A stretch of DNA of 13,009 nucleotides, from the UHGV virus genome UHGV-1799913. One strand, written 5' to 3'. Positions 1 to 13,009 of the stretch are shown here, piece after piece. The stretch comes from a virus. The translations under genes were made by a program, and so were the position numbers. Under the pieces are notes generated by a model. It worked only from the letters and a program-made list of their open reading frames with translations, was not told the origin of the DNA and did not search any database. Within the stretch, counting starts at the first letter, position 1. Every line of letters starts with the position of its first letter.

Positions 1-165
1 CCCTGCGGGGATCAGGCGATCCAGTTCCGGCAGCAGCGAATATTTGCCGCCAGCCCATTTAAGGAACGGGCGCTGCCAAATTCGTGATGCTGGATTGTGT
101 GCGGGTGGCAGCTTAACCGCTTCATTGAATTGCTCAACGCAAACACTTACAAATCCGTAATTCAT
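1..165 (-). CDS. DNA adenine methyltransferase (Dam-like), N-terminal part; gene continues past the window start
   Basis: Minus-strand translation from ATG at 165-163 gives MNYGFVSVCVEQFNEAVKLPPAHNPASRIWQRPFLKWAGGKYSLLPELDRLIPAG. RPFLKWAGGKY matches the conserved N-terminal motif of Dam-family N6-adenine methyltransferases (E. coli Dam: RAFLKWAGGKY). Absent from the ORF track because it is truncated by the window edge. Start overlaps the downstream stop (ATGA). Confidence 0.7.
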   Translation of the reverse strand, partial: MNYGFVSVCVEQFNEAVKLPPAHNPASRIWQRPFLKWAGGKYSLLPELDRLIPAG

Positions 166-320
166 GCTGCCACCTGCTTTTCGTTAAGTTCTTCAGCCAG
201 TCGTTGCGCCTTCAGTGGGTTGGTAACGACATCACCCCACGGCAGCAACCATCCGTTTTTCTCTTTGAGCCAGGGAAGGCGCAGTGTGCCAACCCTGATG
301 TCGTCGTGAGCGTGAGTCAT
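162..320 (-). CDS. hypothetical small phage protein (52 aa)
   Basis: Minus-strand ORF MTHAHDDIRVGTLRLPWLKEKNGWLLPWGDVVTNPLKAQRLAEELNEKQVAA, below the 60-aa track cutoff. GGAG about 8 nt upstream of the ATG; ATGA stop/start overlaps with both neighbours. No family recognised. Confidence 0.4.
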   Translation of the reverse strand: MTHAHDDIRVGTLRLPWLKEKNGWLLPWGDVVTNPLKAQRLAEELNEKQVAA

Positions 321-790
321 AGGATGGACTCCATTTCGTCGATGTAGAGGCCCTGAGCAATCAGGCGGCTACGGCGGGCGGCACGGGCTATGCACTCCTG
401 CCGTCTACCTTCCTGCGATTGCTCAATGGCGCGCCGGGTGAACAGGCGCGATTTGCCCTGCGGCGTCACAACCTTCGGCTTCGTGACCAGGTCGAAAGTC
501 CGGTCGCAGATGCCGTCCCCGTTGATCCACTTTTCCGACTCAACGATCTGCGCTATCTGTCCGGAGCCGCGGGTAATACCGTTGGCTACCCGGTTAAACT
601 CGATGAGCGTTACGCCAAACTTCTCAGCGATTTCGCTGCCGGTTACCGGGCGGCCGCGCGTCTGAATCGTCCAGATAACGCGCAGTTTTGAAACACTCTT
701 TTTGTGGAATCTGATCCAGATAACGCGCTCACGAAGGCCGGAGAATTGCCCGGTGCGCCCTGGCCTGCGGTAAAATGGTGTGCGTTTCAT
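317..790 (-). CDS. hypothetical phage early protein (157 aa), basic, possibly nucleic-acid binding
   Basis: ORF-track entry 317..790; start overlaps the upstream exonuclease stop (ATGA) and the stop overlaps the next start. Arg/Lys-rich termini. No family recognised from sequence alone. Confidence 0.5.
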   Translation of the reverse strand: MKRTPFYRRPGRTGQFSGLRERVIWIRFHKKSVSKLRVIWTIQTRGRPVTGSEIAEKFGVTLIEFNRVANGITRGSGQIAQIVESEKWINGDGICDRTFDLVTKPKVVTPQGKSRLFTRRAIEQSQEGRRQECIARAARRSRLIAQGLYIDEMESIL

Positions 791-1404
791 GCTGCACGCT
801 CTGTGATTTTCTGAATTTCCGATTCCAGATCTGCAAGGAAGCTCTTAACCTCAGATTCGATTTCGCGCGCCAGCTCTTCATCGAAATGAATCCGCTTCTT
901 GAAATAGGCGAGGTCAGGCGGCAGGCGATCATCGAAACTAACGAAATCACACCATTTCCGCCCGGTGCACATCATCTGTGCATGCATTTGCAGCATGTAC
1001 TGGCGCTTTGGCTCACCAGTTTTCAGCGTTTCAAGATGGGTCCAGGTGTTGGGGCATTTGATTTCGATAAGCCCGTCGTCGTTGACAAGTCCGTCCGGGC
1101 TGGCTGCGAATCCGGGTATGGTTGGGTGATCGATGAGCCCAACTTCAGTGATTGCCGCATTGAACTCATTCAGCGCGTACATTTCGCGTGCCACTGGCTC
1201 AAGTTCAGTGCCGCGCATCATCGCGGCATTCGAAAACCCTTCCTCCAGCTTCCCGGTCAGCCGTTGGCAAATCAGCTCGGCCATGTAGTTCTGGCGGCTG
1301 GTGGAGTAGCCCGACTTAGTCCGGGCCATGACATCAGCCAGGCGACTGGCTGTGACCTTGCCGCAGCGCGCAGCAAACCATTCAGGGGTGCGTTGCTCTA
1401 TCAT
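787..1404 (-). CDS. YqaJ-type viral recombinase exonuclease (PD-(D/E)XK; functional analogue of lambda Exo)
   Basis: N-terminus MIEQRTPEWFAARCGKVTASRL is typical of the YqaJ exonuclease family and sits immediately downstream of the Bet gene as an exo/bet pair. GGAGG 5 nt before the ATG at 1404; ATGA overlap with the bet stop. Confidence 0.8.
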   Translation of the reverse strand: MIEQRTPEWFAARCGKVTASRLADVMARTKSGYSTSRQNYMAELICQRLTGKLEEGFSNAAMMRGTELEPVAREMYALNEFNAAITEVGLIDHPTIPGFAASPDGLVNDDGLIEIKCPNTWTHLETLKTGEPKRQYMLQMHAQMMCTGRKWCDFVSFDDRLPPDLAYFKKRIHFDEELAREIESEVKSFLADLESEIQKITERAA

Positions 1405-2147
1405 TCAGCCTCCGTCTCTGCGACATTGACAGGTTCGGCGTTGTCGACAGCAAGACTCATGTCATACATGCGTCGTTTCTCAACTGCGCCGATCACCTGT
1501 TTCTCTTCGGCGCTCAGCGCCACCCAGAACTCCTGATACTTAACGGTTCCAAGGCGCGCGGCGGACTCACCTTTTGCGATCAGTTCCGGGCGGCGGCTAT
1601 CTGATTCATGGCCCGCATGAACCTCTGCCGTTGTTCCTTCAATTACTCGCTCTGCCTCATCCTGGTCGAAGATGCCAGCGAAACCAAAGGCCAGACGCGC
1701 GCACTGGATCAGCGTCTTGTGGCGAAGCATGCGGGTAGGGTGGGACTGCCATGGCTGAGTGTTGCGTTTGCACTCTCCCATGTACTCGGTGACGATGGTC
1801 GGGTGCTTACGGTCTTTGCGGTAAATCTTGCAGGTACACGCGCCTTCCTCCTTGTCGTAAGAGAACTCCATGCCGTCAAACTGAGGATGCTCGTTGATAA
1901 TGCGAGCCCATCCATCAACGCCGACGACCGGGACAATCCCGCCTTTATCTGGGAATGCGTAAATCTCTTTGGTCCATGGGTTCAGGCCGTACTGGTTGGC
2001 GACGATCAACAGGGCTGTAAACTGCTCGTCCGTGACGTTGCCACCTTTGAACGCTGTATTCTTCAGCGTATTCATCAGGTCTGTACCGGCATCCATGCCG
2101 AGGCGTGCGGCCAGTTTCCCGGCCATGGTGGAAAGTGCAGTACTCAT
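1401..2147 (-). CDS. bet: Bet / Red-beta single-strand annealing protein
   Basis: From the internal start, MSTALSTMAGKLAARLGMD...LLIVANQYGLNPWTKEIYAFPDK..IVPVVGVDGW.RIINE..QFDGM...CTC.IYRKDR.HP...TE.M.EC...PWQSHP.RMLRHK..IQCARLAFGFAGI.D.DEAER is near-collinear with lambda Bet as I recall it. Start set at ATG 2147 (GAGGGA RBS upstream) rather than the track start at 2162. Confidence 0.9.
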   Translation of the reverse strand: MSTALSTMAGKLAARLGMDAGTDLMNTLKNTAFKGGNVTDEQFTALLIVANQYGLNPWTKEIYAFPDKGGIVPVVGVDGWARIINEHPQFDGMEFSYDKEEGACTCKIYRKDRKHPTIVTEYMGECKRNTQPWQSHPTRMLRHKTLIQCARLAFGFAGIFDQDEAERVIEGTTAEVHAGHESDSRRPELIAKGESAARLGTVKYQEFWVALSAEEKQVIGAVEKRRMYDMSLAVDNAEPVNVAETEAE

Positions 2148-2165
2148 TGTTAAATCCCTCAAAAA

Positions 2166-2450
2166 TTAAAACGGGCAGCCGGTACGGTGTTCCCAGTCGT
2201 ATTCCGCCTGGGCGTAAGCAACTACCGAAATGAAATCGTTGTAGGCCTCGCCAGCTTTATCGCTGCGAAGCCCTTCGTATGGGCTGGAGTCTATCGGGAT
2301 CGTGAAGTGGAAGAGGCCGGACGGCTCTTTAGGCATCATGTCGATGATTTTCTGCGCCCGGTCGTCGATCCACTTCTCTTTCTCGTCGGTGATCTGCTGC
2401 TCAGCCCAGCGCCGATCTTCGATGCGGTCGTAAGTGAGGTATGCGTTCAT
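2166..2450 (-). CDS. gam: Gam-like protein (putative RecBCD inhibitor)
   Basis: Position immediately upstream of bet; N-terminus MNAYLTYDRIEDRRWAEQQITDEKEK resembles lambda Gam short form ([30 protein letters not shown], recalled). GAGG RBS before the ATG at 2450. Confidence 0.6.
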   Translation of the reverse strand: MNAYLTYDRIEDRRWAEQQITDEKEKWIDDRAQKIIDMMPKEPSGLFHFTIPIDSSPYEGLRSDKAGEAYNDFISVVAYAQAEYDWEHRTGCPF

Positions 2451-2457
2451 GGTTGCC

Positions 2458-3429
2458 TCAGTAATGAATTTTCGCGCAGGGGATCAGGTCATCTTTCAGA
2501 GCGGTAAGCACTTCGATAGCCTGCTCGCGGGTTAAGCTGGTTTGGCTGGTGAGCGCGTTAACGATGTTGGTGCCGACCGTCTTGCGGTGCTTAACGTCAG
2601 CTTCACGCTTTGCCTGCTCATCGGCGAGGCGCTTCTCTTCGGCCAGGCGGGCATCTTCGGCCTGTTTGGCCTTCAGGCGCTCGGCTTCAACCGCCGTGGC
2701 TTTTTCGCGTTCCGCCCGGGCTTCCGCTTCCTGCTTCTCGCGAGCTGCACACTGTTCCGCTTCGACGCGCTGGCGCTCCGCCAGTTCAGCGCGGGCTTTC
2801 TCTTCGGCTTCACGGCGCGCTGCGGCTTCAATCTCCGCTTTGTGCTTCGCTTCGGCATCGCGGCGGGCTTGTTCTGCCGCTTCCTGTTTCAGCCGCTCAT
2901 CACGTTCACGCTGAGCCTGTTCCGCCAGACGGCGCTGCTCTTCGCGGTCACGGTCAAAATCCTTGTTCATCAGTAGAGCCATTTCGTGGTCCGCTTCGAA
3001 CTTGGCAGCCAGCTCCTGATCGAACCTGATGTTCATCTCCAGCGCTTCGGCGTGCATCGCGTTCATGGCTTCTTCAGCCTTAATGCGTTCCTGCTCGGCT
3101 TCCCATTCGGTGAGTGGGCGGCGGGTCGCATCGCGCAGCTCGTCGCAGGCATCAACGAATCGCTTAATTTCGGCCTCAGCCGGACGCACAGCCTCTTTCA
3201 GGCGCTTCAGGTACTCACGGCCCGGCTTTTCGATTGCCGTCTTGCTGCGGGACACCTGCGCTGCCAGAGAGGCAACACGGTCACGGCCTTTCTTCGTGGA
3301 CAGGTCCGACACTTCGTTTACAGCCTGGCGGATTTGCTCAAGGTACGCGTCAAGGCCGCCCGCTACGTAAAGCACTGGGGCCTGTTCCGGCTTGATTTCG
3401 ATGACAGTTAAGTCCGTTACTTCGCTCAT
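2458..3429 (-). CDS. coiled-coil phage protein with a long ER/K-rich helical segment (possibly DUF1351-like)
   Basis: Track ORF 2458..3543. Start moved to the internal ATG at 3429 (MSEVTDLTVIEIK...), which is preceded by AGGAGA and avoids overlap with the upstream gene. Contains roughly 120 aa of almost pure E/R/K/A/Q (EEQRRLAEQAQRERDERLKQEAAEQARRDAEAKHKAEIEAAARREAEEKARAELAERQRVEAE...). Confidence 0.6.
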   Translation of the reverse strand: MSEVTDLTVIEIKPEQAPVLYVAGGLDAYLEQIRQAVNEVSDLSTKKGRDRVASLAAQVSRSKTAIEKPGREYLKRLKEAVRPAEAEIKRFVDACDELRDATRRPLTEWEAEQERIKAEEAMNAMHAEALEMNIRFDQELAAKFEADHEMALLMNKDFDRDREEQRRLAEQAQRERDERLKQEAAEQARRDAEAKHKAEIEAAARREAEEKARAELAERQRVEAEQCAAREKQEAEARAEREKATAVEAERLKAKQAEDARLAEEKRLADEQAKREADVKHRKTVGTNIVNALTSQTSLTREQAIEVLTALKDDLIPCAKIHY

Positions 3430-3499
3430 GGTTTCTCCTGAAATTTGGATGTGCAGATCCCGCCCGCGTAATGCCAGGCCGAACGGTTGAATAGGGTGG

Positions 3500-3709
3500 T
3501 TAGTGCTGGATAGGGTTGCCGTGACCGTCAAGAAGGACGTCAATCACGCAGTCACTGAGTCGGATTATTTCTGCGTCAGTGTGCAGGTATACCCATTTGC
3601 GCTCCTGAATGACTGCTGAGACGCGATATGTGCGGCCTTCATGCAATGCCATCATGCCGGGCGTGACGCACTGGCGAATGAGCGGGGTGGTGCCGTAGTG
3701 GTTGATCAT
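3500..3709 (-). CDS. hypothetical small phage protein (69 aa)
   Basis: Track ORF; GAGGTGAAGG RBS before the ATG at 3709; ATGA overlap with the upstream gene stop. No family recognised. Confidence 0.5.
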   Translation of the reverse strand: MINHYGTTPLIRQCVTPGMMALHEGRTYRVSAVIQERKWVYLHTDAEIIRLSDCVIDVLLDGHGNPIQH

Positions 3710-3864
3710 GCCTTCACCTCAACCTGTTCCAGGAGGCCAGCGATATTCATCTGTTGGCGGTTCATCGTCAGCTTTTCACGCGGGTTAGATACCGACGTCA
3801 GCTGCCACTCGTTATCGTTGAGCTTTTTGGCGGTGTACTGCTTGCCGTTGTGGGTGACTGTCAT
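3706..3864 (-). CDS. hypothetical small phage protein (52 aa)
   Basis: Internal start of track ORF 3706..3906: ATG at 3864 (MTVTHNGKQYTAKKLNDNEWQL...) preceded by AAGGTGGTG, 1 nt after the stop of the upstream membrane-protein gene. Confidence 0.45.
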   Translation of the reverse strand: MTVTHNGKQYTAKKLNDNEWQLTSVSNPREKLTMNRQQMNIAGLLEQVEVKA

Positions 3865-3865
3865 C

Positions 3866-4075
3866 TCACACCACCTTGAATAAGAACCAGCCCATACCGC
3901 ACACAATCAGGCCCACAATGGTTATTGCGGAAGACATGCGTACATGGTCAATGGCTAGTTTTGAAAGTGGCTGGCGATGTTCTTTTTTCGTCAGCGAGTT
4001 GATTGCTATGCCGAGCAGAAACGTCCCGACAAACCATAATGCGTATATCTTTAAGCCCAACTCCAAATCACTCAT
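3866..4075 (-). CDS. small membrane protein (69 aa, two predicted TM helices)
   Basis: Track ORF MSDLELGLKIYALWFVGTFLLGIAINSL...ITIVGLIVCGMGWFLFKVV has two hydrophobic stretches; AAGAGGA RBS before the ATG at 4075. Sits where lambda carries kil/cIII/sieB-type small genes. Confidence 0.55.
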   Translation of the reverse strand: MSDLELGLKIYALWFVGTFLLGIAINSLTKKEHRQPLSKLAIDHVRMSSAITIVGLIVCGMGWFLFKVV

Positions 4076-4206
4076 AAATCCTCTTGGCCTTATCGCGGCG
4101 AACGGAACGGTTAATACAAGACTTCAACGCATTTATTCAGTGTTTCAATGGGCGGTGGATGGCCGCCGGTTTTCATAACTAAGCCGCCTCGGTGAAGCGA
4201 CTGAGG

Positions 4207-4232
4207 TATGAAAAAGCCCTCCGGAGAGGGCT
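4207..4232 (-). terminator. putative rho-independent terminator (minus strand)
   Basis: Minus strand reads GCCCTC-TCCG-GAGGGC followed by TTTTT (plus 4211-4231), directly after the stop of the 50-aa peptide gene. Confidence 0.5.
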
Positions 4233-4383
4233 ATGTGTTTCGCTTAATCATTGGGTAAGCCAGAGCAATTACACCTGCCACTAATACCCCGTCAGCCAGC
4301 ATCGACATCAACTTCCCGGTGAAATCGACAGCAATCACCAGGAAGAGGAGGACGCCGATAATCAACCAGCGCAATTTATCCAT
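4231..4383 (-). CDS. small hydrophobic membrane peptide (50 aa)
   Basis: Hand-translated minus-strand ORF MDKLRWLIIGVLLFLVIAVDFTGKLMSMLADGVLVAGVIALAYPMIKRNT, below the track cutoff. Its ATG overlaps the TerB-like stop (ATGA); strongly hydrophobic; followed by a terminator. Confidence 0.4.
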   Translation of the reverse strand: MDKLRWLIIGVLLFLVIAVDFTGKLMSMLADGVLVAGVIALAYPMIKRNT

Positions 4384-4808
4384 CAGATATAAGCGTCGAG
4401 TGATAACTGAAGAGCCTGAGCGATTTTCTTCAGCTGTTTTTCTTCGTCTTCGCCGATGCCGTCGTTATCGGCTACGTCAAGGCACAGGCAGAGCACATCA
4501 ACTGCGTCTGGAGTATCTGCCACATCTGCAAGTTCGCGCATTGCCTGGGCATTAGCAGAGCGAGGGGACGCTTCGTACTGTGCGCGAATGTTGCTGCTCA
4601 TGATGGCGATCTCACCTGCGAAAGCAGAGAACGCTGGTTTTGCCTGAATGGTTTTCTCCAGCGTTGCAATTTCTGACGCATCACAAGTACCGTCTGCATA
4701 AGCGATCGAGTAACAGCCCCACACCGTTGCTTCAACTGCGTCGCGGTTTTCCATCTTCTTCACTTCGACGATCGCCTTGCGTGCTTTTTTCTTAAACAGT
4801 CCGAACAT
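4383..4808 (-). CDS. TerB-family (tellurite-resistance TerB-like) protein, 141 aa
   Basis: Two ADG/acidic repeats (AYADGTCDASEIATLEK and DVADNDGIGEDEEKQLKKIAQAL) and an MFGLFKK N-terminus resemble E. coli TerB (MSFFDKVK...VASDGVSSEEK...AKSDGNFDDDEK, recalled). AAGAGGG RBS before the ATG at 4808. First sizeable gene downstream of the presumed pL. Confidence 0.55.
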   Translation of the reverse strand: MFGLFKKKARKAIVEVKKMENRDAVEATVWGCYSIAYADGTCDASEIATLEKTIQAKPAFSAFAGEIAIMSSNIRAQYEASPRSANAQAMRELADVADTPDAVDVLCLCLDVADNDGIGEDEEKQLKKIAQALQLSLDAYI

Positions 4809-5035
4809 TTGACTACCCTCTTGGTTTAAGCCATCAACTTGATGGCGACATTTGACTTACCGTCAGCCCCTCGTAAAGAGCTGCTGGTAAATCGTGTTGC
4901 CATAATTGCCGCTCCTCCTGAGCCCGCCTATGGTCCGACGCATGGTTTACTGTCGCGCCGTTCGACTGACCGAATCTCCACTTCGCTGCTGGCTAACTTC
5001 GCTCAGCTGTCGATGTTTCGTTTCGATGGGGTGAA

Positions 5036-5110
5036 TTTAGCGTGATGCTAAATTATGCGCAATAGCAAAATGCTAAATTGTTGAATGGTTTTATTTAGCG
5101 TATTGATTAA
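5036..5110. promoter_or_regulatory. OL-like operator cluster / presumed pL region
   Basis: Three 17-mers matching TTTAGC-N5-GCTAAA: 5036-5052 tttagcgtgatgctaaa (perfect half-sites), 5061-5077 aatagcaaaatgctaaa, 5094-5110 tttagcgtattgattaa. Lies between the cI terminator and the leftward operon. Confidence 0.45.
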
Positions 5111-5149
5111 TAAGCGATTAAAAATTTACAGCGAAGGAATTCGGGACGT

Positions 5150-5173
5150 AAAAAAGCCCGCGCGATGGCGGGC
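5150..5173 (-). terminator. putative rho-independent terminator downstream of the repressor gene
   Basis: Minus strand: GCCCGC-CATCGC-GCGGGC stem-loop followed by TTTTTT (plus A-run 5150-5155), about 20 nt after the cI stop. Confidence 0.5.
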
Positions 5174-5193
5174 TTGAGGGGTTTTGCGTGAGG

Positions 5194-5871
5194 TTATGGG
5201 ATGTTTAGTATTTTGGCATCAACCACAACGCCGATGATTTTGCAGTTTCCATTAATTTCTAGCATTGGATATGCGGGGTTAAGGGGCTTTAGGAAGCGTC
5301 TGCCGGCATCGATTACAAGCTTCTTAAAGGTCGCTTCGTTATCGCCTTCTAGCTTCGCGACAACCAGCTTTCCGTTGCGCGGCTCGACTTCAGGATCAAC
5401 AAGTATCGCTGCTCCCTCGGGTATGCTCAGTCCAGCCGGGGAGGTCATAGAATCCCCTTTAACGTCCAGCCAGAATGAATCTTCTGAGCAGTCAACAGTC
5501 GTGTCATACCAGCGATCTATCGCTCTTCGGTGATAAGGTTCTACAGCTTCCATCCATTGCCCCGCGCTTACCCAGCTGATTACAGGATAACTTCCTTTTG
5601 TCTCGTTCAGTCCTCGAAATGAAACGTTCGAAGGTTCTTCACTGGCGTGTAAAACATCCATCCAGCCAAAAGGCAGATCAAGCGCAGTTTCAATTTTGCG
5701 AGCCATCTTATCGCCGATATTGCGATGAGGGTTTGGTCCCAGTAGCTGGCTAAGCGCAGCCGGACTTGTCTCGATGAGCTCGGCAAACTGCGCTTTGGTC
5801 ATTCCAGACTCGTGCTGACGCTTCTCGTACAGCGCTTCCAGGTTGGCTTTTCTGATTTCTTTATTTTCCAT
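5194..5871 (-). CDS. cI: CI-like prophage repressor, LexA/S24 peptidase family (HTH plus autocleavage domain)
   Basis: From ATG 5871: MENKEIRKANLEALYEKRQHESGMTKAQFAELIETSPAALSQLLG (HTH), an Ala-Gly linker site (WVSAGQW), and a C-terminal S24 domain with GDSM (Ser) and a downstream Lys (VVAKLEG). Divergent to the cro-like gene and flanked by operator-like repeats. The track start at 5988 is a TTG inside the operator region and is rejected. Confidence 0.8.
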   Translation of the reverse strand: MENKEIRKANLEALYEKRQHESGMTKAQFAELIETSPAALSQLLGPNPHRNIGDKMARKIETALDLPFGWMDVLHASEEPSNVSFRGLNETKGSYPVISWVSAGQWMEAVEPYHRRAIDRWYDTTVDCSEDSFWLDVKGDSMTSPAGLSIPEGAAILVDPEVEPRNGKLVVAKLEGDNEATFKKLVIDAGRRFLKPLNPAYPMLEINGNCKIIGVVVDAKILNIP

Positions 5872-5889
5872 ACCTGCATTGTTACTGCT

Positions 5890-5955
5890 TTTAGCAAAAT
5901 GATAAATGTGCAAATTGCTAAATGATGCTTGCGTAGTATTTAGCATAACGCTAAA
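5890..5955. promoter_or_regulatory. OR-like operator cluster with divergent promoters (pRM/pR equivalents)
   Basis: 17-mers 5939-5955 tttagcataacgctaaa (perfect inverted repeat TTTAGC-N5-GCTAAA) and 5890-5906 tttagcaaaatgataaa, plus a weaker one around 5906-5922, in the 116-bp gap between the divergent cI and cro-like starts. Confidence 0.5.
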
Positions 5956-5987
5956 CTCCAAATCAAACGACTCACCCGGAGACACCA

Positions 5988-6221
5988 ATGAGCACTGAAC
6001 TACACCGCTGGCGCAAGGCCGCCACTACCGACGAATGGGCGCAGCTCGCAAAGTTGGCTAACACGACGCCAGGTTACCTGGACCAGATCGCCTACGGAAA
6101 TCGCCGGGCATCTCCAGAAATGGCATCTGCTATCGAGAAAGGCACGAAGAATTTTCACCGCCAGGCTCCGGTCCTAAAAGAAAGCCTGGTATTCGCATCG
6201 CCGCGTGATACTGCGGCCTAA
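5988..6221 (+). CDS. Cro-like small HTH DNA-binding protein (first gene of the rightward operon)
   Basis: 77 aa; GGAG 6 nt before the ATG; HTH-like segment DEWAQLAKLANTTPGYLDQIAYGNRRASPEMASAIEKGT; divergent from cI across the operator region. Confidence 0.6.
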   Translation: MSTELHRWRKAATTDEWAQLAKLANTTPGYLDQIAYGNRRASPEMASAIEKGTKNFHRQAPVLKESLVFASPRDTAA

Positions 6222-6238
6222 CCACGAAAGGGAAAGCA

Positions 6239-6784
6239 ATGCATTCACTTGCGTATCAACAAGGTAACAAATTTTCGCCAACGGCGATGATTTACCAGAA
6301 TCGCCGGGAGCCTGATTCCACGGCGTTAAACATCGATGGGATCCGCGCAGCTGTTCGCGCCTGGGCAGCTGATTGCCGAAGCCGTGAATTTGTCGCCGCG
6401 CTGATCGTGGAAGAGTGGCGGGCGTCCGGCGGAACCGGTCTGGATATCCCGACTGACTCGCACCGCCAGATGCAGAAAGTGTTTCGATGGATTGATGGTG
6501 ATACCGAATACGCCGCCAACAACATTCGCCAGCTGGCCCCGGCAATCATGTCGGTCCTGCCGCTGGAGTACCGAAACCGTCTGGCGCCGCAGAACGACAC
6601 GATGTCGCTGATCGCCTCTGCGATGAAAGAGTGTGCCGAGGCTAAACAGGCCGTGCTGCTGGACGCTCCAGAGCATCAGAAGCTCAAAGAGGTAAGCGAG
6701 GGTATAGCGTCGCTGTTCCGCCTCATGCCGGAGCAGGTAGGAACGCTGATGACGATGGTTACATCGATGCTGGGGGTTATATGA
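6239..6784 (+). CDS. YdaT-like protein (Rac/CP-933P YdaT family, reported as a CII functional analogue)
   Basis: EEWRASGGTGLDIP...HRQMQKVFRWIDGDTEYAANNIRQLAPAIMSVLPLEYRNRLA parallels E. coli YdaT as I recall it (EEYLRQGGGELPLV...YHRWLKGETKTQREKIQKLIPAILAILPRELRHRL). Lies in the cII position after the cro-like gene. Confidence 0.6.
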   Translation: MHSLAYQQGNKFSPTAMIYQNRREPDSTALNIDGIRAAVRAWAADCRSREFVAALIVEEWRASGGTGLDIPTDSHRQMQKVFRWIDGDTEYAANNIRQLAPAIMSVLPLEYRNRLAPQNDTMSLIASAMKECAEAKQAVLLDAPEHQKLKEVSEGIASLFRLMPEQVGTLMTMVTSMLGVI

Positions 6785-6869
6785 GAGGCACAAGAAAAGA
6801 AAAAGCCCTTGAAGCGGTAACTTCAAAGGCCCTTATCACACTGTGTTACGCCAAGTAACGGGAGTAAGT

Positions 6870-7778
6870 ATGTCAAACACCGCTGAAATAATCAATTTCC
6901 CAAATAAAACCGAACAACCGGGAGGTCGTATGGCCGACCTGTCGAACGGGTATACCAAGGTCGCTAACGAGATCCAACAGCTTAAGCCTCGCCTGAGACT
7001 GTCAGGCCGGGAATGGCAATGTTTTGAGGCGGTGATCTGGCTTACCTACGGCTGGAACAAGAAACAGGACCGCGTGACAAATACGGTTATTGCCGAGCTT
7101 ACGGGCCTGAGCGATACGCATGTATCGGACGCGCTTAAGTCTCTCGCAGAACGCAAAATCATCTTTTCACAGAAGCAGGGCATGATGAAAATCGTCGGTG
7201 TAAACACTGACCTTTCAGCATGGATTTTAGACAAACCGGAAACGGGAAGAAAATTCCCGAAAACGGGAAAATCCTTCCCGAAATCAGGAATAACCTTCCC
7301 GAAAACGGTAGACACCCAATACAAGAACAAGAACAGTATTAAAAGATCTTCGTCCGAGAATTCTGACGAATCCTCTGACGCACGTCTGAAGAAATTTTTA
7401 TCAACTCATCCTGAAGCTGCGGTCTACACACCATCCGGTGCGAAGTGGGGCTCTGCTGAAGACCTCGAGACAGCTAAGTGGATTTCCTCCAGGGTGAAGC
7501 TGATTAACCCAACCTGCAAAGCCCCGGACATGACCTCCTGGTCTAACACTGTTCGCCTGATGCGCCAGATAGACAACCGGTCGCACCAGGACATCTGCGC
7601 GCTGTATGACTGGGCTAGCAAACACCACTTCTGGCAGACCAACATCCTGAGTCCCGAAAGCCTGCGTAAGCAGTGGGACAAGCTGACAATGCAGCGTAAC
7701 GCCGGAGGTGAGCAGCGCGCTGTCAAGCCAGATCTGGACTTCAACAACACTGACTGGGCCTATGGGGTGATCCGATGA
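6870..7778 (+). CDS. O: replication initiator protein O-like
   Basis: Start at ATG 6870 (GGAG RBS) inside track ORF 6843..7778. N-terminus MSNTAEIINF..., the LTYGWNK motif and the C-terminal DLDFNNTDWAYGVI resemble lambda O (MTNTAKILNF..., ...TDW.YG at the C-terminus, recalled). Contains the iteron array; stop overlaps the P start (ATGA). Confidence 0.85.
   Translation: MSNTAEIINFPNKTEQPGGRMADLSNGYTKVANEIQQLKPRLRLSGREWQCFEAVIWLTYGWNKKQDRVTNTVIAELTGLSDTHVSDALKSLAERKIIFSQKQGMMKIVGVNTDLSAWILDKPETGRKFPKTGKSFPKSGITFPKTVDTQYKNKNSIKRSSSENSDESSDARLKKFLSTHPEAAVYTPSGAKWGSAEDLETAKWISSRVKLINPTCKAPDMTSWSNTVRLMRQIDNRSHQDICALYDWASKHHFWQTNILSPESLRKQWDKLTMQRNAGGEQRAVKPDLDFNNTDWAYGVIR
7233..7312. repeat. origin-of-replication iterons (ori-lambda-like) inside the O-like gene
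   Basis: Four repeats of a dyad-containing about 17-bp unit at exact 21-bp spacing (starts 7233, 7254, 7275, 7296): aaaccggaaacgggaag / ttcccgaaaacgggaaa / ttcccgaaatcaggaat / ttcccgaaaacggta. Encodes the in-frame peptide repeat FPKTGK/FPKSG/FPKT, as iterons do in lambda O. Confidence 0.7.
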
Positions 7779-8464
7779 AATCTCTTGCAGAGCAGATGCG
7801 TAACCACGACCGCGAGCAGATGAGCCGCATGGCCCATAACCTGCCAGAGCAGTACCAGGAGTGCGCGCCGGTCGAGCAGGTGGCGCAGGTATTCAACAAG
7901 CTGTTCAACGAGCTGCGCGCCGCGTTCCCGGCCAGCATGGCGAACTTCCGCACCCAGGAAGACCTGAACGAATTCCGCCGTCAGTGGCTGCTGGCGTTTC
8001 AGGAGAACGGGATCCACACCATGGCTCAGGTCGATGCCGGCATGCGCATTGCCCGCCGCCAGGAGCGCCCATTCCTGCCGTCGCCGGGCCAGTTCGTCGC
8101 CTGGTGCAAGCAGAGCGGCGGCGCGCTGGGCGTCAACGTTGACCAGGTGATCGCCGAATACTGGGACTGGCGTAACCGCTCGTTCGAATTCATCTCCAGC
8201 GAGCAATTTCCATGGTCGCAGCCGGTCATGTACCACATTTGCGTAGAATTGCGCCACCGCAGCACCGAGCGCCAGTTAACGCATGGTGAACTGGCACGCG
8301 AGGCAGGCGATCTGCTGGACATGTGGGAAAGGCGCGTCACCGAGGGTAAGCCAGTGCCGCCGGTACGCCGGGCTATTGCCGCACCAGCTGCCGAGCAAGG
8401 GCCGACGCCGATCCAGCTGCTGCTGGCCAAGTACAACCGCAACAAGTCGAACGGGATGGTGTGA
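7775..8464 (+). CDS. P: replication protein P-like (DnaB helicase loader)
   Basis: MKSLAEQMRNHDREQMSRMAHNLPEQY...VEQVAQ...FPAS.AN...E.NE.RRQWLLAFQENGI.TMAQV.AGMRIARRQERPFLPSPGQFVAWCKQ is near-collinear with the lambda P N-terminal half (MKNIAAQMVNFDREQMRRIANNMPEQY...RPFLPSPGQFVAWC, recalled). ATGA overlap with the O stop. Confidence 0.9.
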   Translation: MKSLAEQMRNHDREQMSRMAHNLPEQYQECAPVEQVAQVFNKLFNELRAAFPASMANFRTQEDLNEFRRQWLLAFQENGIHTMAQVDAGMRIARRQERPFLPSPGQFVAWCKQSGGALGVNVDQVIAEYWDWRNRSFEFISSEQFPWSQPVMYHICVELRHRSTERQLTHGELAREAGDLLDMWERRVTEGKPVPPVRRAIAAPAAEQGPTPIQLLLAKYNRNKSNGMV

Positions 8465-8465
8465 C

Positions 8466-8810
8466 ATGAACATAACAATCCGTGAGCAGGTGCTGGCAGC
8501 CCTGCGCAACAACCCAGGGTTGAACAACGCCAAACTGGCAGGGCTTATCGGCATGGACACCAAAAAGATATCCGGAACGGTGAGCACGCTGCTGGCAGAC
8601 GGCCTGATCCGCTGCGAAGGAAAATACGGCCAGCGCCTTTACAGCCTGACCAGCTACGGAATGCGCTTCGCCCCTGACACGATACCTGGCATGAAGCAGG
8701 GTAAGTCGAAGTTAATTCAGCGGACGGACACAAACGTGATCTGCCAGGAGTGCCGCAACAGCGCGGCTATGAAGCGTGTATTGATGGTTTGGGGGAGGGT
8801 AGGGGTATGA
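8466..8810 (+). CDS. small winged-helix-type DNA-binding protein (114 aa), nin-region gene
   Basis: Start at ATG 8466 (MNITIREQVLAALRNNPGLNNAKLAGLIGMDTKKISGTVSTLLADGLIRCEG...) inside track ORF 8283..8810. The helix-turn-wing pattern resembles MarR-like winged-helix proteins; the start sits 2 nt after the P stop. Confidence 0.5.
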   Translation: MNITIREQVLAALRNNPGLNNAKLAGLIGMDTKKISGTVSTLLADGLIRCEGKYGQRLYSLTSYGMRFAPDTIPGMKQGKSKLIQRTDTNVICQECRNSAAMKRVLMVWGRVGV

Positions 8811-9403
8811 AATTATTTGAGATGGAAGGTTTTCTGCGTGGCAAGTGCATTCCACGCGATCTGAAGGTTAACGAAACCAACGCCGAGTATCTTGTGCGTA
8901 AATTTGCTGAAGCGGAGGCAAAGTGCGCGGCGCTGGCAGCGGAGAATGCGGAGCTGAAACACGCAATGGCCGTAACTCTTGAGCATGTGTCGGTCACGGA
9001 TGCAGGGCAGGCTGGTGTTGCTGCAATGATTATCAACGATGCCCTACACCACAGCGAAACCCCAGCCACCGACGCTTTCCTTGCTGAAGTACTGGCGCAG
9101 GGGGTGAAATCGCCATCCAATGCCGTTCAGTCAGTAATTGCAGAGCGTCAACGCCATCAATCAGCTGAGGGATGGACGCCTGAGCATGATGACCAGTACA
9201 GCAAATCGCAGTTACTGTGGGCATCCTCATGCTACGTACTGAATGCCATCCATCCATTTAACCGCATTCCATTTGACTGGCCGTGGACACCAGAATGGTG
9301 GAAGCCGACAAATCCACGCCGTGACCTTGTGAAAGCTGGCGCACTTATTCTGGCTGAACTTGAAAGAATTGACCGCGCCGCTGGCATCGGTAAGGGGGAA
9401 TGA
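8807..9403 (+). CDS. phage protein with N-terminal coiled coil and a C-terminal domain resembling DUF550 / dATP-dGTP pyrophosphohydrolase-like proteins
   Basis: Start at ATG 8807 (MKLFEMEGFLRG...) after a G-rich RBS, overlapping the upstream stop. The C-terminal WTPEHDDQYSKSQLLWASSCYVLNAIHPFNRIPFDWPWTPEWW is reminiscent of the DUF550 family common in enterobacterial prophage nin regions; family assignment is from memory only. Confidence 0.45.
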   Translation: MKLFEMEGFLRGKCIPRDLKVNETNAEYLVRKFAEAEAKCAALAAENAELKHAMAVTLEHVSVTDAGQAGVAAMIINDALHHSETPATDAFLAEVLAQGVKSPSNAVQSVIAERQRHQSAEGWTPEHDDQYSKSQLLWASSCYVLNAIHPFNRIPFDWPWTPEWWKPTNPRRDLVKAGALILAELERIDRAAGIGKGE

Positions 9404-9648
9404 TGGGTAAGGTAACTTTTGTCGTCGATTTCAAGGATGGTGAAGAGCCAGCGGTATCAGCGGCAACCGAGATTCTGGGTGGTCGTCTTTCTTCTGTTTT
9501 ATGGGCCGACTATCGCGATGATTTTTTCACCGAAGAAGAGGTCGATATGGTTCGTTCTGCGTTCGATGATGTGGCGCTGACTACTTCTGAAGATGAGGAA
9601 GAATCACAAGCTGAAATCATCAAGAAAATGGAGCTTATGACGCTATGA
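9400..9648 (+). CDS. small acidic phage protein (82 aa)
   Basis: Track ORF; many D/E residues (TSEDEEESQAEIIKK, FTEEEVDMVRSAFDD); ATGA overlap with both neighbours. Confidence 0.5.
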   Translation: MMGKVTFVVDFKDGEEPAVSAATEILGGRLSSVLWADYRDDFFTEEEVDMVRSAFDDVALTTSEDEEESQAEIIKKMELMTL

Positions 9649-9923
9649 CCACTATTACCAGAGAGCTTATCGCCGCATATCTTAACGGTGAAGTTAAAAC
9701 GCTCACTAACAGCGAACAGAAAGAGCTGGCGCGTATCGCGCTGGCATCGCTTGAGGATGAAATAAAACTACTCCCTGTAGGGGTTATGAGCGAGTCAGCC
9801 TTTTATAGGCTTGAACGCAGCGAGTCACGTTTTATTGCGCTGTGGCCTCGTCCTGGTATCTTTTTGCCGCGCCCGCGTCCAGATGATGGCGTTATCGTTT
9901 ATGCAAAGGTTGAGGGGGCGTGA
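9645..9923 (+). CDS. hypothetical phage protein (92 aa)
   Basis: Track ORF; translationally coupled (ATGA) to the flanking genes. No family recognised. Confidence 0.5.
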   Translation: MTTITRELIAAYLNGEVKTLTNSEQKELARIALASLEDEIKLLPVGVMSESAFYRLERSESRFIALWPRPGIFLPRPRPDDGVIVYAKVEGA

Positions 9924-10231
9924 TGGCTAGCCTACTCAACTTCCTCGGCATAGATTCCCGGCGTAGCAGCGTGACTCTCGTTGAATACAAATATGACCCA
10001 GAGGCGCGAGAGAAGGTCTCAAAGTATCTCGTCAGGCATACGTCCAGCTTTCGCGGAACAACGCTGGAGCAATACGTCACCGTAGAGCGCGACCGTTATG
10101 GCGCATTCAAACCTGTAGTCGCGCTGGACGATTTCCCCAGCGGTATGAGTGACAGGGAGTCAATGCTGAAACTGGCCGATTGGCTGCATCGCCTTGGCGT
10201 AGCGATTGAAGATGAATGGAGTACACCATGA
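9920..10231 (+). CDS. hypothetical phage protein (103 aa)
   Basis: Track ORF; translationally coupled (ATGA) to the flanking genes. No family recognised. Confidence 0.5.
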   Translation: MMASLLNFLGIDSRRSSVTLVEYKYDPEAREKVSKYLVRHTSSFRGTTLEQYVTVERDRYGAFKPVVALDDFPSGMSDRESMLKLADWLHRLGVAIEDEWSTP

Positions 10232-10359
10232 AAACTAACAACCACCCGGCGCACGGCCCTGTATCACTCGATCGCCTGCACCAGATAAGCGAAATACTCA
10301 GCAAAGCAGCAGCGCAAAGCGACGGCGGTAATCTCGGCTACGCAATGGCAGGTGATTGA
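10228..10359 (+). CDS. hypothetical small protein (43 aa), last gene of the coupled chain
   Basis: Hand-translated MKTNNHPAHGPVSLDRLHQISEILSKAAAQSDGGNLGYAMAGD. ATG overlaps the upstream stop (ATGA). Below the track cutoff; no other support. Confidence 0.3.
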   Translation: MKTNNHPAHGPVSLDRLHQISEILSKAAAQSDGGNLGYAMAGD

Positions 10360-10420
10360 TGAAGTTTTAGCAGGTAGGAATGCGGTGCGGGTAGAGCCAA
10401 ATTTGATGTATAAAACGAAG

Positions 10421-10447
10421 AAGGGGCCGACATTTGTCGACCCCTTA
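10421..10447 (-). terminator. stem-loop terminator candidate at the 3' end of the tRNA-like element
   Basis: Minus strand AAGGGGTCGACAAATGTCGGCCCCTT (10-bp stem with one mismatch) followed by a T-rich tract CTTCGTTTTAT. It could also act on plus-strand read-through from the upstream operon. Confidence 0.4.
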
Positions 10448-10539
10448 AATAGGGTGCGGGGTTCGAACCCGCGGTACGGGTTTATAGCCCGTACGCCTCA
10501 TTATCAGTGAGGTGCCATCAACCACTCGGCCAACCCTCC
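10448..10539 (-). tRNA. tRNA-like element, type II (long variable arm), anticodon GAU by fold; imperfect acceptor stem, no encoded CCA; possible pseudogene or non-canonical phage tRNA
   Basis: Minus strand GGAGGGT-TG-GCC-GAGTGGTTGAT-GGC-A-CCTCA-CTGATAA-TGAGG-CGTACGGGCTATAAACCCGTACC-GCGGG-TTCGAAC-CCCGC-ACCCTAT. Cloverleaf has a canonical T-arm (GGTTCGAAC) and Ser/Leu-like D-loop (GCCGAGTGGTTGA), a 7-bp variable-arm hairpin, and a 5-bp anticodon stem with loop CU-GAU-AA. The acceptor has a G2-A71 mismatch and a G1-U72 pair. Confidence 0.5.
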
Positions 10540-10629
10540 GTTGTACCTTGCAAGCAAGGGGTGAAAGAAATATAGCATTATGATTTAAAAAATAAAGTGA
10601 ATTATCATCGAATAACATTACCAAAAATA

Positions 10630-10680
10630 GCCATGACCACACTTTTCTTTTGTATAATCCCTCCCAAAGTATCGAGGGGG
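10630..10680 (+). promoter_or_regulatory. putative promoter (extended -10 TGTATAAT) with adjacent inverted repeat
   Basis: tgtataat at 10651-10658 followed directly by ccctccc-N-gaggggg (10659-10680), then AAGGAGAAG RBS and the GTG start at 10702. Confidence 0.35.
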
Positions 10681-10701
10681 ACTCATCAAGGAGAAGATAA
10701 A

Positions 10702-11043
10702 GTGAAATATTTGGCGATCACGTTGTTAGGAATTGGCTTTCTTATGCCCCATGCCGTTGAAGCAAAGGAATATGTATGCTCTGGAATAGCAAGGAGTATG
10801 ACCTCAAATGAAGTAAAATCCGGCGAAGTAAAGGCAAATATAACTGACATCGGAAATTCAATAACAGTTAACTTTGGGACCATTTCTTACACCACAAGCA
10901 AGATTAGGCCAGAAAAACCGGAAGGAAAGACATACCCATCTGGTGCGACTAAAGAGGGCAATATTATACAAAGACGTGGAGATGGTGATTACCGATTCTT
11001 TCAAATGTCTCAGGGTGATGTAGTGCAATTTACCTGCAAATAA
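10702..11043 (+). CDS. small secreted/periplasmic protein (113 aa) with Sec signal peptide; moron-type cargo gene
   Basis: GTG start at 10702 after AAGGAGAAG inside track ORF 10597..11043. N-terminus MKYLAITLLGIGFLMPHAVEA-KE has a hydrophobic core and an AxA cleavage motif. Mature protein has two Cys (YVCSG, FTCK). AT-rich codon usage by eye. Confidence 0.55.
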   Translation: MKYLAITLLGIGFLMPHAVEAKEYVCSGIARSMTSNEVKSGEVKANITDIGNSITVNFGTISYTTSKIRPEKPEGKTYPSGATKEGNIIQRRGDGDYRFFQMSQGDVVQFTCK

Positions 11044-11142
11044 AATTGAACGAATTTCAACCAGGTTAGGCGGTTTTTATTTTTGGCTGTGCCCCCGTTC
11101 GCTGTAGCACTGGTGAGGGCTAACCTGCCGGAACTATGCCAG

Positions 11143-11198
11143 TCGAAACAAATCGCGGCCTGACCTATAATCCCCTCCATAACTCAAGGGGATTTTTT
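11143..11198 (+). promoter_or_regulatory. putative promoter (-10 TATAAT at 11166-11171) with 7-bp inverted repeat sequestering the SD
   Basis: tataat followed by ATCCCCT-N10-AGGGGAT (11170-11193), then TTTTTT and the ATG at 11199. The AGGGGA arm is also the only SD-like element for the downstream gene. Confidence 0.35.
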
Positions 11199-11381
11199 AT
11201 GTCAAACGAAGAAATGACACCTGCCGAAAAATACAAAGCGGCGAGGAAGCGATATAAAAAACACTGGCTTCAATCCGATATAGCAAACGCTAAGCGCTTT
11301 GAGGCTGATGATGTGGCCCCTGTAGATGGTTACAGGTCTCCTTACGAAACGAGGAAAAAAAGAGGGAGAACAGCAGATTAA
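11199..11381 (+). CDS. small basic protein (60 aa), first gene of the moron cassette
   Basis: Start at ATG 11199 inside track ORF 11136..11381: [25 protein letters not shown]...RKKRGRTAD, Lys/Arg-rich. Stop overlaps the next start (TAATG). Confidence 0.45.
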
Positions 11382-11635
11382 TGTCACATTTTAATATCGC
11401 AGAAAAATCGAAAGAAGAGCAGGACAAGGCTAACGTGGACCTGGCTGCCAGTGGCGTAGCGTACAAAGAGCGCCTGAACATGCCGGTTATCGCTGAGGTG
11501 GTGATGCGTGAGCAGCCCGAGCATTTGCGTGATTACTTCCTTGAGCGTCTGAAGTTTTATCGCGAGAAGTCGATAGATTTACCAAGGGCATCCGATCCGC
11601 GGTACATGGAAATGGCTGATTCTAATAAAAAATAA
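11381..11635 (+). CDS. hypothetical protein (84 aa)
   Basis: Track ORF; start coupled to the upstream stop. No family recognised. Confidence 0.5.
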
Positions 11636-11686
11636 GCCCTAACGTGTTGATGACCTTATCAGACCTAAACAGGAGGTTTTTCTAAA

Positions 11687-12226
11687 GTGATTAATATCAT
11701 TGTTGATTCCAATGCTTGGAATTTTTTACATGTGAGTGGGATCTCCTTAAGCAACGAGCTTCTTAGCGATTATAACTTTCAGATAACATTAGAGGTGTCT
11801 CGTGAATTGCAGGAGTTAGTGGGCAAGGAAGGGAAGGAAGCTCTTTATGAATTCTTTGTAAGTGAGACTCAGTCGCTTGAAGAGCCCTTATGCTATTTTG
11901 GTTTTTACAATGAGTCAGTGCCTGCTGATGAACAGCGGTTTGGTGGATTTGGTGTTGGCGGGTTCGCATCTGTTCATCAAGATGATTATTTTCAGAAAAC
12001 ATTCCGCCAAATAAAATCATCAAAGCGTGGTATTTATTATGGCAATGAAGCTGACATGCTGATCGGGTCAAGAGGAATTGGGAACACTTTCATACTAACA
12101 GAAGATAATAATAAGTCAGGCCCGATGAAAGAGGCTGAGAACACTATCTTTGTTTCAAGAAAATTTCCTATGACTGTGGAGCAGTTTAAGGAATATCTTG
12201 ATCTTGAAATCTCAAAAACTCTTTAG
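11687..12226 (+). CDS. hypothetical protein (179 aa) with possible PIN-like nuclease motifs
   Basis: GTG start 10 nt after AGGAGG. N-terminal hydrophobic strand with Asp (IIVDSNAW), a downstream Glu-containing helix (TLEVSRELQEL), and a C-terminal NEADMLIGSRGIGNTFILTED segment recalling the VapC/PIN pattern (D...E...D...T-x-D). Assignment is motif-level inference only. AT-rich by eye. Confidence 0.5.
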   Translation: MINIIVDSNAWNFLHVSGISLSNELLSDYNFQITLEVSRELQELVGKEGKEALYEFFVSETQSLEEPLCYFGFYNESVPADEQRFGGFGVGGFASVHQDDYFQKTFRQIKSSKRGIYYGNEADMLIGSRGIGNTFILTEDNNKSGPMKEAENTIFVSRKFPMTVEQFKEYLDLEISKTL

Positions 12227-12302
12227 TTACTGCGCTTTGATTTTTCATAATCACTCCGCCATAATCATGTCATCGGAGCCTGAACAACTCCGGTGACTTC
12301 TT

Positions 12303-12326
12303 CGCATTTAAGGGGACTTAAATGCG
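12303..12326. repeat. perfect 10-bp inverted repeat with 4-nt loop
   Basis: cgcatttaag-ggga-cttaaatgcg (12303-12326), no T-tract on either side; lies at the junction between the AT-rich cassette and the NinB-like gene. Confidence 0.6.
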
Positions 12327-12413
12327 ACCACAATCTGAACTCATCGCCTTGTCACAGATGCAGACATGCACCTGCGATTTTCTGCATTCTGCGGTTTCCG
12401 TTAAGGAGGCCGT

Positions 12414-12869
12414 ATGACTCTGCCAGCAGACGGCATCAAACTCCATCGCGGCAACTTCGCGGCCATTGGCCAGCAGATTCAGCCATTGCTGGATGCCGGG
12501 CAATGCTTCCGCCTGCAAGTCAAACCGTGGCGCGAGAAGCGCAGCCTGTCGCAGAACGCGCTCAGCCACATGTGGTACACGGAAATTAGCGAGTACCTCA
12601 TCGCCCGCGGCAAGACCTTCGCTACGCCTGAGTGGGTCAAAGACGCGATGAAGCACACCTATCTCGGCTATGAGAGTAAAGACCGGGTAGACGTCGTGTC
12701 CGGAGAGGTGACCACAGTTCAATCTCTCCGCCATACCGCCGATCTGGAAACCGGCGAGATGTACATTTTCCTGTGCAAAGTCGAAGCCTGGGCGATGAAC
12801 ATCGGCTGTCACCTGACCATCCCGCAGAGCTGCGAGTACCAGCAGCTGCGCGATAAGCAGGAGGCCTGA
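12414..12869 (+). CDS. ninB: NinB-like recombination protein (Orf family)
   Basis: AAGGAGG RBS before the ATG. KPWREKRSLSQNALSHMWY resembles the NinB signature around RSLDQN..LW in lambda NinB (recalled). Position in the nin region downstream of P. Confidence 0.7.
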   Translation: MTLPADGIKLHRGNFAAIGQQIQPLLDAGQCFRLQVKPWREKRSLSQNALSHMWYTEISEYLIARGKTFATPEWVKDAMKHTYLGYESKDRVDVVSGEVTTVQSLRHTADLETGEMYIFLCKVEAWAMNIGCHLTIPQSCEYQQLRDKQEA

Positions 12870-13009
12870 TGTCTACTCCGCTTTCCCGCGTCATCACCAA
12901 CGAAATATTCCGCGTTCCGGCGCGCCGCCAGCGCAAGCCCGTGGTTAATCCGTCCGACATCCCGACACTGAAAGGCTACACCGCCCGCCTGGTGGATCAG
13001 AAATGGCTG
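12869..13009 (+). CDS. hypothetical nin-region protein, 5' part only (runs off the window end)
   Basis: ATG at 12869 overlaps the ninB stop (TGATG), with AGGAGG upstream; open frame MSTPLSRVITNEIFRVPARRQRKPVVNPSDIPTLKGYTARLVDQKWL continues to the window end. Confidence 0.5.
   Translation, partial: MSTPLSRVITNEIFRVPARRQRKPVVNPSDIPTLKGYTARLVDQKWL

Follow-up and report, generated by a model that had tools for sequence, protein, structure and literature searches.

A put antiterminator RNA in the early leftward leader

The leader of the early leftward transcript in this lambdoid Escherichia coli prophage very probably encodes a putL RNA of the HK022/HK639 family, located about 60 nt into the pL transcript on the minus strand (4967-4899). 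Coordinates refer throughout to the window, i.e., the whole 13,009-nt stretch of viral DNA analyzed (UHGV virus genome UHGV-1799913), positions 4780-5060 of which are 100% identical to a prophage of E. coli MLI104K1. Homology to known putL, retention of the fold and of the residues critical for function, and a fitting arrangement of the surrounding genes were observed directly. The original prediction had suspected that the pL leader is a control region for early antitermination and that this phage uses a scheme other than N. Both suspicions proved sound, since the leader holds a put RNA of the HK022/HK639 type, the left operon has no N-like gene, and the scheme is the one already described for the put RNAs of these two phages.

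A megablast search of phage records aligned positions 4857-5029 (minus strand) with phage HK639 at 96% identity over 173 nt. The GenBank record of HK639 (HM208537.1, 34187-34312) labels the matching stretch, 126 nt in length, as a "putL-like antiterminator RNA" and places a putative pL just upstream of it and terminators downstream. The more sensitive blastn additionally matched the window to HK022 itself and to the annotated putL of HK75 and O276. HK639 put is reportedly the subject of King et al. 2011, and the activity of HK639 putL is taken here from the GenBank annotation and from what that paper is said to contain. Other papers that mention HK639 do not treat its put, and HK639 is not named in the supplement of Hwang et al. 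2022. Judged by sequence, the element in the window is near-identical to the annotated HK639 element and belongs to a family whose structure has been solved; to that extent, the finding is already known.

For a base-level comparison, putL and putR were cut from the HK022 genome and aligned to the window, using the numbering of the cryo-EM paper (PMC9378689). Positions 4967-4899 align base for base with both HK022 sites; this core corresponds to A3-C72 of HK022 putL, with a window coordinate given by 4970 minus the HK022 position. The blocks that are invariant across put sequences, namely CGAACGGC.CG, GUCGG, GGCG and CAAU, are all present. HK022 putL is inactivated by mutation at U28, G35, G45 or A64 (PMC9378689), and A9 is likewise critical according to older in vivo data cited in the same paper. 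All of these critical residues are kept in the window: A9 at 4961, U28 at 4942, G35 at 4935, G45 at 4925 and A64 at 4906.

A covariance model built from 37 put sequences found one copy in the window, with a score of 81.8 bits that is high partly by construction because the window sequence is in the training alignment. Run with filters off, the model detected no second put and no putR in the window, the next best match scoring 9.5 bits (E 0.3), and the same model recovered putL and putR from HK022 and putL only from HK639 (11.2 kb examined). Searches of Rfam 15 returned no put-like family, either for the whole window at gathering thresholds or for 4700-5250 at E values up to 10; such Rfam matches as occurred in 4700-5250 were weak chance ones confined to the region upstream of pL.

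The published put fold is maintained by compensatory changes

In the cryo-EM structure of HK022 putL (PDB 7XUE, PMC9378689), positions 3-7 pair with 15-19 as a 5′ duplex and 10-14 with 30-34 as stem I, and there is a long stem II. The corresponding helices of the put core in the window, all on the minus strand, are the 5′ duplex at 4966-4963 with 4955-4952, stem I at 4960-4956 with 4940-4936, and stem II at 4933-4929 with 4904-4900, which carries an apical stem at 4923-4920 with 4914-4911. Four of five pairs form in the 5′ duplex and all five in stem I. Several of the window's departures from HK022 affect both strands of a helix: GACG/CGUC of the 5′ duplex has become GUCG/CGAC, the U48-A58 pair of stem II has become C48-G58, and the stem II base has changed from GAGCGC/GCUGCUC to ACCAUA/UAUGG. 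This stem II base, in the window as in HK639, is shifted in register by one base compared with HK022 and does without the bulged U68, which bends stem II in the HK022 structure (PDB 7XUE). The -10-like AACCAU motif of HK022 is kept.

These changes were placed in a wider set of sequences. A pattern scan of viral contigs yielded at least 120 put-pattern loci, about 100 of those listed with putL spacing, and removal of G+C-rich chance matches left at least 66 distinct cores with either putL or putR spacing. We aligned 37 of the 66 distinct cores and counted pairs on the published HK022 structure, including the 5′ duplex that crosses stem I. Because this pairing scheme comes from outside the alignment, sliding the pairing partners provides a fair control: on the 37 sequences, 93.2% of cells were paired in the HK022 structure versus 25-48% with the partners slid. 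Cells changed on both sides numbered 133 versus 47 in shuffles, with 0 of 500 shuffles of the 37 sequences reaching the observed count, and 11 of 22 put pairs had changed on both sides somewhere in this set.

Many E. coli prophages are defective, and one could therefore imagine the element to be a decayed, non-functional put relic in such a prophage, a reading with which the missing U68 bulge and the missing putR would agree. We regard it as very unlikely. The known critical residues are all intact and pairing is kept; the viable HK639 carries the same stem II variant and likewise only putL within the 11.2 kb examined; and the neighboring genes, among them those of the cI-like repressor, O, P and recT, have open frames whose family matches cover most of the profile. 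Moreover, the put core together with the hairpin that follows it here (SL3, described below) was matched in 32 of 5426 complete E. coli genomes. Of these 32, 22 match over 80% or more of its length, and 25 reach at least 95% identity.

A Shine-Dalgarno-like motif, a short ORF and a boxA-like string are parts of RNA hairpins

Attention had first been drawn to this leader by four features, all of which are present. About 228 nt separate the OL-like operators (last half-site at ~5036) from the TerB start codon (ATG at 4808), and this gap contains no N-like ORF. Within it, the minus strand carries AGGAGG (4919-4914) and then a 25-aa ORF, MATRFTSSSLRGADGKSNVAIKLMA, which spans 4903-4826 with its stop codon included (TAA at 4828-4826) and whose ATG (4903-4901) begins 10 nt after AGGAGG, or 9 nt after GGAGGA. 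A boxA-like string, GCTCTTTAC, is found at 4881-4873 (minus strand). The palindrome, too, is real and perfect over 17 nt; only its coordinates needed correction, to 4830-4846, one base below the 4831-4847 originally given. Taken singly, each of the four is within chance. The 25-codon ORF is unremarkable in this respect, and the palindrome, with its 8-nt arms and one central base, is one of 41 pairs of inverted repeats with 8-nt arms in the window. The conservation of the whole stretch, by comparison, is far beyond chance.

An octamer, GCTCTTTA, has three copies in the window versus 0.36 expected. Its other exact copies are on the plus strand at 2324-2331, the strand opposite leftward transcription there, and at 11840-11847, where it falls on the transcribed strand of the right operon within the ORF at 11687-12226.

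Read on the put fold, the motifs take on a different identity. According to the alignments and the MFE fold, the first five bases of AGGAGG (4914-4919, minus strand) form the stem II apical loop (A51-G55), and its last base is G56, the partner of C50; relatives have AGGAUG, AGGAAG, AGGGAG or AGGAGG in this loop. The ATG of the 25-aa ORF corresponds to A67-U68-G69 in the 3′ strand of stem II, paired with U40-A39-C38, and the frame then continues through SL3. Starting from the equivalent ATG, the ORF is 9 aa long in one viral locus (L100), 14 aa in loci of the L027 type, 25 aa in the window and more than 30 aa in HK639 and locus L018, and the sequence differences among relatives within SL3 keep pairing, not amino acids. 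Finally, the boxA-like GCUCUUUAC (4881-4873) provides the upper SL3 stem with its 5′ strand and includes two bases of the loop, and the same positions in relatives read GCUCUUUG, ACUCCUGA, GGCAUUUA, GUCAUUUU or CGCUUUUG. The AGGAGG, the ATG and the boxA-like string are hairpin parts, neither translation nor Nus signals. The expectation that these leader elements would themselves be kept among relatives was not borne out: the ORF changes length, the boxA-like string changes sequence, and the palindrome lies outside the conserved element.

The proposal of a nut-like region, in which GCUCUUUAC at 4881-4873 would serve as a boxA recruiting NusB/NusE, whether or not an N-like protein from elsewhere took part, has some points in its favor. 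GCUCUUUA fits the core of the rrn/lambda boxA consensus, the octamer described above is more frequent than expected, and phages phi80 and ENT1, which have the first ~50 nt of the leader in common with the window, possess a boxA roughly where put starts here. A boxA must be single-stranded to bind NusB/NusE, however, and the motif in the window is taken up as the 5′ side of an 8-bp helix that shows compensatory changes. The GCUCUUUA string is also unconserved in relatives, no boxB-type hairpin follows it (in the fold of 4800-5030, nothing but the 3′ half of SL3 and the palindrome hairpin, with its 3-nt loop, is found there), and Pfam and PHROGs searches of the window found no arginine-rich N-like protein in the operon. 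ENT1, moreover, has the SL3 hairpin plus a separate, real-looking boxA. We therefore consider a nut site at this position highly improbable.

An attenuator controlled by a leader peptide, with translation of the 25-aa ORF steering the downstream hairpins and thereby TerB transcription or translation, had been suggested as well. The Shine-Dalgarno-like AGGAGG 10 nt ahead of the ATG and the two hairpins (SL3 and the palindrome) within or at the end of the ORF gave this suggestion its appeal. Yet both AGGAGG and ATG are looped or paired parts of stem II, HK639 reads AGGAAG in place of AGGAGG, and an ORF whose length among close relatives goes from 9 codons through 14 and 25 to more than 30, with RNA pairing kept and protein not, lacks the conservation of a leader peptide. 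Terminator scans also found no terminator-like site in 4809-5027 and, between pL and the TerB gene, no leader hairpin with a U-tract, which leaves the attenuator scarcely credible.

Extremely improbable, too, is a protein-coding gene on the plus strand, which the NCBI pipeline called in MLI104K1 (NZ_CP116923.1) as a 67-aa hypothetical protein (RefSeq WP_072679098.1; 4842-5045) and whose antisense frame is open over the leader and put in 45 of 45 unique relatives among the matches listed: it begins and ends within SL3 and operator sequence, both variable, and differs in length, it would be transcribed into the repressed pL with no promoter found in a promoter scan, the conservation tracks RNA pairing, and the open frame carries no independent information because it lies within a nearly invariant RNA module. 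The 67-aa gene call is probably spurious.

In sum of these comparisons, the element has the early-transcript site, sequence core, fold and critical residues of the put family as well as no N-type gene, and it is without the defining features of a nut site or a leader-peptide attenuator.

A stable hairpin follows putL

Immediately 3′ of put, the minus strand can form a third hairpin, SL3 (4854-4893), in which a lower and an upper stem of 8 bp each are separated by a 2x2 internal loop and capped by a UACG tetraloop (4875-4872); it has a dG of -21.8 kcal/mol and a z-score of -6.2. In 11 related sequences, chosen by eye for likeness and scored on the window's own fold, 94% of cells were paired and 8 of 16 pairs had changed on both sides. 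SL3 is within the 126-nt putL-like feature of HK639, so it has perhaps already been described. The hairpin also occurs in ENT1, without put, and it has been kept across recombination junctions, being flanked by put and a different gene in the window and by the HK639 gene and a nut-like segment in ENT1.

Stable structure at this place extends to other putL loci. For 25 non-redundant classes among the matches listed, the 60 nt after putL stem II had a median z of -2.8 with 14 of 25 below -2, versus a median of -0.27 with 3 of 25 below -2 in control windows placed another 120 nt downstream (Wilcoxon p = 9e-5; z-scores from mononucleotide shuffles). Most of the listed putL copies, that of HK022 included, show a long stable hairpin of unrelated sequence within 5-15 nt on the 3′ side. 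A tentative interpretation, to which we would give a modest chance, is that a stable extended hairpin 3′ of the antitermination site, represented here by SL3, is a separately selected, functional module of the pL leader. If so, it might act as a folding insulator that spares put from mispairing with the variable downstream mRNA, as a barrier to backtracking, or as a site for RNase III or other processing. The lambda N leader contains a hairpin that is processed by RNase III. Like SL3, it is extended, imperfectly paired and located after the antitermination site but ahead of the first pL gene; unlike it in sequence, it offers a resemblance only, and SL3, with its ~18 bp-equivalents, would be a small substrate for RNase III.

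The palindrome (4830-4846, minus strand), which as RNA gives a 7-bp stem with a 3-nt loop and a dG of -9.9, belongs to neither neighbor. Homology with HK639 stops at 4857, and likeness to the upstream regions of TerB homologues begins near 4822, at the ribosome-binding site, so that the palindrome sits in a unique junction of ~35 nt between the put/SL3 module and the TerB module. It is conserved with neither flank, and the 35-nt junction is missing from HK639. We considered the palindrome as a part of the TerB cassette and rejected this, as it is absent upstream of the TerB homologues in LMessi, Klebsiella phage 5 LV-2017 and pPE4. Also rejected was a terminator function of either the palindrome or SL3: neither has a U-tract, and neither was called terminator-like.

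The pL leader as a mosaic

Upstream of put, three OL operators of 19 bp each can be read from the sequence at ~5036-5054, 5060-5078 and 5093-5111. The pL promoter on the minus strand has the -35 hexamer TTGCGC (5062-5057) and the -10 hexamer TAAATT (5039-5034), both of which align with the annotated -35 and -10 of phi80 pL and with the putative pL of HK639. A consensus scan found no strong sigma-70 match at pL, and the transcription start is therefore an inferred one, at ~5027.

Between this start and put lies a conserved 5′ leader that is predicted to fold (SL0, 4968-5027, minus strand; -18.1 kcal/mol, z -2.6), with AUCGAA near the 5′ end pairing with UUCGGU just before put. Across ~45 unique viral loci among the matches listed, with many different immunity regions, the 60-nt leader hardly varies, and a shorter version of it exchanges GAAAC/GUUUC for GAGAC/GUCUC. 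The recurrence of the same leader-put module behind so many immunity regions is in keeping with a cassette that is both functional and portable.

The first ~46-50 nt of the pL transcript (4984-5029, minus strand; phi80 L249 901-946, ENT1 L248 700-960) are also common, at 98%, to the N/nut-type phages phi80 and HK225 and to Enterobacter phage ENT1. After the common leader, phi80 continues with an annotated nutL consisting of boxA TGCTTTTTAACAA and core, followed by the N gene. ENT1 continues with a boxA-like TGCTCATTAAGAA, a middle segment of ~190 nt, the HK639 version of SL3 and then the first gene of HK639.

From such comparisons, the pL leader emerges as a mosaic of small RNA modules, in which an immunity-specific OL/pL is joined to the common leader, to put or nut, to a hairpin and to a variable first gene. 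Such mosaics are chimeras made by nature, in which the part played by the flanking hairpins could be examined. A sigma-dependent pause has been proposed to aid the folding of HK022 putL (PMC9378689); since put in the window is ~60 nt after the inferred start and not at +3, a pause of the HK022 type may not apply.

Further upstream, on the minus strand directly after the cI-like repressor gene, there is a strong intrinsic terminator (5154-5175) with an 8-bp stem, six G-C pairs and UUUUUU. It would stop repressor transcripts from entering OL/pL.

Genes upstream and downstream of a terminator in the left operon

The first two genes of the left operon encode a TerB/TciA-like protein (4383-4808, minus strand; Pfam TerB, PHROGs tellurite resistance) and a DUF3927/TciB-like protein (4231-4383, minus strand; Pfam DUF3927, PHROGs TciB-like). 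The TerB/TciA-like gene product is 79-89% identical to the copies in LMessi, Klebsiella phage 5 LV-2017 and pPE4. In LMessi and Klebsiella phage 5 LV-2017, the TerB/TciA-TciB pair is flanked by Q on one side and by the lysis genes on the other; in Actinobacillus phage pPE4, the lysis genes come directly after it. Its location elsewhere in other phages marks the pair as a mobile moron cassette.

Directly after the TciB-like gene, terminator scans identified an intrinsic terminator, tL (4215-4232, minus strand), with a 7-bp G+C-rich stem and UUUUU; the HK639 left operon has annotated terminators at the equivalent place. A put-modified polymerase would meet tL as its first barrier. Past tL, the distal pL operon (317-4075, minus strand; Pfam and PHROGs), whose expression would depend on read-through, contains two small genes of unknown function, kil (3500-3709), a 361-aa ORF, a gam-like gene (2166-2450), recT (1401-2162), the gene of a YqaJ exonuclease (787-1404) and a 157-aa ORF, the named genes all assigned on the minus strand by Pfam/PHROGs. 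No N-like protein was found by Pfam and PHROGs among the left-operon ORFs of the 13-kb window. The right operon encodes cro-like, cII-like/YdaT, O, P and NinB proteins.

By analogy with the published HK022 work, this put would bind RNA polymerase and permit read-through of terminators. The RNA is expected to fold as it emerges from the polymerase, with the 5′ duplex stacked on stem I and with a second, long stem II, after which it would dock on the β′ zinc-binding domain at the RNA exit channel and remain bound. A polymerase so modified would resist pausing and termination and might thus pass the terminator at 4232-4215, along with any Rho-dependent sites, to reach kil, gam, recT and exo; a phage N protein would be unnecessary. 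The two moron genes precede the 4232-4215 terminator, and their expression would not call for read-through.

Relation to HK639, HK022 and the nut-type phages

The closest described relative is HK639, which has the same arrangement of leader, put core and SL3, the same stem II variant (ACCAUA/UAUGG), a site in the same position, after pL and before the first gene, with downstream terminators, and likewise no putR in the right operon. Five substitutions distinguish its putL from that in the window, among them AGGAAG to AGGAGG in the stem II loop and UGCG to UACG in the SL3 tetraloop. HK639 differs further in its immunity region and in its first gene, which is gene 45 there and the TerB/TciA moron here.

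HK022 putL and putR share with the window the invariant core, the helices with their compensatory changes, and the critical residues, at an identity of ~79% over 63 nt of aligned core. Whereas put is located at +3 of the HK022 transcript, it is found ~60 nt in and behind a structured leader in the window; HK022 also has a putR, and the window has none. The nutL of phi80 and lambda, finally, is comparable in genome position and in its job of making pL transcription terminator-resistant. In phi80, though, the common leader is followed by boxA, the nutL core and an N gene; here, it is followed by put with no N gene. Antitermination by put works with the RNA alone, in contrast to N plus Nus factors for nut (PMC9378689).

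RefSeq labels the put stretch as nothing at all or as an antisense "hypothetical protein." Together with the lack of an Rfam match, this indicates that a well-understood RNA-only antiterminator goes unrecognized in prophages. The significance of the element is mainly one of annotation, and the known mechanism is unchanged by it.

Other RNA elements in the window

Two further elements outside the left operon deserve mention. Between the cII-like/YdaT gene and O, positions 6800-6859 (plus strand) hold a homologue of the HK639 "M3-like RNA," which follows the cII-like gene in HK639 as well; the surrounding 200 nt match HK639 at 91% identity. Read on the minus strand, its hairpin is a 15-bp stem plus U-run (6834-6801), placed like the terminator of the lambda oop antisense RNA. 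At least eight of the viral loci with put also have the M3-like hairpin, and at least six of these contain both parts of the element.

The other is a tRNA-Ile (GAT) call at 10448-10539 on the minus strand, opposite to rightward transcription (Rfam, 46.4 bits; ARAGORN). At 92 nt, it is unusually long, and an 11-bp G+C-rich hairpin (10446-10421, minus strand) follows directly after it.

Follow-up and report, generated by a model that had tools for sequence, protein, structure and literature searches.

Six candidate operators flanking the cI-type repressor gene of an E. coli lambdoid prophage outline a probable H-19B-family immunity switch

The immunity region and its repressor

The DNA analyzed here, a stretch of 13,009 bp hereafter called the window, is part of an E. 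coli lambdoid prophage, and 27 of 5,426 complete genomes carry its interval from 4950 to 6000 at 98% identity or more. A cI-type repressor gene on the minus strand lies back to back with a cro-like gene on the plus strand, and short dyads resembling operators are found on both sides of the repressor gene (Table 1). To the right of the repressor, the plus strand carries the cro-like gene, a cII-like gene (phrog_163, YdaT domain) and O and P genes, and to the left of the OL dyads the minus strand carries TerB-like, TciB-like, kil, gam-like and bet/RecT genes. Homologous Cro-like proteins of 75-84 aa starting with MSNELLRWRK are encoded in all the lambdoid loci that we collected, including the cro gene of the Stx1 phage H-19B, the product of which shares with the window Cro both this start and the subsequent ...GYLDQIAYG..RRASP segment. 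An Rfam scan of the window returned one tRNA and no known phage regulatory RNA.

A mosaic junction at 4984, some 43 nt downstream of the predicted PL start, is common to the Klebsiella phage KO-TP1 and several E. coli prophages, so that the exchanged module runs from OL to cII, as expected of an immunity cassette. The same type of immunity module is also present in Klebsiella phage vB_Kpn_Chronis and in hundreds of IMG/VR contigs, as well as in KO-TP1 itself.

Table 1. Coordinates of the genes, dyads and predicted promoters of the immunity region (window positions; sites and promoters are named by analogy with lambda)
Feature	Coordinates	Strand	Sequence or elements	Matrix score	Remarks
PL (predicted)	5034-5062	-	-35 TTGCGC (5062-5057), 17-bp spacer, -10 TAAATT (5039-5034)
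OL1	5036-5052		TTTAGCGTGATGCTAAA	23.2	perfect dyad
OL2	5061-5077		AATAGCAAAATGCTAAA		TTTAGC-N5-GCTATT in PL direction
OL3	5094-5110		TTTAGCGTATTGATTAA	16.3	weaker site; 33 bp from OL2
Intrinsic terminator after cI	5154-5175	-			terminator scan
cI-type repressor gene	5194-5871	-			226 codons including stop (225 aa); HTH N-domain and S24 C-domain
PRM (predicted)	5878-5906	-	-35 TTTATC (5906-5901), 17-bp spacer, -10 AACAAT (5883-5878)
OR3	5890-5906		TTTAGCAAAATGATAAA	25.9	TTTATC-N5-GCTAAA in cI sense; -35 to -19 of PRM
OR2	5906-5922		ATGTGCAAATTGCTAAA (TTTAGCAATTTGCACAT in cI sense)	12.4	
PR (predicted)	5929-5957	+	-35 TTGCGT (5929-5934), 17-bp spacer, -10 TAAACT (5952-5957)
OR1	5939-5955		TTTAGCATAACGCTAAA	26.4	perfect dyad; conserved position
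cro-like gene	5988-6221	+			77 aa; weak HTH_3, phrog_35; faces repressor gene

Profile scans place an HTH_3 domain at residues 14-70 of the repressor (22.9 bits, just below the 23-bit cut-off) and a Peptidase_S24 domain at residues 96-217 (E 1.9e-29). In a protein alignment of 25 repressor homologues the residues A103-G104, S141 and K183 are invariant, which would correspond to the Ala-Gly cleavage site and to the Ser/Lys dyad of an S24 autocleavage domain. The AlphaFold model of the N-domain (pLDDT 78) contains helices at residues 3-22, 26-32, 37-44 and 54-63, and its nearest solved folds are those of the SPC32H repressor and of the lambda cI N-domain (TM 0.53-0.56 for the lambda-cI-like fold); the third helix in this model (residues 37-44, PAALSQLL) is the predicted recognition helix.

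Database annotations give the repressor 250 aa and start it at an ATG at 5946, 25 codons upstream and inside OR1. We reject this start in favor of the ATG at 5871, because more distant homologues with the same N-domain have 223-229 aa and the 25-codon N-terminal extension is broken by stop codons in two related loci (L009 and L013). Over 5211-5604, the part encoding the C-domain matches repressor genes of P22-like phages of Salmonella (SE21, ER25, phages 22/25/34) at about 77% nucleotide identity, and protein alignment shows it to be shared with C2-type repressors (e.g. P0097, 'Repressor protein C2'). The N-terminal DNA-binding domain of P22-like repressors is of a different type, so their operators differ, and the window repressor is thus a domain-level mosaic.

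Distribution and conservation of the dyads

The initial annotation had proposed that a family of 17-bp dyads, TTTAGC-N5-GCTAAA, flanks the repressor gene, with three copies to its left and at least two in the cI/cro intergenic region. Five matches to TTTAGCNNNNNGCTAAA with up to two mismatches were found in the window, all of them within 5036-5110 or 5890-5955, against an average of 0.55 and at most three in 200 dinucleotide shuffles, none of which reached five. OL1 and OR1 are perfect, OR3 has one mismatch, and OL2 and OL3 have two each, so the proposed count holds on both sides; an interval of 920 bp thus contains two perfect 12-of-12 dyads, for which the expected frequency is about 0.06 per Mb. 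The GCTAAA hexamer follows the same pattern, with eight of its ten occurrences in the window falling in the two clusters, of 75 bp each. Allowing three mismatches adds OR2, together with matches elsewhere at chance level; OR2 is too weak to stand alone and is supported by its conservation in relatives, raising the count in the cI/cro intergenic region to three.

A weight matrix trained only on the sites of other loci and then run on the window ranked the same five sites as its top five, scoring them at 16-26 where shuffled sequence reached at most 17.1, and placed OR2 seventh. Another matrix match, at 10571-10587 (score 14.2), was set aside as a probable chance match: it scores below the shuffle maximum and lies in AT-rich sequence beside a tRNA-like gene.

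A comparable density of the motif elsewhere in the genome would have spoken against an operator function. Within the window, no copy with two or fewer mismatches lies outside the two clusters. In 413 kb of related genomic loci, the sites with at most one mismatch all sit at OR or OL positions, with one possible exception (locus L048, position 6680), and lone two-mismatch sites number about 25, against a rough expectation of about 15 that assumes equal base frequencies. With the near-perfect sites confined to OR and OL and the lone two-mismatch sites close to expectation, no such background density is seen in the sequence examined.

Related loci were collected by similarity to the repressor N-domain alone, yielding 51 genomic loci and 160 viral contigs. 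Across about 200 of these loci, drawn from many Enterobacterales, each OR site keeps its distance to the repressor ATG (OR1 at -84 to -68, OR2 at -51 to -35 and OR3 at -35 to -19) and the spacers drift. Loci with these OR offsets come from Enterobacter, Citrobacter, Atlantibacter, Phytobacter, Pantoea, Sodalis, Biostraticola, Pectobacterium, Hafnia, Rahnella, Xenorhabdus and phages. In 49 distinct upstream regions the three OR 17-mers are 90-99% conserved per column, against 40-70% for flanking and intervening bases, the exception among the latter being a GCAA (TTGC on the other strand) that is also conserved.

Downstream of the repressor gene, the OL2/OL1 pair with its 25-bp spacing was found in 172 loci, all with a perfect or near-perfect site at the OL1 position; in some loci OL lies 1.5-3 kb downstream, owing to extra genes inserted between cI and OL. 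As these loci were chosen by regular expression, measuring conservation within the half-sites of OL1 and OL2 is circular and only OL3 and the spacers are informative: column conservation is 0.79 in OL3 versus 0.59 in the neighboring spacer, and OL3 itself is clear mainly in closer relatives. Comparison with KO-TP1, which is 91% identical from 4984 to 6784, shows the OL-region substitutions to fall between sites or in the central N5.

These data leave little room for the clustering being a product of chance or base composition. Single matches with two or three mismatches do occur elsewhere at about the rate expected by chance, but neither the shuffles nor the expected frequency of perfect dyads approaches what is seen at the two clusters, and the positions are kept in some 200 loci; we consider this explanation negligible.

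Dyads and predicted early promoters

A strict sigma-70 consensus scan of 4700-6100 called no promoter, the cI terminator being its sole call, and PR, PL and PRM were therefore assigned from conservation across loci, aided by analogy with lambda; they should be regarded as predicted promoters, with -35 hexamers matching at only three of six positions.

The predicted PR and PL share a TTGCxx-N17-TAAAnT design in which OR1 and OL1, respectively, fill the spacer and provide the first four nucleotides of the -10 hexamer. At PR, the TTGC and TAAACT elements are conserved in position across loci. In the direction of PL the sequence reads TTTAGCATTTTGCTA-TTGCGC-ATAAT-TTAGCATCACGC-TAAATT-CACCC-CATC, and TTGCxx-N17-TAAA(T/G)T and CATC again occupy conserved positions; transcription from PL likely starts at A5027, inside the conserved CATC. 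The last two T's of OL2 begin the -35 hexamer of PL, and both the 25-bp centre-to-centre distance between OL1 and OL2 and the GCTATT+GC junction are conserved, including in H-19B.

On the other side, the -35 hexamer of the predicted PRM is the left half of OR3, which is TTTATC in the window and either TTTATC or TTTACC across loci. An nAnnAT hexamer, mostly GAnnAT, ends exactly 6 nt before the cI ATG in nearly all loci (variants other than that of the window include GAGAAT, TAAAAT, GAAAAT and GATCAT, and TGn often precedes). This position would put the PRM start at or next to the A of the ATG (5871), making the cI mRNA leaderless or nearly so, an arrangement that we consider somewhat better than an even bet. 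The cI mRNAs of lambda and BAA2326 are likewise without a Shine-Dalgarno sequence (PMC5977221). Two other assignments of PRM elements were rejected: a -35 at TTGCAC, in the right half of OR2, has no -10-like hexamer at the right distance, and TGCTAAAAG, taken as an extended -10, is without the conserved final T.

OR2 combines one good and one weak half-site, has one base in common with OR3 and is centred at -43 of PRM. The centre-to-centre distances at OR are 33 bp between OR1 and OR2 and 16 bp between OR2 and OR3; at 16 bp, two dimers would face almost opposite sides of the DNA, which makes simultaneous or cooperative occupancy of OR2 and OR3 uncertain.

The deviations of individual sites from the consensus make sense once the promoters are laid over them, as they are conserved exactly where sites and promoter hexamers overlap: the GCTATT+GC of OL2 gives TTGCxx, and the TTTAyC of OR3 is the PRM -35. 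This overlap raises the question of whether the repeats might be promoter architecture only, that is, AT-rich -10, -35 and UP-like elements of PR, PL and PRM repeated by descent, with no protein bound to the dyads as such. The operator region is indeed AT-rich, and the outer TAAA/TTTA bases of the sites coincide with -10 and -35 hexamers. Promoters, however, are not characterized by twofold symmetry about a fixed 5-bp centre. OL3 and OR2 are conserved despite lying outside any promoter hexamer, and in those loci where OR1 and OL1 read TTTATC..GATAAA instead of TTTAGC..GCTAAA, both halves of each site have changed. Promoter descent by itself is hence a very improbable account of the dyads, which we continue to treat as protein-binding sites.

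Recognition helix, related switches and immunity specificity

The half-site varies in step with the recognition helix of the repressor. Among 82 distinct repressor/operator combinations, repressors with A, M, T or V at residue 39 always have TTTAGC..GCTAAA at OR1 and OL1, and TTTA(T/C)C..GATAAA is found only with Q39 plus T or S at residue 44 (H-19B, Hafnia/Rahnella, Xenorhabdus and Phlomobacter). Q39 in combination with F40/L44, as in Pantoea, retains GCTAAA, and one locus with Q39/L44 (L014) has a mixed operator of intermediate type. This covariation between helix 3 and the half-site, which amounts to some 4-5 independent lineages, is suggestive, without being conclusive, of a tie between the sites and the cI protein rather than merely the region. 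It could reflect a two-residue code in helix 3, with Q39 plus T/S44 reading T and either A/T/M/V39 or L44 reading G at half-site position 5, a proposal that we offer tentatively and hold to be rather less probable than its negation.

A different regulator of the module, either Cro alone or the cII-like YdaT-family protein, might instead be the main ligand of the dyads. Cro is co-inherited with the sites as strictly as the cI N-domain, and the cII-like gene follows cro. Chromosomal homologues in Serratia, on the other hand, have neither cro nor cII adjoining and still retain OR1/OR3-type sites ahead of the repressor gene, and the G-to-T change in the half-site tracks helix 3 of cI and not the helix of Cro: across loci, the Cro recognition helix shows no covariation with operator type, though Cro is as conserved as cI. 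We therefore judge a main role for one of these other regulators to be unlikely. The Cro and cI proteins of lambdoid phages act on common operators, and binding by Cro would therefore be an addition to the repressor reading and not an alternative to it, and Cro most likely binds the six dyads as well.

Among known systems, the closest counterpart is H-19B, with a cI N-domain that is 51% identical to that of the window repressor (75 aa, E 1e-17); cI of the H-19B type is also found in BP-4795, mEp506 and many Stx1a prophages. The OR sites of H-19B, TTTACCATTTTGATAAA, TTTATCATATTGCGTAT and TTTATCCATTTGCTAAA, lie at -84, -51 and -35, the same offsets as in the window, and its OL sites, TTTATCATTTTGCTATT and TTTATCATTCCGATAAA, follow the repressor gene at a mutual distance of 25 bp and overlap the promoter in the same way, PL showing the same GCTATT+GC overlap with its -35, followed by TAAAGT and CATC. 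The two systems differ in their half-sites, TTTA(T/C)C / GATAAA in H-19B versus TTTAGC / GCTAAA in the window, and in helix 3, SPSQLTQVS versus SPAALSQLL, and heteroimmunity is accordingly expected. They also differ in the left arm, where OL is followed by N in H-19B and by the TerB-like gene in the window. The operator and early-promoter regions of H-19B were characterized experimentally by Shi & Friedman 2001, as summarized in a review passage (PMC8065619) that, citing that work, gives four repressor sites for its OR. Candidates for the fourth site, picked by eye, are TTTATCACACAGAACAA at -103 and the block from -68 to -52; the window has no counterpart to either, and three OR sites are recognizable in it.

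The likeness to lambda is one of layout. Both have 17-bp dyads, arranged in a tripartite OR and OL, with site 1 in the spacer and -10 of PR and PL, one site centred near -42/-43 of PRM and a third over PRM; both repressors combine an HTH N-domain of the lambda-cI-like fold with an S24 C-domain, and the window cI mRNA is probably leaderless, as in lambda. The operator sequence, in contrast, is unrelated. Neighboring sites are 33 and 16 bp apart in OR and 25 and 33 bp apart in OL, versus 23-24 bp in lambda, and about 0.9 kb separates OL from OR, versus 2.4 kb. Neither rexAB nor an N gene was seen among the genes of the window, a further difference from lambda. Measured against known lambdoid operators, then, the dyads match H-19B in offsets and spacings and depart from it in a half-site base.

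The half-site letters TTTAGC / GCTAAA are also those of the KorA operator OA of the IncP plasmid RK2, GTTTAGCTAAAC. The KorA half-sites abut in a 12-bp palindrome, whereas all window sites have a 5-bp centre, and no KorA-like protein was found among the scanned ORFs of the window; we treat the resemblance as coincidence. Our literature search on GCTAAA/TTTAGC-type operators and on KO-TP1 and vB_Kpn_Chronis found no analysis of the operator type.

Considered together, these comparisons lead us to assign a probability of about 85% to the six dyads being operators of the prophage cI repressor. The OL/OR layout that the initial annotation had read from the letters alone gains substance from a repressor gene with HTH_3 and S24 domains, a cro-like neighbor and sites at fixed offsets in about 200 loci. 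Its suggestion that the dyads define the likely immunity specificity is likewise supported by the joint change of half-site and recognition helix, and can be made more specific: the locus appears to be the OL/OR set of an H-19B-family cI/Cro switch with G, not T, at half-site position 5, and this base would probably give it an immunity distinct from that of H-19B. The specificity would be new within a family that is known and, going by the review passage cited above, has been studied experimentally.

The sequences directly show the sites, their clustering and conserved positions, their overlap with conserved promoter-like hexamers and their covariation with the recognition helix, and from these we infer repressor binding, site affinities, cooperativity, PRM activation and transcription starts. 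The mechanism would be as follows. Dimers of the repressor would use the N-domain helix-turn-helix to bind TTTAGC-N5-GCTAAA. With OR1 in the spacer and -10 of PR, OL1 in those of PL and OL2 reaching the PL -35, occupied sites would keep RNA polymerase off the two early lytic promoters. OR2, at -43 of PRM, corresponds in position to the site at which lambda cI acts as an activator of PRM, and activation of PRM from OR2 is conceivable here, at odds that we put slightly under even. OR3, lying over the PRM -35, would shut PRM off at high repressor levels, in keeping with negative autoregulation. Upon induction, the S24 domain would relieve repression through RecA-stimulated self-cleavage at Ala103-Gly104.

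The switch mechanism itself is textbook and holds no surprise for the specialist. What the analysis contributes is a corrected annotation of the immunity module, with the true repressor start, six candidate operators and three predicted promoters, and its placement as a sister specificity of the medically relevant H-19B/Stx1-phage switch. A bolder proposal, which we advance as speculation and would not favor over its opposite, is that a single symmetric base pair sets immunity specificity and that the same repressor-operator unit has been kept throughout the genus Serratia as a non-prophage chromosomal autoregulator; if true, the family would constitute a natural, minimal specificity-switch series. 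The graded series found in nature, from TTTAGC through the mixed type to TTTATC, with its matching changes in helix 3, offers a simple system for studying the divergence of lambdoid immunity specificities.

Repressor start and the operator region

Among the close repressor homologues (P0001-P0021), the annotated length is 250 aa and the annotated start is an ATG lying within OR1, one of the predicted operators between cI and cro. The additional 25-codon N-terminal extension corresponds in the window to the operator region in translation, and in more distant loci it is interrupted by stop codons. Judged from the sequences, the 250-aa start is probably a systematic start-site misannotation. Separately, the repressor ORF of the Pectobacterium polonicum locus (L013, 4001-4978) spans 325 aa, extending about 100 aa beyond the rest of the family.

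H-19B (L053), for which four OR sites have been reported, carries two possible extra sites (2398-2414 and 2433-2449) that the window lacks: TTTATCACACAGAACAA, which lies after the early promoter PR and before cro, and ATCATCCGCAATGTAAA, in the gap from OR1 to OR2. Each is a candidate for the reported fourth site.

Features flanking the immunity region

The predicted leader of the early promoter PL folds better than its shuffles and encloses a short ORF (see table). The first genes after PL are TerB-like and TciB-like, with no N-like antiterminator gene following the promoter. A sharp mosaic junction falls at approximately 4984, some 43 nt past the start predicted for PL; similarity to Klebsiella phage KO-TP1, and likewise to some of the E. 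coli prophages, begins at precisely this point.

The cII genes of phages HK225 and HK639 are 92-99% identical to the cII-like gene of the window. In the record of HK639, this match overlies a feature annotated as 'M3-like RNA'; Rfam returned no RNA family at the cII-like gene of the window.

Within the nin region, an unusually long tRNA-Ile(GAT)-like gene follows a hairpin in AT-rich sequence. The best off-target match to the operator weight matrix, trained on sites of other loci, lies 32 bp from this gene and is probably due to chance.

Coordinates of features in the window
Feature	Position	Strand	Details
PL leader, predicted	4809-5027	minus	219 nt; z = -3.3 against shuffles
25-aa ORF	4903-4826	minus	MATRFTSSSLRGADGKSNVAIKLMA; within predicted PL leader, preceded by AGGAGG
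Repressor N-terminal extension, as annotated in close homologues	5872-5946	minus	25 codons
cII-like gene	6239-6784		phrog_163, with Pfam YdaT_toxin domain
tRNA-Ile(GAT)-like gene	10448-10539	minus	92 nt; Rfam 46 bits; ARAGORN
Best off-target operator-matrix match	10571-10587		TATAGCATTATGATTTA; score 14.2

Operator layout in related loci

In the Biostraticola, Sodalis and Pantoea loci (L008-L012), the distance from the repressor start to the downstream OL is 1.5-3 kb, which indicates that extra genes are inserted between cI and OL, in the position occupied by rexAB in lambda.

A 248-aa HTH+S24 repressor homologue (4001-4747 in each locus) is found in many of the recovered Serratia species (~28 loci, L019-L047) in a chromosomal, non-phage setting, with a divergent Amidase_2 gene upstream and FUSC-family and NAD-binding epimerase genes close by. 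Neither cro nor OL is present within 4 kb in these loci. They retain OR3-type sites at unchanged offsets, and many of them OR1-type sites as well; possibly, the Serratia homologue is a domesticated cI-like regulator that controls its own expression.

Follow-up and report, generated by a model that had tools for sequence, protein, structure and literature searches.

In the lambdoid phages phi80, HK225 and HK639, the CI repressor is of the S24 type and CII belongs to family PF06254, and the same pairing is found in 4A7. The CII protein of phi80 is homologous to YdaT (PMC8630535), and YdaT binds the sequence (T/A)TGATT-N6-AATCAA and activates a PRE-like reverse promoter; this activation of an antisense establishment promoter has been demonstrated for the YdaT homologues of CP-933P and Rac (PMC8630535, PMC9986795, PMC11879457). 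Residues H56/R57 are critical in Rac YdaT (PMC11879457), and the recognition helix varies within the YdaT family (PMC9986795). The initial annotation of the DNA studied here stated that YdaT proteins are reported to be functional analogues of CII and toxic when overexpressed, and both statements are documented in the literature (PMC8630535, PMC9986795, PMC11879457, PMC5917428).

We analyzed a 13,009-nucleotide stretch of the virus genome UHGV-1799913, hereafter the window, and we conclude with high confidence that its region 5194-6784 is the immunity and decision module of a phi80/HK225-type lambdoid E. coli prophage that appears to be intact, and that the module most likely operates as in lambda. 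Annotated E. coli chromosomes contain the region with 100% identity, inside an apparently complete prophage, and carriers include strains MLI104K1 and EM18-18-42. Its exact CI/CII combination occurs in 19 of 5426 complete E. coli genomes. The three genes named by the initial annotation, encoding CI, a Cro-like protein and a YdaT-like protein, are all found where it had placed them. The annotations of the element also include a truncated Q-family pseudogene and one other pseudogene.

A switch that no longer serves phage development, in a domesticated or non-inducible prophage whose CI and CII function chiefly as regulators embedded in the host (as in Rac and CP-933P), would be in keeping with these pseudogenes and with the fact that the best-studied YdaT proteins come from cryptic prophages, Rac YdaT regulating the host gene rcsA (PMC11879457). 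We consider this unlikely, however: the early genes of the window are all intact ORFs, and the surrounding prophage encodes integrase, full-length Q, lysis, terminase/packaging, capsid/head and tail genes. Moreover, the same cII cassette is found in the viable phages HK225, HK639 and phi80, and the Klebsiella phage KO-TP1 (PQ571297), which has a closely related immunity module, was obtained by induction.

The gene for the repressor, cI, lies at 5194-5871 on the minus strand and encodes a 225-residue protein in which an N-terminal HTH precedes an S24 autopeptidase domain at the C-terminus. Its ORF as listed by program extends over 5194-5988 (-) from a TTG start, and RefSeq/PGAP places the start at 5946; the true start is likely the ATG at 5871. 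The alignment with the N-terminal domain of lambda CI begins at residue 10. Residues 96-217 match PF00717 (Peptidase_S24) with 102.2 bits (cut-off 23.3; E 1.9e-29), the match to HTH_3 is borderline at 22.9 bits, just below the 23-bit Pfam cut-off, and phrog_4 is matched with E 1e-49. CI aligns with lambda CI (3bdn) with E 2.5e-32, and structures of the lambda CI C-terminal domain match it with E 1e-30. In the 3bdn alignment, the cleavage site VSAGQW corresponds to lambda VQAGMF (A103-G104 to A111-G112), the serine motif GDSM to GNSM (S141 to S149), and the lysine motif TFKKL to the identical lambda TFKKL (K183 to K192). Judged by its domain, catalytic dyad and scissile bond, CI is a LexA/lambda-type S24 self-cleaving repressor, which bears out the earlier description of a full-length S24 protein with an Ala-Gly site, Ser and Lys. 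The conserved residues suggest that RecA*-stimulated autocleavage of CI would make the prophage SOS-inducible, and KO-TP1, whose CI is 96% identical and whose recorded source is "antibiotic induction," lends circumstantial support. An intrinsic terminator, with an 8-bp stem containing 6 GC pairs followed by a T run, is located 3' of cI at 5154-5175 (-).

The repressor gene is flanked by two clusters of 17-bp palindromes of the form TTTAGC-N5-GCTAAA. The OL cluster (5036-5110) comprises 5036-5052 with no mismatches and 5061-5077 and 5094-5110 with two each, while OR (5890-5955) comprises 5890-5906 with one mismatch, a weak site at 5906-5922 with three, and the perfect site 5939-5955. All matches in the window with at most two mismatches fall inside OL or OR, and the six palindromic sites are predicted to be the cognate CI operators.

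A strict sigma-70 consensus scan of 4700-7000 gave no matches, and the promoters proposed here come from a looser sigma-70 scan. Candidate PL (5034-5062, -) has a -35 element TTGCGC at 5062-5057, a 17-nt spacer and a -10 element TAAATT at 5039-5034. Candidate PR (5929-5957, +), with TTGCGT at 5929-5934 and TAAACT at 5952-5957, overlaps the perfect operator 5939-5955. PL and PR are mirror images of each other, as 5033-5062 and 5929-5958 form a 30-nt inverted repeat that is 83% complementary. Candidate PRM (5878-5905, -) consists of TTATCA at 5905-5900 and AACAAT at 5883-5878; its -10 element is 7 nt upstream of the ATG at 5871, placing the predicted transcription start at or adjoining this codon. 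By analogy with lambda PRM and with the paaR2 mRNA, which is leaderless (PMC8630535), the cI mRNA from PRM is probably leaderless.

Downstream of PL, a put-like leader at 4856-4960 (-) shares about 97% identity with the pL leader of HK639 (HM208537, 34187-34312). The same level of identity, about 97%, extends over 4856-5030 to the HK639 leader bearing an annotated "putL-like antiterminator RNA," and the put assignment derives solely from this GenBank feature of HK639. The PL leader folds better than shuffled sequences (z -3.5). The interval from PL to the TerB-family gene at 4383-4808, the first leftward gene, contained no N-like ORF; no second, putR-like copy of the leader was found in 4800-9000, and an Rfam search of the immunity region returned no matches, with M3 and put RNAs not detected there.

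On the rightward arm, the Cro-like HTH anticipated by the initial annotation is a 77-residue protein encoded at 5988-6221 (+). Its sole family match is phrog_35 "transcriptional repressor" (E 7.5e-8); Pfam gives sub-cut-off scores of 18.2 bits for HTH_3 (cut-off 23) and 13.3 bits for YdaS_toxin (cut-off 30), and an NCBIfam search gave no match. Its size, the HTH hint and its position point to a Cro role. This Cro always co-occurs with this type of CI; the window and KO-TP1 fall in the same CI cluster and the same Cro cluster, each of 15 members.

The next gene, at 6239-6784 (+), encodes a 181-residue protein of the YdaT family, which we designate cII. It follows cro and precedes the replication genes, reading rightward from PR, as in phi80, HK225, HK639, 4A7 and mEp237. 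The profile search proposed by the initial annotation was positive: the protein matches PF06254 with 95.9 bits (cut-off 21; E 2e-27) and, over its full length, phrog_163 "CII-like transcriptional activator" with E 1.6e-55, so that a YdaT-like protein indeed fills the cII slot. It is also correct that this is not a lambda-type CII, since no lambda CII family was matched: Phage_CII gave no match in Pfam at an E limit of 0.1, and only YdaT_toxin and a weak AbiEi_3 were reported. The YdaT structures 8bt1/3c4r are matched with E ~1e-5 by the single sequence and with E 4.6e-10 by the family profile (8bt1), these PDB matches being confined to the N-terminal, POU-like DNA-binding domain. There, DSHRQMQKVFRW aligns with YdaT "DSH...RNTQKIFRW," and the His-Arg of the recognition helix (alpha3) is present as H75-R76. 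Protein identity is 99% to HK225, 97% to HK639 and 65% to phi80, and DNA identity is 98.9% to HK225 and about 92% to HK639 and phi80. A single-sequence AlphaFold2 model is all-helical, with long helices at 119-179, and is poor (mean pLDDT 45.9).

Despite being labeled "toxin YdaT family protein" in RefSeq, and despite the Pfam family name "Bacterial toxin ydaT," this gene together with 5988-6221 is most improbably a YdaS/YdaT toxin-antitoxin module in place of a pair of regulators. Expression of Rac YdaT does lead to filamentation and death (PMC11879457), but the protein is a DNA-binding tetramer whose toxicity arises through rcsA regulation (PMC11879457), whereas the YdaT of CP-933P is non-toxic and activates a PRE-like promoter (PMC8630535), and Jobling attributed the toxin label to a misreading of genetic context (PMC5917428). 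At this locus, the two genes occupy the cro and cII slots exactly, between cI and O, and the upstream protein stays below the YdaS_toxin cut-off. A CII-type regulator of lysogeny is thus the annotation that we prefer for 6239-6784.

A region spanning the end of cro and the start of cII marks a module junction (6200-6261, +), which includes a small GC hairpin (GCCGC-N8-GCGGC, 6200-6217), the cro stop codon, the ribosome-binding site and the first 8 cII codons. Within it, 6213-6261 is nearly invariant across phages with unrelated cro genes. We considered this island as a family-wide CII/PRE DNA element and rejected it, since wobble positions differ in the distant cII loci used for the comparison (4A7, mEp237, ST974phi18.2, PHB10 and Kpn_R1). 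The peptide M-Q/H-S-L-S/A-Y-Q-Q is kept in these loci although the wobble positions vary; the island is therefore better accounted for by a recent shared junction plus protein-level constraint, and the kept N-terminal peptide supports 6239, not Met17, as the cII start.

The junction is also where the relatives of the module change. KO-TP1 is the closest relative of the cI-OR-cro block (about 85-90% DNA identity) and HK225 that of the cII-O-P block (97-99%), with a sharp transition near 6210. These differing closest relatives would fit an unusual, newly assembled hybrid switch, combining a LexA-type CI with a YdaT-type CII and having properties unlike those of known lambdoid switches, and the initial annotation had likewise proposed a "mixed" or mosaic switch. 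Such a hybrid is very unlikely, and the proposal of a mosaic is not supported in the sense of anything out of the ordinary. A divergent S24 repressor stands next to the cII cassette in 84 of 84 related loci with enough upstream DNA, and these loci comprise 9 CI clusters and 9 Cro clusters for one cII cassette. The repressors were found by a four-seed HMM in 84 of 85 loci, the remaining locus having 274 bp upstream; a single-sequence phmmer search with the C-terminal domain of the window CI, which was set aside, recovered 38 of 85 and missed phi80-type repressors. Together with the S24 CI and PF06254 CII of phi80 and HK225, this survey already largely refutes the hybrid reading; HK639 and 4A7 share the pairing as well, the exact combination recurs among complete E. 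coli genomes as given above, and in KO-TP1 the CI and Cro occur with a phi80-like CII N-terminal domain. The combination of an S24-type CI and a YdaT-type CII is therefore the normal pairing for phi80-like phages, and the module is ordinary and already known. It is recombinant only in the usual lambdoid sense: a distinct KO-TP1-type cI-OR-cro cassette meets the widespread HK225-type cII-M3-O-P cassette at the conserved junction, at the cro stop codon.

Beyond cII, a homologue of the phi80 M3 RNA, the counterpart of lambda oop, lies at 6800-6859 (-), as identified from the phi80 annotation and alignment. It has a terminator stem at 6834-6801 and a candidate promoter with its -35 at 6895-6890 and its -10 at 6872-6867, and it differs from phi80 M3 by one mismatch. 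The O-like (6870-7778, +) and P-like (7775-8464, +) genes follow, each with about 97% DNA identity to HK225 and phi80.

The published YdaT boxes (PMC11879457, PMC9986795) offer a guide to where CII might act. A candidate box, ATGATTTACCAGAATCGC, is located at 6287-6304, within cII codons 17-22, and 10 of its 12 positions agree with the Rac box ATGATT-N6-AATCAA. Only this comparison, together with that across homologues, made the site interesting. The loose sigma-70 scan places a weak leftward promoter-like site here (-), with its -35 (6298-6293) lying inside the box and its -10, GAAAAT, falling at 6276-6271. In 9 of 10 diverse cII loci, no match within +/-300 bp is better than the box, which is always at offset +48, and this conserved position may result partly from conserved codons (Met-Ile). 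Rac-box-like matches in the window are not above chance (3 found against 1.35 expected). The CP-933P operator TTGATT-N6-AATCAA, allowing at most three mismatches, was discarded as a query because its count was at chance level (6 found against 5.8 expected). Because the recognition helix varies within the family, the true CII operator could differ from the candidate. We therefore offer only as a tentative proposal, possible but short of probable, that in phi80-type phages the YdaT-type CII operator lies inside the cII frame (ATGATT-N6-AATCGC, 6287-6304), straddling a weak leftward -35, and that another box-like site, located upstream of ninB at 12237-12254, might mark a further CII-dependent promoter. 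If this is true, the geometry of box and promoter converges on that of lambda PRE despite an unrelated CII protein, and the YdaT-box model of Rac and CP-933P extends to viable phi80-like phages.

Taken as a lambda-like switch, the module would operate as follows. CI dimers on OR and OL would keep the prophage silent and autoregulate the probably leaderless PRM. Upon DNA damage, active RecA would promote CI cleavage at Ala103-Gly104, derepressing PL and PR. After infection, a tetrameric YdaT-type CII would bind an inverted repeat in or close to the beginning of its own gene, for which 6287-6304 is the candidate. It would then turn on a leftward establishment promoter whose antisense transcript would cross cro and enter cI; the candidate sites put the start of this transcript near 6264 or near 6144. 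CII would presumably be restrained by M3 RNA and host proteolysis.

The main value of this analysis lies in correct annotation, as the RefSeq "toxin" here is a CII-type lysogeny regulator of a phage. It also yields an explicit map of operators and promoters for an uncharacterized immunity type common to E. coli prophages and the Klebsiella phage KO-TP1, describes one cII-M3-O-P cassette joined to at least 9 immunity types at a single conserved junction, and provides a candidate CII operator open to testing.

Among known systems, phi80 (JX871397; cI, gene 30/cro, cII, M3 RNA, genes 15/14) matches the window in gene order and orientation. Its operators, pRM, pR and M3 RNA are annotated, and its OL and OR are tripartite as here. 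Its O/P-like genes share about 97% DNA identity with those of the window; its CII is nearly identical to the window CII in the C-terminal half but only about 50% identical in the N-terminal, DNA-binding half. The CI and Cro of phi80 are unrelated in sequence (CI BLASTP E 0.04), so the immunity specificity differs, and phi80 has an N gene and nutL, whereas the window prophage has an HK639-type put-like leader. HK225 and HK639 resemble the window in the cro-cII junction, the M3-like RNA and the S24 repressors, and HK225 in the O/P genes too, but their cI, operators and cro are of other immunity types. KO-TP1 is of the same immunity type, with its 96% identical CI, a Cro of the same cluster, and 84.6-89.6% DNA identity across window 4984-6900; it differs in its phi80-like CII N-terminal domain (CII 67% identical overall to the window CII), the hairpin sequence at the M3 position, the replication genes and the host genus.

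The CP-933P PaaR2-YdaS-YdaT and Rac RacR-YdaS-YdaT modules also place a YdaT-family protein in the cII position, with a homologous DNA-binding domain, and in their published mechanism a (T/A)TGATT-N6-AATCAA box located where ydaT begins serves to activate a leftward promoter. In contrast to the present module, these elements are cryptic, and their repressors are short HTH proteins that lack the S24 domain. Their YdaT is only about 30% identical to the window CII over the N-terminal domain, and the latter is longer by about 17-27 residues at its N-terminus and differs in its C-terminal half, which is of the phi80 type. In lambda, CII belongs to another protein family; unlike lambda, the window region is without rexAB and N, and M3 sits in the cII-O spacer without overlapping the cII coding sequence. 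The lambda CI is nevertheless homologous, with the same cleavage site and catalytic residues, and OL/OR, PRM/PR, cro, cII and an antisense small RNA before O follow the same logic; a CII target within the first part of cII is a further, plausible parallel.

The window corresponds to a lambdoid prophage's early region, whose minus-strand left arm carries, from left to right, exo, bet, gam, a Kil homologue and a TerB-family gene; to the right lie cI on the minus strand and then, on the plus strand, cro-like, cII, O-like, P-like, Ren-like and nin-region genes. E. coli strains MLI104K1 and EM18-18-42 carry positions 5000-7000 in their chromosomes with 100% identity, and among 5426 complete E. coli genomes the window was found at a coverage of at least 80% in 19 and in part in 166. 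The MLI104K1 element, with an integrase adjoining kch at one end and tail-fibre genes at the other, encodes Q, holin/lysozyme/Rz, terminase, portal, capsid and a contractile tail, a gene content that gives it the appearance of a complete prophage.

There are two accessory genes: that for the TerB-family “tellurite resistance” protein (4383-4808, minus strand), which heads the PL operon, and a DNA polymerase III theta-subunit homologue in the nin region (11381-11635, plus strand). The 69-aa product of 3500-3709 (minus strand) is named “cell division protein FtsZ” in RefSeq; since it is a septation inhibitor of the Kil type (phrog_294, E 6.5e-30), this name is an erroneous annotation. The rightward nin region contains, in antisense, a 92-nt tRNA-like gene (10448-10539, minus strand), called as tRNA-Ile with anticodon GAT (Rfam tRNA, 46.4 bits). 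Its body is class II with a long variable arm, and this arm, the D arm and the anticodon stem resemble those of a phage tRNA-Ser. Pairing along the 3' acceptor strand is disrupted (G1-U, G2-A), U occupies the discriminator position and the gene lacks an encoded CCA. Present in only 11 of the 5426 genomes, and 100% identical each time, it may represent a tRNA that has decayed or survives as a remnant, or else an unusual Ser-type tRNA bearing an Ile anticodon.

The S24-type repressor with an Ala-Gly site, Ser and Lys described in the initial annotation is indeed present (cI, 5194-5871, minus strand). Read from the ATG at 5871, CI has 225 aa and contains a Peptidase_S24 domain (E 1.9e-29); its HTH_3 match is borderline. 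An alignment to the whole of lambda CI (E 2.5e-32) pairs the motifs VSAGQW/VQAGMF, GDSM/GNSM and TFKKL/TFKKL, so Ala103-Gly104, Ser141 and Lys183 correspond to lambda A111-G112, S149 and K192. The PGAP start at 5946, 75 nt upstream, falls within the perfect OR operator, the best of the operators. We prefer 5871 to it since transcription from the candidate PRM (-35 at 5905-5900, -10 at 5883-5878) would start at or adjoining it; cI thus likely starts there and would be leaderless, resembling lambda and paaR2 (PMC8630535).

The regulatory map was drawn at the sequence level, with functions inferred. The palindrome TTTAGC-N5-GCTAAA, allowing up to two mismatches, was found only at three OL sites (5036-5052, 5061-5077 and 5094-5110) and two OR sites (5890-5906 and 5939-5955); with a weaker site at 5906-5922, OL and OR are each tripartite. 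A 30-nt inverted repeat, 83% complementary, pairs 5033-5062 with 5929-5958, making the candidate PL (-35 TTGCGC, -10 TAAATT) and PR (-35 TTGCGT, -10 TAAACT) mirror images. An intrinsic terminator lies 3' of cI (5175-5154, minus strand). The leader downstream of the candidate PL (4856-5030, minus strand) shares about 97% identity with the pL leader of HK639, the part that GenBank annotates as “putL-like antiterminator RNA” included, and no N-like gene follows it, the first leftward gene being the TerB-family moron. Together, these features suggest that the left arm uses antitermination mediated by RNA, in the style of HK022/HK639; a search of 4800-9000 found no putR-like copy. Opposite the put-like leader and PL, and overlapping both, a plus-strand “hypothetical protein” is annotated (4842-5045), probably spuriously.

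The proposed rightward arm is also confirmed. The 77-aa Cro-like product of 5988-6221 (plus strand) can be recognized only weakly as an HTH protein, matching phrog_35 (E 7.5e-8) while scoring below the cut-offs for HTH_3 and YdaS_toxin. The YdaT assignment of the next gene (cII, 6239-6784, plus strand) was borne out by profile search, which identifies its 181-aa product as a clear family member (PF06254, E 2e-27). This product also matches phrog_163, “CII-like transcriptional activator,” over its full length (E 1.6e-55) and PDB YdaT 8bt1 (E 2.5e-5 as a single sequence, 4.6e-10 with the family profile), and the domain-profile scan gave no match to the lambda CII family. The protein is a CII-type regulator, for which “toxin” is a misnomer of historical origin.

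The probable mode of action of CII can be read from two published homologues. One, the tetrameric CP-933P YdaT, has a POU-like HTH domain, binds TTGATT-N6-AATCAA near the ydaS/ydaT boundary and turns on a leftward, PRE-like promoter (PMC8630535, PMC9986795). The other, Rac YdaT, targets ATGATTCATGAAAATCAA, overlapping the ydaT start codon, and raises the activity of a reverse promoter within ydaS as much as 29-fold; although they share only 30% identity, the two recognize each other's boxes (PMC11879457). In the window CII, the neighboring His and Arg of this helix for recognition are retained (H75-R76). The best match in its immunity region, ATGATTTACCAGAATCGC at 6287-6304 (10/12 positions), is a candidate CII box. 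The site at this +48 offset is best or joint-best within ±300 bp in 9 of 10 diverse cII loci, scoring 9-11/12; in 4A7 it scores 8/12 and other sites outscore it. Box-like matches in the window are not above chance in number, and Met-Ile codons add to the conservation of this one. The box contains the -35 of a weak leftward promoter-like element, whose -10, GAAAAT, lies at 6276-6271; a second such element lies inside cro (-10 at 6156-6151). Elsewhere, TTGATTTTTCATAATCAC at 12237-12254, in the gap upstream of ninB (12414), matches the published box (W)TGATT-N6-AATCA(W) at 11/12 positions, with 0.14 such matches expected by chance in the window; it may be a coincidence or a second CII target.

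Scanning IMG/VR with the CII alignment yielded 239 relatives, the best 80 of which, with phage loci, formed a set of 85 loci. A divergent S24 repressor, detected with a local S24 profile, lies just upstream of cII in 84 of these; the remaining locus has only 274 bp of upstream sequence. The repressors form nine clusters, as do the intervening Cro proteins, so one cII cassette joins many immunity cassettes, all of which, in this set, are predicted to use a cleavable CI. At this conserved junction, CCTAACCACGAAAGGGAAAGCAATG and the first eight cII codons come, in most loci, after the two final cro codons (Ala-Ala), the stop codon and a small GC hairpin (GCCGC...GCGGC), of which the window carries a variant of its own at 6200-6217. 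Ala-Ala ends the protein in 7 of 9 unrelated Cro clusters because the hairpin begins in those codons, and the stop codon falls within or directly after it (6200-6221 and loci L007-L086). The cro/cII junction looks like a fixed recombination joint where immunity cassettes meet the cII cassette. More distant cII loci vary in this stretch at wobble positions and keep the peptide, which points to a shared recombination junction plus protein constraint rather than to a DNA signal common to the whole family, and which also favors 6239 over Met17 for the cII start.

The closest relative of the cI-OR-cro block is the Klebsiella oxytoca phage KO-TP1 (84.6% DNA identity across 4984-6900; 96% for CI protein). 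From about 6210 rightward identity shifts to 97% with HK225, and from 6533 likewise with phi80. For cII, DNA identity is 98.9% to HK225 and about 92% to HK639 and phi80, and protein identity 99%, 97% and 65% to HK225, HK639 and phi80, respectively. Between cII and O, 6800-6859 (minus strand) matches the M3 RNA annotated in phi80, which is homologous to oop, at all but one base and terminates in a 15-bp hairpin and T run; KO-TP1 has a different hairpin there. Among 64 phage records of the wider YdaT-CII family, some repressors are too short for an S24 domain (mEp237, 155 aa; PHB10, 124 aa), and those of Rac and CP-933P are likewise short; both kinds of pairing therefore exist in nature. The homology of CP-933P YdaT to phi80 CII has already been stated (PMC8630535). 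As a novelty, the mixed-module interpretation falls away: direct scanning of phi80 and HK225 proteins finds CI with Peptidase_S24 and CII with PF06254. phi80 has the same gene order as the window (cI, pRM/OR/pR, gene 30 (cro), cII, M3 RNA, genes 15/14), and the arrangement is a textbook phi80-type immunity region, already sequenced and annotated in phages and RefSeq genomes.

What the first reader, a model, noticed from the sequence alone, without database searches (positions are those of the whole stretch)
10421..10539. Type II tRNA-like gene with a GAU anticodon and a defective acceptor end
The minus strand folds into a cloverleaf with a canonical T-arm, a Ser/Leu-like D-loop and a 7-bp variable-arm hairpin, yet the anticodon loop reads CU-GAU-AA (isoleucine codons AUC/AUU). 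The acceptor stem has a G-A mismatch, no CCA is encoded, and a hairpin terminator follows immediately. A long-variable-arm body carrying an Ile-reading anticodon is not a standard bacterial isoacceptor. It could be a decayed tRNA, a remnant of a tRNA used as an integration target, or a phage tRNA-like RNA with a non-decoding role.
Basis: partly seen in the sequence, partly recalled or inferred. Interest (0 to 1): 0.55.

Follow-up and report, generated by a model that had tools for sequence, protein, structure and literature searches.

The report
Prophage serine-type tRNA with isoleucine anticodon
A lambdoid prophage of E. coli carries a self-contained gene for a serine-type transfer RNA that has an isoleucine anticodon and a deliberately weakened amino-acid-accepting end; it belongs to a small conserved family that I could not find described, and it may mis-decode, or imitate, host tRNAs.

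Summary
ARAGORN and Rfam both call a 92-nt class II tRNA at 10448-10539 (-). It has anticodon GAU, a 7-bp variable arm, G1·U72, a G2×A71 mismatch, U73 and no CCA, and a terminator follows at 10421-10446.

It is not a decayed tRNA or an att remnant. I found nine distinct relatives in Escherichia, Klebsiella-type and Pantoea-like prophages and in a soil metagenome. The cloverleaf is kept by compensatory changes (11 of 26 pairs). The anticodon differs between members (GAU, UAG, GAA; A35 invariant, so all read NUN codons). The odd acceptor GGAGGGU/ACCCUAU-U never varies.

More than 110 chromosomal tRNA-Ser genes share the same 5' half, and all those I read end ACCCUCC-G-CC(A). The family has therefore lost exactly the SerRS acceptor determinants G2:C71, C72 and G73. 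It keeps the Ser-type arm, C11:G24 and R4:Y69.

The cassette has its own extended -10 promoter, a leader hairpin and a terminator, and lies antisense within the early operon. Folding predicts that an added CCA slips back onto G1G2, which matches the known rule for CCACCA addition.

The function is unproven. My best guess (confidence about 0.3) is a throttled Ser mis-decoder of hydrophobic codons. I found no prior description.

The parts
10569..10577 (-). Extended -10 promoter element TGcTATATT (TG at 10577-10576, hexamer TATATT at 10574-10569)
   Evidence: Read. TGnTA(T/G)ATT is present in 6 of 7 enterobacterial members, and the -10 hexamer is followed in all 7 by exactly 7 nt before the leader CCCC. 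L002 lacks the TG but has a TTGATT -35. The consensus scan found no promoter because there is no good -35. That this is the promoter is an inference.
10540..10562 (-). 5' leader. Predicted start about 10562 (A), hairpin CCUUG-CUUG-CAAGG at 10559-10546, linker UACAAC at 10545-10540
   Evidence: The hairpin is predicted in the transcript fold. The 18-nt core is identical in members whose tRNA bodies differ, such as L142 and L143, and L165's leader differs only just after it. In soil member L126 it is replaced by CCAAC-GCAA-GUUGG, a fully compensated stem with another stable tetraloop. It is absent in L003.
10448..10539 (-). Class II (tRNA-Ser-type) tRNA-like gene, 92 nt, positions 1-73
   Evidence: ARAGORN; Rfam RF00005 at 46.4 bits; covariation across 9 members.
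10501..10507 (-). Anticodon loop CUGAUAA; anticodon GAU at 10505-10503
   Evidence: The loop is identical in window, L002, L127 and the distant L126 even though L126's anticodon stem differs at three pairs. Other members carry UAG (loop CUUAGGA) or GAA (loop UUGAAAG).
10474..10494 (-). Ser-type long variable arm, 7-bp stem and 7-nt loop, with one unpaired base on each side (C44, C48)
   Evidence: All six aligned pairs of this helix show changes on both sides across the family. The chromosomal tRNA-Ser genes I parsed by eye (for example L013) have the same layout: N44, a 7-bp stem, then C48.
10448..10450 (-). A71-U72-U73, the remodelled acceptor end. It replaces C71-C72-G73 of genuine tRNA-Ser, and no CCA is encoded
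   Evidence: Invariant in all 9 members, while the next base (74) varies U/A/C/G. The chromosomal tRNA-Ser genes with the same 5' half that I read through the 3' end all end ACCCTCC-G, nearly all followed by CCA.
10410..10446 (-). Intrinsic terminator: hairpin at 10446-10421 and a U-rich tail to about 10410
   Evidence: Terminator scan. A hairpin in the same position is present in all members, with different sequences. On the + strand it is followed by AAATAGGG rather than a T-run, so it acts in one direction only.

Best explanation
WHAT IT IS (about 0.9 confidence). This is a real, selectively maintained gene cassette ('moron') of lambdoid prophages. It consists of its own extended -10 promoter, a leader with a stable 5' hairpin, a tRNA-Ser-derived class II tRNA and its own terminator. 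It sits antisense in the accessory part of an early operon. Compared with genuine tRNA-Ser, two things have changed. First, the anticodon has been switched to triplets that read NUN codons: GAU here, UAG or GAA in relatives. Second, the top of the acceptor stem has been remodelled from C71-C72-G73-CCA to A71-U72-U73 with no CCA.

HOW IT MOST LIKELY WORKS (inferred, about 0.3). The RNA is transcribed on its own in the lysogen, 5'-processed by RNase P and trimmed at the 3' end. Because no CCA is encoded, the host CCA-adding enzyme completes it. SerRS still binds it through the intact Ser-type variable arm, C11:G24 and G4:C69. Charging and lifetime are throttled because the three acceptor determinants (G2:C71, C72, G73) are gone and because the GG-start/unstable-stem acceptor is the kind of substrate that receives CCACCA and is then degraded. 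The small charged fraction reads AUY (or CUN/UUY in relatives) and inserts Ser at hydrophobic codons at a low, tolerated level. What the phage or lysogen gains from this is unknown.
For: Structure under selection: 94% of cells are paired against 84.3±1.2 in shuffles; 11 pairs change on both sides against 3.7 (0/500 shuffles reach this); slid controls give 0-4.
Ser ancestry: the 5' 26 nt are identical to more than 110 chromosomal tRNA-Ser genes, and the nearest phage tRNAs are all tRNA-Ser.
Lost and kept determinants: the bacterial Ser set is G73, C72, G2-C71, R4-Y69, C11-G24 and the large variable region (PMC9976931 Table 1). The family lacks the first three in 9/9 members and keeps G4:C69, C11:G24 and the arm in 9/9.
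The body is not re-tuned to the anticodon's own synthetase: there is no A73, C4:G69, U12:A23 or C29:G41 for IleRS, no A15:U48 or A73 for LeuRS, and no A73 or U59 for PheRS (sequence compared).
The anticodon loop looks decoding-competent and is under selection. U33 and A35 are invariant. The loop CUGAUAA is identical in window and in distant L126 despite three compensated stem pairs. Position 37 follows position 36: A37 after U36 or A36, G37 after G36.
Only mis-decoding uses both the Ser-type arm and the anticodon.
Throttle: G1·U72 has probability 0.001; the encoded end costs about 6-10 kcal/mol compared with a Ser end; after CCA addition the end slips onto G1G2 with probability 0.88. This matches the CCACCA rule, which also operates in E. 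coli (PMC10275265; PMC5824355).
Precedents: allo-tRNAs are natural Ser-type tRNAs with non-Ser anticodons (PMC5389517, PMC7609411). Lethal mistranslating tRNA-Ser becomes tolerable through acceptor, discriminator or G·U substitutions (PMC6827378).
Autonomy: the conserved block runs exactly from the -10 element to the terminator, and the flanks differ between loci.
Against: There are no expression, end-mapping, charging or proteomic data; every processing and charging step is inferred. Loss of three SerRS determinants could mean no serylation at all, and a CCACCA tag normally leads to decay. Constitutive Ser insertion at common Ile, Leu or Phe codons should be costly, and I can name no benefit. 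Conservation of the variable-arm helix could reflect a need to fold correctly rather than SerRS binding. The acceptor is more invariant than a mere throttle requires. The family is small (9 distinct sequences, 3 anticodons) and was found by pattern searches, although each search that fixed one part returned the other parts unchanged. Nearest-neighbour energies model G·A pairs and tertiary structure poorly.
Confidence: 0.3

Rival explanations
1. A non-chargeable tRNA mimic. The acceptor is disabled so that the RNA is never aminoacylated, and it acts through its shape. One possibility is a decoy or competitive inhibitor for nucleases or toxins that recognise the tRNA-Ser body or the Ile/Leu/Phe-type anticodon loop. 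Another is a permanently deacylated tRNA that enters ribosomal A sites at very common codons and triggers RelA and the stringent response.
For: All three acceptor determinants for SerRS are lost, and none for IleRS, LeuRS or PheRS is gained. The acceptor is invariant, as expected if a specific end is required. tRNA-targeting defence nucleases are common in E. coli. P2-OLD, PARIS and retron Eco7 are countered by phage tRNAs (PMC12445682). A type I-A retron depletes all four tRNA-Ser species, which suggests it recognises the Ser-type body rather than the anticodon (PMC12475279). Family members sit among defence-type genes: an AriA/PtuA/GajA-like ATPase in L003 and a PDC-S65 SIR2 protein in L126. 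The codons targeted are frequent ones (my own knowledge of E. coli codon usage).
Against: A decoy for a nuclease that reads the Ser body has no need for a switched and conserved anticodon loop. A decoy for a nuclease that reads the anticodon loop has no need for a Ser-type arm. No nuclease specific for tRNA-Ile(GAU), Leu(UAG) or Phe(GAA) was identified here. Decoys must be abundant, yet the acceptor predicts instability. The RelA idea has no precedent that I know of.
Confidence: 0.25
2. A correctly charged 'rescue' isoacceptor. Anticodon-reading synthetases (IleRS, PheRS) charge it with the cognate amino acid, helped by a discriminator A created when CCA is added twice. The foreign class II body makes it invisible to a nuclease or toxin that attacks the host tRNA.
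For: The loop CUGAUAA carries all five anticodon-loop determinants of E. coli IleRS: G34, A35, U36, A37, A38 (C32 and U33 of the host tRNA). Loss of the Ser determinants would prevent mischarging. In the slipped form with a second CCA, G1:C and G2:C are restored and the discriminator is A, which IleRS, LeuRS and PheRS all require. Phage rescue tRNAs are an established strategy (PMC12445682). The same prophage carries tRNA-Thr(UGU) and tRNA-Asn(GUU), both P2-OLD substrates.
Against: The remaining IleRS, PheRS and LeuRS determinants in the body are absent, and the body does not co-vary with the anticodon. LeuRS does not read the anticodon, so the UAG member is unexplained. Three of the GAU members have C38 and one has C37. 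The conventional rescue tRNAs of this prophage lie in sense orientation after Q, unlike this gene. No nuclease against these three host tRNAs is known to me.
Confidence: 0.15
3. A non-functional relic: a captured tRNA-Ser gene that lost its 3' end and mutated its anticodon, and now travels with mosaic prophage modules.
For: The gene is rare (11 of 5426 complete E. coli genomes, all identical). There are no copies in cultured phages or plasmids. One member (L003) looks degraded: C37, a T-stem mismatch and only 30 bits. The change CCGCCA to AUUN could have begun as a 3' truncation.
Against: Compensatory changes in four helices arose after the shared derived acceptor end. A71-U72-U73 is invariant while the adjacent base 74 is free to vary. 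The promoter spacing, leader hairpin (compensated in L126) and terminator are all conserved. The anticodon loop is identical across about 35% body divergence. The family is found in several genera and in soil.
Confidence: 0.07
4. An attachment site or its remnant: a tRNA gene kept because an integrase of a satellite or island uses its 3' half as attB.
For: tRNA 3' halves are classical att sites. In L126 the tRNA lies between a chromosomal thiC end and a defence gene. In L165 it is 1.7 kb from an integrase.
Against: In the window it is internal, about 12.8 kb from the integrase, and the prophage is integrated beside kch, not in a tRNA gene. The whole cloverleaf, the leader and the promoter are conserved, not just a 3' core. 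I saw no partial copy acting as a direct repeat. L131, which matches the 3' part only, is not called a tRNA, and the match lies inside a 223-aa ORF.
Confidence: 0.03

Closest known systems
allo-tRNAs (Mukai et al. 2017, PMC5389517; reviewed in PMC7609411)
   Same: Natural bacterial and phage-associated tRNAs with a tRNA-Ser-like long variable arm and mostly non-Ser anticodons, including an Ile anticodon (UAU). The concept is anticodon-independent Ser identity carried on a re-targeted anticodon.
   Different: allo-tRNAs are defined by an 8/4 or 9/3 acceptor/T-stem layout, and I understand them to keep Ser identity elements such as G73 (partly from memory; one search states Ser identity only indirectly). 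This family has the ordinary 7/5 register (effectively 5+5), has lost G73, C72 and G2:C71, encodes no CCA, is restricted so far to A35 anticodons, and lives in enterobacterial lambdoid prophages.
Engineered 'dampened' mistranslating tRNA-Ser variants (Berg et al. 2019, PMC6827378; Zimmerman et al. 2018, PMC6125640)
   Same: tRNA-Ser with a non-Ser anticodon is lethal unless second-site changes lower its stability or charging. Such changes include acceptor-stem or discriminator substitutions, G·U replacing Watson-Crick pairs, and destabilised acceptor stems. The natural family shows this combination.
   Different: Those are laboratory constructs in yeast. Here the combination is natural, conserved and bacterial, and whether it mistranslates at all is untested.
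CCACCA-tagged unstable tRNAs and tRNA-like RNAs (Wilusz 2011 and Kuhn 2015, as summarised in PMC10275265 and PMC5824355)
   Same: The defining substrate features are a 5' end starting GG and an unstable acceptor stem. After the first CCA, three residues loop out and C74/C75 pair with G2/G1. The family has G1G2, and folding predicts exactly this slip (probability 0.88).
   Different: The known cases are damaged or mutant tRNAs or a mammalian tRNA-like RNA, and the tag marks them for decay. Here the feature is encoded, invariant and conserved, which suggests it is used, either as a throttle or as part of maturation. Actual CCACCA addition was not tested.
Phage 'rescue' tRNAs against tRNA-cleaving defences (PMC12445682; PMC10264068)
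   Same: Phage- or prophage-encoded tRNAs that carry the anticodon of a host tRNA on a divergent body. The same prophage also carries tRNA-Thr(UGU) and tRNA-Asn(GUU).
   Different: Rescue tRNAs are intact members of the matching isotype. This one has the body of a different isotype, a disabled acceptor and no CCA, and it is antisense with its own promoter.
Ordinary bacterial tRNA-Ser(UGA)
   Same: Identical 5' 26 nt (GGAGGGUUGGCCGAGUGGUUGAUGGC), the same D-arm, the same variable-arm layout and the same T-arm type.
   Different: The anticodon, positions 71-73 and the missing CCA.

Membership tests
tRNA (Rfam RF00005) | Covariance-model score at or above the curated gathering score (29 bits) | tested here: met
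   46.4 bits for the window; 30-46 bits for seven relatives; ARAGORN also calls them.
Bacterial tRNA-Ser | Long variable arm of Ser-type layout | tested here: met
   A 6-8 bp stem with one unpaired base on each side, kept by compensatory changes. The chromosomal tRNA-Ser genes I parsed have the same layout.
Bacterial tRNA-Ser | C11:G24 and R4:Y69 (PMC9976931 Table 1) | tested here: met
   C11:G24 in 9/9 and G4:C69 in 9/9.
Bacterial tRNA-Ser | G2:C71, C72 and G73 (PMC9976931 Table 1) | tested here: not met
   G2×A71, U72 and U73 in 9/9. Genuine tRNA-Ser genes with the same 5' strand have C71, C72 and G73.
Bacterial tRNA-Ser | Ser anticodon (NGA or GCU) | tested here: not met
   GAU, UAG or GAA.
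Bacterial tRNA-Ser | Serylation by SerRS | not testable with these tools
   Needs an in vitro or in vivo charging assay.
E. coli tRNA-Ile(GAU) | Anticodon-loop determinants G34, A35, U36, A37, A38 | tested here: met
   The loop is CUGAUAA, compared with the Ile set. Three other GAU members have C38, and one of those also has C37.
E. coli tRNA-Ile(GAU) | A73, C4:G69, U12:A23, C29:G41 and a class I body | tested here: not met
   U73, G4:C69, C12:G23, U29:A41 and a 21-nt variable arm (one search compared). PGAP's label 'tRNA-Ile' rests on the anticodon only.
allo-tRNA | 12-bp acceptor branch arranged 8/4 or 9/3 | tested here: not met
   Infernal and RNAalifold give a 5-bp T-stem and a 7-position (5 paired) acceptor. 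An eighth acceptor pair would be U8×C65.
allo-tRNA | Ser-type long arm with a non-Ser anticodon | tested here: met
CCACCA-addition substrates | G1 and G2 at the 5' end plus an unstable acceptor stem that can loop out 3 nt and pair C74/C75 with G2/G1 | tested here: met
   GG start in 9/9. Energies: slipped register -35.6, canonical register -31.7 kcal/mol; P(G1:C75) = 0.88. The rule is taken from PMC10275265.
CCACCA-addition substrates | A second CCA is actually added by the CCA-adding enzyme | not testable with these tools
   Needs 3'-end sequencing or an enzyme assay.
Prophage att-site tRNA remnant | Located at a prophage or island boundary, usually as a partial 3' copy | tested here: not met
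   It is internal, about 12.8 kb from the integrase; the prophage lies beside kch; and the cloverleaf is complete with its own promoter and terminator.
Phage rescue tRNA | [quoted passage not shown] | tested here: not met
   The body is of a different isotype, the acceptor is disabled and there is no CCA.

The most novel reading that the evidence does not exclude
The 'defect' is a maturation device. The functional 3' end would be built entirely after transcription by two rounds of CCA addition. After the first CCA, C74 and C75 fold back onto G1 and G2, looping out three residues from U70-U73. This restores the G1:C and G2:C pairs and turns A76 into the discriminator. The second CCA then supplies a normal acceptor tail. 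CCACCA would then be a way of setting tRNA identity (discriminator U to A; A73 is required by IleRS, LeuRS and PheRS) or of gating activity on the host CCA-adding enzyme and RNase R, rather than a degradation tag.
Probability: 0.1. Interest if true: 0.85.

Novelty: new variant of a known kind. Interest (0 to 1): 0.64.

Why it matters
If the RNA is charged with serine, this would be a natural, phage-borne, deliberately throttled mistranslation device in Enterobacteria. It would extend the allo-tRNA idea to ordinary 7/5 tRNAs and to well-studied hosts in which it can be tested directly. If the RNA is never charged, it would be a tRNA-shaped decoy or signalling RNA carried by prophages, which bears on the arms race around tRNA-cleaving defence systems. 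In either case the invariant acceptor (GG start, unstable top, no CCA) offers a natural test of whether bacteria or phages exploit tandem CCA addition for something other than quality control. On the practical side, genome pipelines label these genes 'tRNA-Ile', 'tRNA-Leu' or 'tRNA-Phe' from the anticodon alone, which is probably wrong.

Tried and rejected
1. Ordinary host tRNA that was misfolded by hand: rejected. A distant BLAST against 5,426 E. coli genomes finds only the 11 prophage copies, so it is not a recent copy of a host tRNA-Ser.

2. Cultured phage or plasmid homologues: none. The only hits are ordinary tRNA-Ser genes of unrelated phages.

It was useless for finding family members but gave the key comparison set.

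4. A conserved protein partner, such as a synthetase paralogue or nuclease: none. The only recurrent neighbour is a DNA pol III theta/HOT-like gene. The divergent 113/148-aa ORF has no PHROG, Pfam or PADLOC match.

5. An 8/4 or 9/3 allo-tRNA register: does not fit.

6. Pairing between leader CCCCUU and trailer AAGGGG: possible in the enteric members but not in L126. I did not pursue it.

7. L131, which matches only the 3' part: not a tRNA by ARAGORN or Rfam, and the match lies inside an ORF, so I set it aside.

8. The sigma-70 consensus scan found no promoter. The promoter call rests on the conserved extended -10 element instead.

9. Literature searches for this sequence or concept found no description.

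10. Ideas I considered but could not test: attenuation control of the ilv, leu and phe leader peptides; use by L/F-transferase; a SerRS sponge.
Full report
**1. The observation**

ARAGORN finds exactly one tRNA in the window, at 10448-10539 on the minus strand, with anticodon GAT. Rfam's tRNA model matches the same coordinates at 46.4 bits (gathering score 29, E = 2e-7) and flags a single non-standard pair, at 2:71.

Read from the sequence, the RNA is GGAGGGU-UG-GCCG-AGUGGUUGA-UGGC-A-CCUCA-CUGAUAA-UGAGG-C-GUACGGG-CUAUAAA-CCCGUAC-C-GCGGG-UUCGAAC-CCCGC-ACCCUAU-U. It therefore has G1·U72, G2×A71, discriminator U73 and no CCA. An 11-pair hairpin with a U-rich tail begins two bases later, at 10446-10421.

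**2. Where it sits**

The window is 100% identical to a phi80-like lambdoid prophage integrated beside kch in E. coli EM18-18-42 and MLI104K1. The tRNA lies in the accessory region between the replication genes and Q. It occupies a 342-bp gap between two small rightward genes and points against them.

The 241-bp cassette is identical in 11 of 5,426 complete E. coli genomes. One of these is a mosaic relative with a partly different early region. PGAP labels the gene tRNA-Ile.

A distant BLAST finds nothing else in E. coli. There is no family member in plasmids and none in about 50,000 deposited phage genomes, where the only hits are ordinary tRNA-Ser genes of unrelated phages.

**3. It belongs to a family**

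Pattern scans of IMG/VR and of metagenomes recovered relatives. The nine distinct sequences are:
- the window type (GAU);
- L002 and L127 (GAU);
- L004, identical to L005 and L129 (UAG, loop CUUAGGA);
- L143 and L165 (GAU);
- L142 (GAA, loop UUGAAAG);
- L003 (GAU, loop UUGAUCC);
- L126, from a soil metagenome (GAU, with a different D-arm, anticodon stem and variable arm).

All pass the Rfam tRNA threshold at 30-46 bits. By similarity of the flanks, the UAG type sits in Klebsiella-type lambdoid prophages and the GAA type in a Pantoea/Klebsiella-like phage.

Ascertainment is a concern, so I varied what each search fixed. A search fixing only the 5' half returned members that all had ACCCTATT. 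A search fixing only the 3' end returned members that all had GGAGGGTTGGC. A search fixing only the leader returned L142 and L143 with both ends intact. A search fixing only the D-arm and anticodon stem, with acceptor and anticodon free, returned only the same members plus one normal tRNA-Ser from a large phage.

**4. The cloverleaf is under selection**

RNAalifold recovers the cloverleaf. With the full cloverleaf imposed, 94.0% of cells form standard pairs, against 84.3±1.2 in shuffles. Eleven of 26 pairs show changes on both sides, against 3.7±1.2 in shuffles. No shuffle in 500 reaches the observed value on any measure, and sliding the partners gives 0-4 such pairs.

All six aligned variable-arm pairs, three anticodon-stem pairs, one D-stem pair and one T-stem pair co-vary. 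The acceptor helix, in contrast, never varies: G1·U72 in 9/9, the 2:71 non-pair in 9/9, and U73 in 9/9. The very next base (74) is U, A, C or G.

Because all members share the derived acceptor end, the compensatory evolution happened after that end arose. This argues against a pseudogene. L003 is the exception and looks degraded: C37, an A50×G64 mismatch and only 30 bits.

**5. It is a remodelled tRNA-Ser**

The hits were chromosomal tRNA-Ser genes of Deinococcota, Acidobacteriota and other phyla. Every one that could be read through its 3' end finishes ACCCTCC-G, and nearly all then have CCA. The family differs at positions 71, 72 and 73 (C to A, C to U, G to U), in lacking CCA, and in the anticodon.

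The published bacterial Ser identity set is G73, C72, G2-C71, R4-Y69, C11-G24 and the large variable region (PMC9976931 Table 1). The family has lost exactly the first three and keeps the last three in every member.

It has not gained the determinants of the synthetases that match its anticodons. For IleRS there is no A73, C4:G69, U12:A23 or C29:G41. For LeuRS there is no A73 or A15:U48. For PheRS there is no A73 or U59. The body does not change with the anticodon.

**6. The anticodon loop also looks selected**

U33 and A35 are invariant. The loop CUGAUAA is identical in the window and in L126 even though three pairs of the adjoining stem have been replaced. [quoted passage not shown]

Position 37 follows position 36 as it does in genuine decoders: A37 after U36 or A36, G37 after G36. 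That comparison with real decoders is my own knowledge of t6A, i6A and m1G usage. All three anticodons read NUN codons, which encode hydrophobic amino acids and are frequently used. With only three anticodons this pattern is suggestive, not proven.

**7. It is an autonomous cassette**

An extended -10 element, TGnTA(T/G)ATT, is found in six of the seven enterobacterial members. The seventh, L002, has a TTGATT -35 instead. In all seven the -10 hexamer lies exactly 7 nt before the leader.

The leader starts with a 5-bp hairpin closed by a CUUG tetraloop. Its sequence is identical in members whose tRNA bodies have diverged. In L126 it is replaced by a fully compensated stem with a GCAA tetraloop. 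A leader conserved this strongly is unusual for a tRNA gene, and I cannot explain it.

Every member has a terminator hairpin directly after position 74-75, though its sequence differs between members. Sequence similarity between loci stops at the promoter and at the terminator, and the flanking genes differ.

In most loci the gene points against its neighbours. In L165 it lies in a pL-type operon 1.7 kb from the integrase. From this orientation I infer that it is expressed on its own, probably in the lysogen, and that it is opposed by read-through from the early promoter during lytic growth.

No conserved protein partner exists. The only recurrent neighbour is a DNA pol III theta/HOT-like gene.

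**8. The acceptor end and CCA addition**

All E. coli tRNA genes encode CCA (PMC5824355), so this RNA would depend on the CCA-adding enzyme.

Nearest-neighbour folding gives these energies:
- standard register (G1·U72 with a 1×1 G×A loop): -31.7 kcal/mol;
- only five acceptor pairs: -34.6;
- slipped register, with C74 and C75 paired to G2 and G1 and three residues looped out: -35.6 or -35.3;
- the same body with a genuine Ser end: -41.4.

In the ensemble, P(G1:U72) is 0.001 and P(G1:C75) is 0.88.

This is the published rule for CCACCA addition. An unstable acceptor stem plus a 5' GG makes the enzyme-bound RNA loop out three residues, pair C74/C75 with G2/G1 and accept a second CCA. The pathway also operates in E. 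coli and probably leads to decay by RNase R (PMC10275265; PMC5824355).

The conserved 'defect' is therefore a known type of acceptor. It would either shorten the RNA's life or, read more boldly, rebuild an end with G1:C, G2:C and a discriminator A.

**9. Weighing the mechanisms**

Three conserved features need explaining: the Ser-type arm, a decoding-type anticodon loop aimed at NUN codons, and an invariant weakened acceptor.

A throttled Ser mis-decoder accounts for all three. It has precedents in allo-tRNAs and in laboratory tRNA-Ser mistranslators, which become tolerable only after acceptor, discriminator or G·U substitutions. I rank it first at about 0.3. No step has been shown, and no benefit is known.

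A non-chargeable mimic comes second, at about 0.25. It fits the loss of identity elements. It also fits recent findings that E. coli defence systems cleave tRNAs, including one that depletes all four tRNA-Ser species. Each version of this idea leaves either the arm or the anticodon unexplained.

A correctly charged rescue tRNA (about 0.15) needs the tandem-CCA discriminator A and fails for the Leu member. A relic (about 0.07) and an att site (about 0.03) are poorly supported. The remaining probability covers mechanisms I have not thought of.

**10. Novelty**

I found no description of this family in 8 million full texts, searching both by concept and by sequence string. It fails the defining test for allo-tRNAs (8/4 or 9/3 layout), for tRNA-Ser and for tRNA-Ile. 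I therefore file it as a new variant of a known kind: a natural tRNA whose anticodon does not match its identity.

**Limits**

There are only nine distinct sequences and three anticodons. Members were found by pattern search. The energy model treats G·A pairs and tertiary contacts crudely. There are no experimental data of any kind.

Noticed in passing
L175 27213-27366 (+), just downstream of Q in the same prophage and outside the 13-kb window; L001 9808-9882: The prophage also carries conventional tRNA-Asn(GUU) and tRNA-Thr(UGU) genes in sense orientation after Q. tRNA-Thr(UGU) is the main target of the P2-OLD nuclease and tRNA-Asn(GUU) is a lesser substrate, and coliphage tRNA-Thr(UGU) rescues cells (PMC12445682). 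These two are therefore probably anti-OLD rescue tRNAs.
   Followed up: partly
L177 142-228 (+) = Caulobacter phage CcrBL9 MH588546.1 81826-81912, and about 10 related giant phages: An 87-nt 'tRNA-Lys(CUU)' with a tRNA-Ser-like D-arm, a long variable region, an intact acceptor, discriminator U73 and an encoded CCA. This is a second, unrelated case of a phage class II body carrying a non-Ser anticodon together with U73.
   Followed up: no
window 11381-11635 (+); L142 8632-8886, L143 686-943, L165 4561-4806: A DNA polymerase III theta (HolE/HOT-like, PF06440) gene is the immediate divergent neighbour of the tRNA in three relatives and lies 0.84 kb away in the window. The two seem to travel together, and I do not know why.
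   Followed up: partly
window 10597-11043 (+) (annotated CDS 10702-11043, WP_039022277.1): The gene transcribed divergently from the tRNA promoter has no PHROG, Pfam or PADLOC match at all.
   Followed up: partly
L126 698-2461 (+): In the soil member, the tRNA is followed on the same strand by a 587-aa SIR2-like protein that matches the candidate defence system PDC-S65 (E = 2e-198). Upstream is the 3' end of thiC. This could be a defence island next to the tRNA.
   Followed up: partly
L003 3309-5051 (-) and 2368-3240 (-): A 580-aa AriA/PtuA/GajA-like ATPase (possibly with a Toprim domain) and a Dam-type methyltransferase lie 0.5-3 kb downstream of the tRNA in this relative.
   Followed up: partly
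L003 10328-10413 (-): An Rfam isrB (Hfq-binding sRNA, RF01386) match at 38.5 bits, against a gathering score of 35, in the same viral contig.
   Followed up: no
window 3500-3709 (-): This 69-aa ORF corresponds to a RefSeq CDS annotated 'cell division protein FtsZ' (WP_000607101.1). That is implausible for a protein of this size in a pL operon. It may be a Kil-like FtsZ inhibitor that has been misnamed.
   Followed up: no
window 10546-10562 (-) and the relatives' leaders: The 5' leader hairpin is conserved more strictly than parts of the tRNA body. It carries special tetraloops (CUUG in the enteric members, GCAA in L126). I have no explanation for a conserved tRNA leader.
   Followed up: partly

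Follow-up and report, generated by a model that had tools for sequence, protein, structure and literature searches.

What the AT-rich stretch between two conserved parts of a lambda-like prophage consists of, and how it came to lie there, is the question raised by the locus described here. The locus is part of a 13,009-nt stretch of viral DNA (UHGV-1799913), analysed as a whole and called the window below, which is an Escherichia coli phi80/HK639-like (lambda-like) prophage. The whole block is 100% identical to prophages of strains EM18-18-42 and MLI104K1. The initial annotation saw it as a single piece of foreign cargo, bounded by a tRNA-like element and an inverted repeat, at a position where conversion or defence genes are often carried. 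We find instead an ordinary moron cluster with uncharacterised cargo (for the definition of morons, drawn from HK97 and HK022, see the review PMC3594210), and very probably a composite one, built by repeated recombination in a hypervariable slot. The compositional island is in itself routine, low-GC morons being already known in lambdoid phages; the main gain lies in the corrected boundaries and in the correction of the single-insertion picture.

Base composition of the block

The AT-rich discontinuity reported for positions 10560-12330 is borne out by sliding-window GC and by third-position GC. GC content is 0.417 in this interval and 0.427 across 10360-12236, against 0.541 to the left (1-10359) and 0.561 to the right (12237-13009). 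The 1877-nt segment of lowest GC in the entire sequence starts at 10541 (GC 0.421), and segments of the same length lying entirely left of the block have a mean GC of 0.541 (sd 0.028, minimum 0.487). At third codon positions, orfA (0.36), orfB (0.39) and orfD (0.37) fall below the genes outside the cargo (0.42-0.59 in the early gene chain, 0.76 in ninB and up to 0.81 in neighbouring genes). The exception among the cargo genes is the theta gene, which is backbone-like (0.55) and not AT-rich. The cargo differs in GC from its neighbours (41.7-42.7% against 54-56%) in the manner of a moron, with theta as the exception at third positions.

Boundaries of the cargo

The alignment with related prophages proposed in the initial annotation places the predicted boundaries of the cargo at about 10350-10403 on the left and at 12236 on the right. 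On the right, nine loci become alignable exactly at 12236/12237, where a conserved 177-bp ninB leader begins (12237..12413, plus strand), a backbone element present in 71/71 ninB-matched contigs. The leader holds a -35/-10-like TTGATT-17-CATAAT (12237-12265), a 31-codon ORF (12322-12417) and a hairpin (12390-12414) that is predicted to sequester the ninB ribosome-binding site, and in one contig (L024) it is duplicated, with one copy on each side of the orfD gene. The first backbone gene to the right of the cargo is ninB/ybcN (12414..12869, plus strand), encoding an Orf-family recombination mediator (NCBIfam PRK09741, 263.9 bits; phrog_72).

The perfect 10-bp inverted repeat noticed earlier ahead of the ninB ribosome-binding site is confirmed and extends a little further than first stated, with 11-nt arms (12302-12312 and 12317-12327) that are 100% complementary around a 4-nt loop; as RNA it folds at -14.6 kcal/mol (z = -5.8), approximately 75 nt upstream of the ribosome-binding site. 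Its interpretation as an insertion end does not hold, since it sits 66 nt within the leader common to HK639, phi80, phage 82, CobraSix and others. The repeat is kept inside the leader in every relative examined and is thus backbone, not an insertion scar. It is annotated as IR4 in phi80 and as a possible regulator-binding site in phage 82.

The left junction lies in the remnant of a DUF550/551-type gene (10216..10402, plus strand), recognised by BLASTP, DNA alignment and megablast. The ORF at 10216-10359 represents the first approximately 41 in-frame codons of this gene, with residual homology to about codon 60, and matches the N-terminus of a 267-aa DUF551 protein of strain PCP06021 at 37/41 positions in BLASTP. 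An 11-nt deletion near 10349/10350 puts the gene out of frame, weak homology continuing to about 10402 in the DNA alignment, and megablast matches to many E. coli prophages stop at 10349. In these alignments the cargo has taken the place of the body of the DUF551-type gene.

A variable slot upstream of ninB

The block occupies a variable slot, a known cargo hot spot, which extends from the early-right (pR-side) small-gene chain to the ninB leader. In phi80 the slot is empty, the leader lying approximately 40 nt past the last early gene. Among 71 viral contigs whose ninB shares 97% identity or more with that of the window, orfA and the tRNA-like gene were each found in 0/71, orfD in 1/71 and theta in 24/71, and slot contents are wholly different between phages with near-identical ninB. 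In 65 distinct relatives that share the ninB allele of the window, mean GC is 47.9% over the 1.2 kb preceding the leader, against 57.2% downstream, which indicates that the slot generally houses low-GC cargo. The particular cargo of the window is rare: of 5,426 complete E. coli genomes, two carry the entire block, 11 the tRNA-like gene with orfA and three orfD, and a tblastn search of deposited phage genomes found neither orfA nor orfD. Thus, as in a moron, the DNA is extra relative to related phages at the same position (empty phi80 slot; 71 contigs; 2/5,426), and these observations, together with the truncated DUF551-type gene, uphold the earlier proposal of cargo in a conserved backbone.

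A tRNA-like gene at the left of the block

The tRNA-like element reported at the left of the block is confirmed as a 92-nt gene on the minus strand (10448..10539) by ARAGORN and by Rfam model RF00005 (46.4 bits; gathering score 29). It has a long variable arm, the anticodon GAU and no encoded CCA; its body is of class II and serine-like, a phage tRNA-Ser being the nearest match (77.5%). The gene fits the cloverleaf covariance model expected of a canonical elongator tRNA, and lacks both the fully paired 7-bp acceptor stem and the agreement between body class and anticodon that characterise one. In the seven RNA variants that make up our sample of the family, the acceptor end (G1.U72, a G2.A71 mismatch and U73) is invariant, the variable-arm and T stems are maintained by compensatory changes, and the anticodons differ (GAU, GAA or UAG). 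A host origin was rejected, as the gene resembles none of the E. coli tRNA genes.

The gene is followed by a GC-rich hairpin and T-run (10421..10446, minus strand; 11 pairs in the terminator scan; RNA fold -15.9 kcal/mol, z = -4.7), an equivalent of which is found after every member of the family; this hairpin would terminate the transcript of the tRNA-like gene, and it faces the early-right operon too. Directly 5' of the gene lies the leader palindrome CCTTGCTTGCAAGG (10546..10559, minus strand), which is kept in 6/7 variants and as RNA would fold into a 5-bp stem capped by a CUUG loop. The 17-mer leader palindrome was considered as a wider mobile motif and dropped: its extra matches in viral contigs (15 found, against approximately 12 expected by our own chance estimate) are coding, in differing frames. 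In the window, TGTATAA flanks the tRNA-like segment, whose left junction corresponds to the edge of the Klebsiella orfA cassette. A discrete mobile insert with target duplication was also rejected, other family members being without consistent flanking repeats.

The tRNA-like gene recurs beside theta genes and sometimes beside the PIN nuclease gene described below. It is the oddest item near the block, and the family merits separate study. We regard it as unlikely that the gene represents an undescribed phage RNA family other than an ordinary decoder, and the cluster a new RNA-protein accessory system; if this were true, the RNA might serve an anticodon nuclease or a PIN nuclease as decoy or substrate, be a mis-charging tRNA, or partner the theta and PIN genes.

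orfA, a putative exported barrel

The 113-aa product of orfA (10702..11043, plus strand; GTG start) has a Sec-type signal peptide, presumably cleaved after AVEA, and an 8-stranded beta-barrel; Cys26 and Cys112 are invariant. The protein would reach the periplasm and there form a disulphide-closed 8-stranded barrel of the PliC/MliC/ACP type, a fold that we subjectively judge highly likely. As for its activity, the best candidate, put forward tentatively and with low subjective confidence, is binding or inhibition of a peptidoglycan hydrolase or another envelope-acting protein. Searches of orfA against Pfam, including the MliC model, and against PDB sequences gave no match even at E = 10.

The 5' edge of the orfA cassette (10646..10681, plus strand) consists of a TATAAT box (10653-10658) abutting a hairpin (10658-10681), and five orfA homologues are preceded by an unchanged TGTATAATCC, the rest of their upstream DNA being unrelated. 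Taken alone, the hairpin folds no better than shuffled sequences, and a good -35 was not found for this -10. Neither orfA nor orfD is followed by a convincing intrinsic terminator (fold past orfA, z = +1.1).

orfB and a theta homologue

A promoter-like element, a hairpin and a T-run (11143..11198, plus strand) form the 5' edge of the orfB-theta cassette. The promoter-like TCGAAA-17-TATAAT (11143-11171; 10 of 12 matches; TATAAT at 11166-11171) runs into the hairpin (11169-11194; -10.1 kcal/mol, z = -1.7), after which the T-run extends to 11198. Both this element, annotated as a terminator in HK639, and the orfB-theta pair that follows are conserved in HK639, CobraSix and the Klebsiella phage ST846-OXA48phi9.2. 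The earlier statement that the block contains promoter-like elements of its own is sustained by the two perfect TATAAT boxes, both kept unchanged in relatives with unrelated upstream DNA, and not by the number of such sites, which is at chance level (4, against 3.8 expected in shuffles). With regard to a promoter and terminator of its own, as a moron would use for expression from the repressed prophage, the block shows conserved TATAAT boxes and a hairpin with T-run on the one hand, and on the other a promoter-like site count not above that of shuffles, no good -35 for orfA and no terminator past orfA or orfD.

The basic 60-aa product of orfB (11199..11381, plus strand) matches phrog_16632 at 3e-34, and its stop codon overlaps the start codon of theta (TAATG). 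The theta gene, orfC (11381..11635, plus strand), encodes an 84-aa homologue of the DNA polymerase III theta subunit of the P1 HOT type (PF06440, 2.6e-34), with scores above curated thresholds in Pfam (PF06440, 117.2 bits; cut-off 34.6) and NCBIfam (105.5 bits; cut-off 97) and PDB matches to HOT (1SE7, 5.5e-31, residues 3-77) and E. coli theta (1DU2, 9.2e-21). It is the only cargo gene assigned to a family by sequence. On this homology, the protein probably binds the host proofreading subunit epsilon, like P1 HOT, an assignment in which our subjective confidence is good.

orfD, a putative solitary PIN-fold nuclease

The last cargo gene, orfD (11687..12226, plus strand; GTG start), encodes a 179-aa putative solitary PIN-fold nuclease with an intact acidic tetrad: D7, E36, D123 and D140 do not vary among 20 sequences with identities as low as 47%, and in the structure model they sit at strand ends or helix starts. 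The model has the parallel beta-sheet core flanked by helices of the PIN fold; an insert at approximately residues 62-117, which carries the invariant motif EQRxxGFG, is poorly predicted at residues 71-117, and the best Foldseek E-value is a weak 0.027. No match was found among Pfam, NCBIfam and PADLOC models, and a profile search against the PDB returned only 1O4W (E = 0.076). Modelling suggests that orfD is a metal-dependent PIN endonuclease without a cognate antitoxin, and in our subjective view it is rather likely to be an active nuclease. RNA is the more likely class of substrate, because the closest folds are VapC RNases.

In the 11 orfD lineages sampled, a small DNA-binding antitoxin gene of the VapBC kind was not found directly upstream. 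The gene upstream of orfD is theta in 7/11 lineages and unrelated in the other four, namely a C5-methyltransferase gene, a DUF551-like gene or a gene for a 420-aa protein, with none identified for L023. An obligate pairing of theta with the PIN gene was rejected on account of these four lineages and of the background frequency of theta in the slot (34%). A 216-aa protein encoded after theta in GB089-type prophages was tried as a distant PIN relative and discarded (hhalign probability 0.1%). A literature search on theta-PIN pairs, and likewise on the palindrome of the ninB leader, found nothing specific.

Independent assortment of the cassettes

The picture of one insertion is contradicted by the finding that three or more cassettes recur apart from one another, in differing surroundings. 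From junctions in a few genomes, cassette A would span about 10403-11159 (the antisense tRNA-like gene and orfA), cassette B 11160-11363 (the promoter/terminator element and orfB) and cassette C 11364-12236 (theta and orfD). In ECCWS199 the tRNA-like gene and orfA adjoin dinI, and LT883142 carries the tRNA-like gene, orfA, orfB and part of theta, followed by another 3' theta end and DUF1367. Theta and orfD have unrelated left neighbours in L6-21, and Klebsiella prophages carry orfA without the tRNA-like gene in the same slot. The orfB-theta pair is accompanied by a gene for a 73-aa protein in HK639 and CobraSix, and in GB089 theta is followed by the gene for the 216-aa protein, unrelated to orfD. 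Exchange probably takes place via short conserved linkers, these being the TATAAT-hairpin edges, the theta gene itself and the ninB leader with its inverted repeat.

A mode of expression may be proposed. Transcription of orfA and of orfB-theta-orfD would each start at its own -10 element, and the hairpin and T-run at 11169-11198 would stop transcription arriving from upstream. Transcripts initiated at the abutting TATAAT would be without the 5' arm of the hairpin and would read through it.

Alternative explanations

The low GC, uniform across the block apart from theta, is what a single foreign island acquired in one event would show, and the tRNA-like gene at one edge, the perfect palindrome near the other and a 10-nt inverted match (10441-10450/12306-12315) that brackets the block could be taken as its ends. 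This explanation is very unlikely, being largely refuted by the independent assortment of sub-blocks with other partners; moreover, the palindrome is backbone common to phages without the block, and the inverted match is no more than chance would give in 2.2 kb and is not conserved around other tRNA-like members. Neither an integrase nor a transposase was found in or beside the block, where short repeats are only at chance level, as opposed to what a transposon, IS or integrative island would show. Native backbone, with a low GC imposed by coding or regulatory constraints and not by horizontal acquisition, would agree with the lower GC of the slot relative to its flanks in most relatives (47.9% against 57.2%) and with the frequency of theta in it (34%). 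We consider it extremely improbable, given that slot contents vary completely among phages with near-identical ninB, that the phi80 slot is empty, that the block truncates a gene and that orfA and orfD are very rare.

Two further explanations see a functional unit in the block. Theta and orfD could form a two-gene toxin-antitoxin or abortive-infection-type module of a prophage defence island, theta neutralising the PIN nuclease. A small gene does precede the PIN gene and is co-directional with it, the two overlapping by 4 nt in one Pantoea-type lineage; in 7/11 lineages, loci outside the ninB slot included, a theta gene is found no more than 1 kb upstream of the orfD homologue; the orfD fold is closest to VapC toxins; and AT-rich cargo slots are typical of defence genes. 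We nevertheless hold the module to be improbable. Four orfD lineages are without theta and have unrelated upstream genes, and theta occurs without orfD in the slot of 34% of ninB-matched phages, so that the theta-orfD enrichment is marginal (binomial p = 0.04, the lineages not being independent). In addition, theta is a bona fide HOT homologue whose known partner is epsilon, no DNA-binding antitoxin domain was found, and orfA, orfB, theta and orfD matched no known defence family in PADLOC-DB v2 at E up to 0.1. The lysogenic-conversion or defence role suggested in the initial annotation is therefore not supported, only the theta/HOT gene being assignable to a family by sequence, although some such role may be imagined for the block. 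Cooperation of the tRNA-like RNA with the PIN nuclease, as substrate, decoy or RNA antitoxin of a VapC-like tRNase with theta and orfA as passengers, is also very improbable. The two genes co-occur in the lineage of the window and in a Pantoea lineage, and the conserved aberrant acceptor end makes ordinary decoding doubtful; against this, the tRNA-like gene is missing from most orfD lineages, most E. coli copies of it are without orfD (11 genomes against three), PIN and theta genes are missing from the vicinity of the L058/L071 and L069 variants, and L076 has no PIN or theta match. The composite moron cluster is thus the explanation that we retain.

Implications

As a composite cluster, the block offers several leads. 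The PIN-fold nucleases may constitute a solitary family that is confined to Enterobacterales prophages and often lies downstream of HOT-like theta, and the orfA products may represent a very rare prophage-borne family of exported PliC/MliC-like barrels. If these barrels inhibit lysozyme or a phage peptidoglycan hydrolase, orfA would be a conversion or superinfection-exclusion factor. The slot also appears to present a clean natural case of cassette shuffling at short conserved linkers, and the tRNA-like genes, a probably odd family.

Comparison with known systems

Like MliC and PliC, the orfA product combines a signal peptide with a small antiparallel barrel of eight strands, and its invariant cysteines, in the first and last strands, correspond to the beta1-beta8 disulphide of that fold (PMC5507604). 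It differs in lacking the motifs SxSGAxY (loop 4) and YxxxTKG (strand 6) as defined there (PMC5507604), the sole motif-like stretch, Y78-PSGATKEG-86, being placed differently (strand 5 to loop), and its fold score is almost as high against Cap15 and other small barrels. With respect to VapC-type PIN ribonucleases (PDB 3ZVK, 5K8J, 6SD6), orfD is set apart by its failure to match Pfam PIN models, by its insert of approximately 55 residues with an invariant motif of its own, by the lack of an adjacent VapB-type antitoxin gene and by its restriction to Enterobacterales prophages, usually downstream of a theta gene. The orfC product matches both phage P1 HOT (PDB 1SE7, 2IDO) and E. coli HolE by sequence, but, unlike that of HOT, its gene lies in an early-right cargo slot of a lambdoid prophage and not in P1.

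A close counterpart is the theta cassette at the same slot of Escherichia phage HK639 and Enterobacter phage CobraSix, in which a 73-aa gene follows theta in place of the PIN gene, and orfA and the tRNA-like gene are missing; both have a 60-aa gene translationally coupled to theta (approximately 78% amino-acid identity), the TATAAT-hairpin-T-run element before it and the conserved ninB leader after it. Finally, whereas a lambdoid moron is one promoter-gene-terminator unit, the block comprises at least three cassettes, and terminators are not evident after orfA and orfD. In common with lambdoid morons, it is extra DNA relative to related phages, differs in GC and is placed between conserved backbone genes, with a separate -10-like element at the start of every cassette and with a hairpin and T-run.

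Composition and gene content of the block

The block and its flanks are 100% identical to prophages of E. coli EM18-18-42 and MLI104K1, and the annotated context is that of a lambdoid prophage: integrase, exo/bet/gam, a LexA-like repressor, O-/P-like replication genes and the small-gene chain precede the block, and ninB/ybcN, ninE, rusA, Q, lysis and terminase genes follow it. The plus strand of the block encodes orfA (10702-11043, 113 aa), orfB (11199-11381, 60 aa, phrog_16632), orfC (11381-11635, 84 aa), a member of the DNA polymerase III theta family (Pfam 2.6e-34; NCBIfam above cut-off), and orfD (11687-12226, 179 aa, phrog_26388, function unknown), after which ninB starts at 12414. PADLOC returned no match on the block.

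The initial annotation had described an AT-rich insertion at 10560-12330, lying beside a tRNA-like element and ending at a perfect inverted repeat before ninB. As an observation this is confirmed by the GC profile and by the presence of both elements. In a 300-nt sliding profile, GC dips from 0.52-0.55 to 0.39-0.48 over approximately 10350-12300 and then rises to 0.55-0.58; segment values are 41.7% for 10560-12330 and 42.7% for 10360-12236, against 54.1% for the left 10.4 kb and 56.1% for the right flank. Of all 1877-nt windows in the sequence, GC is lowest in the one beginning at 10541, whereas comparable windows left of the block average 0.541 (sd 0.028), with none below 0.487. Likewise, third-position GC is 0.36 in orfA, 0.39 in orfB and 0.37 in orfD versus 0.76 in ninB, the theta gene being the exception (0.55). 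The tRNA-like gene is real (10448-10539, minus strand) and, although outside 10560-12330, belongs to the leftmost cassette, together with orfA. Among viral contigs with a closely matching ninB, the 1.2 kb upstream of the ninB leader average 47.9% GC versus 57.2% downstream; this slot is thus usually filled with low-GC cargo, and the version studied here falls within the most AT-rich 15%.

Boundaries of the cargo

At the left edge, the last gene of the small-gene chain is a broken DUF550/551-type gene (10216-10402), only the first ~41 codons of which are still in frame. Its 47-codon ORF (10216-10359) is a DUF550/551-type N-terminus with 37/41 identities to a 267-aa homologue; relative to the intact DUF551-type gene, an 11-nt deletion near 10349/10350 shifts the frame, and weaker homology runs to ~10402, ending at the terminator of the tRNA-like gene. 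Some 200 codons of the gene have been replaced by cargo, which is direct evidence of rearrangement at this edge. Further upstream in the chain, a 217-aa GTG-start ORF (8750-9403) matches many Ead/Ea22- and DUF551-like PHROG families; at its place, L006, another of the sequences compared, has an NCBI truncated pseudogene (10508-10640) and ~460 unannotated nt up to 11101. This region may be another recombination scar.

The left junction itself carries TGATGTATAA (10404-10413), the conserved 5' edge of Klebsiella orfA cassettes (TGATGTATAATCC). This edge has a second site at 10646-10658, and TGTATAA occurs at 10407-10413 and 10651-10657, 244 nt apart, so that the 237-nt tRNA-like segment looks as if it had been inserted into the conserved orfA-cassette edge. 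No matching flanking repeats were found around other members of the tRNA-like family.

At the right edge, megablast against deposited phages matched only 12235-12450. In an alignment of nine loci (the window, HK639, phi80, phage 82, CobraSix, two more E. coli prophages and both copies in viral contig IMGVR_UViG_2506520035_000002, hereafter L024), homology starts at TTTGATTTT (12236/12237), and the loci are unrelated upstream of it. The 177-bp ninB leader (12237-12413) was found in 71/71 viral contigs whose ninB is ≥97% identical to that of the window. The inverted repeat lies inside this leader, which HK639, phi80, phage 82 and CobraSix share; it is IR4 in the phi80 annotation, and in the phage 82 record it is marked as a site where a regulator may bind, with putative -35 and -10 signals before it. 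The cargo therefore ends at 12236, ten bases past the orfD stop codon. The repeat is real, with 11-nt arms (12302-12312 and 12317-12327), but it is backbone and not the end of an insertion.

Besides the repeat, which in phage 82 has the same symmetry with different arm sequences, the leader contains a -35/-10-like pair (12237-12265), a 31-codon ORF (12322-12417) that corresponds to phage 82 orf33 and whose stop overlaps the ninB ATG, and a hairpin (12390-12414) in which the ribosome-binding site of ninB is sequestered. This combination suggests translational coupling or attenuation of ninB.

Independent assortment of cassettes

The block is not the single insertion initially proposed: parts of it recur in other combinations. 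The tRNA-like gene and orfA (10300-11159, 99% identity) adjoin dinI and DUF1367 in ECCWS199 and four more genomes. In LT883142-type prophages, whose left neighbour also differs, the match covers the tRNA-like gene, orfA and orfB and reaches two-thirds of the way into theta (11547), beyond which the 3' part of theta is another one and DUF1367 follows. In L6-21, theta, orfD and the leader (from 11364, 96.6% identity) follow a different 108-aa gene and an intact DUF551 gene. Klebsiella prophages without the tRNA-like gene have orfA homologues (71-74% identity) in the same slot, directly 3' of a DUF551-type gene and followed by theta. Additionally, orfB-theta is found with a 73-aa gene in HK639 and CobraSix, a 216-aa protein unrelated to orfD follows theta in GB089-type prophages, and the phi80 slot is essentially empty. 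The whole block occurs in 2 of 5,426 complete E. coli genomes, the tRNA-like gene plus orfA in 11 and orfD in 3; in the ninB-matched sample, theta occupies the slot in 34%, orfD in 1/71, and orfA and the tRNA-like gene in 0/71.

Homology between otherwise unrelated contexts starts at short conserved elements, namely TGTATAATCC before orfA and CTATAATCCCCTC with a hairpin and T-run before orfB, and further junctions lie within the theta gene (11364, 11547) and at the ninB leader. Cassettes would be swapped by recombination at these places. In L024, two copies of the ninB leader, each with the palindrome, flank an orfD-type PIN gene (4240-4480 and 5480-5735); this duplication looks like the footprint of cassette insertion via leader recombination, and such flanking copies would be the expected product of recombination at the leader linker. 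The block is not bounded by a recombinase gene, by terminal repeats or by any convincing target duplication.

Predicted regulatory elements within the block

The hairpin and T-run at 11169-11198 (-10.1 kcal/mol) is a terminator in the HK639 annotation, and its 5' arm directly adjoins a conserved TATAAT. If transcription began ~7 nt past this TATAAT, the RNA would lack the 5' arm, escape termination and also leave free the GGGG stretch ahead of the start codon of orfB. In front of orfA the arrangement is the same (TATAAT, C-rich arm, G-rich arm), except that there is no T-run. Promoter-like sites are not more numerous than in shuffled sequences, and the TATAAT elements stand as predicted promoters; RNA folding revealed no convincing terminator after orfA or orfD.

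Gene products and the tRNA-like family

HOT of phage P1 and theta are established binders of the epsilon proofreading subunit. OrfC matches HOT (PDB 1SE7/2IDO; 5.5e-31, residues 3-77) and E. coli theta (9.2e-21), and is expected to bind epsilon as well. The stop codon of orfB and the start codon of orfC overlap (TAATG), and the coupled pair also occurs in HK639, CobraSix and a Klebsiella phage.

OrfD has a PIN fold and is probably a metal-dependent nuclease. Its homologues form 26 clusters, all from Enterobacterales (Escherichia, Enterobacter, Raoultella, Scandinavium, Pantoea, Phytobacter, Dickeya) or their viruses and none with a Pfam domain; D7, E36, D123 and D140, and likewise an EQRxxGFG motif in an inserted segment, do not vary among sequences down to 47% identity. 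RNA is favoured as substrate only because the closest folds are RNases. A VapBC toxin in the family sense was ruled out, since no antitoxin-type gene lies alongside. Theta lies upstream of orfD on the same strand within 1 kb in 7/11 lineages and is missing from four; against the 34% background this enrichment is marginal (p = 0.04, the lineages not being independent), and the link is suggestive. The lineages with theta include Pantoea-type prophages (L013, L016), where the theta-PIN pair is found not in the ninB slot but near the integrase, within an operon of early-left type (cIII, ERF, SSB), the two genes overlapping by 4 nt in one case. Candidate roles of orfD are host take-over, exclusion or defence, and processing of replication or recombination intermediates.

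OrfA has only about nine clusters of homologues among 5.8 billion plus 1.8 billion proteins searched. All have a hydrophobic N-terminus ending at an AxA-like site, and Cys26, Cys112 and a P-x-G-x-T-x-EGNIIQ core are invariant. We propose that the orfA protein is exported and has a barrel fold of the PliC/ACP type. A beta1-beta8 disulphide is common to the PliC/MliC/ACP family; MliC/PliC proper are defined by the motifs SxSGAxY and YxxxTKG, which ACP lacks although it inhibits lysozyme (PMC5507604). OrfA lacks both motifs as defined and has no sequence-level match to the family; inhibition of a peptidoglycan hydrolase is a tentative and rather doubtful assignment.

The tRNA-like family comprises seven sequence variants, with members in the window, L013 (2636-2728), L046 (431-517), L055 (4394-4486), L058, L069 (2987-3078), L071 (10536-10627) and L076. 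The gene has a cloverleaf fold whose variable arm is 7 bp long. None of the seven variants departs from the acceptor GGAGGGU/ACCCUAU (G1.U72, mismatched G2.A71, U73), none encodes CCA, and each has its own terminator; a 5' leader hairpin is found in six (not L076), and the variable-arm and T stems show compensatory substitutions. Five variants have the anticodon GAU; of the other two, one has GAA and one UAG. The gene resembles no host E. coli tRNA gene, its closest relatives among deposited phages are Rhizobium phage tRNA-Ser genes (77.5%), and the family is absent, at blastn sensitivity, from 50,697 deposited phage genomes. Class I anticodons on a serine-type body, with an acceptor end that is defective and yet conserved, are at odds with an ordinary decoder. 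In every case the gene lies where the cargo begins on the left, on the strand opposite to the early-right operon, and in 4/7 variants a theta gene is its divergent neighbour. In L069, the cargo beside it (501-2195, minus strand) encodes a 564-aa protein without a Pfam match, which could be a defence-type gene.

Relation to known systems

The finding as stated is of modest interest, the tRNA-like family and the theta-PIN association being the parts worth following. The block holds members of two protein families that are uncharacterised and of an odd family of RNAs. Like morons, it is extra DNA of deviant GC; a promoter and terminator of its own are present only in part, as predicted elements. 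Of the arrangements described so far, the orfB-theta cassette that precedes ninB in HK639 and CobraSix comes closest. What is new in the block is the way its cargo is combined, at a hot spot already known; it is no new kind of system.

Follow-up and report, generated by a model that had tools for sequence, protein, structure and literature searches.

Two small accessory genes in the early region of a lambdoid prophage are each preceded by a TATAAT hexamer that runs directly into a C-rich arm and a G-rich arm, and the question raised by the locus is what this shared layout does for the genes behind it. The window (the whole stretch of DNA that was analyzed, 13,009 nucleotides) is the early region of a lambdoid Escherichia coli prophage, and such a prophage, for example that of strain EM18-18-42, matches it at 100% identity. 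The prophage genes follow the order integrase, exo/bet/gam, LexA-type repressor, replication genes O/P, small genes, and finally Q, which lies just past the window. Both sites fall in the nin region, with the replication genes on one side and Q on the other. The surrounding genes are as follows.

10448-10539, minus strand: tRNA-like gene of 92 nt, with its own terminator
10702-11043, plus strand: gene of a 113-aa signal-peptide (secreted) protein, with a GTG start
11090-11163, plus strand: relic 3′ end of an upstream gene (ending in ...AVALVRANLPELCQSKQIAA), with its stop codon TGA at 11161-63
11199-11381, plus strand: gene of a 60-aa basic protein (phrog_16632)
11381-11635, plus strand: phage theta gene (HolE/HOT-like, PF06440)

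A family match was sought for the 113-aa signal-peptide protein and none was found. In other phages, the gene that is a relic here stops 2 nt ahead of the hexamer. The stop of the 60-aa gene and the start of theta overlap, and there is no terminator-like site 3′ of theta between 11635 and the next gene.

Layout of the two sites

The signals at the two sites occupy the following positions.

10653-10658, plus strand: −10 hexamer of site 1, TATAAT, with TG directly before it at 10651-52
10658-10679, plus strand: hairpin of site 1, with TCCCTC at 10658-63, loop CCAAAGTATC, and GAGGGG at 10674-79
10689-10694, plus strand: AAGGAG, the working Shine-Dalgarno (SD) of the secreted-protein gene, whose GTG start is at 10702
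11166-11171, plus strand: −10 hexamer of site 2, TATAAT, a perfect consensus
11169-11194, plus strand: hairpin of site 2, with arms AATCCCCT at 11169-76 and AGGGGATT at 11187-94 and loop CCATAACTCA
11193-11201, plus strand: run of six T (11193-98) followed by ATG (11199), spacing the SD from the start codon and possibly serving as a terminator U-tract

An earlier note on this DNA had described TATAAT running into C-rich and G-rich arms at two sites; its coordinates are correct and the layout is real. At site 2, the 5′ arm consists of the 3′ half of the −10 hexamer together with the discriminator, and the 3′ arm is the SD. The G-rich arm is indeed the only SD here, as the note had stated, with the six T next to it. 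The stem comprises 8 bp and encloses a loop of 10 nt (z = −3.3; equal stability in 0/200 shuffles). Relative to related sequences, a G-to-A change at 11186 brings the loop up to 10 nt and leaves a less stable stem, of −10.1 kcal/mol compared with about −14.5 kcal/mol in relatives. The predicted start, A11179, lies within the loop. A −35-like TCGAAA (4/6 matches, 17 bp spacing) is found at 11143-48, inside the end of the relic gene, and the combination TCGAAA-17-TATAAT is the best sigma-70-like match of the whole window (10/12).

Site 1, with TGTATAAT at 10651-10658, is less regular. The best match to a −35 is 1/6. The inverted repeat is present, but the arms as they had been written are not exact complements; the actual pairing is (T)CCCTC with GAGGG(G), giving 5-6 bp around a loop of 10 nt, and the fold is no more stable than shuffled sequence (z ~0). 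The hairpin is not followed by a U-run, and transcription is predicted to start at A10666 or C10665. Nor is the SD located in the 3′ arm, the working SD lying at 10689-94.

TATAAT occurs on the plus strand of the 13-kb window only at sites 1 and 2. A search with TATAATCCCYTCC, allowing up to 2 mismatches, yields 2 matches against 0.27 expected, and 7/200 shuffles reach 2. The joint pattern is thus unlikely to be due to chance, and we regard as decisive that the same arrangement returns in numerous unrelated contexts outside the window.

A conserved head in front of accessory genes

Sites 1 and 2 each represent a copy of one conserved signal, ~35-40 nt long and here called the head, that precedes small accessory genes in many lambda-like prophages of enterobacteria. 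The canonical unit reads TATAAT-CCCCTC-variable loop-GAGGGG-(A/G)TTTTT-ATG. The earlier note had suggested a search of the genome for further copies. In a pattern scan, at least 120 viral contigs proved to contain the unit; the window itself holds only the two sites, and 25 kb of its prophage contain 2 copies. Homologs of the 60-aa gene from IMG/VR carry the canonical head, with TATAAT or TACAAT, in 42/44 loci, and a degraded one in locus L008, so a recognizable head stands before 43/44 of these viral genes. The DNA 5′ of the hexamer differs between loci and is unrelated, and the head has 50 non-redundant upstream contexts. Among distinct upstream regions of phage theta genes, about half have the head directly before theta; in the remainder, theta is translationally coupled to the preceding ORF. 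Other cargo includes genes of 169, 164, 82, 86, 187, and 420 aa (at least six further families), and some heads stand alone. A second allele, TGTATAAT-CCCTCTCAA-AGCA-TYGAGGGGG-ATTCATC-ATG, is found mostly before theta.

The association of the components holds when the search leaves one of them out. In 545 kb of loci fetched without use of the DNA pattern, all distinct gene starts of the form GAGGGG-T run-ATG have a −10 and a C-run (25/25). A search on the hairpin, U-run, and ATG, with the hexamer excluded from the query, returned 38 distinct CCCCTC-N5-10-GAGGGGATTTTTATG contexts, and an exact TATAAT lies just 5′ in 30 of them, with TACAAT or CATAAT in 2 more. Theta homologs from GTDB species genomes served as the negative control: 72/80 have ordinary −35/−10 promoters and no head, which is what the chromosomal holE gene should show, and 3/80 bear the head (L281, L282, L285). 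The theta locus of the STEC-type prophage GB089 has no head, its upstream region being a terminator plus TATGAT. When the short head sequences were used as BLAST queries against collections of phage and E. coli sequences, only near-identical copies were recovered, the variable loop making such a search insensitive, and no Rfam family was detected at either site with gathering or relaxed thresholds.

The heads also coincide with the points at which related phages diverge, as given by the following segments.

10651-10688, plus strand: head 1 as a mosaic joint, the segment common to left-flank and right-flank relatives
11166-11202, plus strand: head 2 as a mosaic joint, with breakpoints at the head edges

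The left-flank relative of head 1 (L270) matches the window over 10423-10688 and then continues with theta, and the right-flank relatives (L252/L253) match it from 10651 on. At head 2, left-flank relatives end at 11159 or 11202, and right-flank relatives start at 11161 or 11166. Homology breakpoints thus lie at head edges at 10651, 10688, 11159, 11161, 11166, and 11202. E. coli TC24 and others share 10300-11159 with the window, after which a dinI unit replaces the 60-aa gene and theta. These sequence comparisons suggest that heads mark points of accessory-gene swapping between phages.

Site 1 is a degraded copy of allele 2, an allele that normally precedes theta. In four other contexts of secreted-protein gene homologs, the hexamer is kept in 4/4 and the hairpin in 3/4. 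The relatives L252 and L253 have ATGGAG at the position of AAGGAG; this starts a mini-ORF of 5 codons that is coupled to the gene start, its stop overlapping the TTG/GTG start of the secreted-protein gene. In the window, the ATG of the mini-ORF is changed to AAG, yielding the SD AAGGAG. Because this change created a separate SD, the G arm of site 1 is a vestigial SD, and the SD and ATG of the head would have been superseded once the secreted-protein gene became joined to it. The earlier suggestion of an RNA hairpin that sequesters the SD is narrowed to site 2, and there to read-through RNA.

Promoter signals, hairpin, and competing readings

Among 38 distinct heads, conservation begins abruptly at the hexamer. 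Hexamer positions 2, 4, and 6 are invariant, position 1 is kept in 37/38, and changes are otherwise confined to positions 3 and 5 (TACAAT, TATACT). Positions 1-3 lie outside the canonical stem, so their conservation is unexplained by pairing. This pattern is the signature expected of a sigma-70 −10 element. Furthermore, an A is present 7-8 nt past the hexamer in 83/87 distinct instances, which would place the predicted +1 at the first or second base of the loop. The 5′ arm corresponds exactly to the discriminator plus three −10 bases. No conserved −35 is detectable across the 50 non-redundant contexts (best score 2.54/6; background 2.42), and only 3/50 have the TGn of an extended −10. Since neither element is conserved, any head promoter would be of the −10-only type and may be weak or inactive. 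The genomic settings point in both directions. At three loci (L260, L261, L007), the hexamer comes directly after a textbook terminator, and this argues that a promoter is needed there. Palindromic copies, with TATAAT on both strands, are located between convergent ORFs, where a promoter role makes little sense.

The arms are complementary as well as conserved. In the 38-sequence alignment, with pairs counted on a stated structure, 87% of cells are paired vs. 71% or less in controls with a slid partner, and double-sided changes occur in 6 cells, a number reached by 1/500 shuffles. Covariation is thin, the arms being so conserved. RNAalifold returned no consensus structure for the same 38 sequences, probably because the registers of the two alleles are shifted by one column and their loop lengths differ. 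Loops are of 46 kinds in 87 distinct instances and measure 5-10 nt. Variant arms remain complementary: ACCTCT/AGAGGT in L127, GCTCC/GGAGC in L007a, and CCCTCGA/TCGAGGG in L005. In L254, the stem CCAGT/ACTGG is retained though the right arm is no longer an SD. A folding test in which half-sites were swapped is weakly informative, as a G-rich right arm can pair with the majority of pyrimidine left arms.

An intrinsic terminator should have a GC-rich stem of at least 5 bp, a loop of 3-8 nt, and a U-tract immediately behind the stem, and these features are unevenly distributed. The stem of the canonical allele has 9 bp and a stability of −14 to −15 kcal/mol, and AUUUUUAU comes after it. Of two heads with 9-bp stems and loops of 5-8 nt, L003 is called terminator-like and L004 is not; site 2, with its 8-bp stem and 10-nt loop, is not called a terminator. 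A U-tract (at least 5 T in 8 nt) is present in 59/63 distinct canonical heads with an ATG and is absent at site 1 and in allele 2 (ACTCATC/ATTCATC). With no U-run in either of these, termination cannot be the common function.

Our preferred reading, to which we assign a probability of roughly one half, is that of a portable gene head that unites a −10-only sigma-70 promoter, SD masking on read-through RNA, and a homology linker. The predicted promoter activity, start site, termination, and masking are drawn in this reading from the observed conservation, co-occurrence, complementarity, and breakpoints. The head would pack together four signals, namely a −10 without its own −35, a pyrimidine discriminator with a start A, an SD, and a U-rich spacer with ATG, and the SD GAGGGG is able to pair with the discriminator and with the three final bases of the −10. 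RNA polymerase starting at the head would produce a leader of ~20 nt that begins in the loop. Because this leader lacks the 5′ arm, its SD would be free and the gene translated. Such a promoter could provide low, autonomous, moron-like expression, for example in a lysogen. RNA arriving from upstream, either from the pR operon or from a neighboring cassette, would contain both arms and fold into a hairpin of −10 to −15 kcal/mol that hides the SD. In the allele with a U-run, as at site 2, the hairpin may also act as an attenuating intrinsic terminator for read-through RNA. The geometry fits such masking, with the SD in the 3′ arm and the 5′ arm upstream of the head's own predicted start. Finally, near identity in many phages would make the head a short homology patch for gene exchange.

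Part of this evidence could also come from an RNA-only intercistronic element of a long early transcript, with no promoter, in which the hairpin is a terminator/attenuator or a translational-coupling device. In the coupling form, a ribosome at the preceding stop codon, a few nucleotides 5′ of the stem, would melt the hairpin and free the SD. TATAAT would be kept for another reason, for example as a sigma-70-dependent pause site that aids the hairpin. Such an element would account for the lack of conservation in the −35 and extended −10, for the palindromic copies between convergent ORFs, for the terminator-like call of the canonical L003 head, and for the U-run that persists in L161 and L213 despite a separate SD downstream. 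It would also fit the position of upstream stop codons, which lie no more than 5 nt from the hexamer in 12/18 traced contexts (an ORF was recovered in 18/49). It is harder to reconcile with a hexamer whose first three positions are outside the stem, yet whose position 1 is nearly invariant, whose position 2 is invariant, and whose changes are −10-like, and it leaves the A at +7/+8 unexplained. A strong terminator immediately precedes some heads, so that hardly any read-through RNA is expected at them, and allele 2 has no U-run. At site 2, moreover, the preceding gene is a relic, so no ribosome would be available for coupling. We consider an RNA-only element unlikely as the full account, and one could coexist with a promoter.

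The two remaining explanations concern the arms themselves. The complementarity may be a by-product, if the C/T-rich discriminator and the G-rich SD were selected separately and pyrimidine runs pair with any SD. The permissive pairing in the half-swap test and the small covariation counts are in keeping with this. Pairing extends past the SD core into the AAT/ATT of the −10 and the spacer, however; the L254 stem is kept with no SD in the right arm, both arms are changed in L127 and L007a, and this type of SD is never seen without the left arm (25/25), all of which makes a by-product rather improbable. The earlier note had proposed instead that the shared layout is a common operator for one regulator. 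The layout is indeed homologous and the hexamers are −10-like; the operator fares poorly. As a DNA site for one phage regulator of both cargo genes, with the 60-aa basic protein as the candidate, the inverted repeat would explain the high conservation of the CCCCTC/GAGGGG arms, their overlap with the predicted start site, and the fact that the 60-aa gene is nearly always found behind a head. An operator should have a fixed half-site spacing and sequence-specific half-sites that do not covary; the arms of the head are separated by 5-10 nt and by 46 different loops among the 87 distinct instances, and they are swapped for unrelated but still complementary pairs. Heads also precede theta in phages with no adjacent 60-aa gene, and conservation of the right arm is accounted for by its role as SD. 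We give the operator very little credence.

Known systems and implications

The closest known analog of the portable head, by likeness of layout, is the promoter-early stem-loop (PeSL) of T4-type phages, a sigma-70 promoter/stem-loop cassette found upstream of ORFans (Arbiol et al. 2010, PMC2839356). In some PeSL subclasses the stem overlaps the −10, and in others it is placed between the −10 and the start site (PMC2839356). Both promoter and terminator activity have been demonstrated for PeSLs, which stop upstream transcription and act as recombination linkers (PMC2839356; Comeau et al. 2014, PMC4122927). Like a PeSL, the head is small, composite, and intergenic, with an accessory ORF just 3′ of it; it combines a sigma-70-type element (in the head, the −10 half of a promoter only) with an adjacent or overlapping stem-loop, and it coincides with insertion, deletion, and replacement breakpoints between related phages. 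The differences are equally clear. Heads reside in temperate lambdoid phages rather than T4-type phages, they number 1-2 copies per genome vs. about 50 PeSLs, which occupy hyperplastic regions and have a strong full promoter, and they have no conserved −35 or AT-rich upstream (UP) part. The 3′ arm of the head is itself the SD and abuts the ATG, so that translation would be affected too.

The head also invites comparison with the morons of lambdoid phages, reportedly described by Juhala, Hendrix, and colleagues in 2000. Morons are summarized in PMC2839356 and PMC3594210. As with morons, a head-borne gene is present in some relatives and absent from others at the same place, it is dispensable and has an apparent promoter of its own, and it is a candidate for prophage expression. 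Morons are defined as having their own downstream terminator, whereas none follows theta here, and the unit of head and cargo is therefore not a complete moron. They also have no conserved flanks, in contrast to the head, which is conserved across many phages.

Masking of an SD on read-through RNA has precedents at transposon ends. Fold-back inhibition of the transposase genes of IS10 and IS50 is said to have been described by Davis, Simons, and Kleckner in 1985 and by Schulz and Reznikoff in 1991. The left end of IS200 contains a terminator and an SD-sequestering stem (PMC4513863). In these elements, and in the head as predicted, the hairpin that masks the SD has its 5′ arm upstream of the start site belonging to the element. 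Transcripts that read through from outside are then the only ones to fold, and their translation is poor; a terminator guards against impinging transcription. The sequences are unrelated and belong to transposon ends, and the behavior demonstrated there would follow for the head from geometry only.

The nin region of lambda contains the intrinsic terminators tR2-tR4. These occupy the same place as the heads, between the replication genes and Q, and the site 2 allele resembles them in having a GC-rich stem and a U-run. The head differs in that its stem shares sequence with a consensus −10 and with an SD, in the 10-nt loop of the window copy, and in the absence of a U-run from allele 2 and site 1.

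It is possible, and we put it forward tentatively, that lambdoid temperate phages of Enterobacteriaceae possess an equivalent of the T4-type PeSL, in which −10-only transcription, start-dependent translation, and a patch for shuffling cargo are combined. With the same reserve, the phages that trade nin-region cargo (theta, the 60-aa protein, secreted proteins, and others) by means of the head may be those of Escherichia, Klebsiella, Citrobacter, and Raoultella hosts. The searchable literature yielded no description of the motif, and no paper there ties PeSLs to one of this kind in lambdoid phages.

The head is a compact natural part, with a predicted promoter and insulator and a ribosome binding site in ~35 nt, and it is a useful marker when cargo genes of prophages are annotated. 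If the preferred reading is true, it would provide a rule for the expression of prophage accessory genes independently of the lytic program, one example being a homolog of Pol III theta that could affect proofreading in the host. It would show how accessory genes could stay quiet on read-through RNA. The sharp mosaicism of lambdoid nin regions at gene boundaries would then be explained by short conserved linkers, as in Botstein's modular theory, and not solely by illegitimate recombination followed by selection.

Extent and variants of the head

The head is the unit of about 40 nt that carries a TATAAT -10 element and a hairpin whose 3' arm acts as the Shine-Dalgarno (SD) sequence. Among 63 distinct instances (heads in loci L132-L251), 51 have TCN (Ser) as codon 2, behind the ATG of the head. 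This serine spans unrelated gene families (MSNEE.., MSQWN.., MSGWD.., MSANF..); therefore, the conserved block of the head, or a recombination joint, may reach as far as ATGTC. Fully palindromic heads, TATAATCCCCTC-loop-GAGGGGATTATA, are found at L140 7531-7560 and also in L157, L193, L197, L243, and L253, with a consensus -10 element on both strands. Convergent ORFs flank the one in L140, and that of L253 has a hairpin of 18 bp (-26.6 kcal/mol).

In front of the secreted-protein gene, the window retains a degraded head. At about 1150-1200 in both L252 and L253 (window counterpart, 10680-10704), a mini-ORF of five codons (MENIN*/MGTIK*) separates the head from this gene. The mini-ORF takes the SD and ATG of the head as its start signals, and its TGA overlaps the TTG/GTG start of the secreted-protein gene. 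Relative to these loci, the window has lost this ATG, which now reads AAG, and has gained the SD AAGGAG. Over the entire window (1-13009), sigma-70-like promoter matches are rarer than in shuffled sequence (4 vs 9.0 +/- 2.9), and terminator-like sites are commoner (24 vs 13.9 +/- 4.7).

A tRNA-like gene opposing the early operon

The following features lie on the minus strand, the direction of transcription of the tRNA-like gene being opposite to that of the early operon.

Window 10448-10539, minus strand: tRNA-like gene, 92 nt
Window 10446..10421, minus strand: terminator of the tRNA-like gene

The long variable arm indicates a type II body, as in Leu, Ser, and Tyr tRNAs. Despite this, the anticodon is GAU (Ile), which recurs in the relatives from other phages, with UAU in one case. 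The gene encodes no CCA, and its acceptor stem is imperfect at G2.A71. Because the synthetases that charge tRNAs of type II make little use of the anticodon, the product could be a miscoding tRNA, or else a non-tRNA structure. The 3' half of the gene and the terminator overlap a sub-threshold Rfam match to isrK, the Hfq-binding sRNA of Gifsy-1 (window 10410-10494, minus strand; 17 bits and E = 0.45, the gathering threshold being 50), which is probably due to chance.

Genes meeting at the head of the 60-aa gene

Window 11090-11163: relic C-terminus of a gene (...AVALVRANLPELCQSKQIAA*)
L006 1445-1725 (E. coli TC24): strong terminator, LexA box (TACTGTATAAAAACACAGTA), and dinI, in that order, after the end of homology at window 11159

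In other phages, the full gene behind the relic stops 2 nt 5' of the head. In E. coli H6, its counterpart carries the annotation DNA cytosine methyltransferase; in L140, the counterpart is an ORF of 59 aa that is theta-like. The -35-like TCGAAA upstream of the TATAAT of the 60-aa gene falls within the relic.

For relatives that lack the 60-aa gene and theta, the HolE/HOT-like gene, homology to the window stops at 11159. The dinI unit of L006 is a classical SOS-regulated moron occupying the same slot as these two genes. The 60-aa protein (window 11199-11381; IMG/VR homologues L008-L050) is very basic, and its gene is almost always preceded by the head. In the window and in the annotated relatives examined, theta lies directly 3' of it. 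The 60-aa protein may be a nucleic-acid binder or a partner of theta.

Follow-up and report, generated by a model that had tools for sequence, protein, structure and literature searches.

Small exported proteins are encoded by optional, compositionally foreign genes in temperate or early-expressed regions of phage genomes. Familiar examples are the lambda morons bor and lom, Cor of phages phi80 and N15, and Llp of phage T5. The benefit they bring is presumed to go to the lysogen or the infected cell and to act through the envelope. A related case is Spackle (Sp) of phage T4, a small, soluble, Sec-exported periplasmic protein of helical structure that blocks gp5, the tail lysozyme of an incoming phage.

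On bacterial chromosomes, MliC and PliC (PF09864) are exported eight-strand antiparallel barrels of about 90-100 aa, and the Neisseria protein ACP is built in the same way. MliC, PliC and ACP have the eight-strand barrel, a preserved disulfide from beta-1 to beta-8 and an inhibitory loop 4 in common, at mutual identities of less than 20% (PMC5507604). MliC and PliC are also recognised by two motifs, SxSGAxY in loop 4 and YxxxTKG in beta-6 (PMC5507604).

In this work we describe a gene that belongs to the familiar sort that encodes small exported proteins as optional cargo of temperate phages. It lies in a stretch of 13,009 nucleotides, which we call the window. The protein belongs to an uncharacterised family that is limited to temperate enterobacterial phages. 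On balance we favour the view that the product is a small accessory (cargo) protein of these phages and acts as an exported periplasmic binder. The coding features on which the following paragraphs draw are:

10688-10693, plus strand: Shine-Dalgarno sequence AAGGAG, read from the sequence, 8 nt before the start codon.
10702-10764, plus strand: GTG start and predicted signal peptide, residues 1-21 (MKYLAITLLGIGFLMPHAVEA), with n, h and c regions and V-E-A at positions -3 to -1.
10765-11040, plus strand: mature chain of 92 aa, 10.1 kDa and pI 9.0, predicted to form an eight-strand up-and-down beta-barrel.
10777-10779, plus strand: codon of Cys26, on strand beta-1 of the model, invariant in nine members.
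10909-10980, plus strand: residues 70-93 (PEKPEGKTYPSGATKEGNIIQRRG), hyper-conserved, from the end of loop 4 through beta-5 and loop 5 to beta-6.
11035-11037, plus strand: codon of Cys112, on the last strand, beta-8, also invariant.

The open reading frame occupies 10702-11043 on the plus strand, with GTG at 10702, TAA at 11041-11043 and 113 codons. The earlier note, made from the letters of the sequence, had given the frame exactly these limits. In RefSeq the protein is WP_039022277.1, labelled 'hypothetical protein'. The mechanical frame is longer and spans 10597-11043, and one public gene call (P0001) begins at an ATG at 10634 and yields 136 aa. In homologous loci the similarity to the window begins only at 10651, and the start codons align on GTG or TTG; therefore the 113-aa product is the correct one. 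Furthermore, the start codon is conserved, as is the GGAG of the Shine-Dalgarno sequence, which keeps the same spacing in all aligned loci. Compared pairwise by the Nei-Gojobori method, six lineages show a dN/dS of 0.09-0.20 at a dS of 0.8-1.6, which is near saturation, and the same six-lineage comparison contains zero indels, frameshifts or stops. Because such low ratios hold at near-saturated synonymous divergence, this frame is a genuine gene under strong purifying selection.

The precursor carries what reads as a classical cleavable Sec/signal peptidase I leader, with the predicted cut between VEA and K. Its anatomy is that of a charged n-region (K2), a hydrophobic core of 13 residues (Y3-M15) as h-region, then P16 and V19-E20-A21, with small residues at -3 and -1 and the cut before K22. 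The 11-residue Kyte-Doolittle mean reaches 2.48 in this core. All nine family members have A at position -1 (A21) and A, V or I at -3, while the leader as a whole is less well kept than the mature part (mean majority fraction 0.65 vs 0.75, nine members). The full-length AlphaFold model gives residues 1-21 low confidence (pLDDT about 50), and its first strand begins at residue 22. Neither a lipobox nor a twin-arginine motif was found in the sequence. The mature chain has just two cysteines, Cys26 and Cys112, and both are invariant in nine members. The Sec signal peptide with its predicted cut after AVEA and the single cysteine near each end of the mature chain, both read from the letters before any search had been run, are thus borne out by the family.

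How widespread is this family? A word-indexed search of 5.8 billion proteins returned six clusters that are 71-98% identical. When 1.84 billion representatives were searched exhaustively with an HMMER profile, only three more true clusters came to light, at 45-50% identity and each with the leader and both cysteines. The profile search also returned three weak matches; the two that were inspected are long repetitive proteins and were taken as spurious. The family therefore amounts to about nine clusters, all from Enterobacteriaceae prophages. The members with a named source belong to Escherichia, Citrobacter, Klebsiella and Raoultella, and each of them is called 'hypothetical protein'. The gene is rare in E. 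coli, being present in 11 of 5,426 complete genomes. A tblastn search of 50,697 sequenced phage records gave no match, and a scan of the GTDB species representatives gave only a spurious match of 39 residues in Butyrivibrio. Pfam, PHROGs, NCBIfam and PADLOC hold no match to the family, a literature search by protein accessions returned no paper mentioning them, and the family, profile and structure searches yielded no homologue of known function.

Structure prediction and a fold search had been proposed as a check in the earlier note, and the outcome is a confident barrel with no significant neighbour in the PDB. For the mature chain AlphaFold2 reached a pLDDT of 93.0 and a pTM of 0.83, from an alignment of only eight sequences. 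The mature protein is confidently predicted to be an eight-strand up-and-down beta-barrel. In mature numbering the predicted strands are 2-11, 17-28, 33-36, 41-44, 59-61, 67-72, 75-80 and 85-91. They follow each other in sequence order with turns of 2-5 residues between them, the exception being loop 4, of 14 residues. An antiparallel pairing of strand 2-11 with strand 85-91, as these ranges suggest, would place mature C5 opposite C91.

Conservation is concentrated in one part of this model. The 20-residue window of lowest entropy is precursor residues 72-91, of the 24 positions that do not vary in the alignment of mature chains 13 lie within precursor residues 70-90, and loop 5 (TKEGN) is almost invariant. 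We regard the stretch from the end of loop 4 to beta-6 as a putative binding surface.

Foldseek found no PDB chain at E <= 0.001, with either the full-length or the mature model, and nothing at that threshold in BFVD, where the neighbours are uncharacterised phage proteins. The best structural neighbours are likewise minimal eight-strand beta-barrels, namely the cyclic-dinucleotide receptor domain of Cap15 (the best PDB neighbour, TM-score 0.54, rmsd 4.2-4.5 A) and the C-terminal barrel of NHBA (TM-score 0.40-0.47). At E-values of 0.1-0.25 and identities of 9-12% these matches reflect general barrel topology only. The settings also differ, in that Cap15 is a cytoplasmic/membrane effector domain and NHBA a surface lipoprotein domain, whereas the phage protein is predicted to be periplasmic.

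With MliC, PliC and ACP the comparison is one of architecture. The model has eight predicted strands in meander order, one cysteine each on beta-1 and beta-8, and a long loop 4 that is conserved and contains P-S-G-A; on this prediction the barrel would match theirs. However, the A of P-S-G-A is not conserved in the phage family. The motifs SxSGAxY and YxxxTKG are absent from it as well, and only P-[SA]-G-x-T is found, at the junction of loop 4 and beta-5. PF09864 matched none of the nine members at E <= 10, and a search of PDB sequences with the family profile gave no match at E <= 10. The hhalign probability was 3% against E. coli MliC and 0.2% against an alignment of 12 MliC/PliC sequences. 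With Pfam, the PDB profile search and hhalign all against it, membership of MliC/PliC is rejected at the sequence level. In the structure search, too, MliC, PliC and ACP (with 2f09, 3f6z and 4mir as the solved MliC/PliC chains) were not among the top 50 Foldseek matches. A further difference is that MliC and PliC are chromosomal and the protein described here is phage-borne.

From these observations we propose the following working model. Sec would export the 113-aa precursor, and signal peptidase I would cut it after Ala21, as the leader sequence suggests. The 92-aa mature chain would then fold as the confidently predicted eight-strand up-and-down barrel. A Cys26-Cys112 disulfide, made in the oxidising periplasm, would staple the first strand to the last; this staple is predicted because both cysteines are invariant and because of the strand register. 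Since the protein shows no enzyme-like features and has a conserved surface stretch, a stoichiometric binder seems most likely, one that would bind and block an envelope or periplasmic target through surface residues 72-91. The infected or lysogenic cell would gain a protected envelope or the exclusion of superinfecting phages. T4 Spackle offers the same working model, but it is helical, whereas the phage protein is predicted to be all-beta, and PHROGs gave no sequence match between the two.

What might the target be? By analogy with the inhibitors above, our best guess is a peptidoglycan hydrolase, either the lysozyme of an incoming phage or of a competitor, or an animal c-type lysozyme, although as a specific guess it is unlikely to be right. 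The wider idea is that the family is a new phage-borne class of periplasmic inhibitors, with MliC/PliC/ACP-type architecture and no detectable sequence relationship, that neutralises a peptidoglycan hydrolase, or some other factor that acts on the envelope, from rival phages, from competitors or from the animal host. We consider this idea quite doubtful. If it were true, E. coli, Klebsiella and Citrobacter would share a mobile determinant of exclusion or of lysozyme tolerance. Should the protein indeed block an envelope-acting enzyme or an incoming phage, the gene would make for phage resistance or lysozyme tolerance by a small factor that is simple to assay and that temperate phages carry among clinically relevant Enterobacteriaceae. 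A minimal disulfide-stapled barrel would then once more have been recruited as an inhibitor. For now the gene joins a very large number of uncharacterised cargo genes in prophages. Its main value is as a clean, well-delimited candidate, a mature chain of 92 aa that is modelled with confidence and on which one conserved surface stands out.

The genomic setting agrees with the earlier reading that the gene lies inside a prophage. The window is part of a lambdoid prophage integrated next to kch in E. coli, with lambda-like exo/bet/gam, a CI-like repressor, O/P replication genes, a nin region, Q, and genes for lysis, head and a sheathed tail. The integrase is at the kch end. The gene itself is in the nin region, between the lambda O/P-like replication genes and Q, and the lysis, head and tail genes are downstream of it. 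In Klebsiella prophages it occupies the same nin position, after Ead/DUF551-type genes and followed by a DNA polymerase III theta homologue and NinB, all co-oriented. In a divergent subfamily (45-55% identity) its place is the opposite end of the early region, with recombination/DUF1317 genes on one side and xis-int on the other.

Phage HK639 provides a useful comparison. Its P, ren, theta and NinB genes are arranged alike, but the gene for the secreted protein is missing. At the corresponding junction it has a single element, TCTATAATCCCCTC-N8-GAGGGGGTTTT, directly before a 60-aa ORF and theta, which its depositors annotated as a terminator. In the window the gene is bracketed by two copies of this HK639-type element, at 10651-10683 and 11164-11198, the left copy without a U-run and the right copy with U6. 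A search for an 'empty site' in E. coli genomes gave only mosaic fragments, and HK639 was used as the comparator. Since the gene is absent at the HK639 junction and is bracketed by two element copies in the window, it behaves as optional, mobile cargo of temperate phages. Its composition points the same way, with an ORF of 40.4% GC (GC3 36%) against 52.6% for the window, and this low GC looks foreign.

The earlier note had called this a moron-type gene, and that description holds in part. The foreign composition stands, and so does the optional insertion, given HK639 without the gene and two genome positions in the family. The putative promoter is a lone TATAAT, and no terminator was found directly after the stop codon (fold z = +1.45). 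Like the products of bor, lom, Cor and Llp, the protein is small and predicted to be exported, and it comes from an optional gene of foreign composition. Unlike them, it is neither a lipoprotein nor an outer-membrane barrel and has no sequence similarity to them, and its gene is in the nin or int-proximal early region, not in the late region as are lambda-type morons.

Two features upstream of the gene bear on how it is expressed:

10651-10661, plus strand: conserved block TGTATAATCCC with a perfect -10 hexamer TATAAT (10653-10658), a candidate promoter element or the left half of a boundary or terminator-like element.
10659-10683, plus strand: imperfect inverted repeat CCCTCC...GAGGGGG, without a U-run, directly after TATAAT.

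Homology among the loci begins exactly at the block at 10651, after three or more unrelated upstream contexts. Ten bases of it, TGTATAATCC, are invariant in six lineages with saturated synonymous sites, and they are unchanged in lineages where the following hairpin is lost or re-registered. That said, the rest of a promoter is hard to find. No lineage compared has a -35-like hexamer at a spacing of 16-18 nt, the window contains no extended -10 of the form TGnTATAAT and zero occurrences of TGNTATAAT, and a sigma-70 promoter scan of the window did not call the TATAAT at 10653-10658. We had entertained TGTATAAT as an extended -10 promoter and rejected it, because it does not fit the consensus TGnTATAAT; the promoter claim was downgraded for this reason. 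Of the apparent own promoter in AT-rich DNA that had been noted earlier, what survives is the perfect TATAAT in an invariant block, but with no -35 hexamer and no TGn.

The inverted repeat that follows folds at -10 kcal/mol, no better than shuffled sequences. It forms a perfect 9-bp stem in lineages L006 and L009 and is absent in the L002 group. As a conserved RNA structure this hairpin is unsupported, with a weak consensus fold of only -4.7 kcal/mol.

The sequence TATAATCCC occurs twice in the window against 0.03 occurrences expected. The second copy is 513 nt downstream of the first, where it is the A-rich 5' flank of a hairpin followed by U6. In L009, copies of the element also flank an inserted reverse gene, which is another cassette. 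Because TATAATCCC recurs beside a hairpin with U6, and because the HK639 counterpart is annotated as a terminator, the TGTATAATCC block may be a terminator-derived module-boundary element, at which modules recombine. The features downstream of the gene are:

11063-11166, plus strand: structured non-coding stretch, a 3' UTR or boundary element, from the fold statistics of the region.
11169-11198, plus strand: hairpin AAUCCCCU/AGGGGAUU with U6, the nearest terminator-like site, 125 nt downstream of the stop codon.

Folding of the region 11060-11200 gives -52 kcal/mol (z = -3.4), a stability that 0 of 200 shuffled sequences reached. The stretch 11063-11166 is kept in L009 with one compensatory pair, G-C to A-U, read from the alignment, and it has no match in Rfam. 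The hairpin at 11169-11198 (-10.1 kcal/mol, z = -1.7) overlaps the second TATAATCCC and abuts the ATG of the 60-aa ORF; the terminator scan of the window missed it because of its loop of 10 nt. This arrangement of structured stretch and hairpin with U6 is found only in the lineage of the window and in L009. In other lineages the theta gene begins 19-60 nt after the stop codon, and in L006 and L008 the next gene follows after 19 nt.

Three other readings of the locus deserve consideration. One holds that the frame is not a gene, but a chance ORF in AT-rich intergenic DNA adjoining a tRNA gene. The family indeed lacks any family annotation, and every record says 'hypothetical protein'. The substitution ratios refute this reading, as chance would hardly maintain dN/dS values of 0.09-0.20 in six lineages with saturated synonymous sites and no frameshifts or stops; the conserved Shine-Dalgarno sequence and start codon, together with an AlphaFold model that is confident though built from so few sequences, leave it a vanishingly small probability. 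A second reading takes the signal peptide and the eight predicted beta-strands as those of a lambda-type conversion protein, either an eight-strand outer-membrane barrel like Lom/Ail or a lipoprotein like Bor, Cor or Llp. Several BFVD neighbours do carry the name 'Lipoprotein'; their TM-scores are 0.46-0.58 and their E-values no better than 0.016. For a lipoprotein, however, the lipobox [LVI][ASTVI][GAS]C is missing; the residues before Cys26 are E-Y-V, and in relatives E-Y-T, E-F-S, E-K-F, E-H-M or D-K-I. The first cysteine is 5 residues past the predicted cleavage site, and the h-region ends 10 residues before it. For an outer-membrane barrel, a mature chain of only 92 aa with strands of 3-12 residues is too short to span the membrane, and the chain ends in K, E, N, R or Q, not in an aromatic beta-signal. 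Pfam gave no hit to the Ail/Lom or Bor families. The lipoprotein and Ail/Lom/OmpX readings thus fail on the features that define those classes (lipobox, a length of ~150 aa, aromatic beta-signal), and we consider them highly improbable.

The third reading concerns expression and is one that we take seriously without favouring it. The gene has the orientation of the pR early operon, so it could be no more than a delayed-early gene of the lytic cycle, whose only transcripts come from pR through nin and which is silent in the lysogen. The TGTATAATCC block would in that case be the left half of a terminator-like boundary at which lambdoid modules recombine, instead of a promoter. Once exported, the protein would do its work during infection; it might block superinfection, for instance, or shield progeny from envelope debris. 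In every locus the gene is co-oriented with the flanking early genes, at gaps of only about 50 nt, and its start codons are GTG or TTG. The missing -35 hexamers, the want of TGNTATAAT in the window and the silence of the sigma-70 scan at the site all suit this reading. So do the return of the TATAATCCC...GAGGGG element near 11166-11198 with a U-run, the terminator annotation of its HK639 counterpart and the element copies around the reverse gene of L009. On the other hand, L002 and L010 keep the TGTATAATCC bases unaltered although their hairpin arms are missing or different, which argues for a sequence-specific constraint and not a structural one. A perfect TATAAT is also found 47 nt upstream of the start codon in the divergent L017 subfamily, and low GC with a variable location is typical of cargo expressed in the lysogen. 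For the exported binder that we favour, transcription would occur at least within the rightward early (nin) operon, and possibly in addition from a weak, -10-only promoter of its own in the lysogen.

Finally, the tRNA gene that adjoins this locus merits a mention of its own. It is a class II tRNA with GAU/A37 in its anticodon loop, where otherwise near-identical phage copies have UAG/G37. This neighbouring anticodon-switched tRNA is a more unusual object of the stretch than the gene for the secreted protein.

The secreted-protein gene (10702-11043, plus strand) lies between two copies of a repeated element of the nin region, and the element is also found in two of the comparison loci, namely L009, which carries a homologue of the gene, and phage HK639 (L014), which does without it.

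Copies of the boundary element
10651-10683, window, left-hand copy
11143-11198, window, right-hand copy
2835-2885 and 3529-3584, L009, two copies
2287-2320, L014 (HK639), single copy

The element follows the pattern TATAATCCC(C)TC - loop - GAGGGG(G), with a U-run that is present in some copies and absent in others. In the window TATAATCCC occurs twice, against an expectation of 0.03. The right-hand window copy also bears a promoter-like match, TCGAAA-17-TATAAT (10/12), and adjoins the ATG of the next ORF. An inserted reverse-strand gene (161 aa) sits between the two copies in L009, and the sole copy in HK639 carries the annotation 'terminator'. We propose that the boundary element may double as a terminator of the upstream transcript and as a cassette recombination joint or promoter.

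Between the gene and that next ORF, the non-coding stretch 11060-11200 (plus strand) forms a long hairpin followed by a terminator-like hairpin. Its predicted fold has an energy of -52 kcal/mol (z = -3.4), and none of 200 shuffled sequences was equally stable. This stretch is kept in L009 and has no match in Rfam; it may function as RNA, either in a structured 3' UTR or as a small RNA, or else act at the DNA level.

Upstream of the secreted-protein gene the window encodes a tRNA with unusual features.

The tRNA, its terminator and its relatives
10448-10539, minus strand, window, tRNA, 'Ile (GAU)' according to ARAGORN and RefSeq
10421-10446, minus strand, window, the tRNA's own terminator
746-837, minus strand, L015, related tRNA
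10536-10627, minus strand, L016, related tRNA

This is a class II tRNA of 92 nt (Rfam tRNA match, 46.4 bits), whose variable arm of 21 nt includes a stem of 7 bp; G2 and A71 are mismatched, the discriminator is U73 and CCA is not encoded. The tRNA gene has an extended -10 of its own (TGCTATATT). It is carried by 11 E. coli genomes, and its sequence is 100% identical in every one of them. Two IMG/VR contigs have the same tRNA body (86/92 identical to the window copy), whereas their anticodon loop reads CUUAGGA (UAG, G37) and that of the window tRNA CUGAUAA (GAU, A37). The six differences include positions 34, 36 and 37, while a further two make up a compensatory change from a G-C to an A-U pair in the variable stem. 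From this comparison the window tRNA looks like an anticodon-switched molecule of uncertain charging identity, and for that reason it may be a mis- or re-coding tRNA.

Start codons were read in several members of the secreted-protein family. GTG is used by the window copy (at 10702) and by those of L002, L003, L009, L011 and the divergent L017, TTG by those of L006, L008 and L010, and ATG only by those of L012 and L013. The use of GTG or TTG in place of ATG suggests that the family would be translated at a deliberately modest level.

Three further ORFs follow downstream.

Neighbouring ORFs in the window
11199-11381, plus strand, 60-aa ORF (phrog_16632, E = 3e-34)
11381-11635, directly after the 60-aa ORF, DNA polymerase III theta homologue
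11687-12226, plus strand, 179-aa protein of unknown function (phrog_26388, E = 4e-84)

HK639 has a clear homologue of the 60-aa ORF in the same place (L014 2320-2502), unannotated in its record. The 179-aa protein matched only phrog_26388, with nothing found in Pfam, NCBIfam or PADLOC; its ORF coincides with another stretch of low GC content (about 37-42%) and may be a second nin-region cargo gene.

The host prophage (L001, NZ_CP063473.1 1957423-1998273) is a mosaic in which a lambdoid early region is joined to head genes resembling those of lambda and to a tail module of the sheathed (myovirus) type. Its early region comprises exo/bet/gam, CI, O/P, nin and Q, the last followed by tRNA-Asn and tRNA-Thr. 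Only two E. coli records have 80% or more of the 2.9 kb surrounding the secreted-protein gene in common with it.

Follow-up and report, generated by a model that had tools for sequence, protein, structure and literature searches.

A mosaic accessory slot in an Escherichia coli lambdoid prophage carries a Hot-type theta gene and a predicted stand-alone PIN-fold nuclease

We found that, in an E. coli lambdoid (lambda-like) prophage, the three genes situated between ninB and the genes for replication occupy a mosaic accessory slot and assort independently of one another. The window (the whole 13,009-nucleotide stretch of UHGV virus genome UHGV-1799913 which was analysed) contains this slot near its right-hand end. 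The explanation of the locus that we favour, at about even confidence, is that the third of these independent genes, ORF3, encodes a predicted stand-alone PIN-fold nuclease which has no dedicated antitoxin and a probable role in conflict. The features of the locus are as follows.

11143..11171, plus strand: sigma-70 promoter-like match, TCGAAA-17 nt-TATAAT (10/12 consensus positions)
11169..11198, plus strand: terminator-like hairpin (8-bp stem, 10-nt loop) with a U-run, directly 5' of the ORF1 ATG
11199..11381, plus strand: ORF1, a 60-aa basic protein (pI 9.7)
11381..11635, plus strand: ORF2, 84 aa, a homologue of DNA polymerase III theta of the P1 Hot type
11671..11676, plus strand: ORF3 Shine-Dalgarno AGGAGG, 10 nt 5' of the GTG at 11687 (read from the sequence)
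11687..12226, plus strand: ORF3, a 179-aa acidic protein (pI 4.65) with a predicted PIN/VapC-like nuclease fold
12236..12411, plus strand: conserved "ninB leader" containing strong hairpins (12269-12297, 12302-12327), which bounds the ORF3 cassette on its right
12414..12869, plus strand: NinB/Orf (YbcN family) recombination mediator (phrog_72, E = 2e-50; PF05772, weak; PGAP "YbcN family protein")

The gene structure put forward in the original prediction was confirmed. All three plus-strand ORFs have conserved homologues, and RefSeq/PGAP calls the same three CDSs in E. coli EM18-18-42, whose ORF3 has 100% identity to that of the window. The ORF1 stop and ORF2 start are coupled (TAATG at 11379-11383), ORF3 has the expected AGGAGG and GTG start, and the gap between ORF2 and ORF3 measured 51 nt. 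ORF1 is Lys/Arg-rich, as had been noted, and is a full-length match to phrog_16632 (E = 3e-34), with no match in Pfam, NCBIfam or PADLOC. Its family comprises 21 clusters, every one from Enterobacteriaceae and 60 aa in length; downstream of it lies theta in the prophages of Klebsiella, HK639 and CobraSix, and cold-shock genes in those of the Kluyvera type.

The two small genes had been described as nucleic-acid-binding proteins, but ORF2 is instead a DNA polymerase III theta homologue, closest to Hot of phage P1. This assignment comes from matches to PF06440 (117.2 bits against a cut-off of 34.6, E = 2.6e-34), NCBIfam NF008207 (105.5 bits, cut-off 97) and phrog_1105, and the top PDB match was P1 HOT (1se7/2ido, E = 5.5e-31), with E. 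coli theta next (E = 9e-21). According to PMC2528190, citing Chikova & Schaaper 2005, HOT replaces theta and stabilises epsilon. By homology, ORF2 would bind and stabilise the epsilon proofreading exonuclease of the host polymerase III.

The idea of a three-gene cassette did not hold, as ORF1 and theta without ORF3, theta and ORF3 without ORF1, and ORF3 alone all occur. HK639 and CobraSix match the flanks of the locus (11161-11599 and 12235 onward) and carry a different, 73-aa gene between them; we rejected this gene as a remnant of ORF3, since 11600-12234 shows no homology at the nucleotide level. The position is a variable accessory slot, in which ORF3, of deviant composition, replaces an alternative gene and is not a simple insertion. 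On its right the slot is bounded by the leader of ninB, which is the first core nin-region gene 3' of it. This leader has 90–96% identity to HK639, CobraSix, phi80 (IR4), HK225 and phage 82 despite differing upstream genes, its hairpins have z-scores of -4.2 and -4.4, and in two loci (L002 and L023) it is present twice, flanking the ORF3 gene.

ORF3 is compositionally foreign. Its GC content is 0.389, compared to 0.542 ± 0.043 in 540-nt windows outside the AT-rich block (z = -3.5) and 0.583 in ninB, bearing out the suggestion that it is more AT-rich than the flanking phage genes, and GC was lower in the ORF3 family than in its flanks at 18/18 loci spanning four bacterial orders. ORF2 (GC 0.475) is not especially AT-rich. 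The AT-rich block, at approximately 10350-12300, exceeds the three-gene interval and includes a tRNA on the minus strand and an ORF of 113 aa which looks secreted (ORF0). An anticodon-swapped prophage tRNA lies 1.1 kb upstream. We discarded the possibility that the block is a single insert: 8 E. coli genomes have the tRNA and ORF0 without ORF1-theta-ORF3, and downstream of them carry other genes (DinI, DUF1367 and others).

We did not find support for the claim that the TATAAT element is a promoter driving the three genes. Promoter-like matches were no more frequent than in shuffled sequence (4 found, 3.3 expected), and the TATAAT runs directly into the terminator-like hairpin. TATAAT itself is invariant in four phages which have ORF1; the -35 region is unconserved, because a mosaic boundary falls at approximately 11161. 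The hairpin, which contains the ORF1 Shine-Dalgarno (AAGGGGA), has a minimum free energy of -13.7 kcal/mol (z = -3.3; 0/200 shuffles fold equally well). Its stem is kept in HK639, CobraSix and Klebsiella phage ST846-OXA48phi9.2, and the HK639 counterpart carries the annotation "terminator". No promoter-like site was found in the 51-nt gap between ORF2 and ORF3 by consensus scan, which cannot settle function, and no conserved promoter moves with ORF3, as homology of the ORF3 cassette begins at the start codon. The hairpins 3' of ORF3 are part of the shared ninB leader. ORF3 lies on the same strand as the early rightward operon and, judging only from gene order, is probably transcribed by read-through with that operon and not from a promoter of its own.

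A PIN/VapC-like fold was predicted for ORF3 with high confidence, in agreement with the fold originally proposed for the 179-aa protein, and the canonical acidic residues of this fold are conserved. The predicted structure is three-layered (alpha/beta/alpha) with a parallel beta-sheet of PIN topology; PIN matches exceeded every other fold by 3–4 Z units, and the nearest structural neighbours were VapC ribonucleases, not FEN/5'-nuclease domains. The D/E/D/T-x-D arrangement which had been recognised in the sequence was found to be conserved, as D7 (within IIVDSNA), E36/E40, E121/D123 and T138-E-D140. Conservation was scored in 20 close and 111 wider homologues: E36, E40, E121 and D140 are invariant among the 111, and conservation of D7, D123 and T34 is 90% or higher. 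In the predicted structure D7 and D140 come after beta1 and beta4, respectively, and the pairs E36/E40 and E121/D123 lie at the start of the helices which succeed beta2 and beta3; this placement of the acidic residues and Thr relative to the predicted strands and helices is canonical for the PIN superfamily. The most conserved block of the family, FGF...QR.GGFG, belongs to a conserved Gly/Phe-rich insertion at approximately residues 62–95. The gene is under purifying selection (dN/dS 0.056 against an 83%-identical Scandinavium copy). The pI of 4.65 is typical of the enterobacterial clade (median 4.7); the wider family has a median of 5.4–6.0.

Searches of existing libraries returned little. 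ORF3 and 50 diverse relatives had no significant match in Pfam or NCBIfam, with marginal matches to single members only (E ≥ 0.04). ORF0 to ORF3 had no match at E up to 1 in PADLOC-DB v2.0.0 (2023 library), in which 50 members of the ORF3 family gave just two unrelated marginal matches. Of the family profiles compared to the PDB, A1 gave a marginal match to 1o4w (E = 0.076) and A5 found nothing. A likeness to YwqG (1pv5, PDB phmmer E = 0.045) vanished with profiles and was dropped as chance. No Foldseek match to the viral structures of BFVD had an E value below 0.16. Longer homologues (249–378 aa) were considered as fusions, but contain no real additional domains and are probably start-codon or gene-call artefacts. 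A literature search on theta/Hot in prophages, PIN-type prophage exclusion and single-gene PIN defences returned nothing on the ORF3 family; the prophage sRNA svsR (PMC12803456) was set aside, being located at cI and unrelated to the locus. ORF3 appears to represent a new, previously unmodelled stand-alone PIN-fold family on mobile elements.

The family is rare, with approximately 26 enterobacterial clusters and approximately 180 representatives overall. Enterobacterial members lie in the lambdoid nin region and the PL operon. Elsewhere, homologues were found in a Pseudomonas prophage tail-region island adjoining YafO, at a prophage end, in an integrative element near HsdR and on a conjugative plasmid near TraM and GmrSD, where the homologue is close to transfer genes (relaxase, NikA-like, TraM). 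In Pseudomonas prophages a 65/99-aa ORF overlaps the homologue by 4 nt. Some homologues have no upstream ORF; where there is one, its length lies anywhere between 37 and 432 aa. Neighbours in the wider family include GmrSD (n = 2), Fic (n = 2), DUF4145 (n = 2) and AbiTii. When the ORFs within 3 kb were clustered at 84 loci (60 after dereplication), neighbour families recurred only among near-identical prophages. The 131 nearest neighbours were also scanned with Pfam, and no family recurred at three or more of the loci.

Theta lies within 1 kb upstream of ORF3 in 6/9 diverged enterobacterial lineages and is absent in 3 (L014/18/29, L015/16 and L022/24), as well as in locus L023. Where present, the adjacency is kept from 99% to approximately 50% ORF3 identity and at two genome positions, the nin region and the PL operon; in locus L012 theta and ORF3 share 4 nt. 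The contexts of the wider family, in Pseudomonas, Nitrosospira, Aquitalea and others, show no theta gene, and ORF1 was found beside ORF3 homologues solely in the window's own E. coli prophage. Among 50,697 phage records theta was found in 36, and tblastn of ORF3 found no match in any.

In the reading we favour, ORF3 would be an Mg2+/Mn2+-dependent endonuclease, and RNA is its more likely substrate because of its nearest structural neighbours. Based on the lack of a conserved partner, it would work alone, without a dedicated antitoxin. Its role would most likely be in conflict, either the exclusion of competitors or an attack on RNA of the host or of a defence system, and we have considered action both for defence and against defence. 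Two observations sit uneasily with this model: such marked acidity as that of the enterobacterial clade is uncommon in enzymes that act on nucleic acids, and the presence of theta upstream in most of the diverged lineages, once overlapping, could indicate that the two genes function as a pair.

PIN/VapC nucleases are usually regarded as toxins checked by a cognate antitoxin, and the locus had been said to fit the pattern of toxin-antitoxin or abortive-infection modules. ORF3 would then be a VapC-like toxin, with the Hot-like theta or ORF1 as antitoxin, killing infected cells or stabilising the prophage. This would suit the predicted fold, which is nearest to VapC toxins, the small same-strand gene directly 5' of ORF3, the persistent theta-ORF3 adjacency with its overlap in L012, the overlapping ORF in Pseudomonas and the AT-rich nature of a cargo sometimes found near defence or toxin-antitoxin genes. 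However, neither ORF1 nor ORF2 has an AbrB, RHH, Phd/YefM or HTH antitoxin domain, no antitoxin-type partner was found across the 60 loci, ORF3 homologues occur without theta and, outside the window's prophage, without ORF1, all 36 theta-bearing phage records are without ORF3, and there is no PADLOC match. The experimentally known job of the ORF2 family, epsilon binding, is also a different one (PMC2528190). Given the identity of theta, the independent assortment of the genes, the absence of a promoter or partner for ORF3 and the lack of a PADLOC match, this pattern is unsupported; the reading is therefore conjecture, and we consider it improbable.

We place just behind it, as similarly improbable, a replication pair in which Hot docks on host epsilon and ORF3, on behalf of the phage and in the manner of other nin-region genes for recombination and repair, processes an intermediate of replication or recombination such as a flap, an RNA primer or an R-loop. 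Theta is strongly enriched beside ORF3 when its frequency across lineages is set against that in phage records, the two genes have travelled together between the PR and PL operons, many genes of the nin region serve DNA transactions (such as NinB, NinG and RusA) and the PIN-like superfamily includes structure-specific 5' nucleases. But the nearest structural neighbours of ORF3 are not of the latter kind, theta-bearing phages are normally without ORF3, no theta gene accompanies the family in Pseudomonas, Nitrosospira, Aquitalea and other contexts, and co-inheritance of genes approximately 50 nt apart can explain the adjacency. Least probable of the alternatives, in our judgement, is that ORF3 is not a nuclease and uses a PIN/Rossmann-like scaffold as a binding module, another hydrolase (e.g. 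a phosphatase) or an inhibitor or decoy of defence. Its acidity, its early-operon location, the closeness of a homologue to plasmid transfer genes and the fact that the most conserved block is the FGF...QR.GGFG insertion and not a known PIN motif would all be in keeping with this; on the other hand, all four of the acidic positions canonical for PIN, and the Thr that follows beta2, are conserved in 111 sequences, which is difficult to account for without catalysis, PIN matches are well ahead of other folds, and the wider family is not markedly acidic.

A bolder version of the conflict-nuclease reading, which we regard as unlikely, would have ORF3 found a class of antitoxin-less PIN-fold conflict nucleases gated by the FGF...QR.GGFG insertion and, with Hot-type theta in Enterobacterales, using the epsilon-theta interface as sensor or target. 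More speculative still is the addition that its substrates may be tRNAs, linked to the prophage tRNA.

As a candidate for a new enzyme of defence or counter-defence, ORF3 would be small and tractable. To our knowledge no explanation has been given of what phages gain from Hot, and the recurrent linkage of ORF3 to theta bears on this old puzzle. The result should be useful for annotation (a PIN-like label for phrog_26388) and for choosing experimental candidates, and will be no surprise to specialists.

Among known systems, ORF3 is structurally nearest to VapC of the type II VapBC systems, such as Rickettsia felis VapC2 (3zvk), Shigella VapC (6sd6) and Caulobacter VapC1 (5k8j). It differs from these in being just 11–17% identical, in matching no Pfam PIN model, in its conserved Gly/Phe-rich insertion of approximately 35 residues and an extra C-terminal helix, and in having neither a VapB-type antitoxin nor a conserved partner gene. 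Single members of the wider family match DUF4411, PIN_9 and NYN/Zc3h12a in Pfam marginally (E 0.04–0.07), which is consistent with membership of the PIN-like superfamily, although none of these matches is significant and ORF3 of the window matches none of the three. ORF2 resembles P1 Hot in sequence (approximately 70% identity over 75 residues, nearer than E. coli HolE), in length (83–84 aa) and in being phage-borne; it differs in its location, a lambdoid nin-region slot and not P1, and in its frequent adjacency to a PIN-fold gene, which is undescribed for P1 hot. Like lambdoid morons and other genes of the slot between P and ninB, ORF3 is variable, non-core and of deviant composition, and relatives carry other genes in its place; no gene-specific promoter or terminator was evident for it, and in this respect it may be unlike morons. 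The same slot is the position of lambda ren, and the annotations of HK639 and CobraSix place Ren-like genes in it.

The window corresponds to a lambdoid prophage's early region, carrying genes for a YqaJ-like exonuclease, RecT, CI/Cro and O-/P-like replication proteins, small accessory ORFs and then NinB. A 100% identical ORF3 gene was found in 3 of 5,426 complete E. coli genomes, and gene order in these matched the window (PGAP annotation: replication protein P, wHTH protein, small hypotheticals, minus-strand tRNA-Ile, two hypotheticals, DNA polymerase III subunit theta, hypothetical, YbcN (NinB), NinE, metallophosphoesterase, RusA and Q). The three ORFs of the original prediction, the TAATG overlap and the AGGAGG(10 nt)GTG start were present as claimed, with a gap of 51 nt between ORF2 and ORF3. 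For ORF1, an uncharacterised enterobacterial prophage ORFan, the 60-aa form was favoured over a longer 81-aa ORF from 11136 because 21 of 21 homologous clusters are ~60 aa, phrog_16632 matches end to end and PGAP makes the same call. The features of this region are:

10352-10510 (+), 52-aa ORF
10448-10539 (-), 92-nt tRNA, type II body (long 7-bp variable arm, Ser/Leu-like), anticodon GAU (Ile)
10702-11043 (+), 113-aa ORF
11161-11201, TATAAT-hairpin-ATG block
11199-11381 (+), ORF1, 60-aa basic protein
11381-11635 (+), ORF2, 84-aa theta/Hot homologue
11687-12226 (+), ORF3, 179-aa predicted PIN-like protein
12236-12411 (+), ninB leader, 175 bp
12414-12869 (+), ninB

ORF3 had no match among Pfam, NCBIfam or PADLOC models and no significant sequence match to a solved structure; its sole labelled family was phrog_26388 ('unknown function'). 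Homologues are rare: there were 26 clusters among 5.8 billion proteins, all from Enterobacterales and some labelled 'PIN domain-containing' in UniRef. An exhaustive profile search gave 182 family representatives of ~180-200 aa, and a second indexed search extended the family to Pseudomonas, Nitrosospira, Aquitalea, Rhizomicrobium and Gallionellaceae, where every member is labelled 'hypothetical'. AlphaFold gave a pLDDT of 79.9 with 20 sequences and a pLDDT of 93.4 (pTM 0.87) with 111. In the 111-sequence alignment E36, E40, E121 and D140 were invariant and D7, D123 and T34 at least 90% conserved, and these residues occupy canonical PIN positions relative to the predicted strands and helices. 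The modelled fold and the conserved acidic residues thus back, as a prediction, the PIN-like fold originally guessed, and on these grounds ORF3 is a predicted member of the PIN-like superfamily, outside any curated PIN family. Between the third helix and beta3 the family carries an insertion (F71-G72-F73 ... Q83-R84 ... G87-F88-G89 ... G91) conserved to the same degree as the putative catalytic residues. Purifying selection acts on the gene (dN/dS 0.056).

Per-gene GC confirmed that ORF3 is more AT-rich than the flanking genes: 0.389 (GC3 0.372) vs 0.583 for ninB and 0.475 for ORF2, with 540-nt windows elsewhere at 0.542 ± 0.043 (z = -3.5). The low-GC block (~10350-12300) is broader than the three genes, taking in the minus-strand tRNA and the 113-aa ORF. 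In all 18 loci compared, the ORF3-family gene was 0.03 to 0.19 lower in GC than its flanks.

The idea of a single three-gene cassette did not hold, as ORF1, theta and ORF3 are found apart in related phages and loci. By tblastn of the window proteins, ORF1 was found in none of 29 loci with ORF3 homologues, including Enterobacter copies of 95-99% identity. ORF1 and theta occur without ORF3 in HK639, CobraSix and Klebsiella prophages, where a 73-92-aa gene or nothing lies between theta and ninB, and elsewhere ORF1 is followed by cold-shock genes with no theta. The window aligns with HK639 and CobraSix over 11161-11599 and from 12235 onward; the stretch between, 11600-12234, has been replaced. Among different ORF3 cassettes homology begins at the start codon (11685-11693), indicating that no promoter moves with ORF3. 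The ninB leader, which contains two strong hairpins and may include a tR2-like terminator, is 90-96% conserved in HK639, CobraSix, phi80 ('IR4'), HK225 and phage 82, which are otherwise mosaic. In two prophages, L002 (5303-5476 and ~6550-6720) and L023 (4299-4474 and downstream), direct copies of it lie to either side of the ORF3 gene, and it is thus probably a homologous-recombination boundary for cassette exchange.

The case for a promoter driving the three genes is weak: TCGAAA-17-TATAAT matches the consensus at 10 of 12 positions, and such matches are no commoner than in shuffled sequence (4 vs 3.3 expected). An 8-bp hairpin and U-run (z = -3.3) adjoin the TATAAT and end at the ORF1 ATG. 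This block of TATAAT, CCCCTC hairpin, U-run and ATG is kept in four phages, namely the window, HK639, CobraSix and a Klebsiella phage (copies at L126 2050-2090, L127 1875-1915 and L030 3001-3040), and is a terminator in the annotation of the HK639 authors. With a mosaic boundary immediately 5' of the TATAAT, no -35 is conserved. The ORF1 ribosome-binding site falls within the hairpin's 3' arm, a placement suggestive of control over translation or termination; the block is ambiguous between a promoter -10 and a terminator.

The minus-strand tRNA (46 bits, Rfam tRNA; tRNA-Ile by ARAGORN and PGAP) was found in 11 of 5,426 E. coli genomes; it adjoins theta in three contexts, and 8 E. coli genomes carry it with neither theta nor ORF3. 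Copies were located at:

L008, 4636-4728
L129, 8474-8566
L130, 431-517
L149, 746-837
L150, 2987-3078
L151, 10536-10627

Near-identical scaffolds in other prophages carry anticodons GAA (Phe) and UAG (Leu), and a Pantoea copy is ~80% identical. Copies keep the upstream CACCCCTTGCTTGCAAGGTAnAA(C/T) and the downstream hairpin; position 37 co-varies with the anticodon (A with GAU and GAA, G with UAG), with compensatory changes in the variable and T stems. Every copy retains the G2.A71 mismatch together with G1.U72 and U73, and CCA is not encoded in any. The tRNAs may represent an anticodon-swapped (mistranslating or decoy) family. The 52-aa ORF overlaps the tRNA gene and a terminator-like hairpin (10446-10421), has no PGAP CDS and is probably not a gene. 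The 113-aa ORF (GC 0.40; signal-peptide-like N-terminus MKYLAITLLGIGFLMPHAVEA|KEY; no family match, hypothetical in PGAP) co-occurs with this odd tRNA in E. coli prophages lacking ORF1-theta-ORF3, and so is a separate accessory module.

ORF2 had been described as a small nucleic-acid-binding protein, and is instead a homologue of theta/Hot, a family with a different known biochemical role. Its scores far exceed the curated thresholds of PF06440 and NF008207, and its nearest solved structure is phage P1 HOT (1se7/2ido, E = 5.5e-31), ahead of E. coli theta; judged by homology it is an ordinary family member. HOT is described in PMC2528190 (citing Chikova & Schaaper 2005 and Kirby et al. 2006) as able to substitute for theta and as stabilising the epsilon proofreading subunit. 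Theta homologues are uncommon among phages (36 of 50,697 records).

Across nine enterobacterial lineages with known context, theta was directly upstream of ORF3 in four (window/Enterobacter group, Scandinavium, L025 and L012/26/28, with a 4-nt overlap in L012), ~0.9-1 kb upstream in two (L002, L008) and absent in three (L014/18/29, where ORF3 follows a DNA methylase; L015/16, after DUF1643; L022/24); L023 likewise lacks theta. The pair occurs in both the PR (nin) and PL operons. This linkage is real, not obligatory. Theta being so rare in phages, it is strongly enriched beside ORF3. Conversely, ORF3 was in none of the 36 phage records with theta. Genes 50 nt apart also tend to be co-inherited, so functional pairing is kept as a live, minority hypothesis.

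We collected 95 further ORF3-family loci. Clustering of all ORFs at ≤3 kb gave no family in common except among near-identical prophages, and the ORF immediately upstream ranged from 37 to 432 aa, or was lacking. No Pfam family occurred more than twice among 131 nearest neighbours in 60 dereplicated loci; those found included GmrSD (2), Fic (2), DUF4145 (2), AbiTii, YafO, C5 methylase and conjugation genes. Habitats included:

Pseudomonas prophage island between tail genes, adjoining YafO
prophage end, after an HNH gene
integrative element, close to HsdR
conjugative plasmid, beside TraM and GmrSD

In Pseudomonas lundensis-type prophages (L031-L035 and L043, ~4400-6800) the tail-gene cluster contains an island in reverse orientation that carries the homologue. 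Ahead of the homologue come ORFs of 81 aa and 65/99 aa, the second of which shares 4 nt with it, and a YafO-toxin pair lies alongside. Of all the contexts, only this one resembles cargo expressed in the lysogen and having a possible small partner.

Low GC and variable habitats are the signature of mobile accessory cargo, and the context is compatible with a conflict function. ORF3 has the orientation of the early operon with no detectable promoter of its own, and its family is distributed stand-alone on mobile elements. The protein would be a Mg2+/Mn2+-dependent endonuclease, with RNA the likelier substrate as its nearest neighbours are VapC-type enzymes; its expression would follow from read-through of the early rightward transcript across the slot, and its role would be in conflict between phage and host or between phages. 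That role may be either defence, by exclusion of competitors, or counter-defence or host takeover. The Pseudomonas island and defence-gene neighbours lean towards defence, whereas the early-operon site in lambdoid phages and closeness to plasmid transfer genes lean towards a function that helps the mobile element as it enters or is induced.

The family, a small and tractable one that lacks annotation, will be unsurprising to specialists. The absence of a recurrent partner, the varied habitats and the low GC argue against a classical two-gene VapBC module. ORF3 departs from VapBC in the context features that define that system, and is best described as belonging to a new family of predicted PIN-fold proteins that lack an antitoxin and carry a distinctive insertion.
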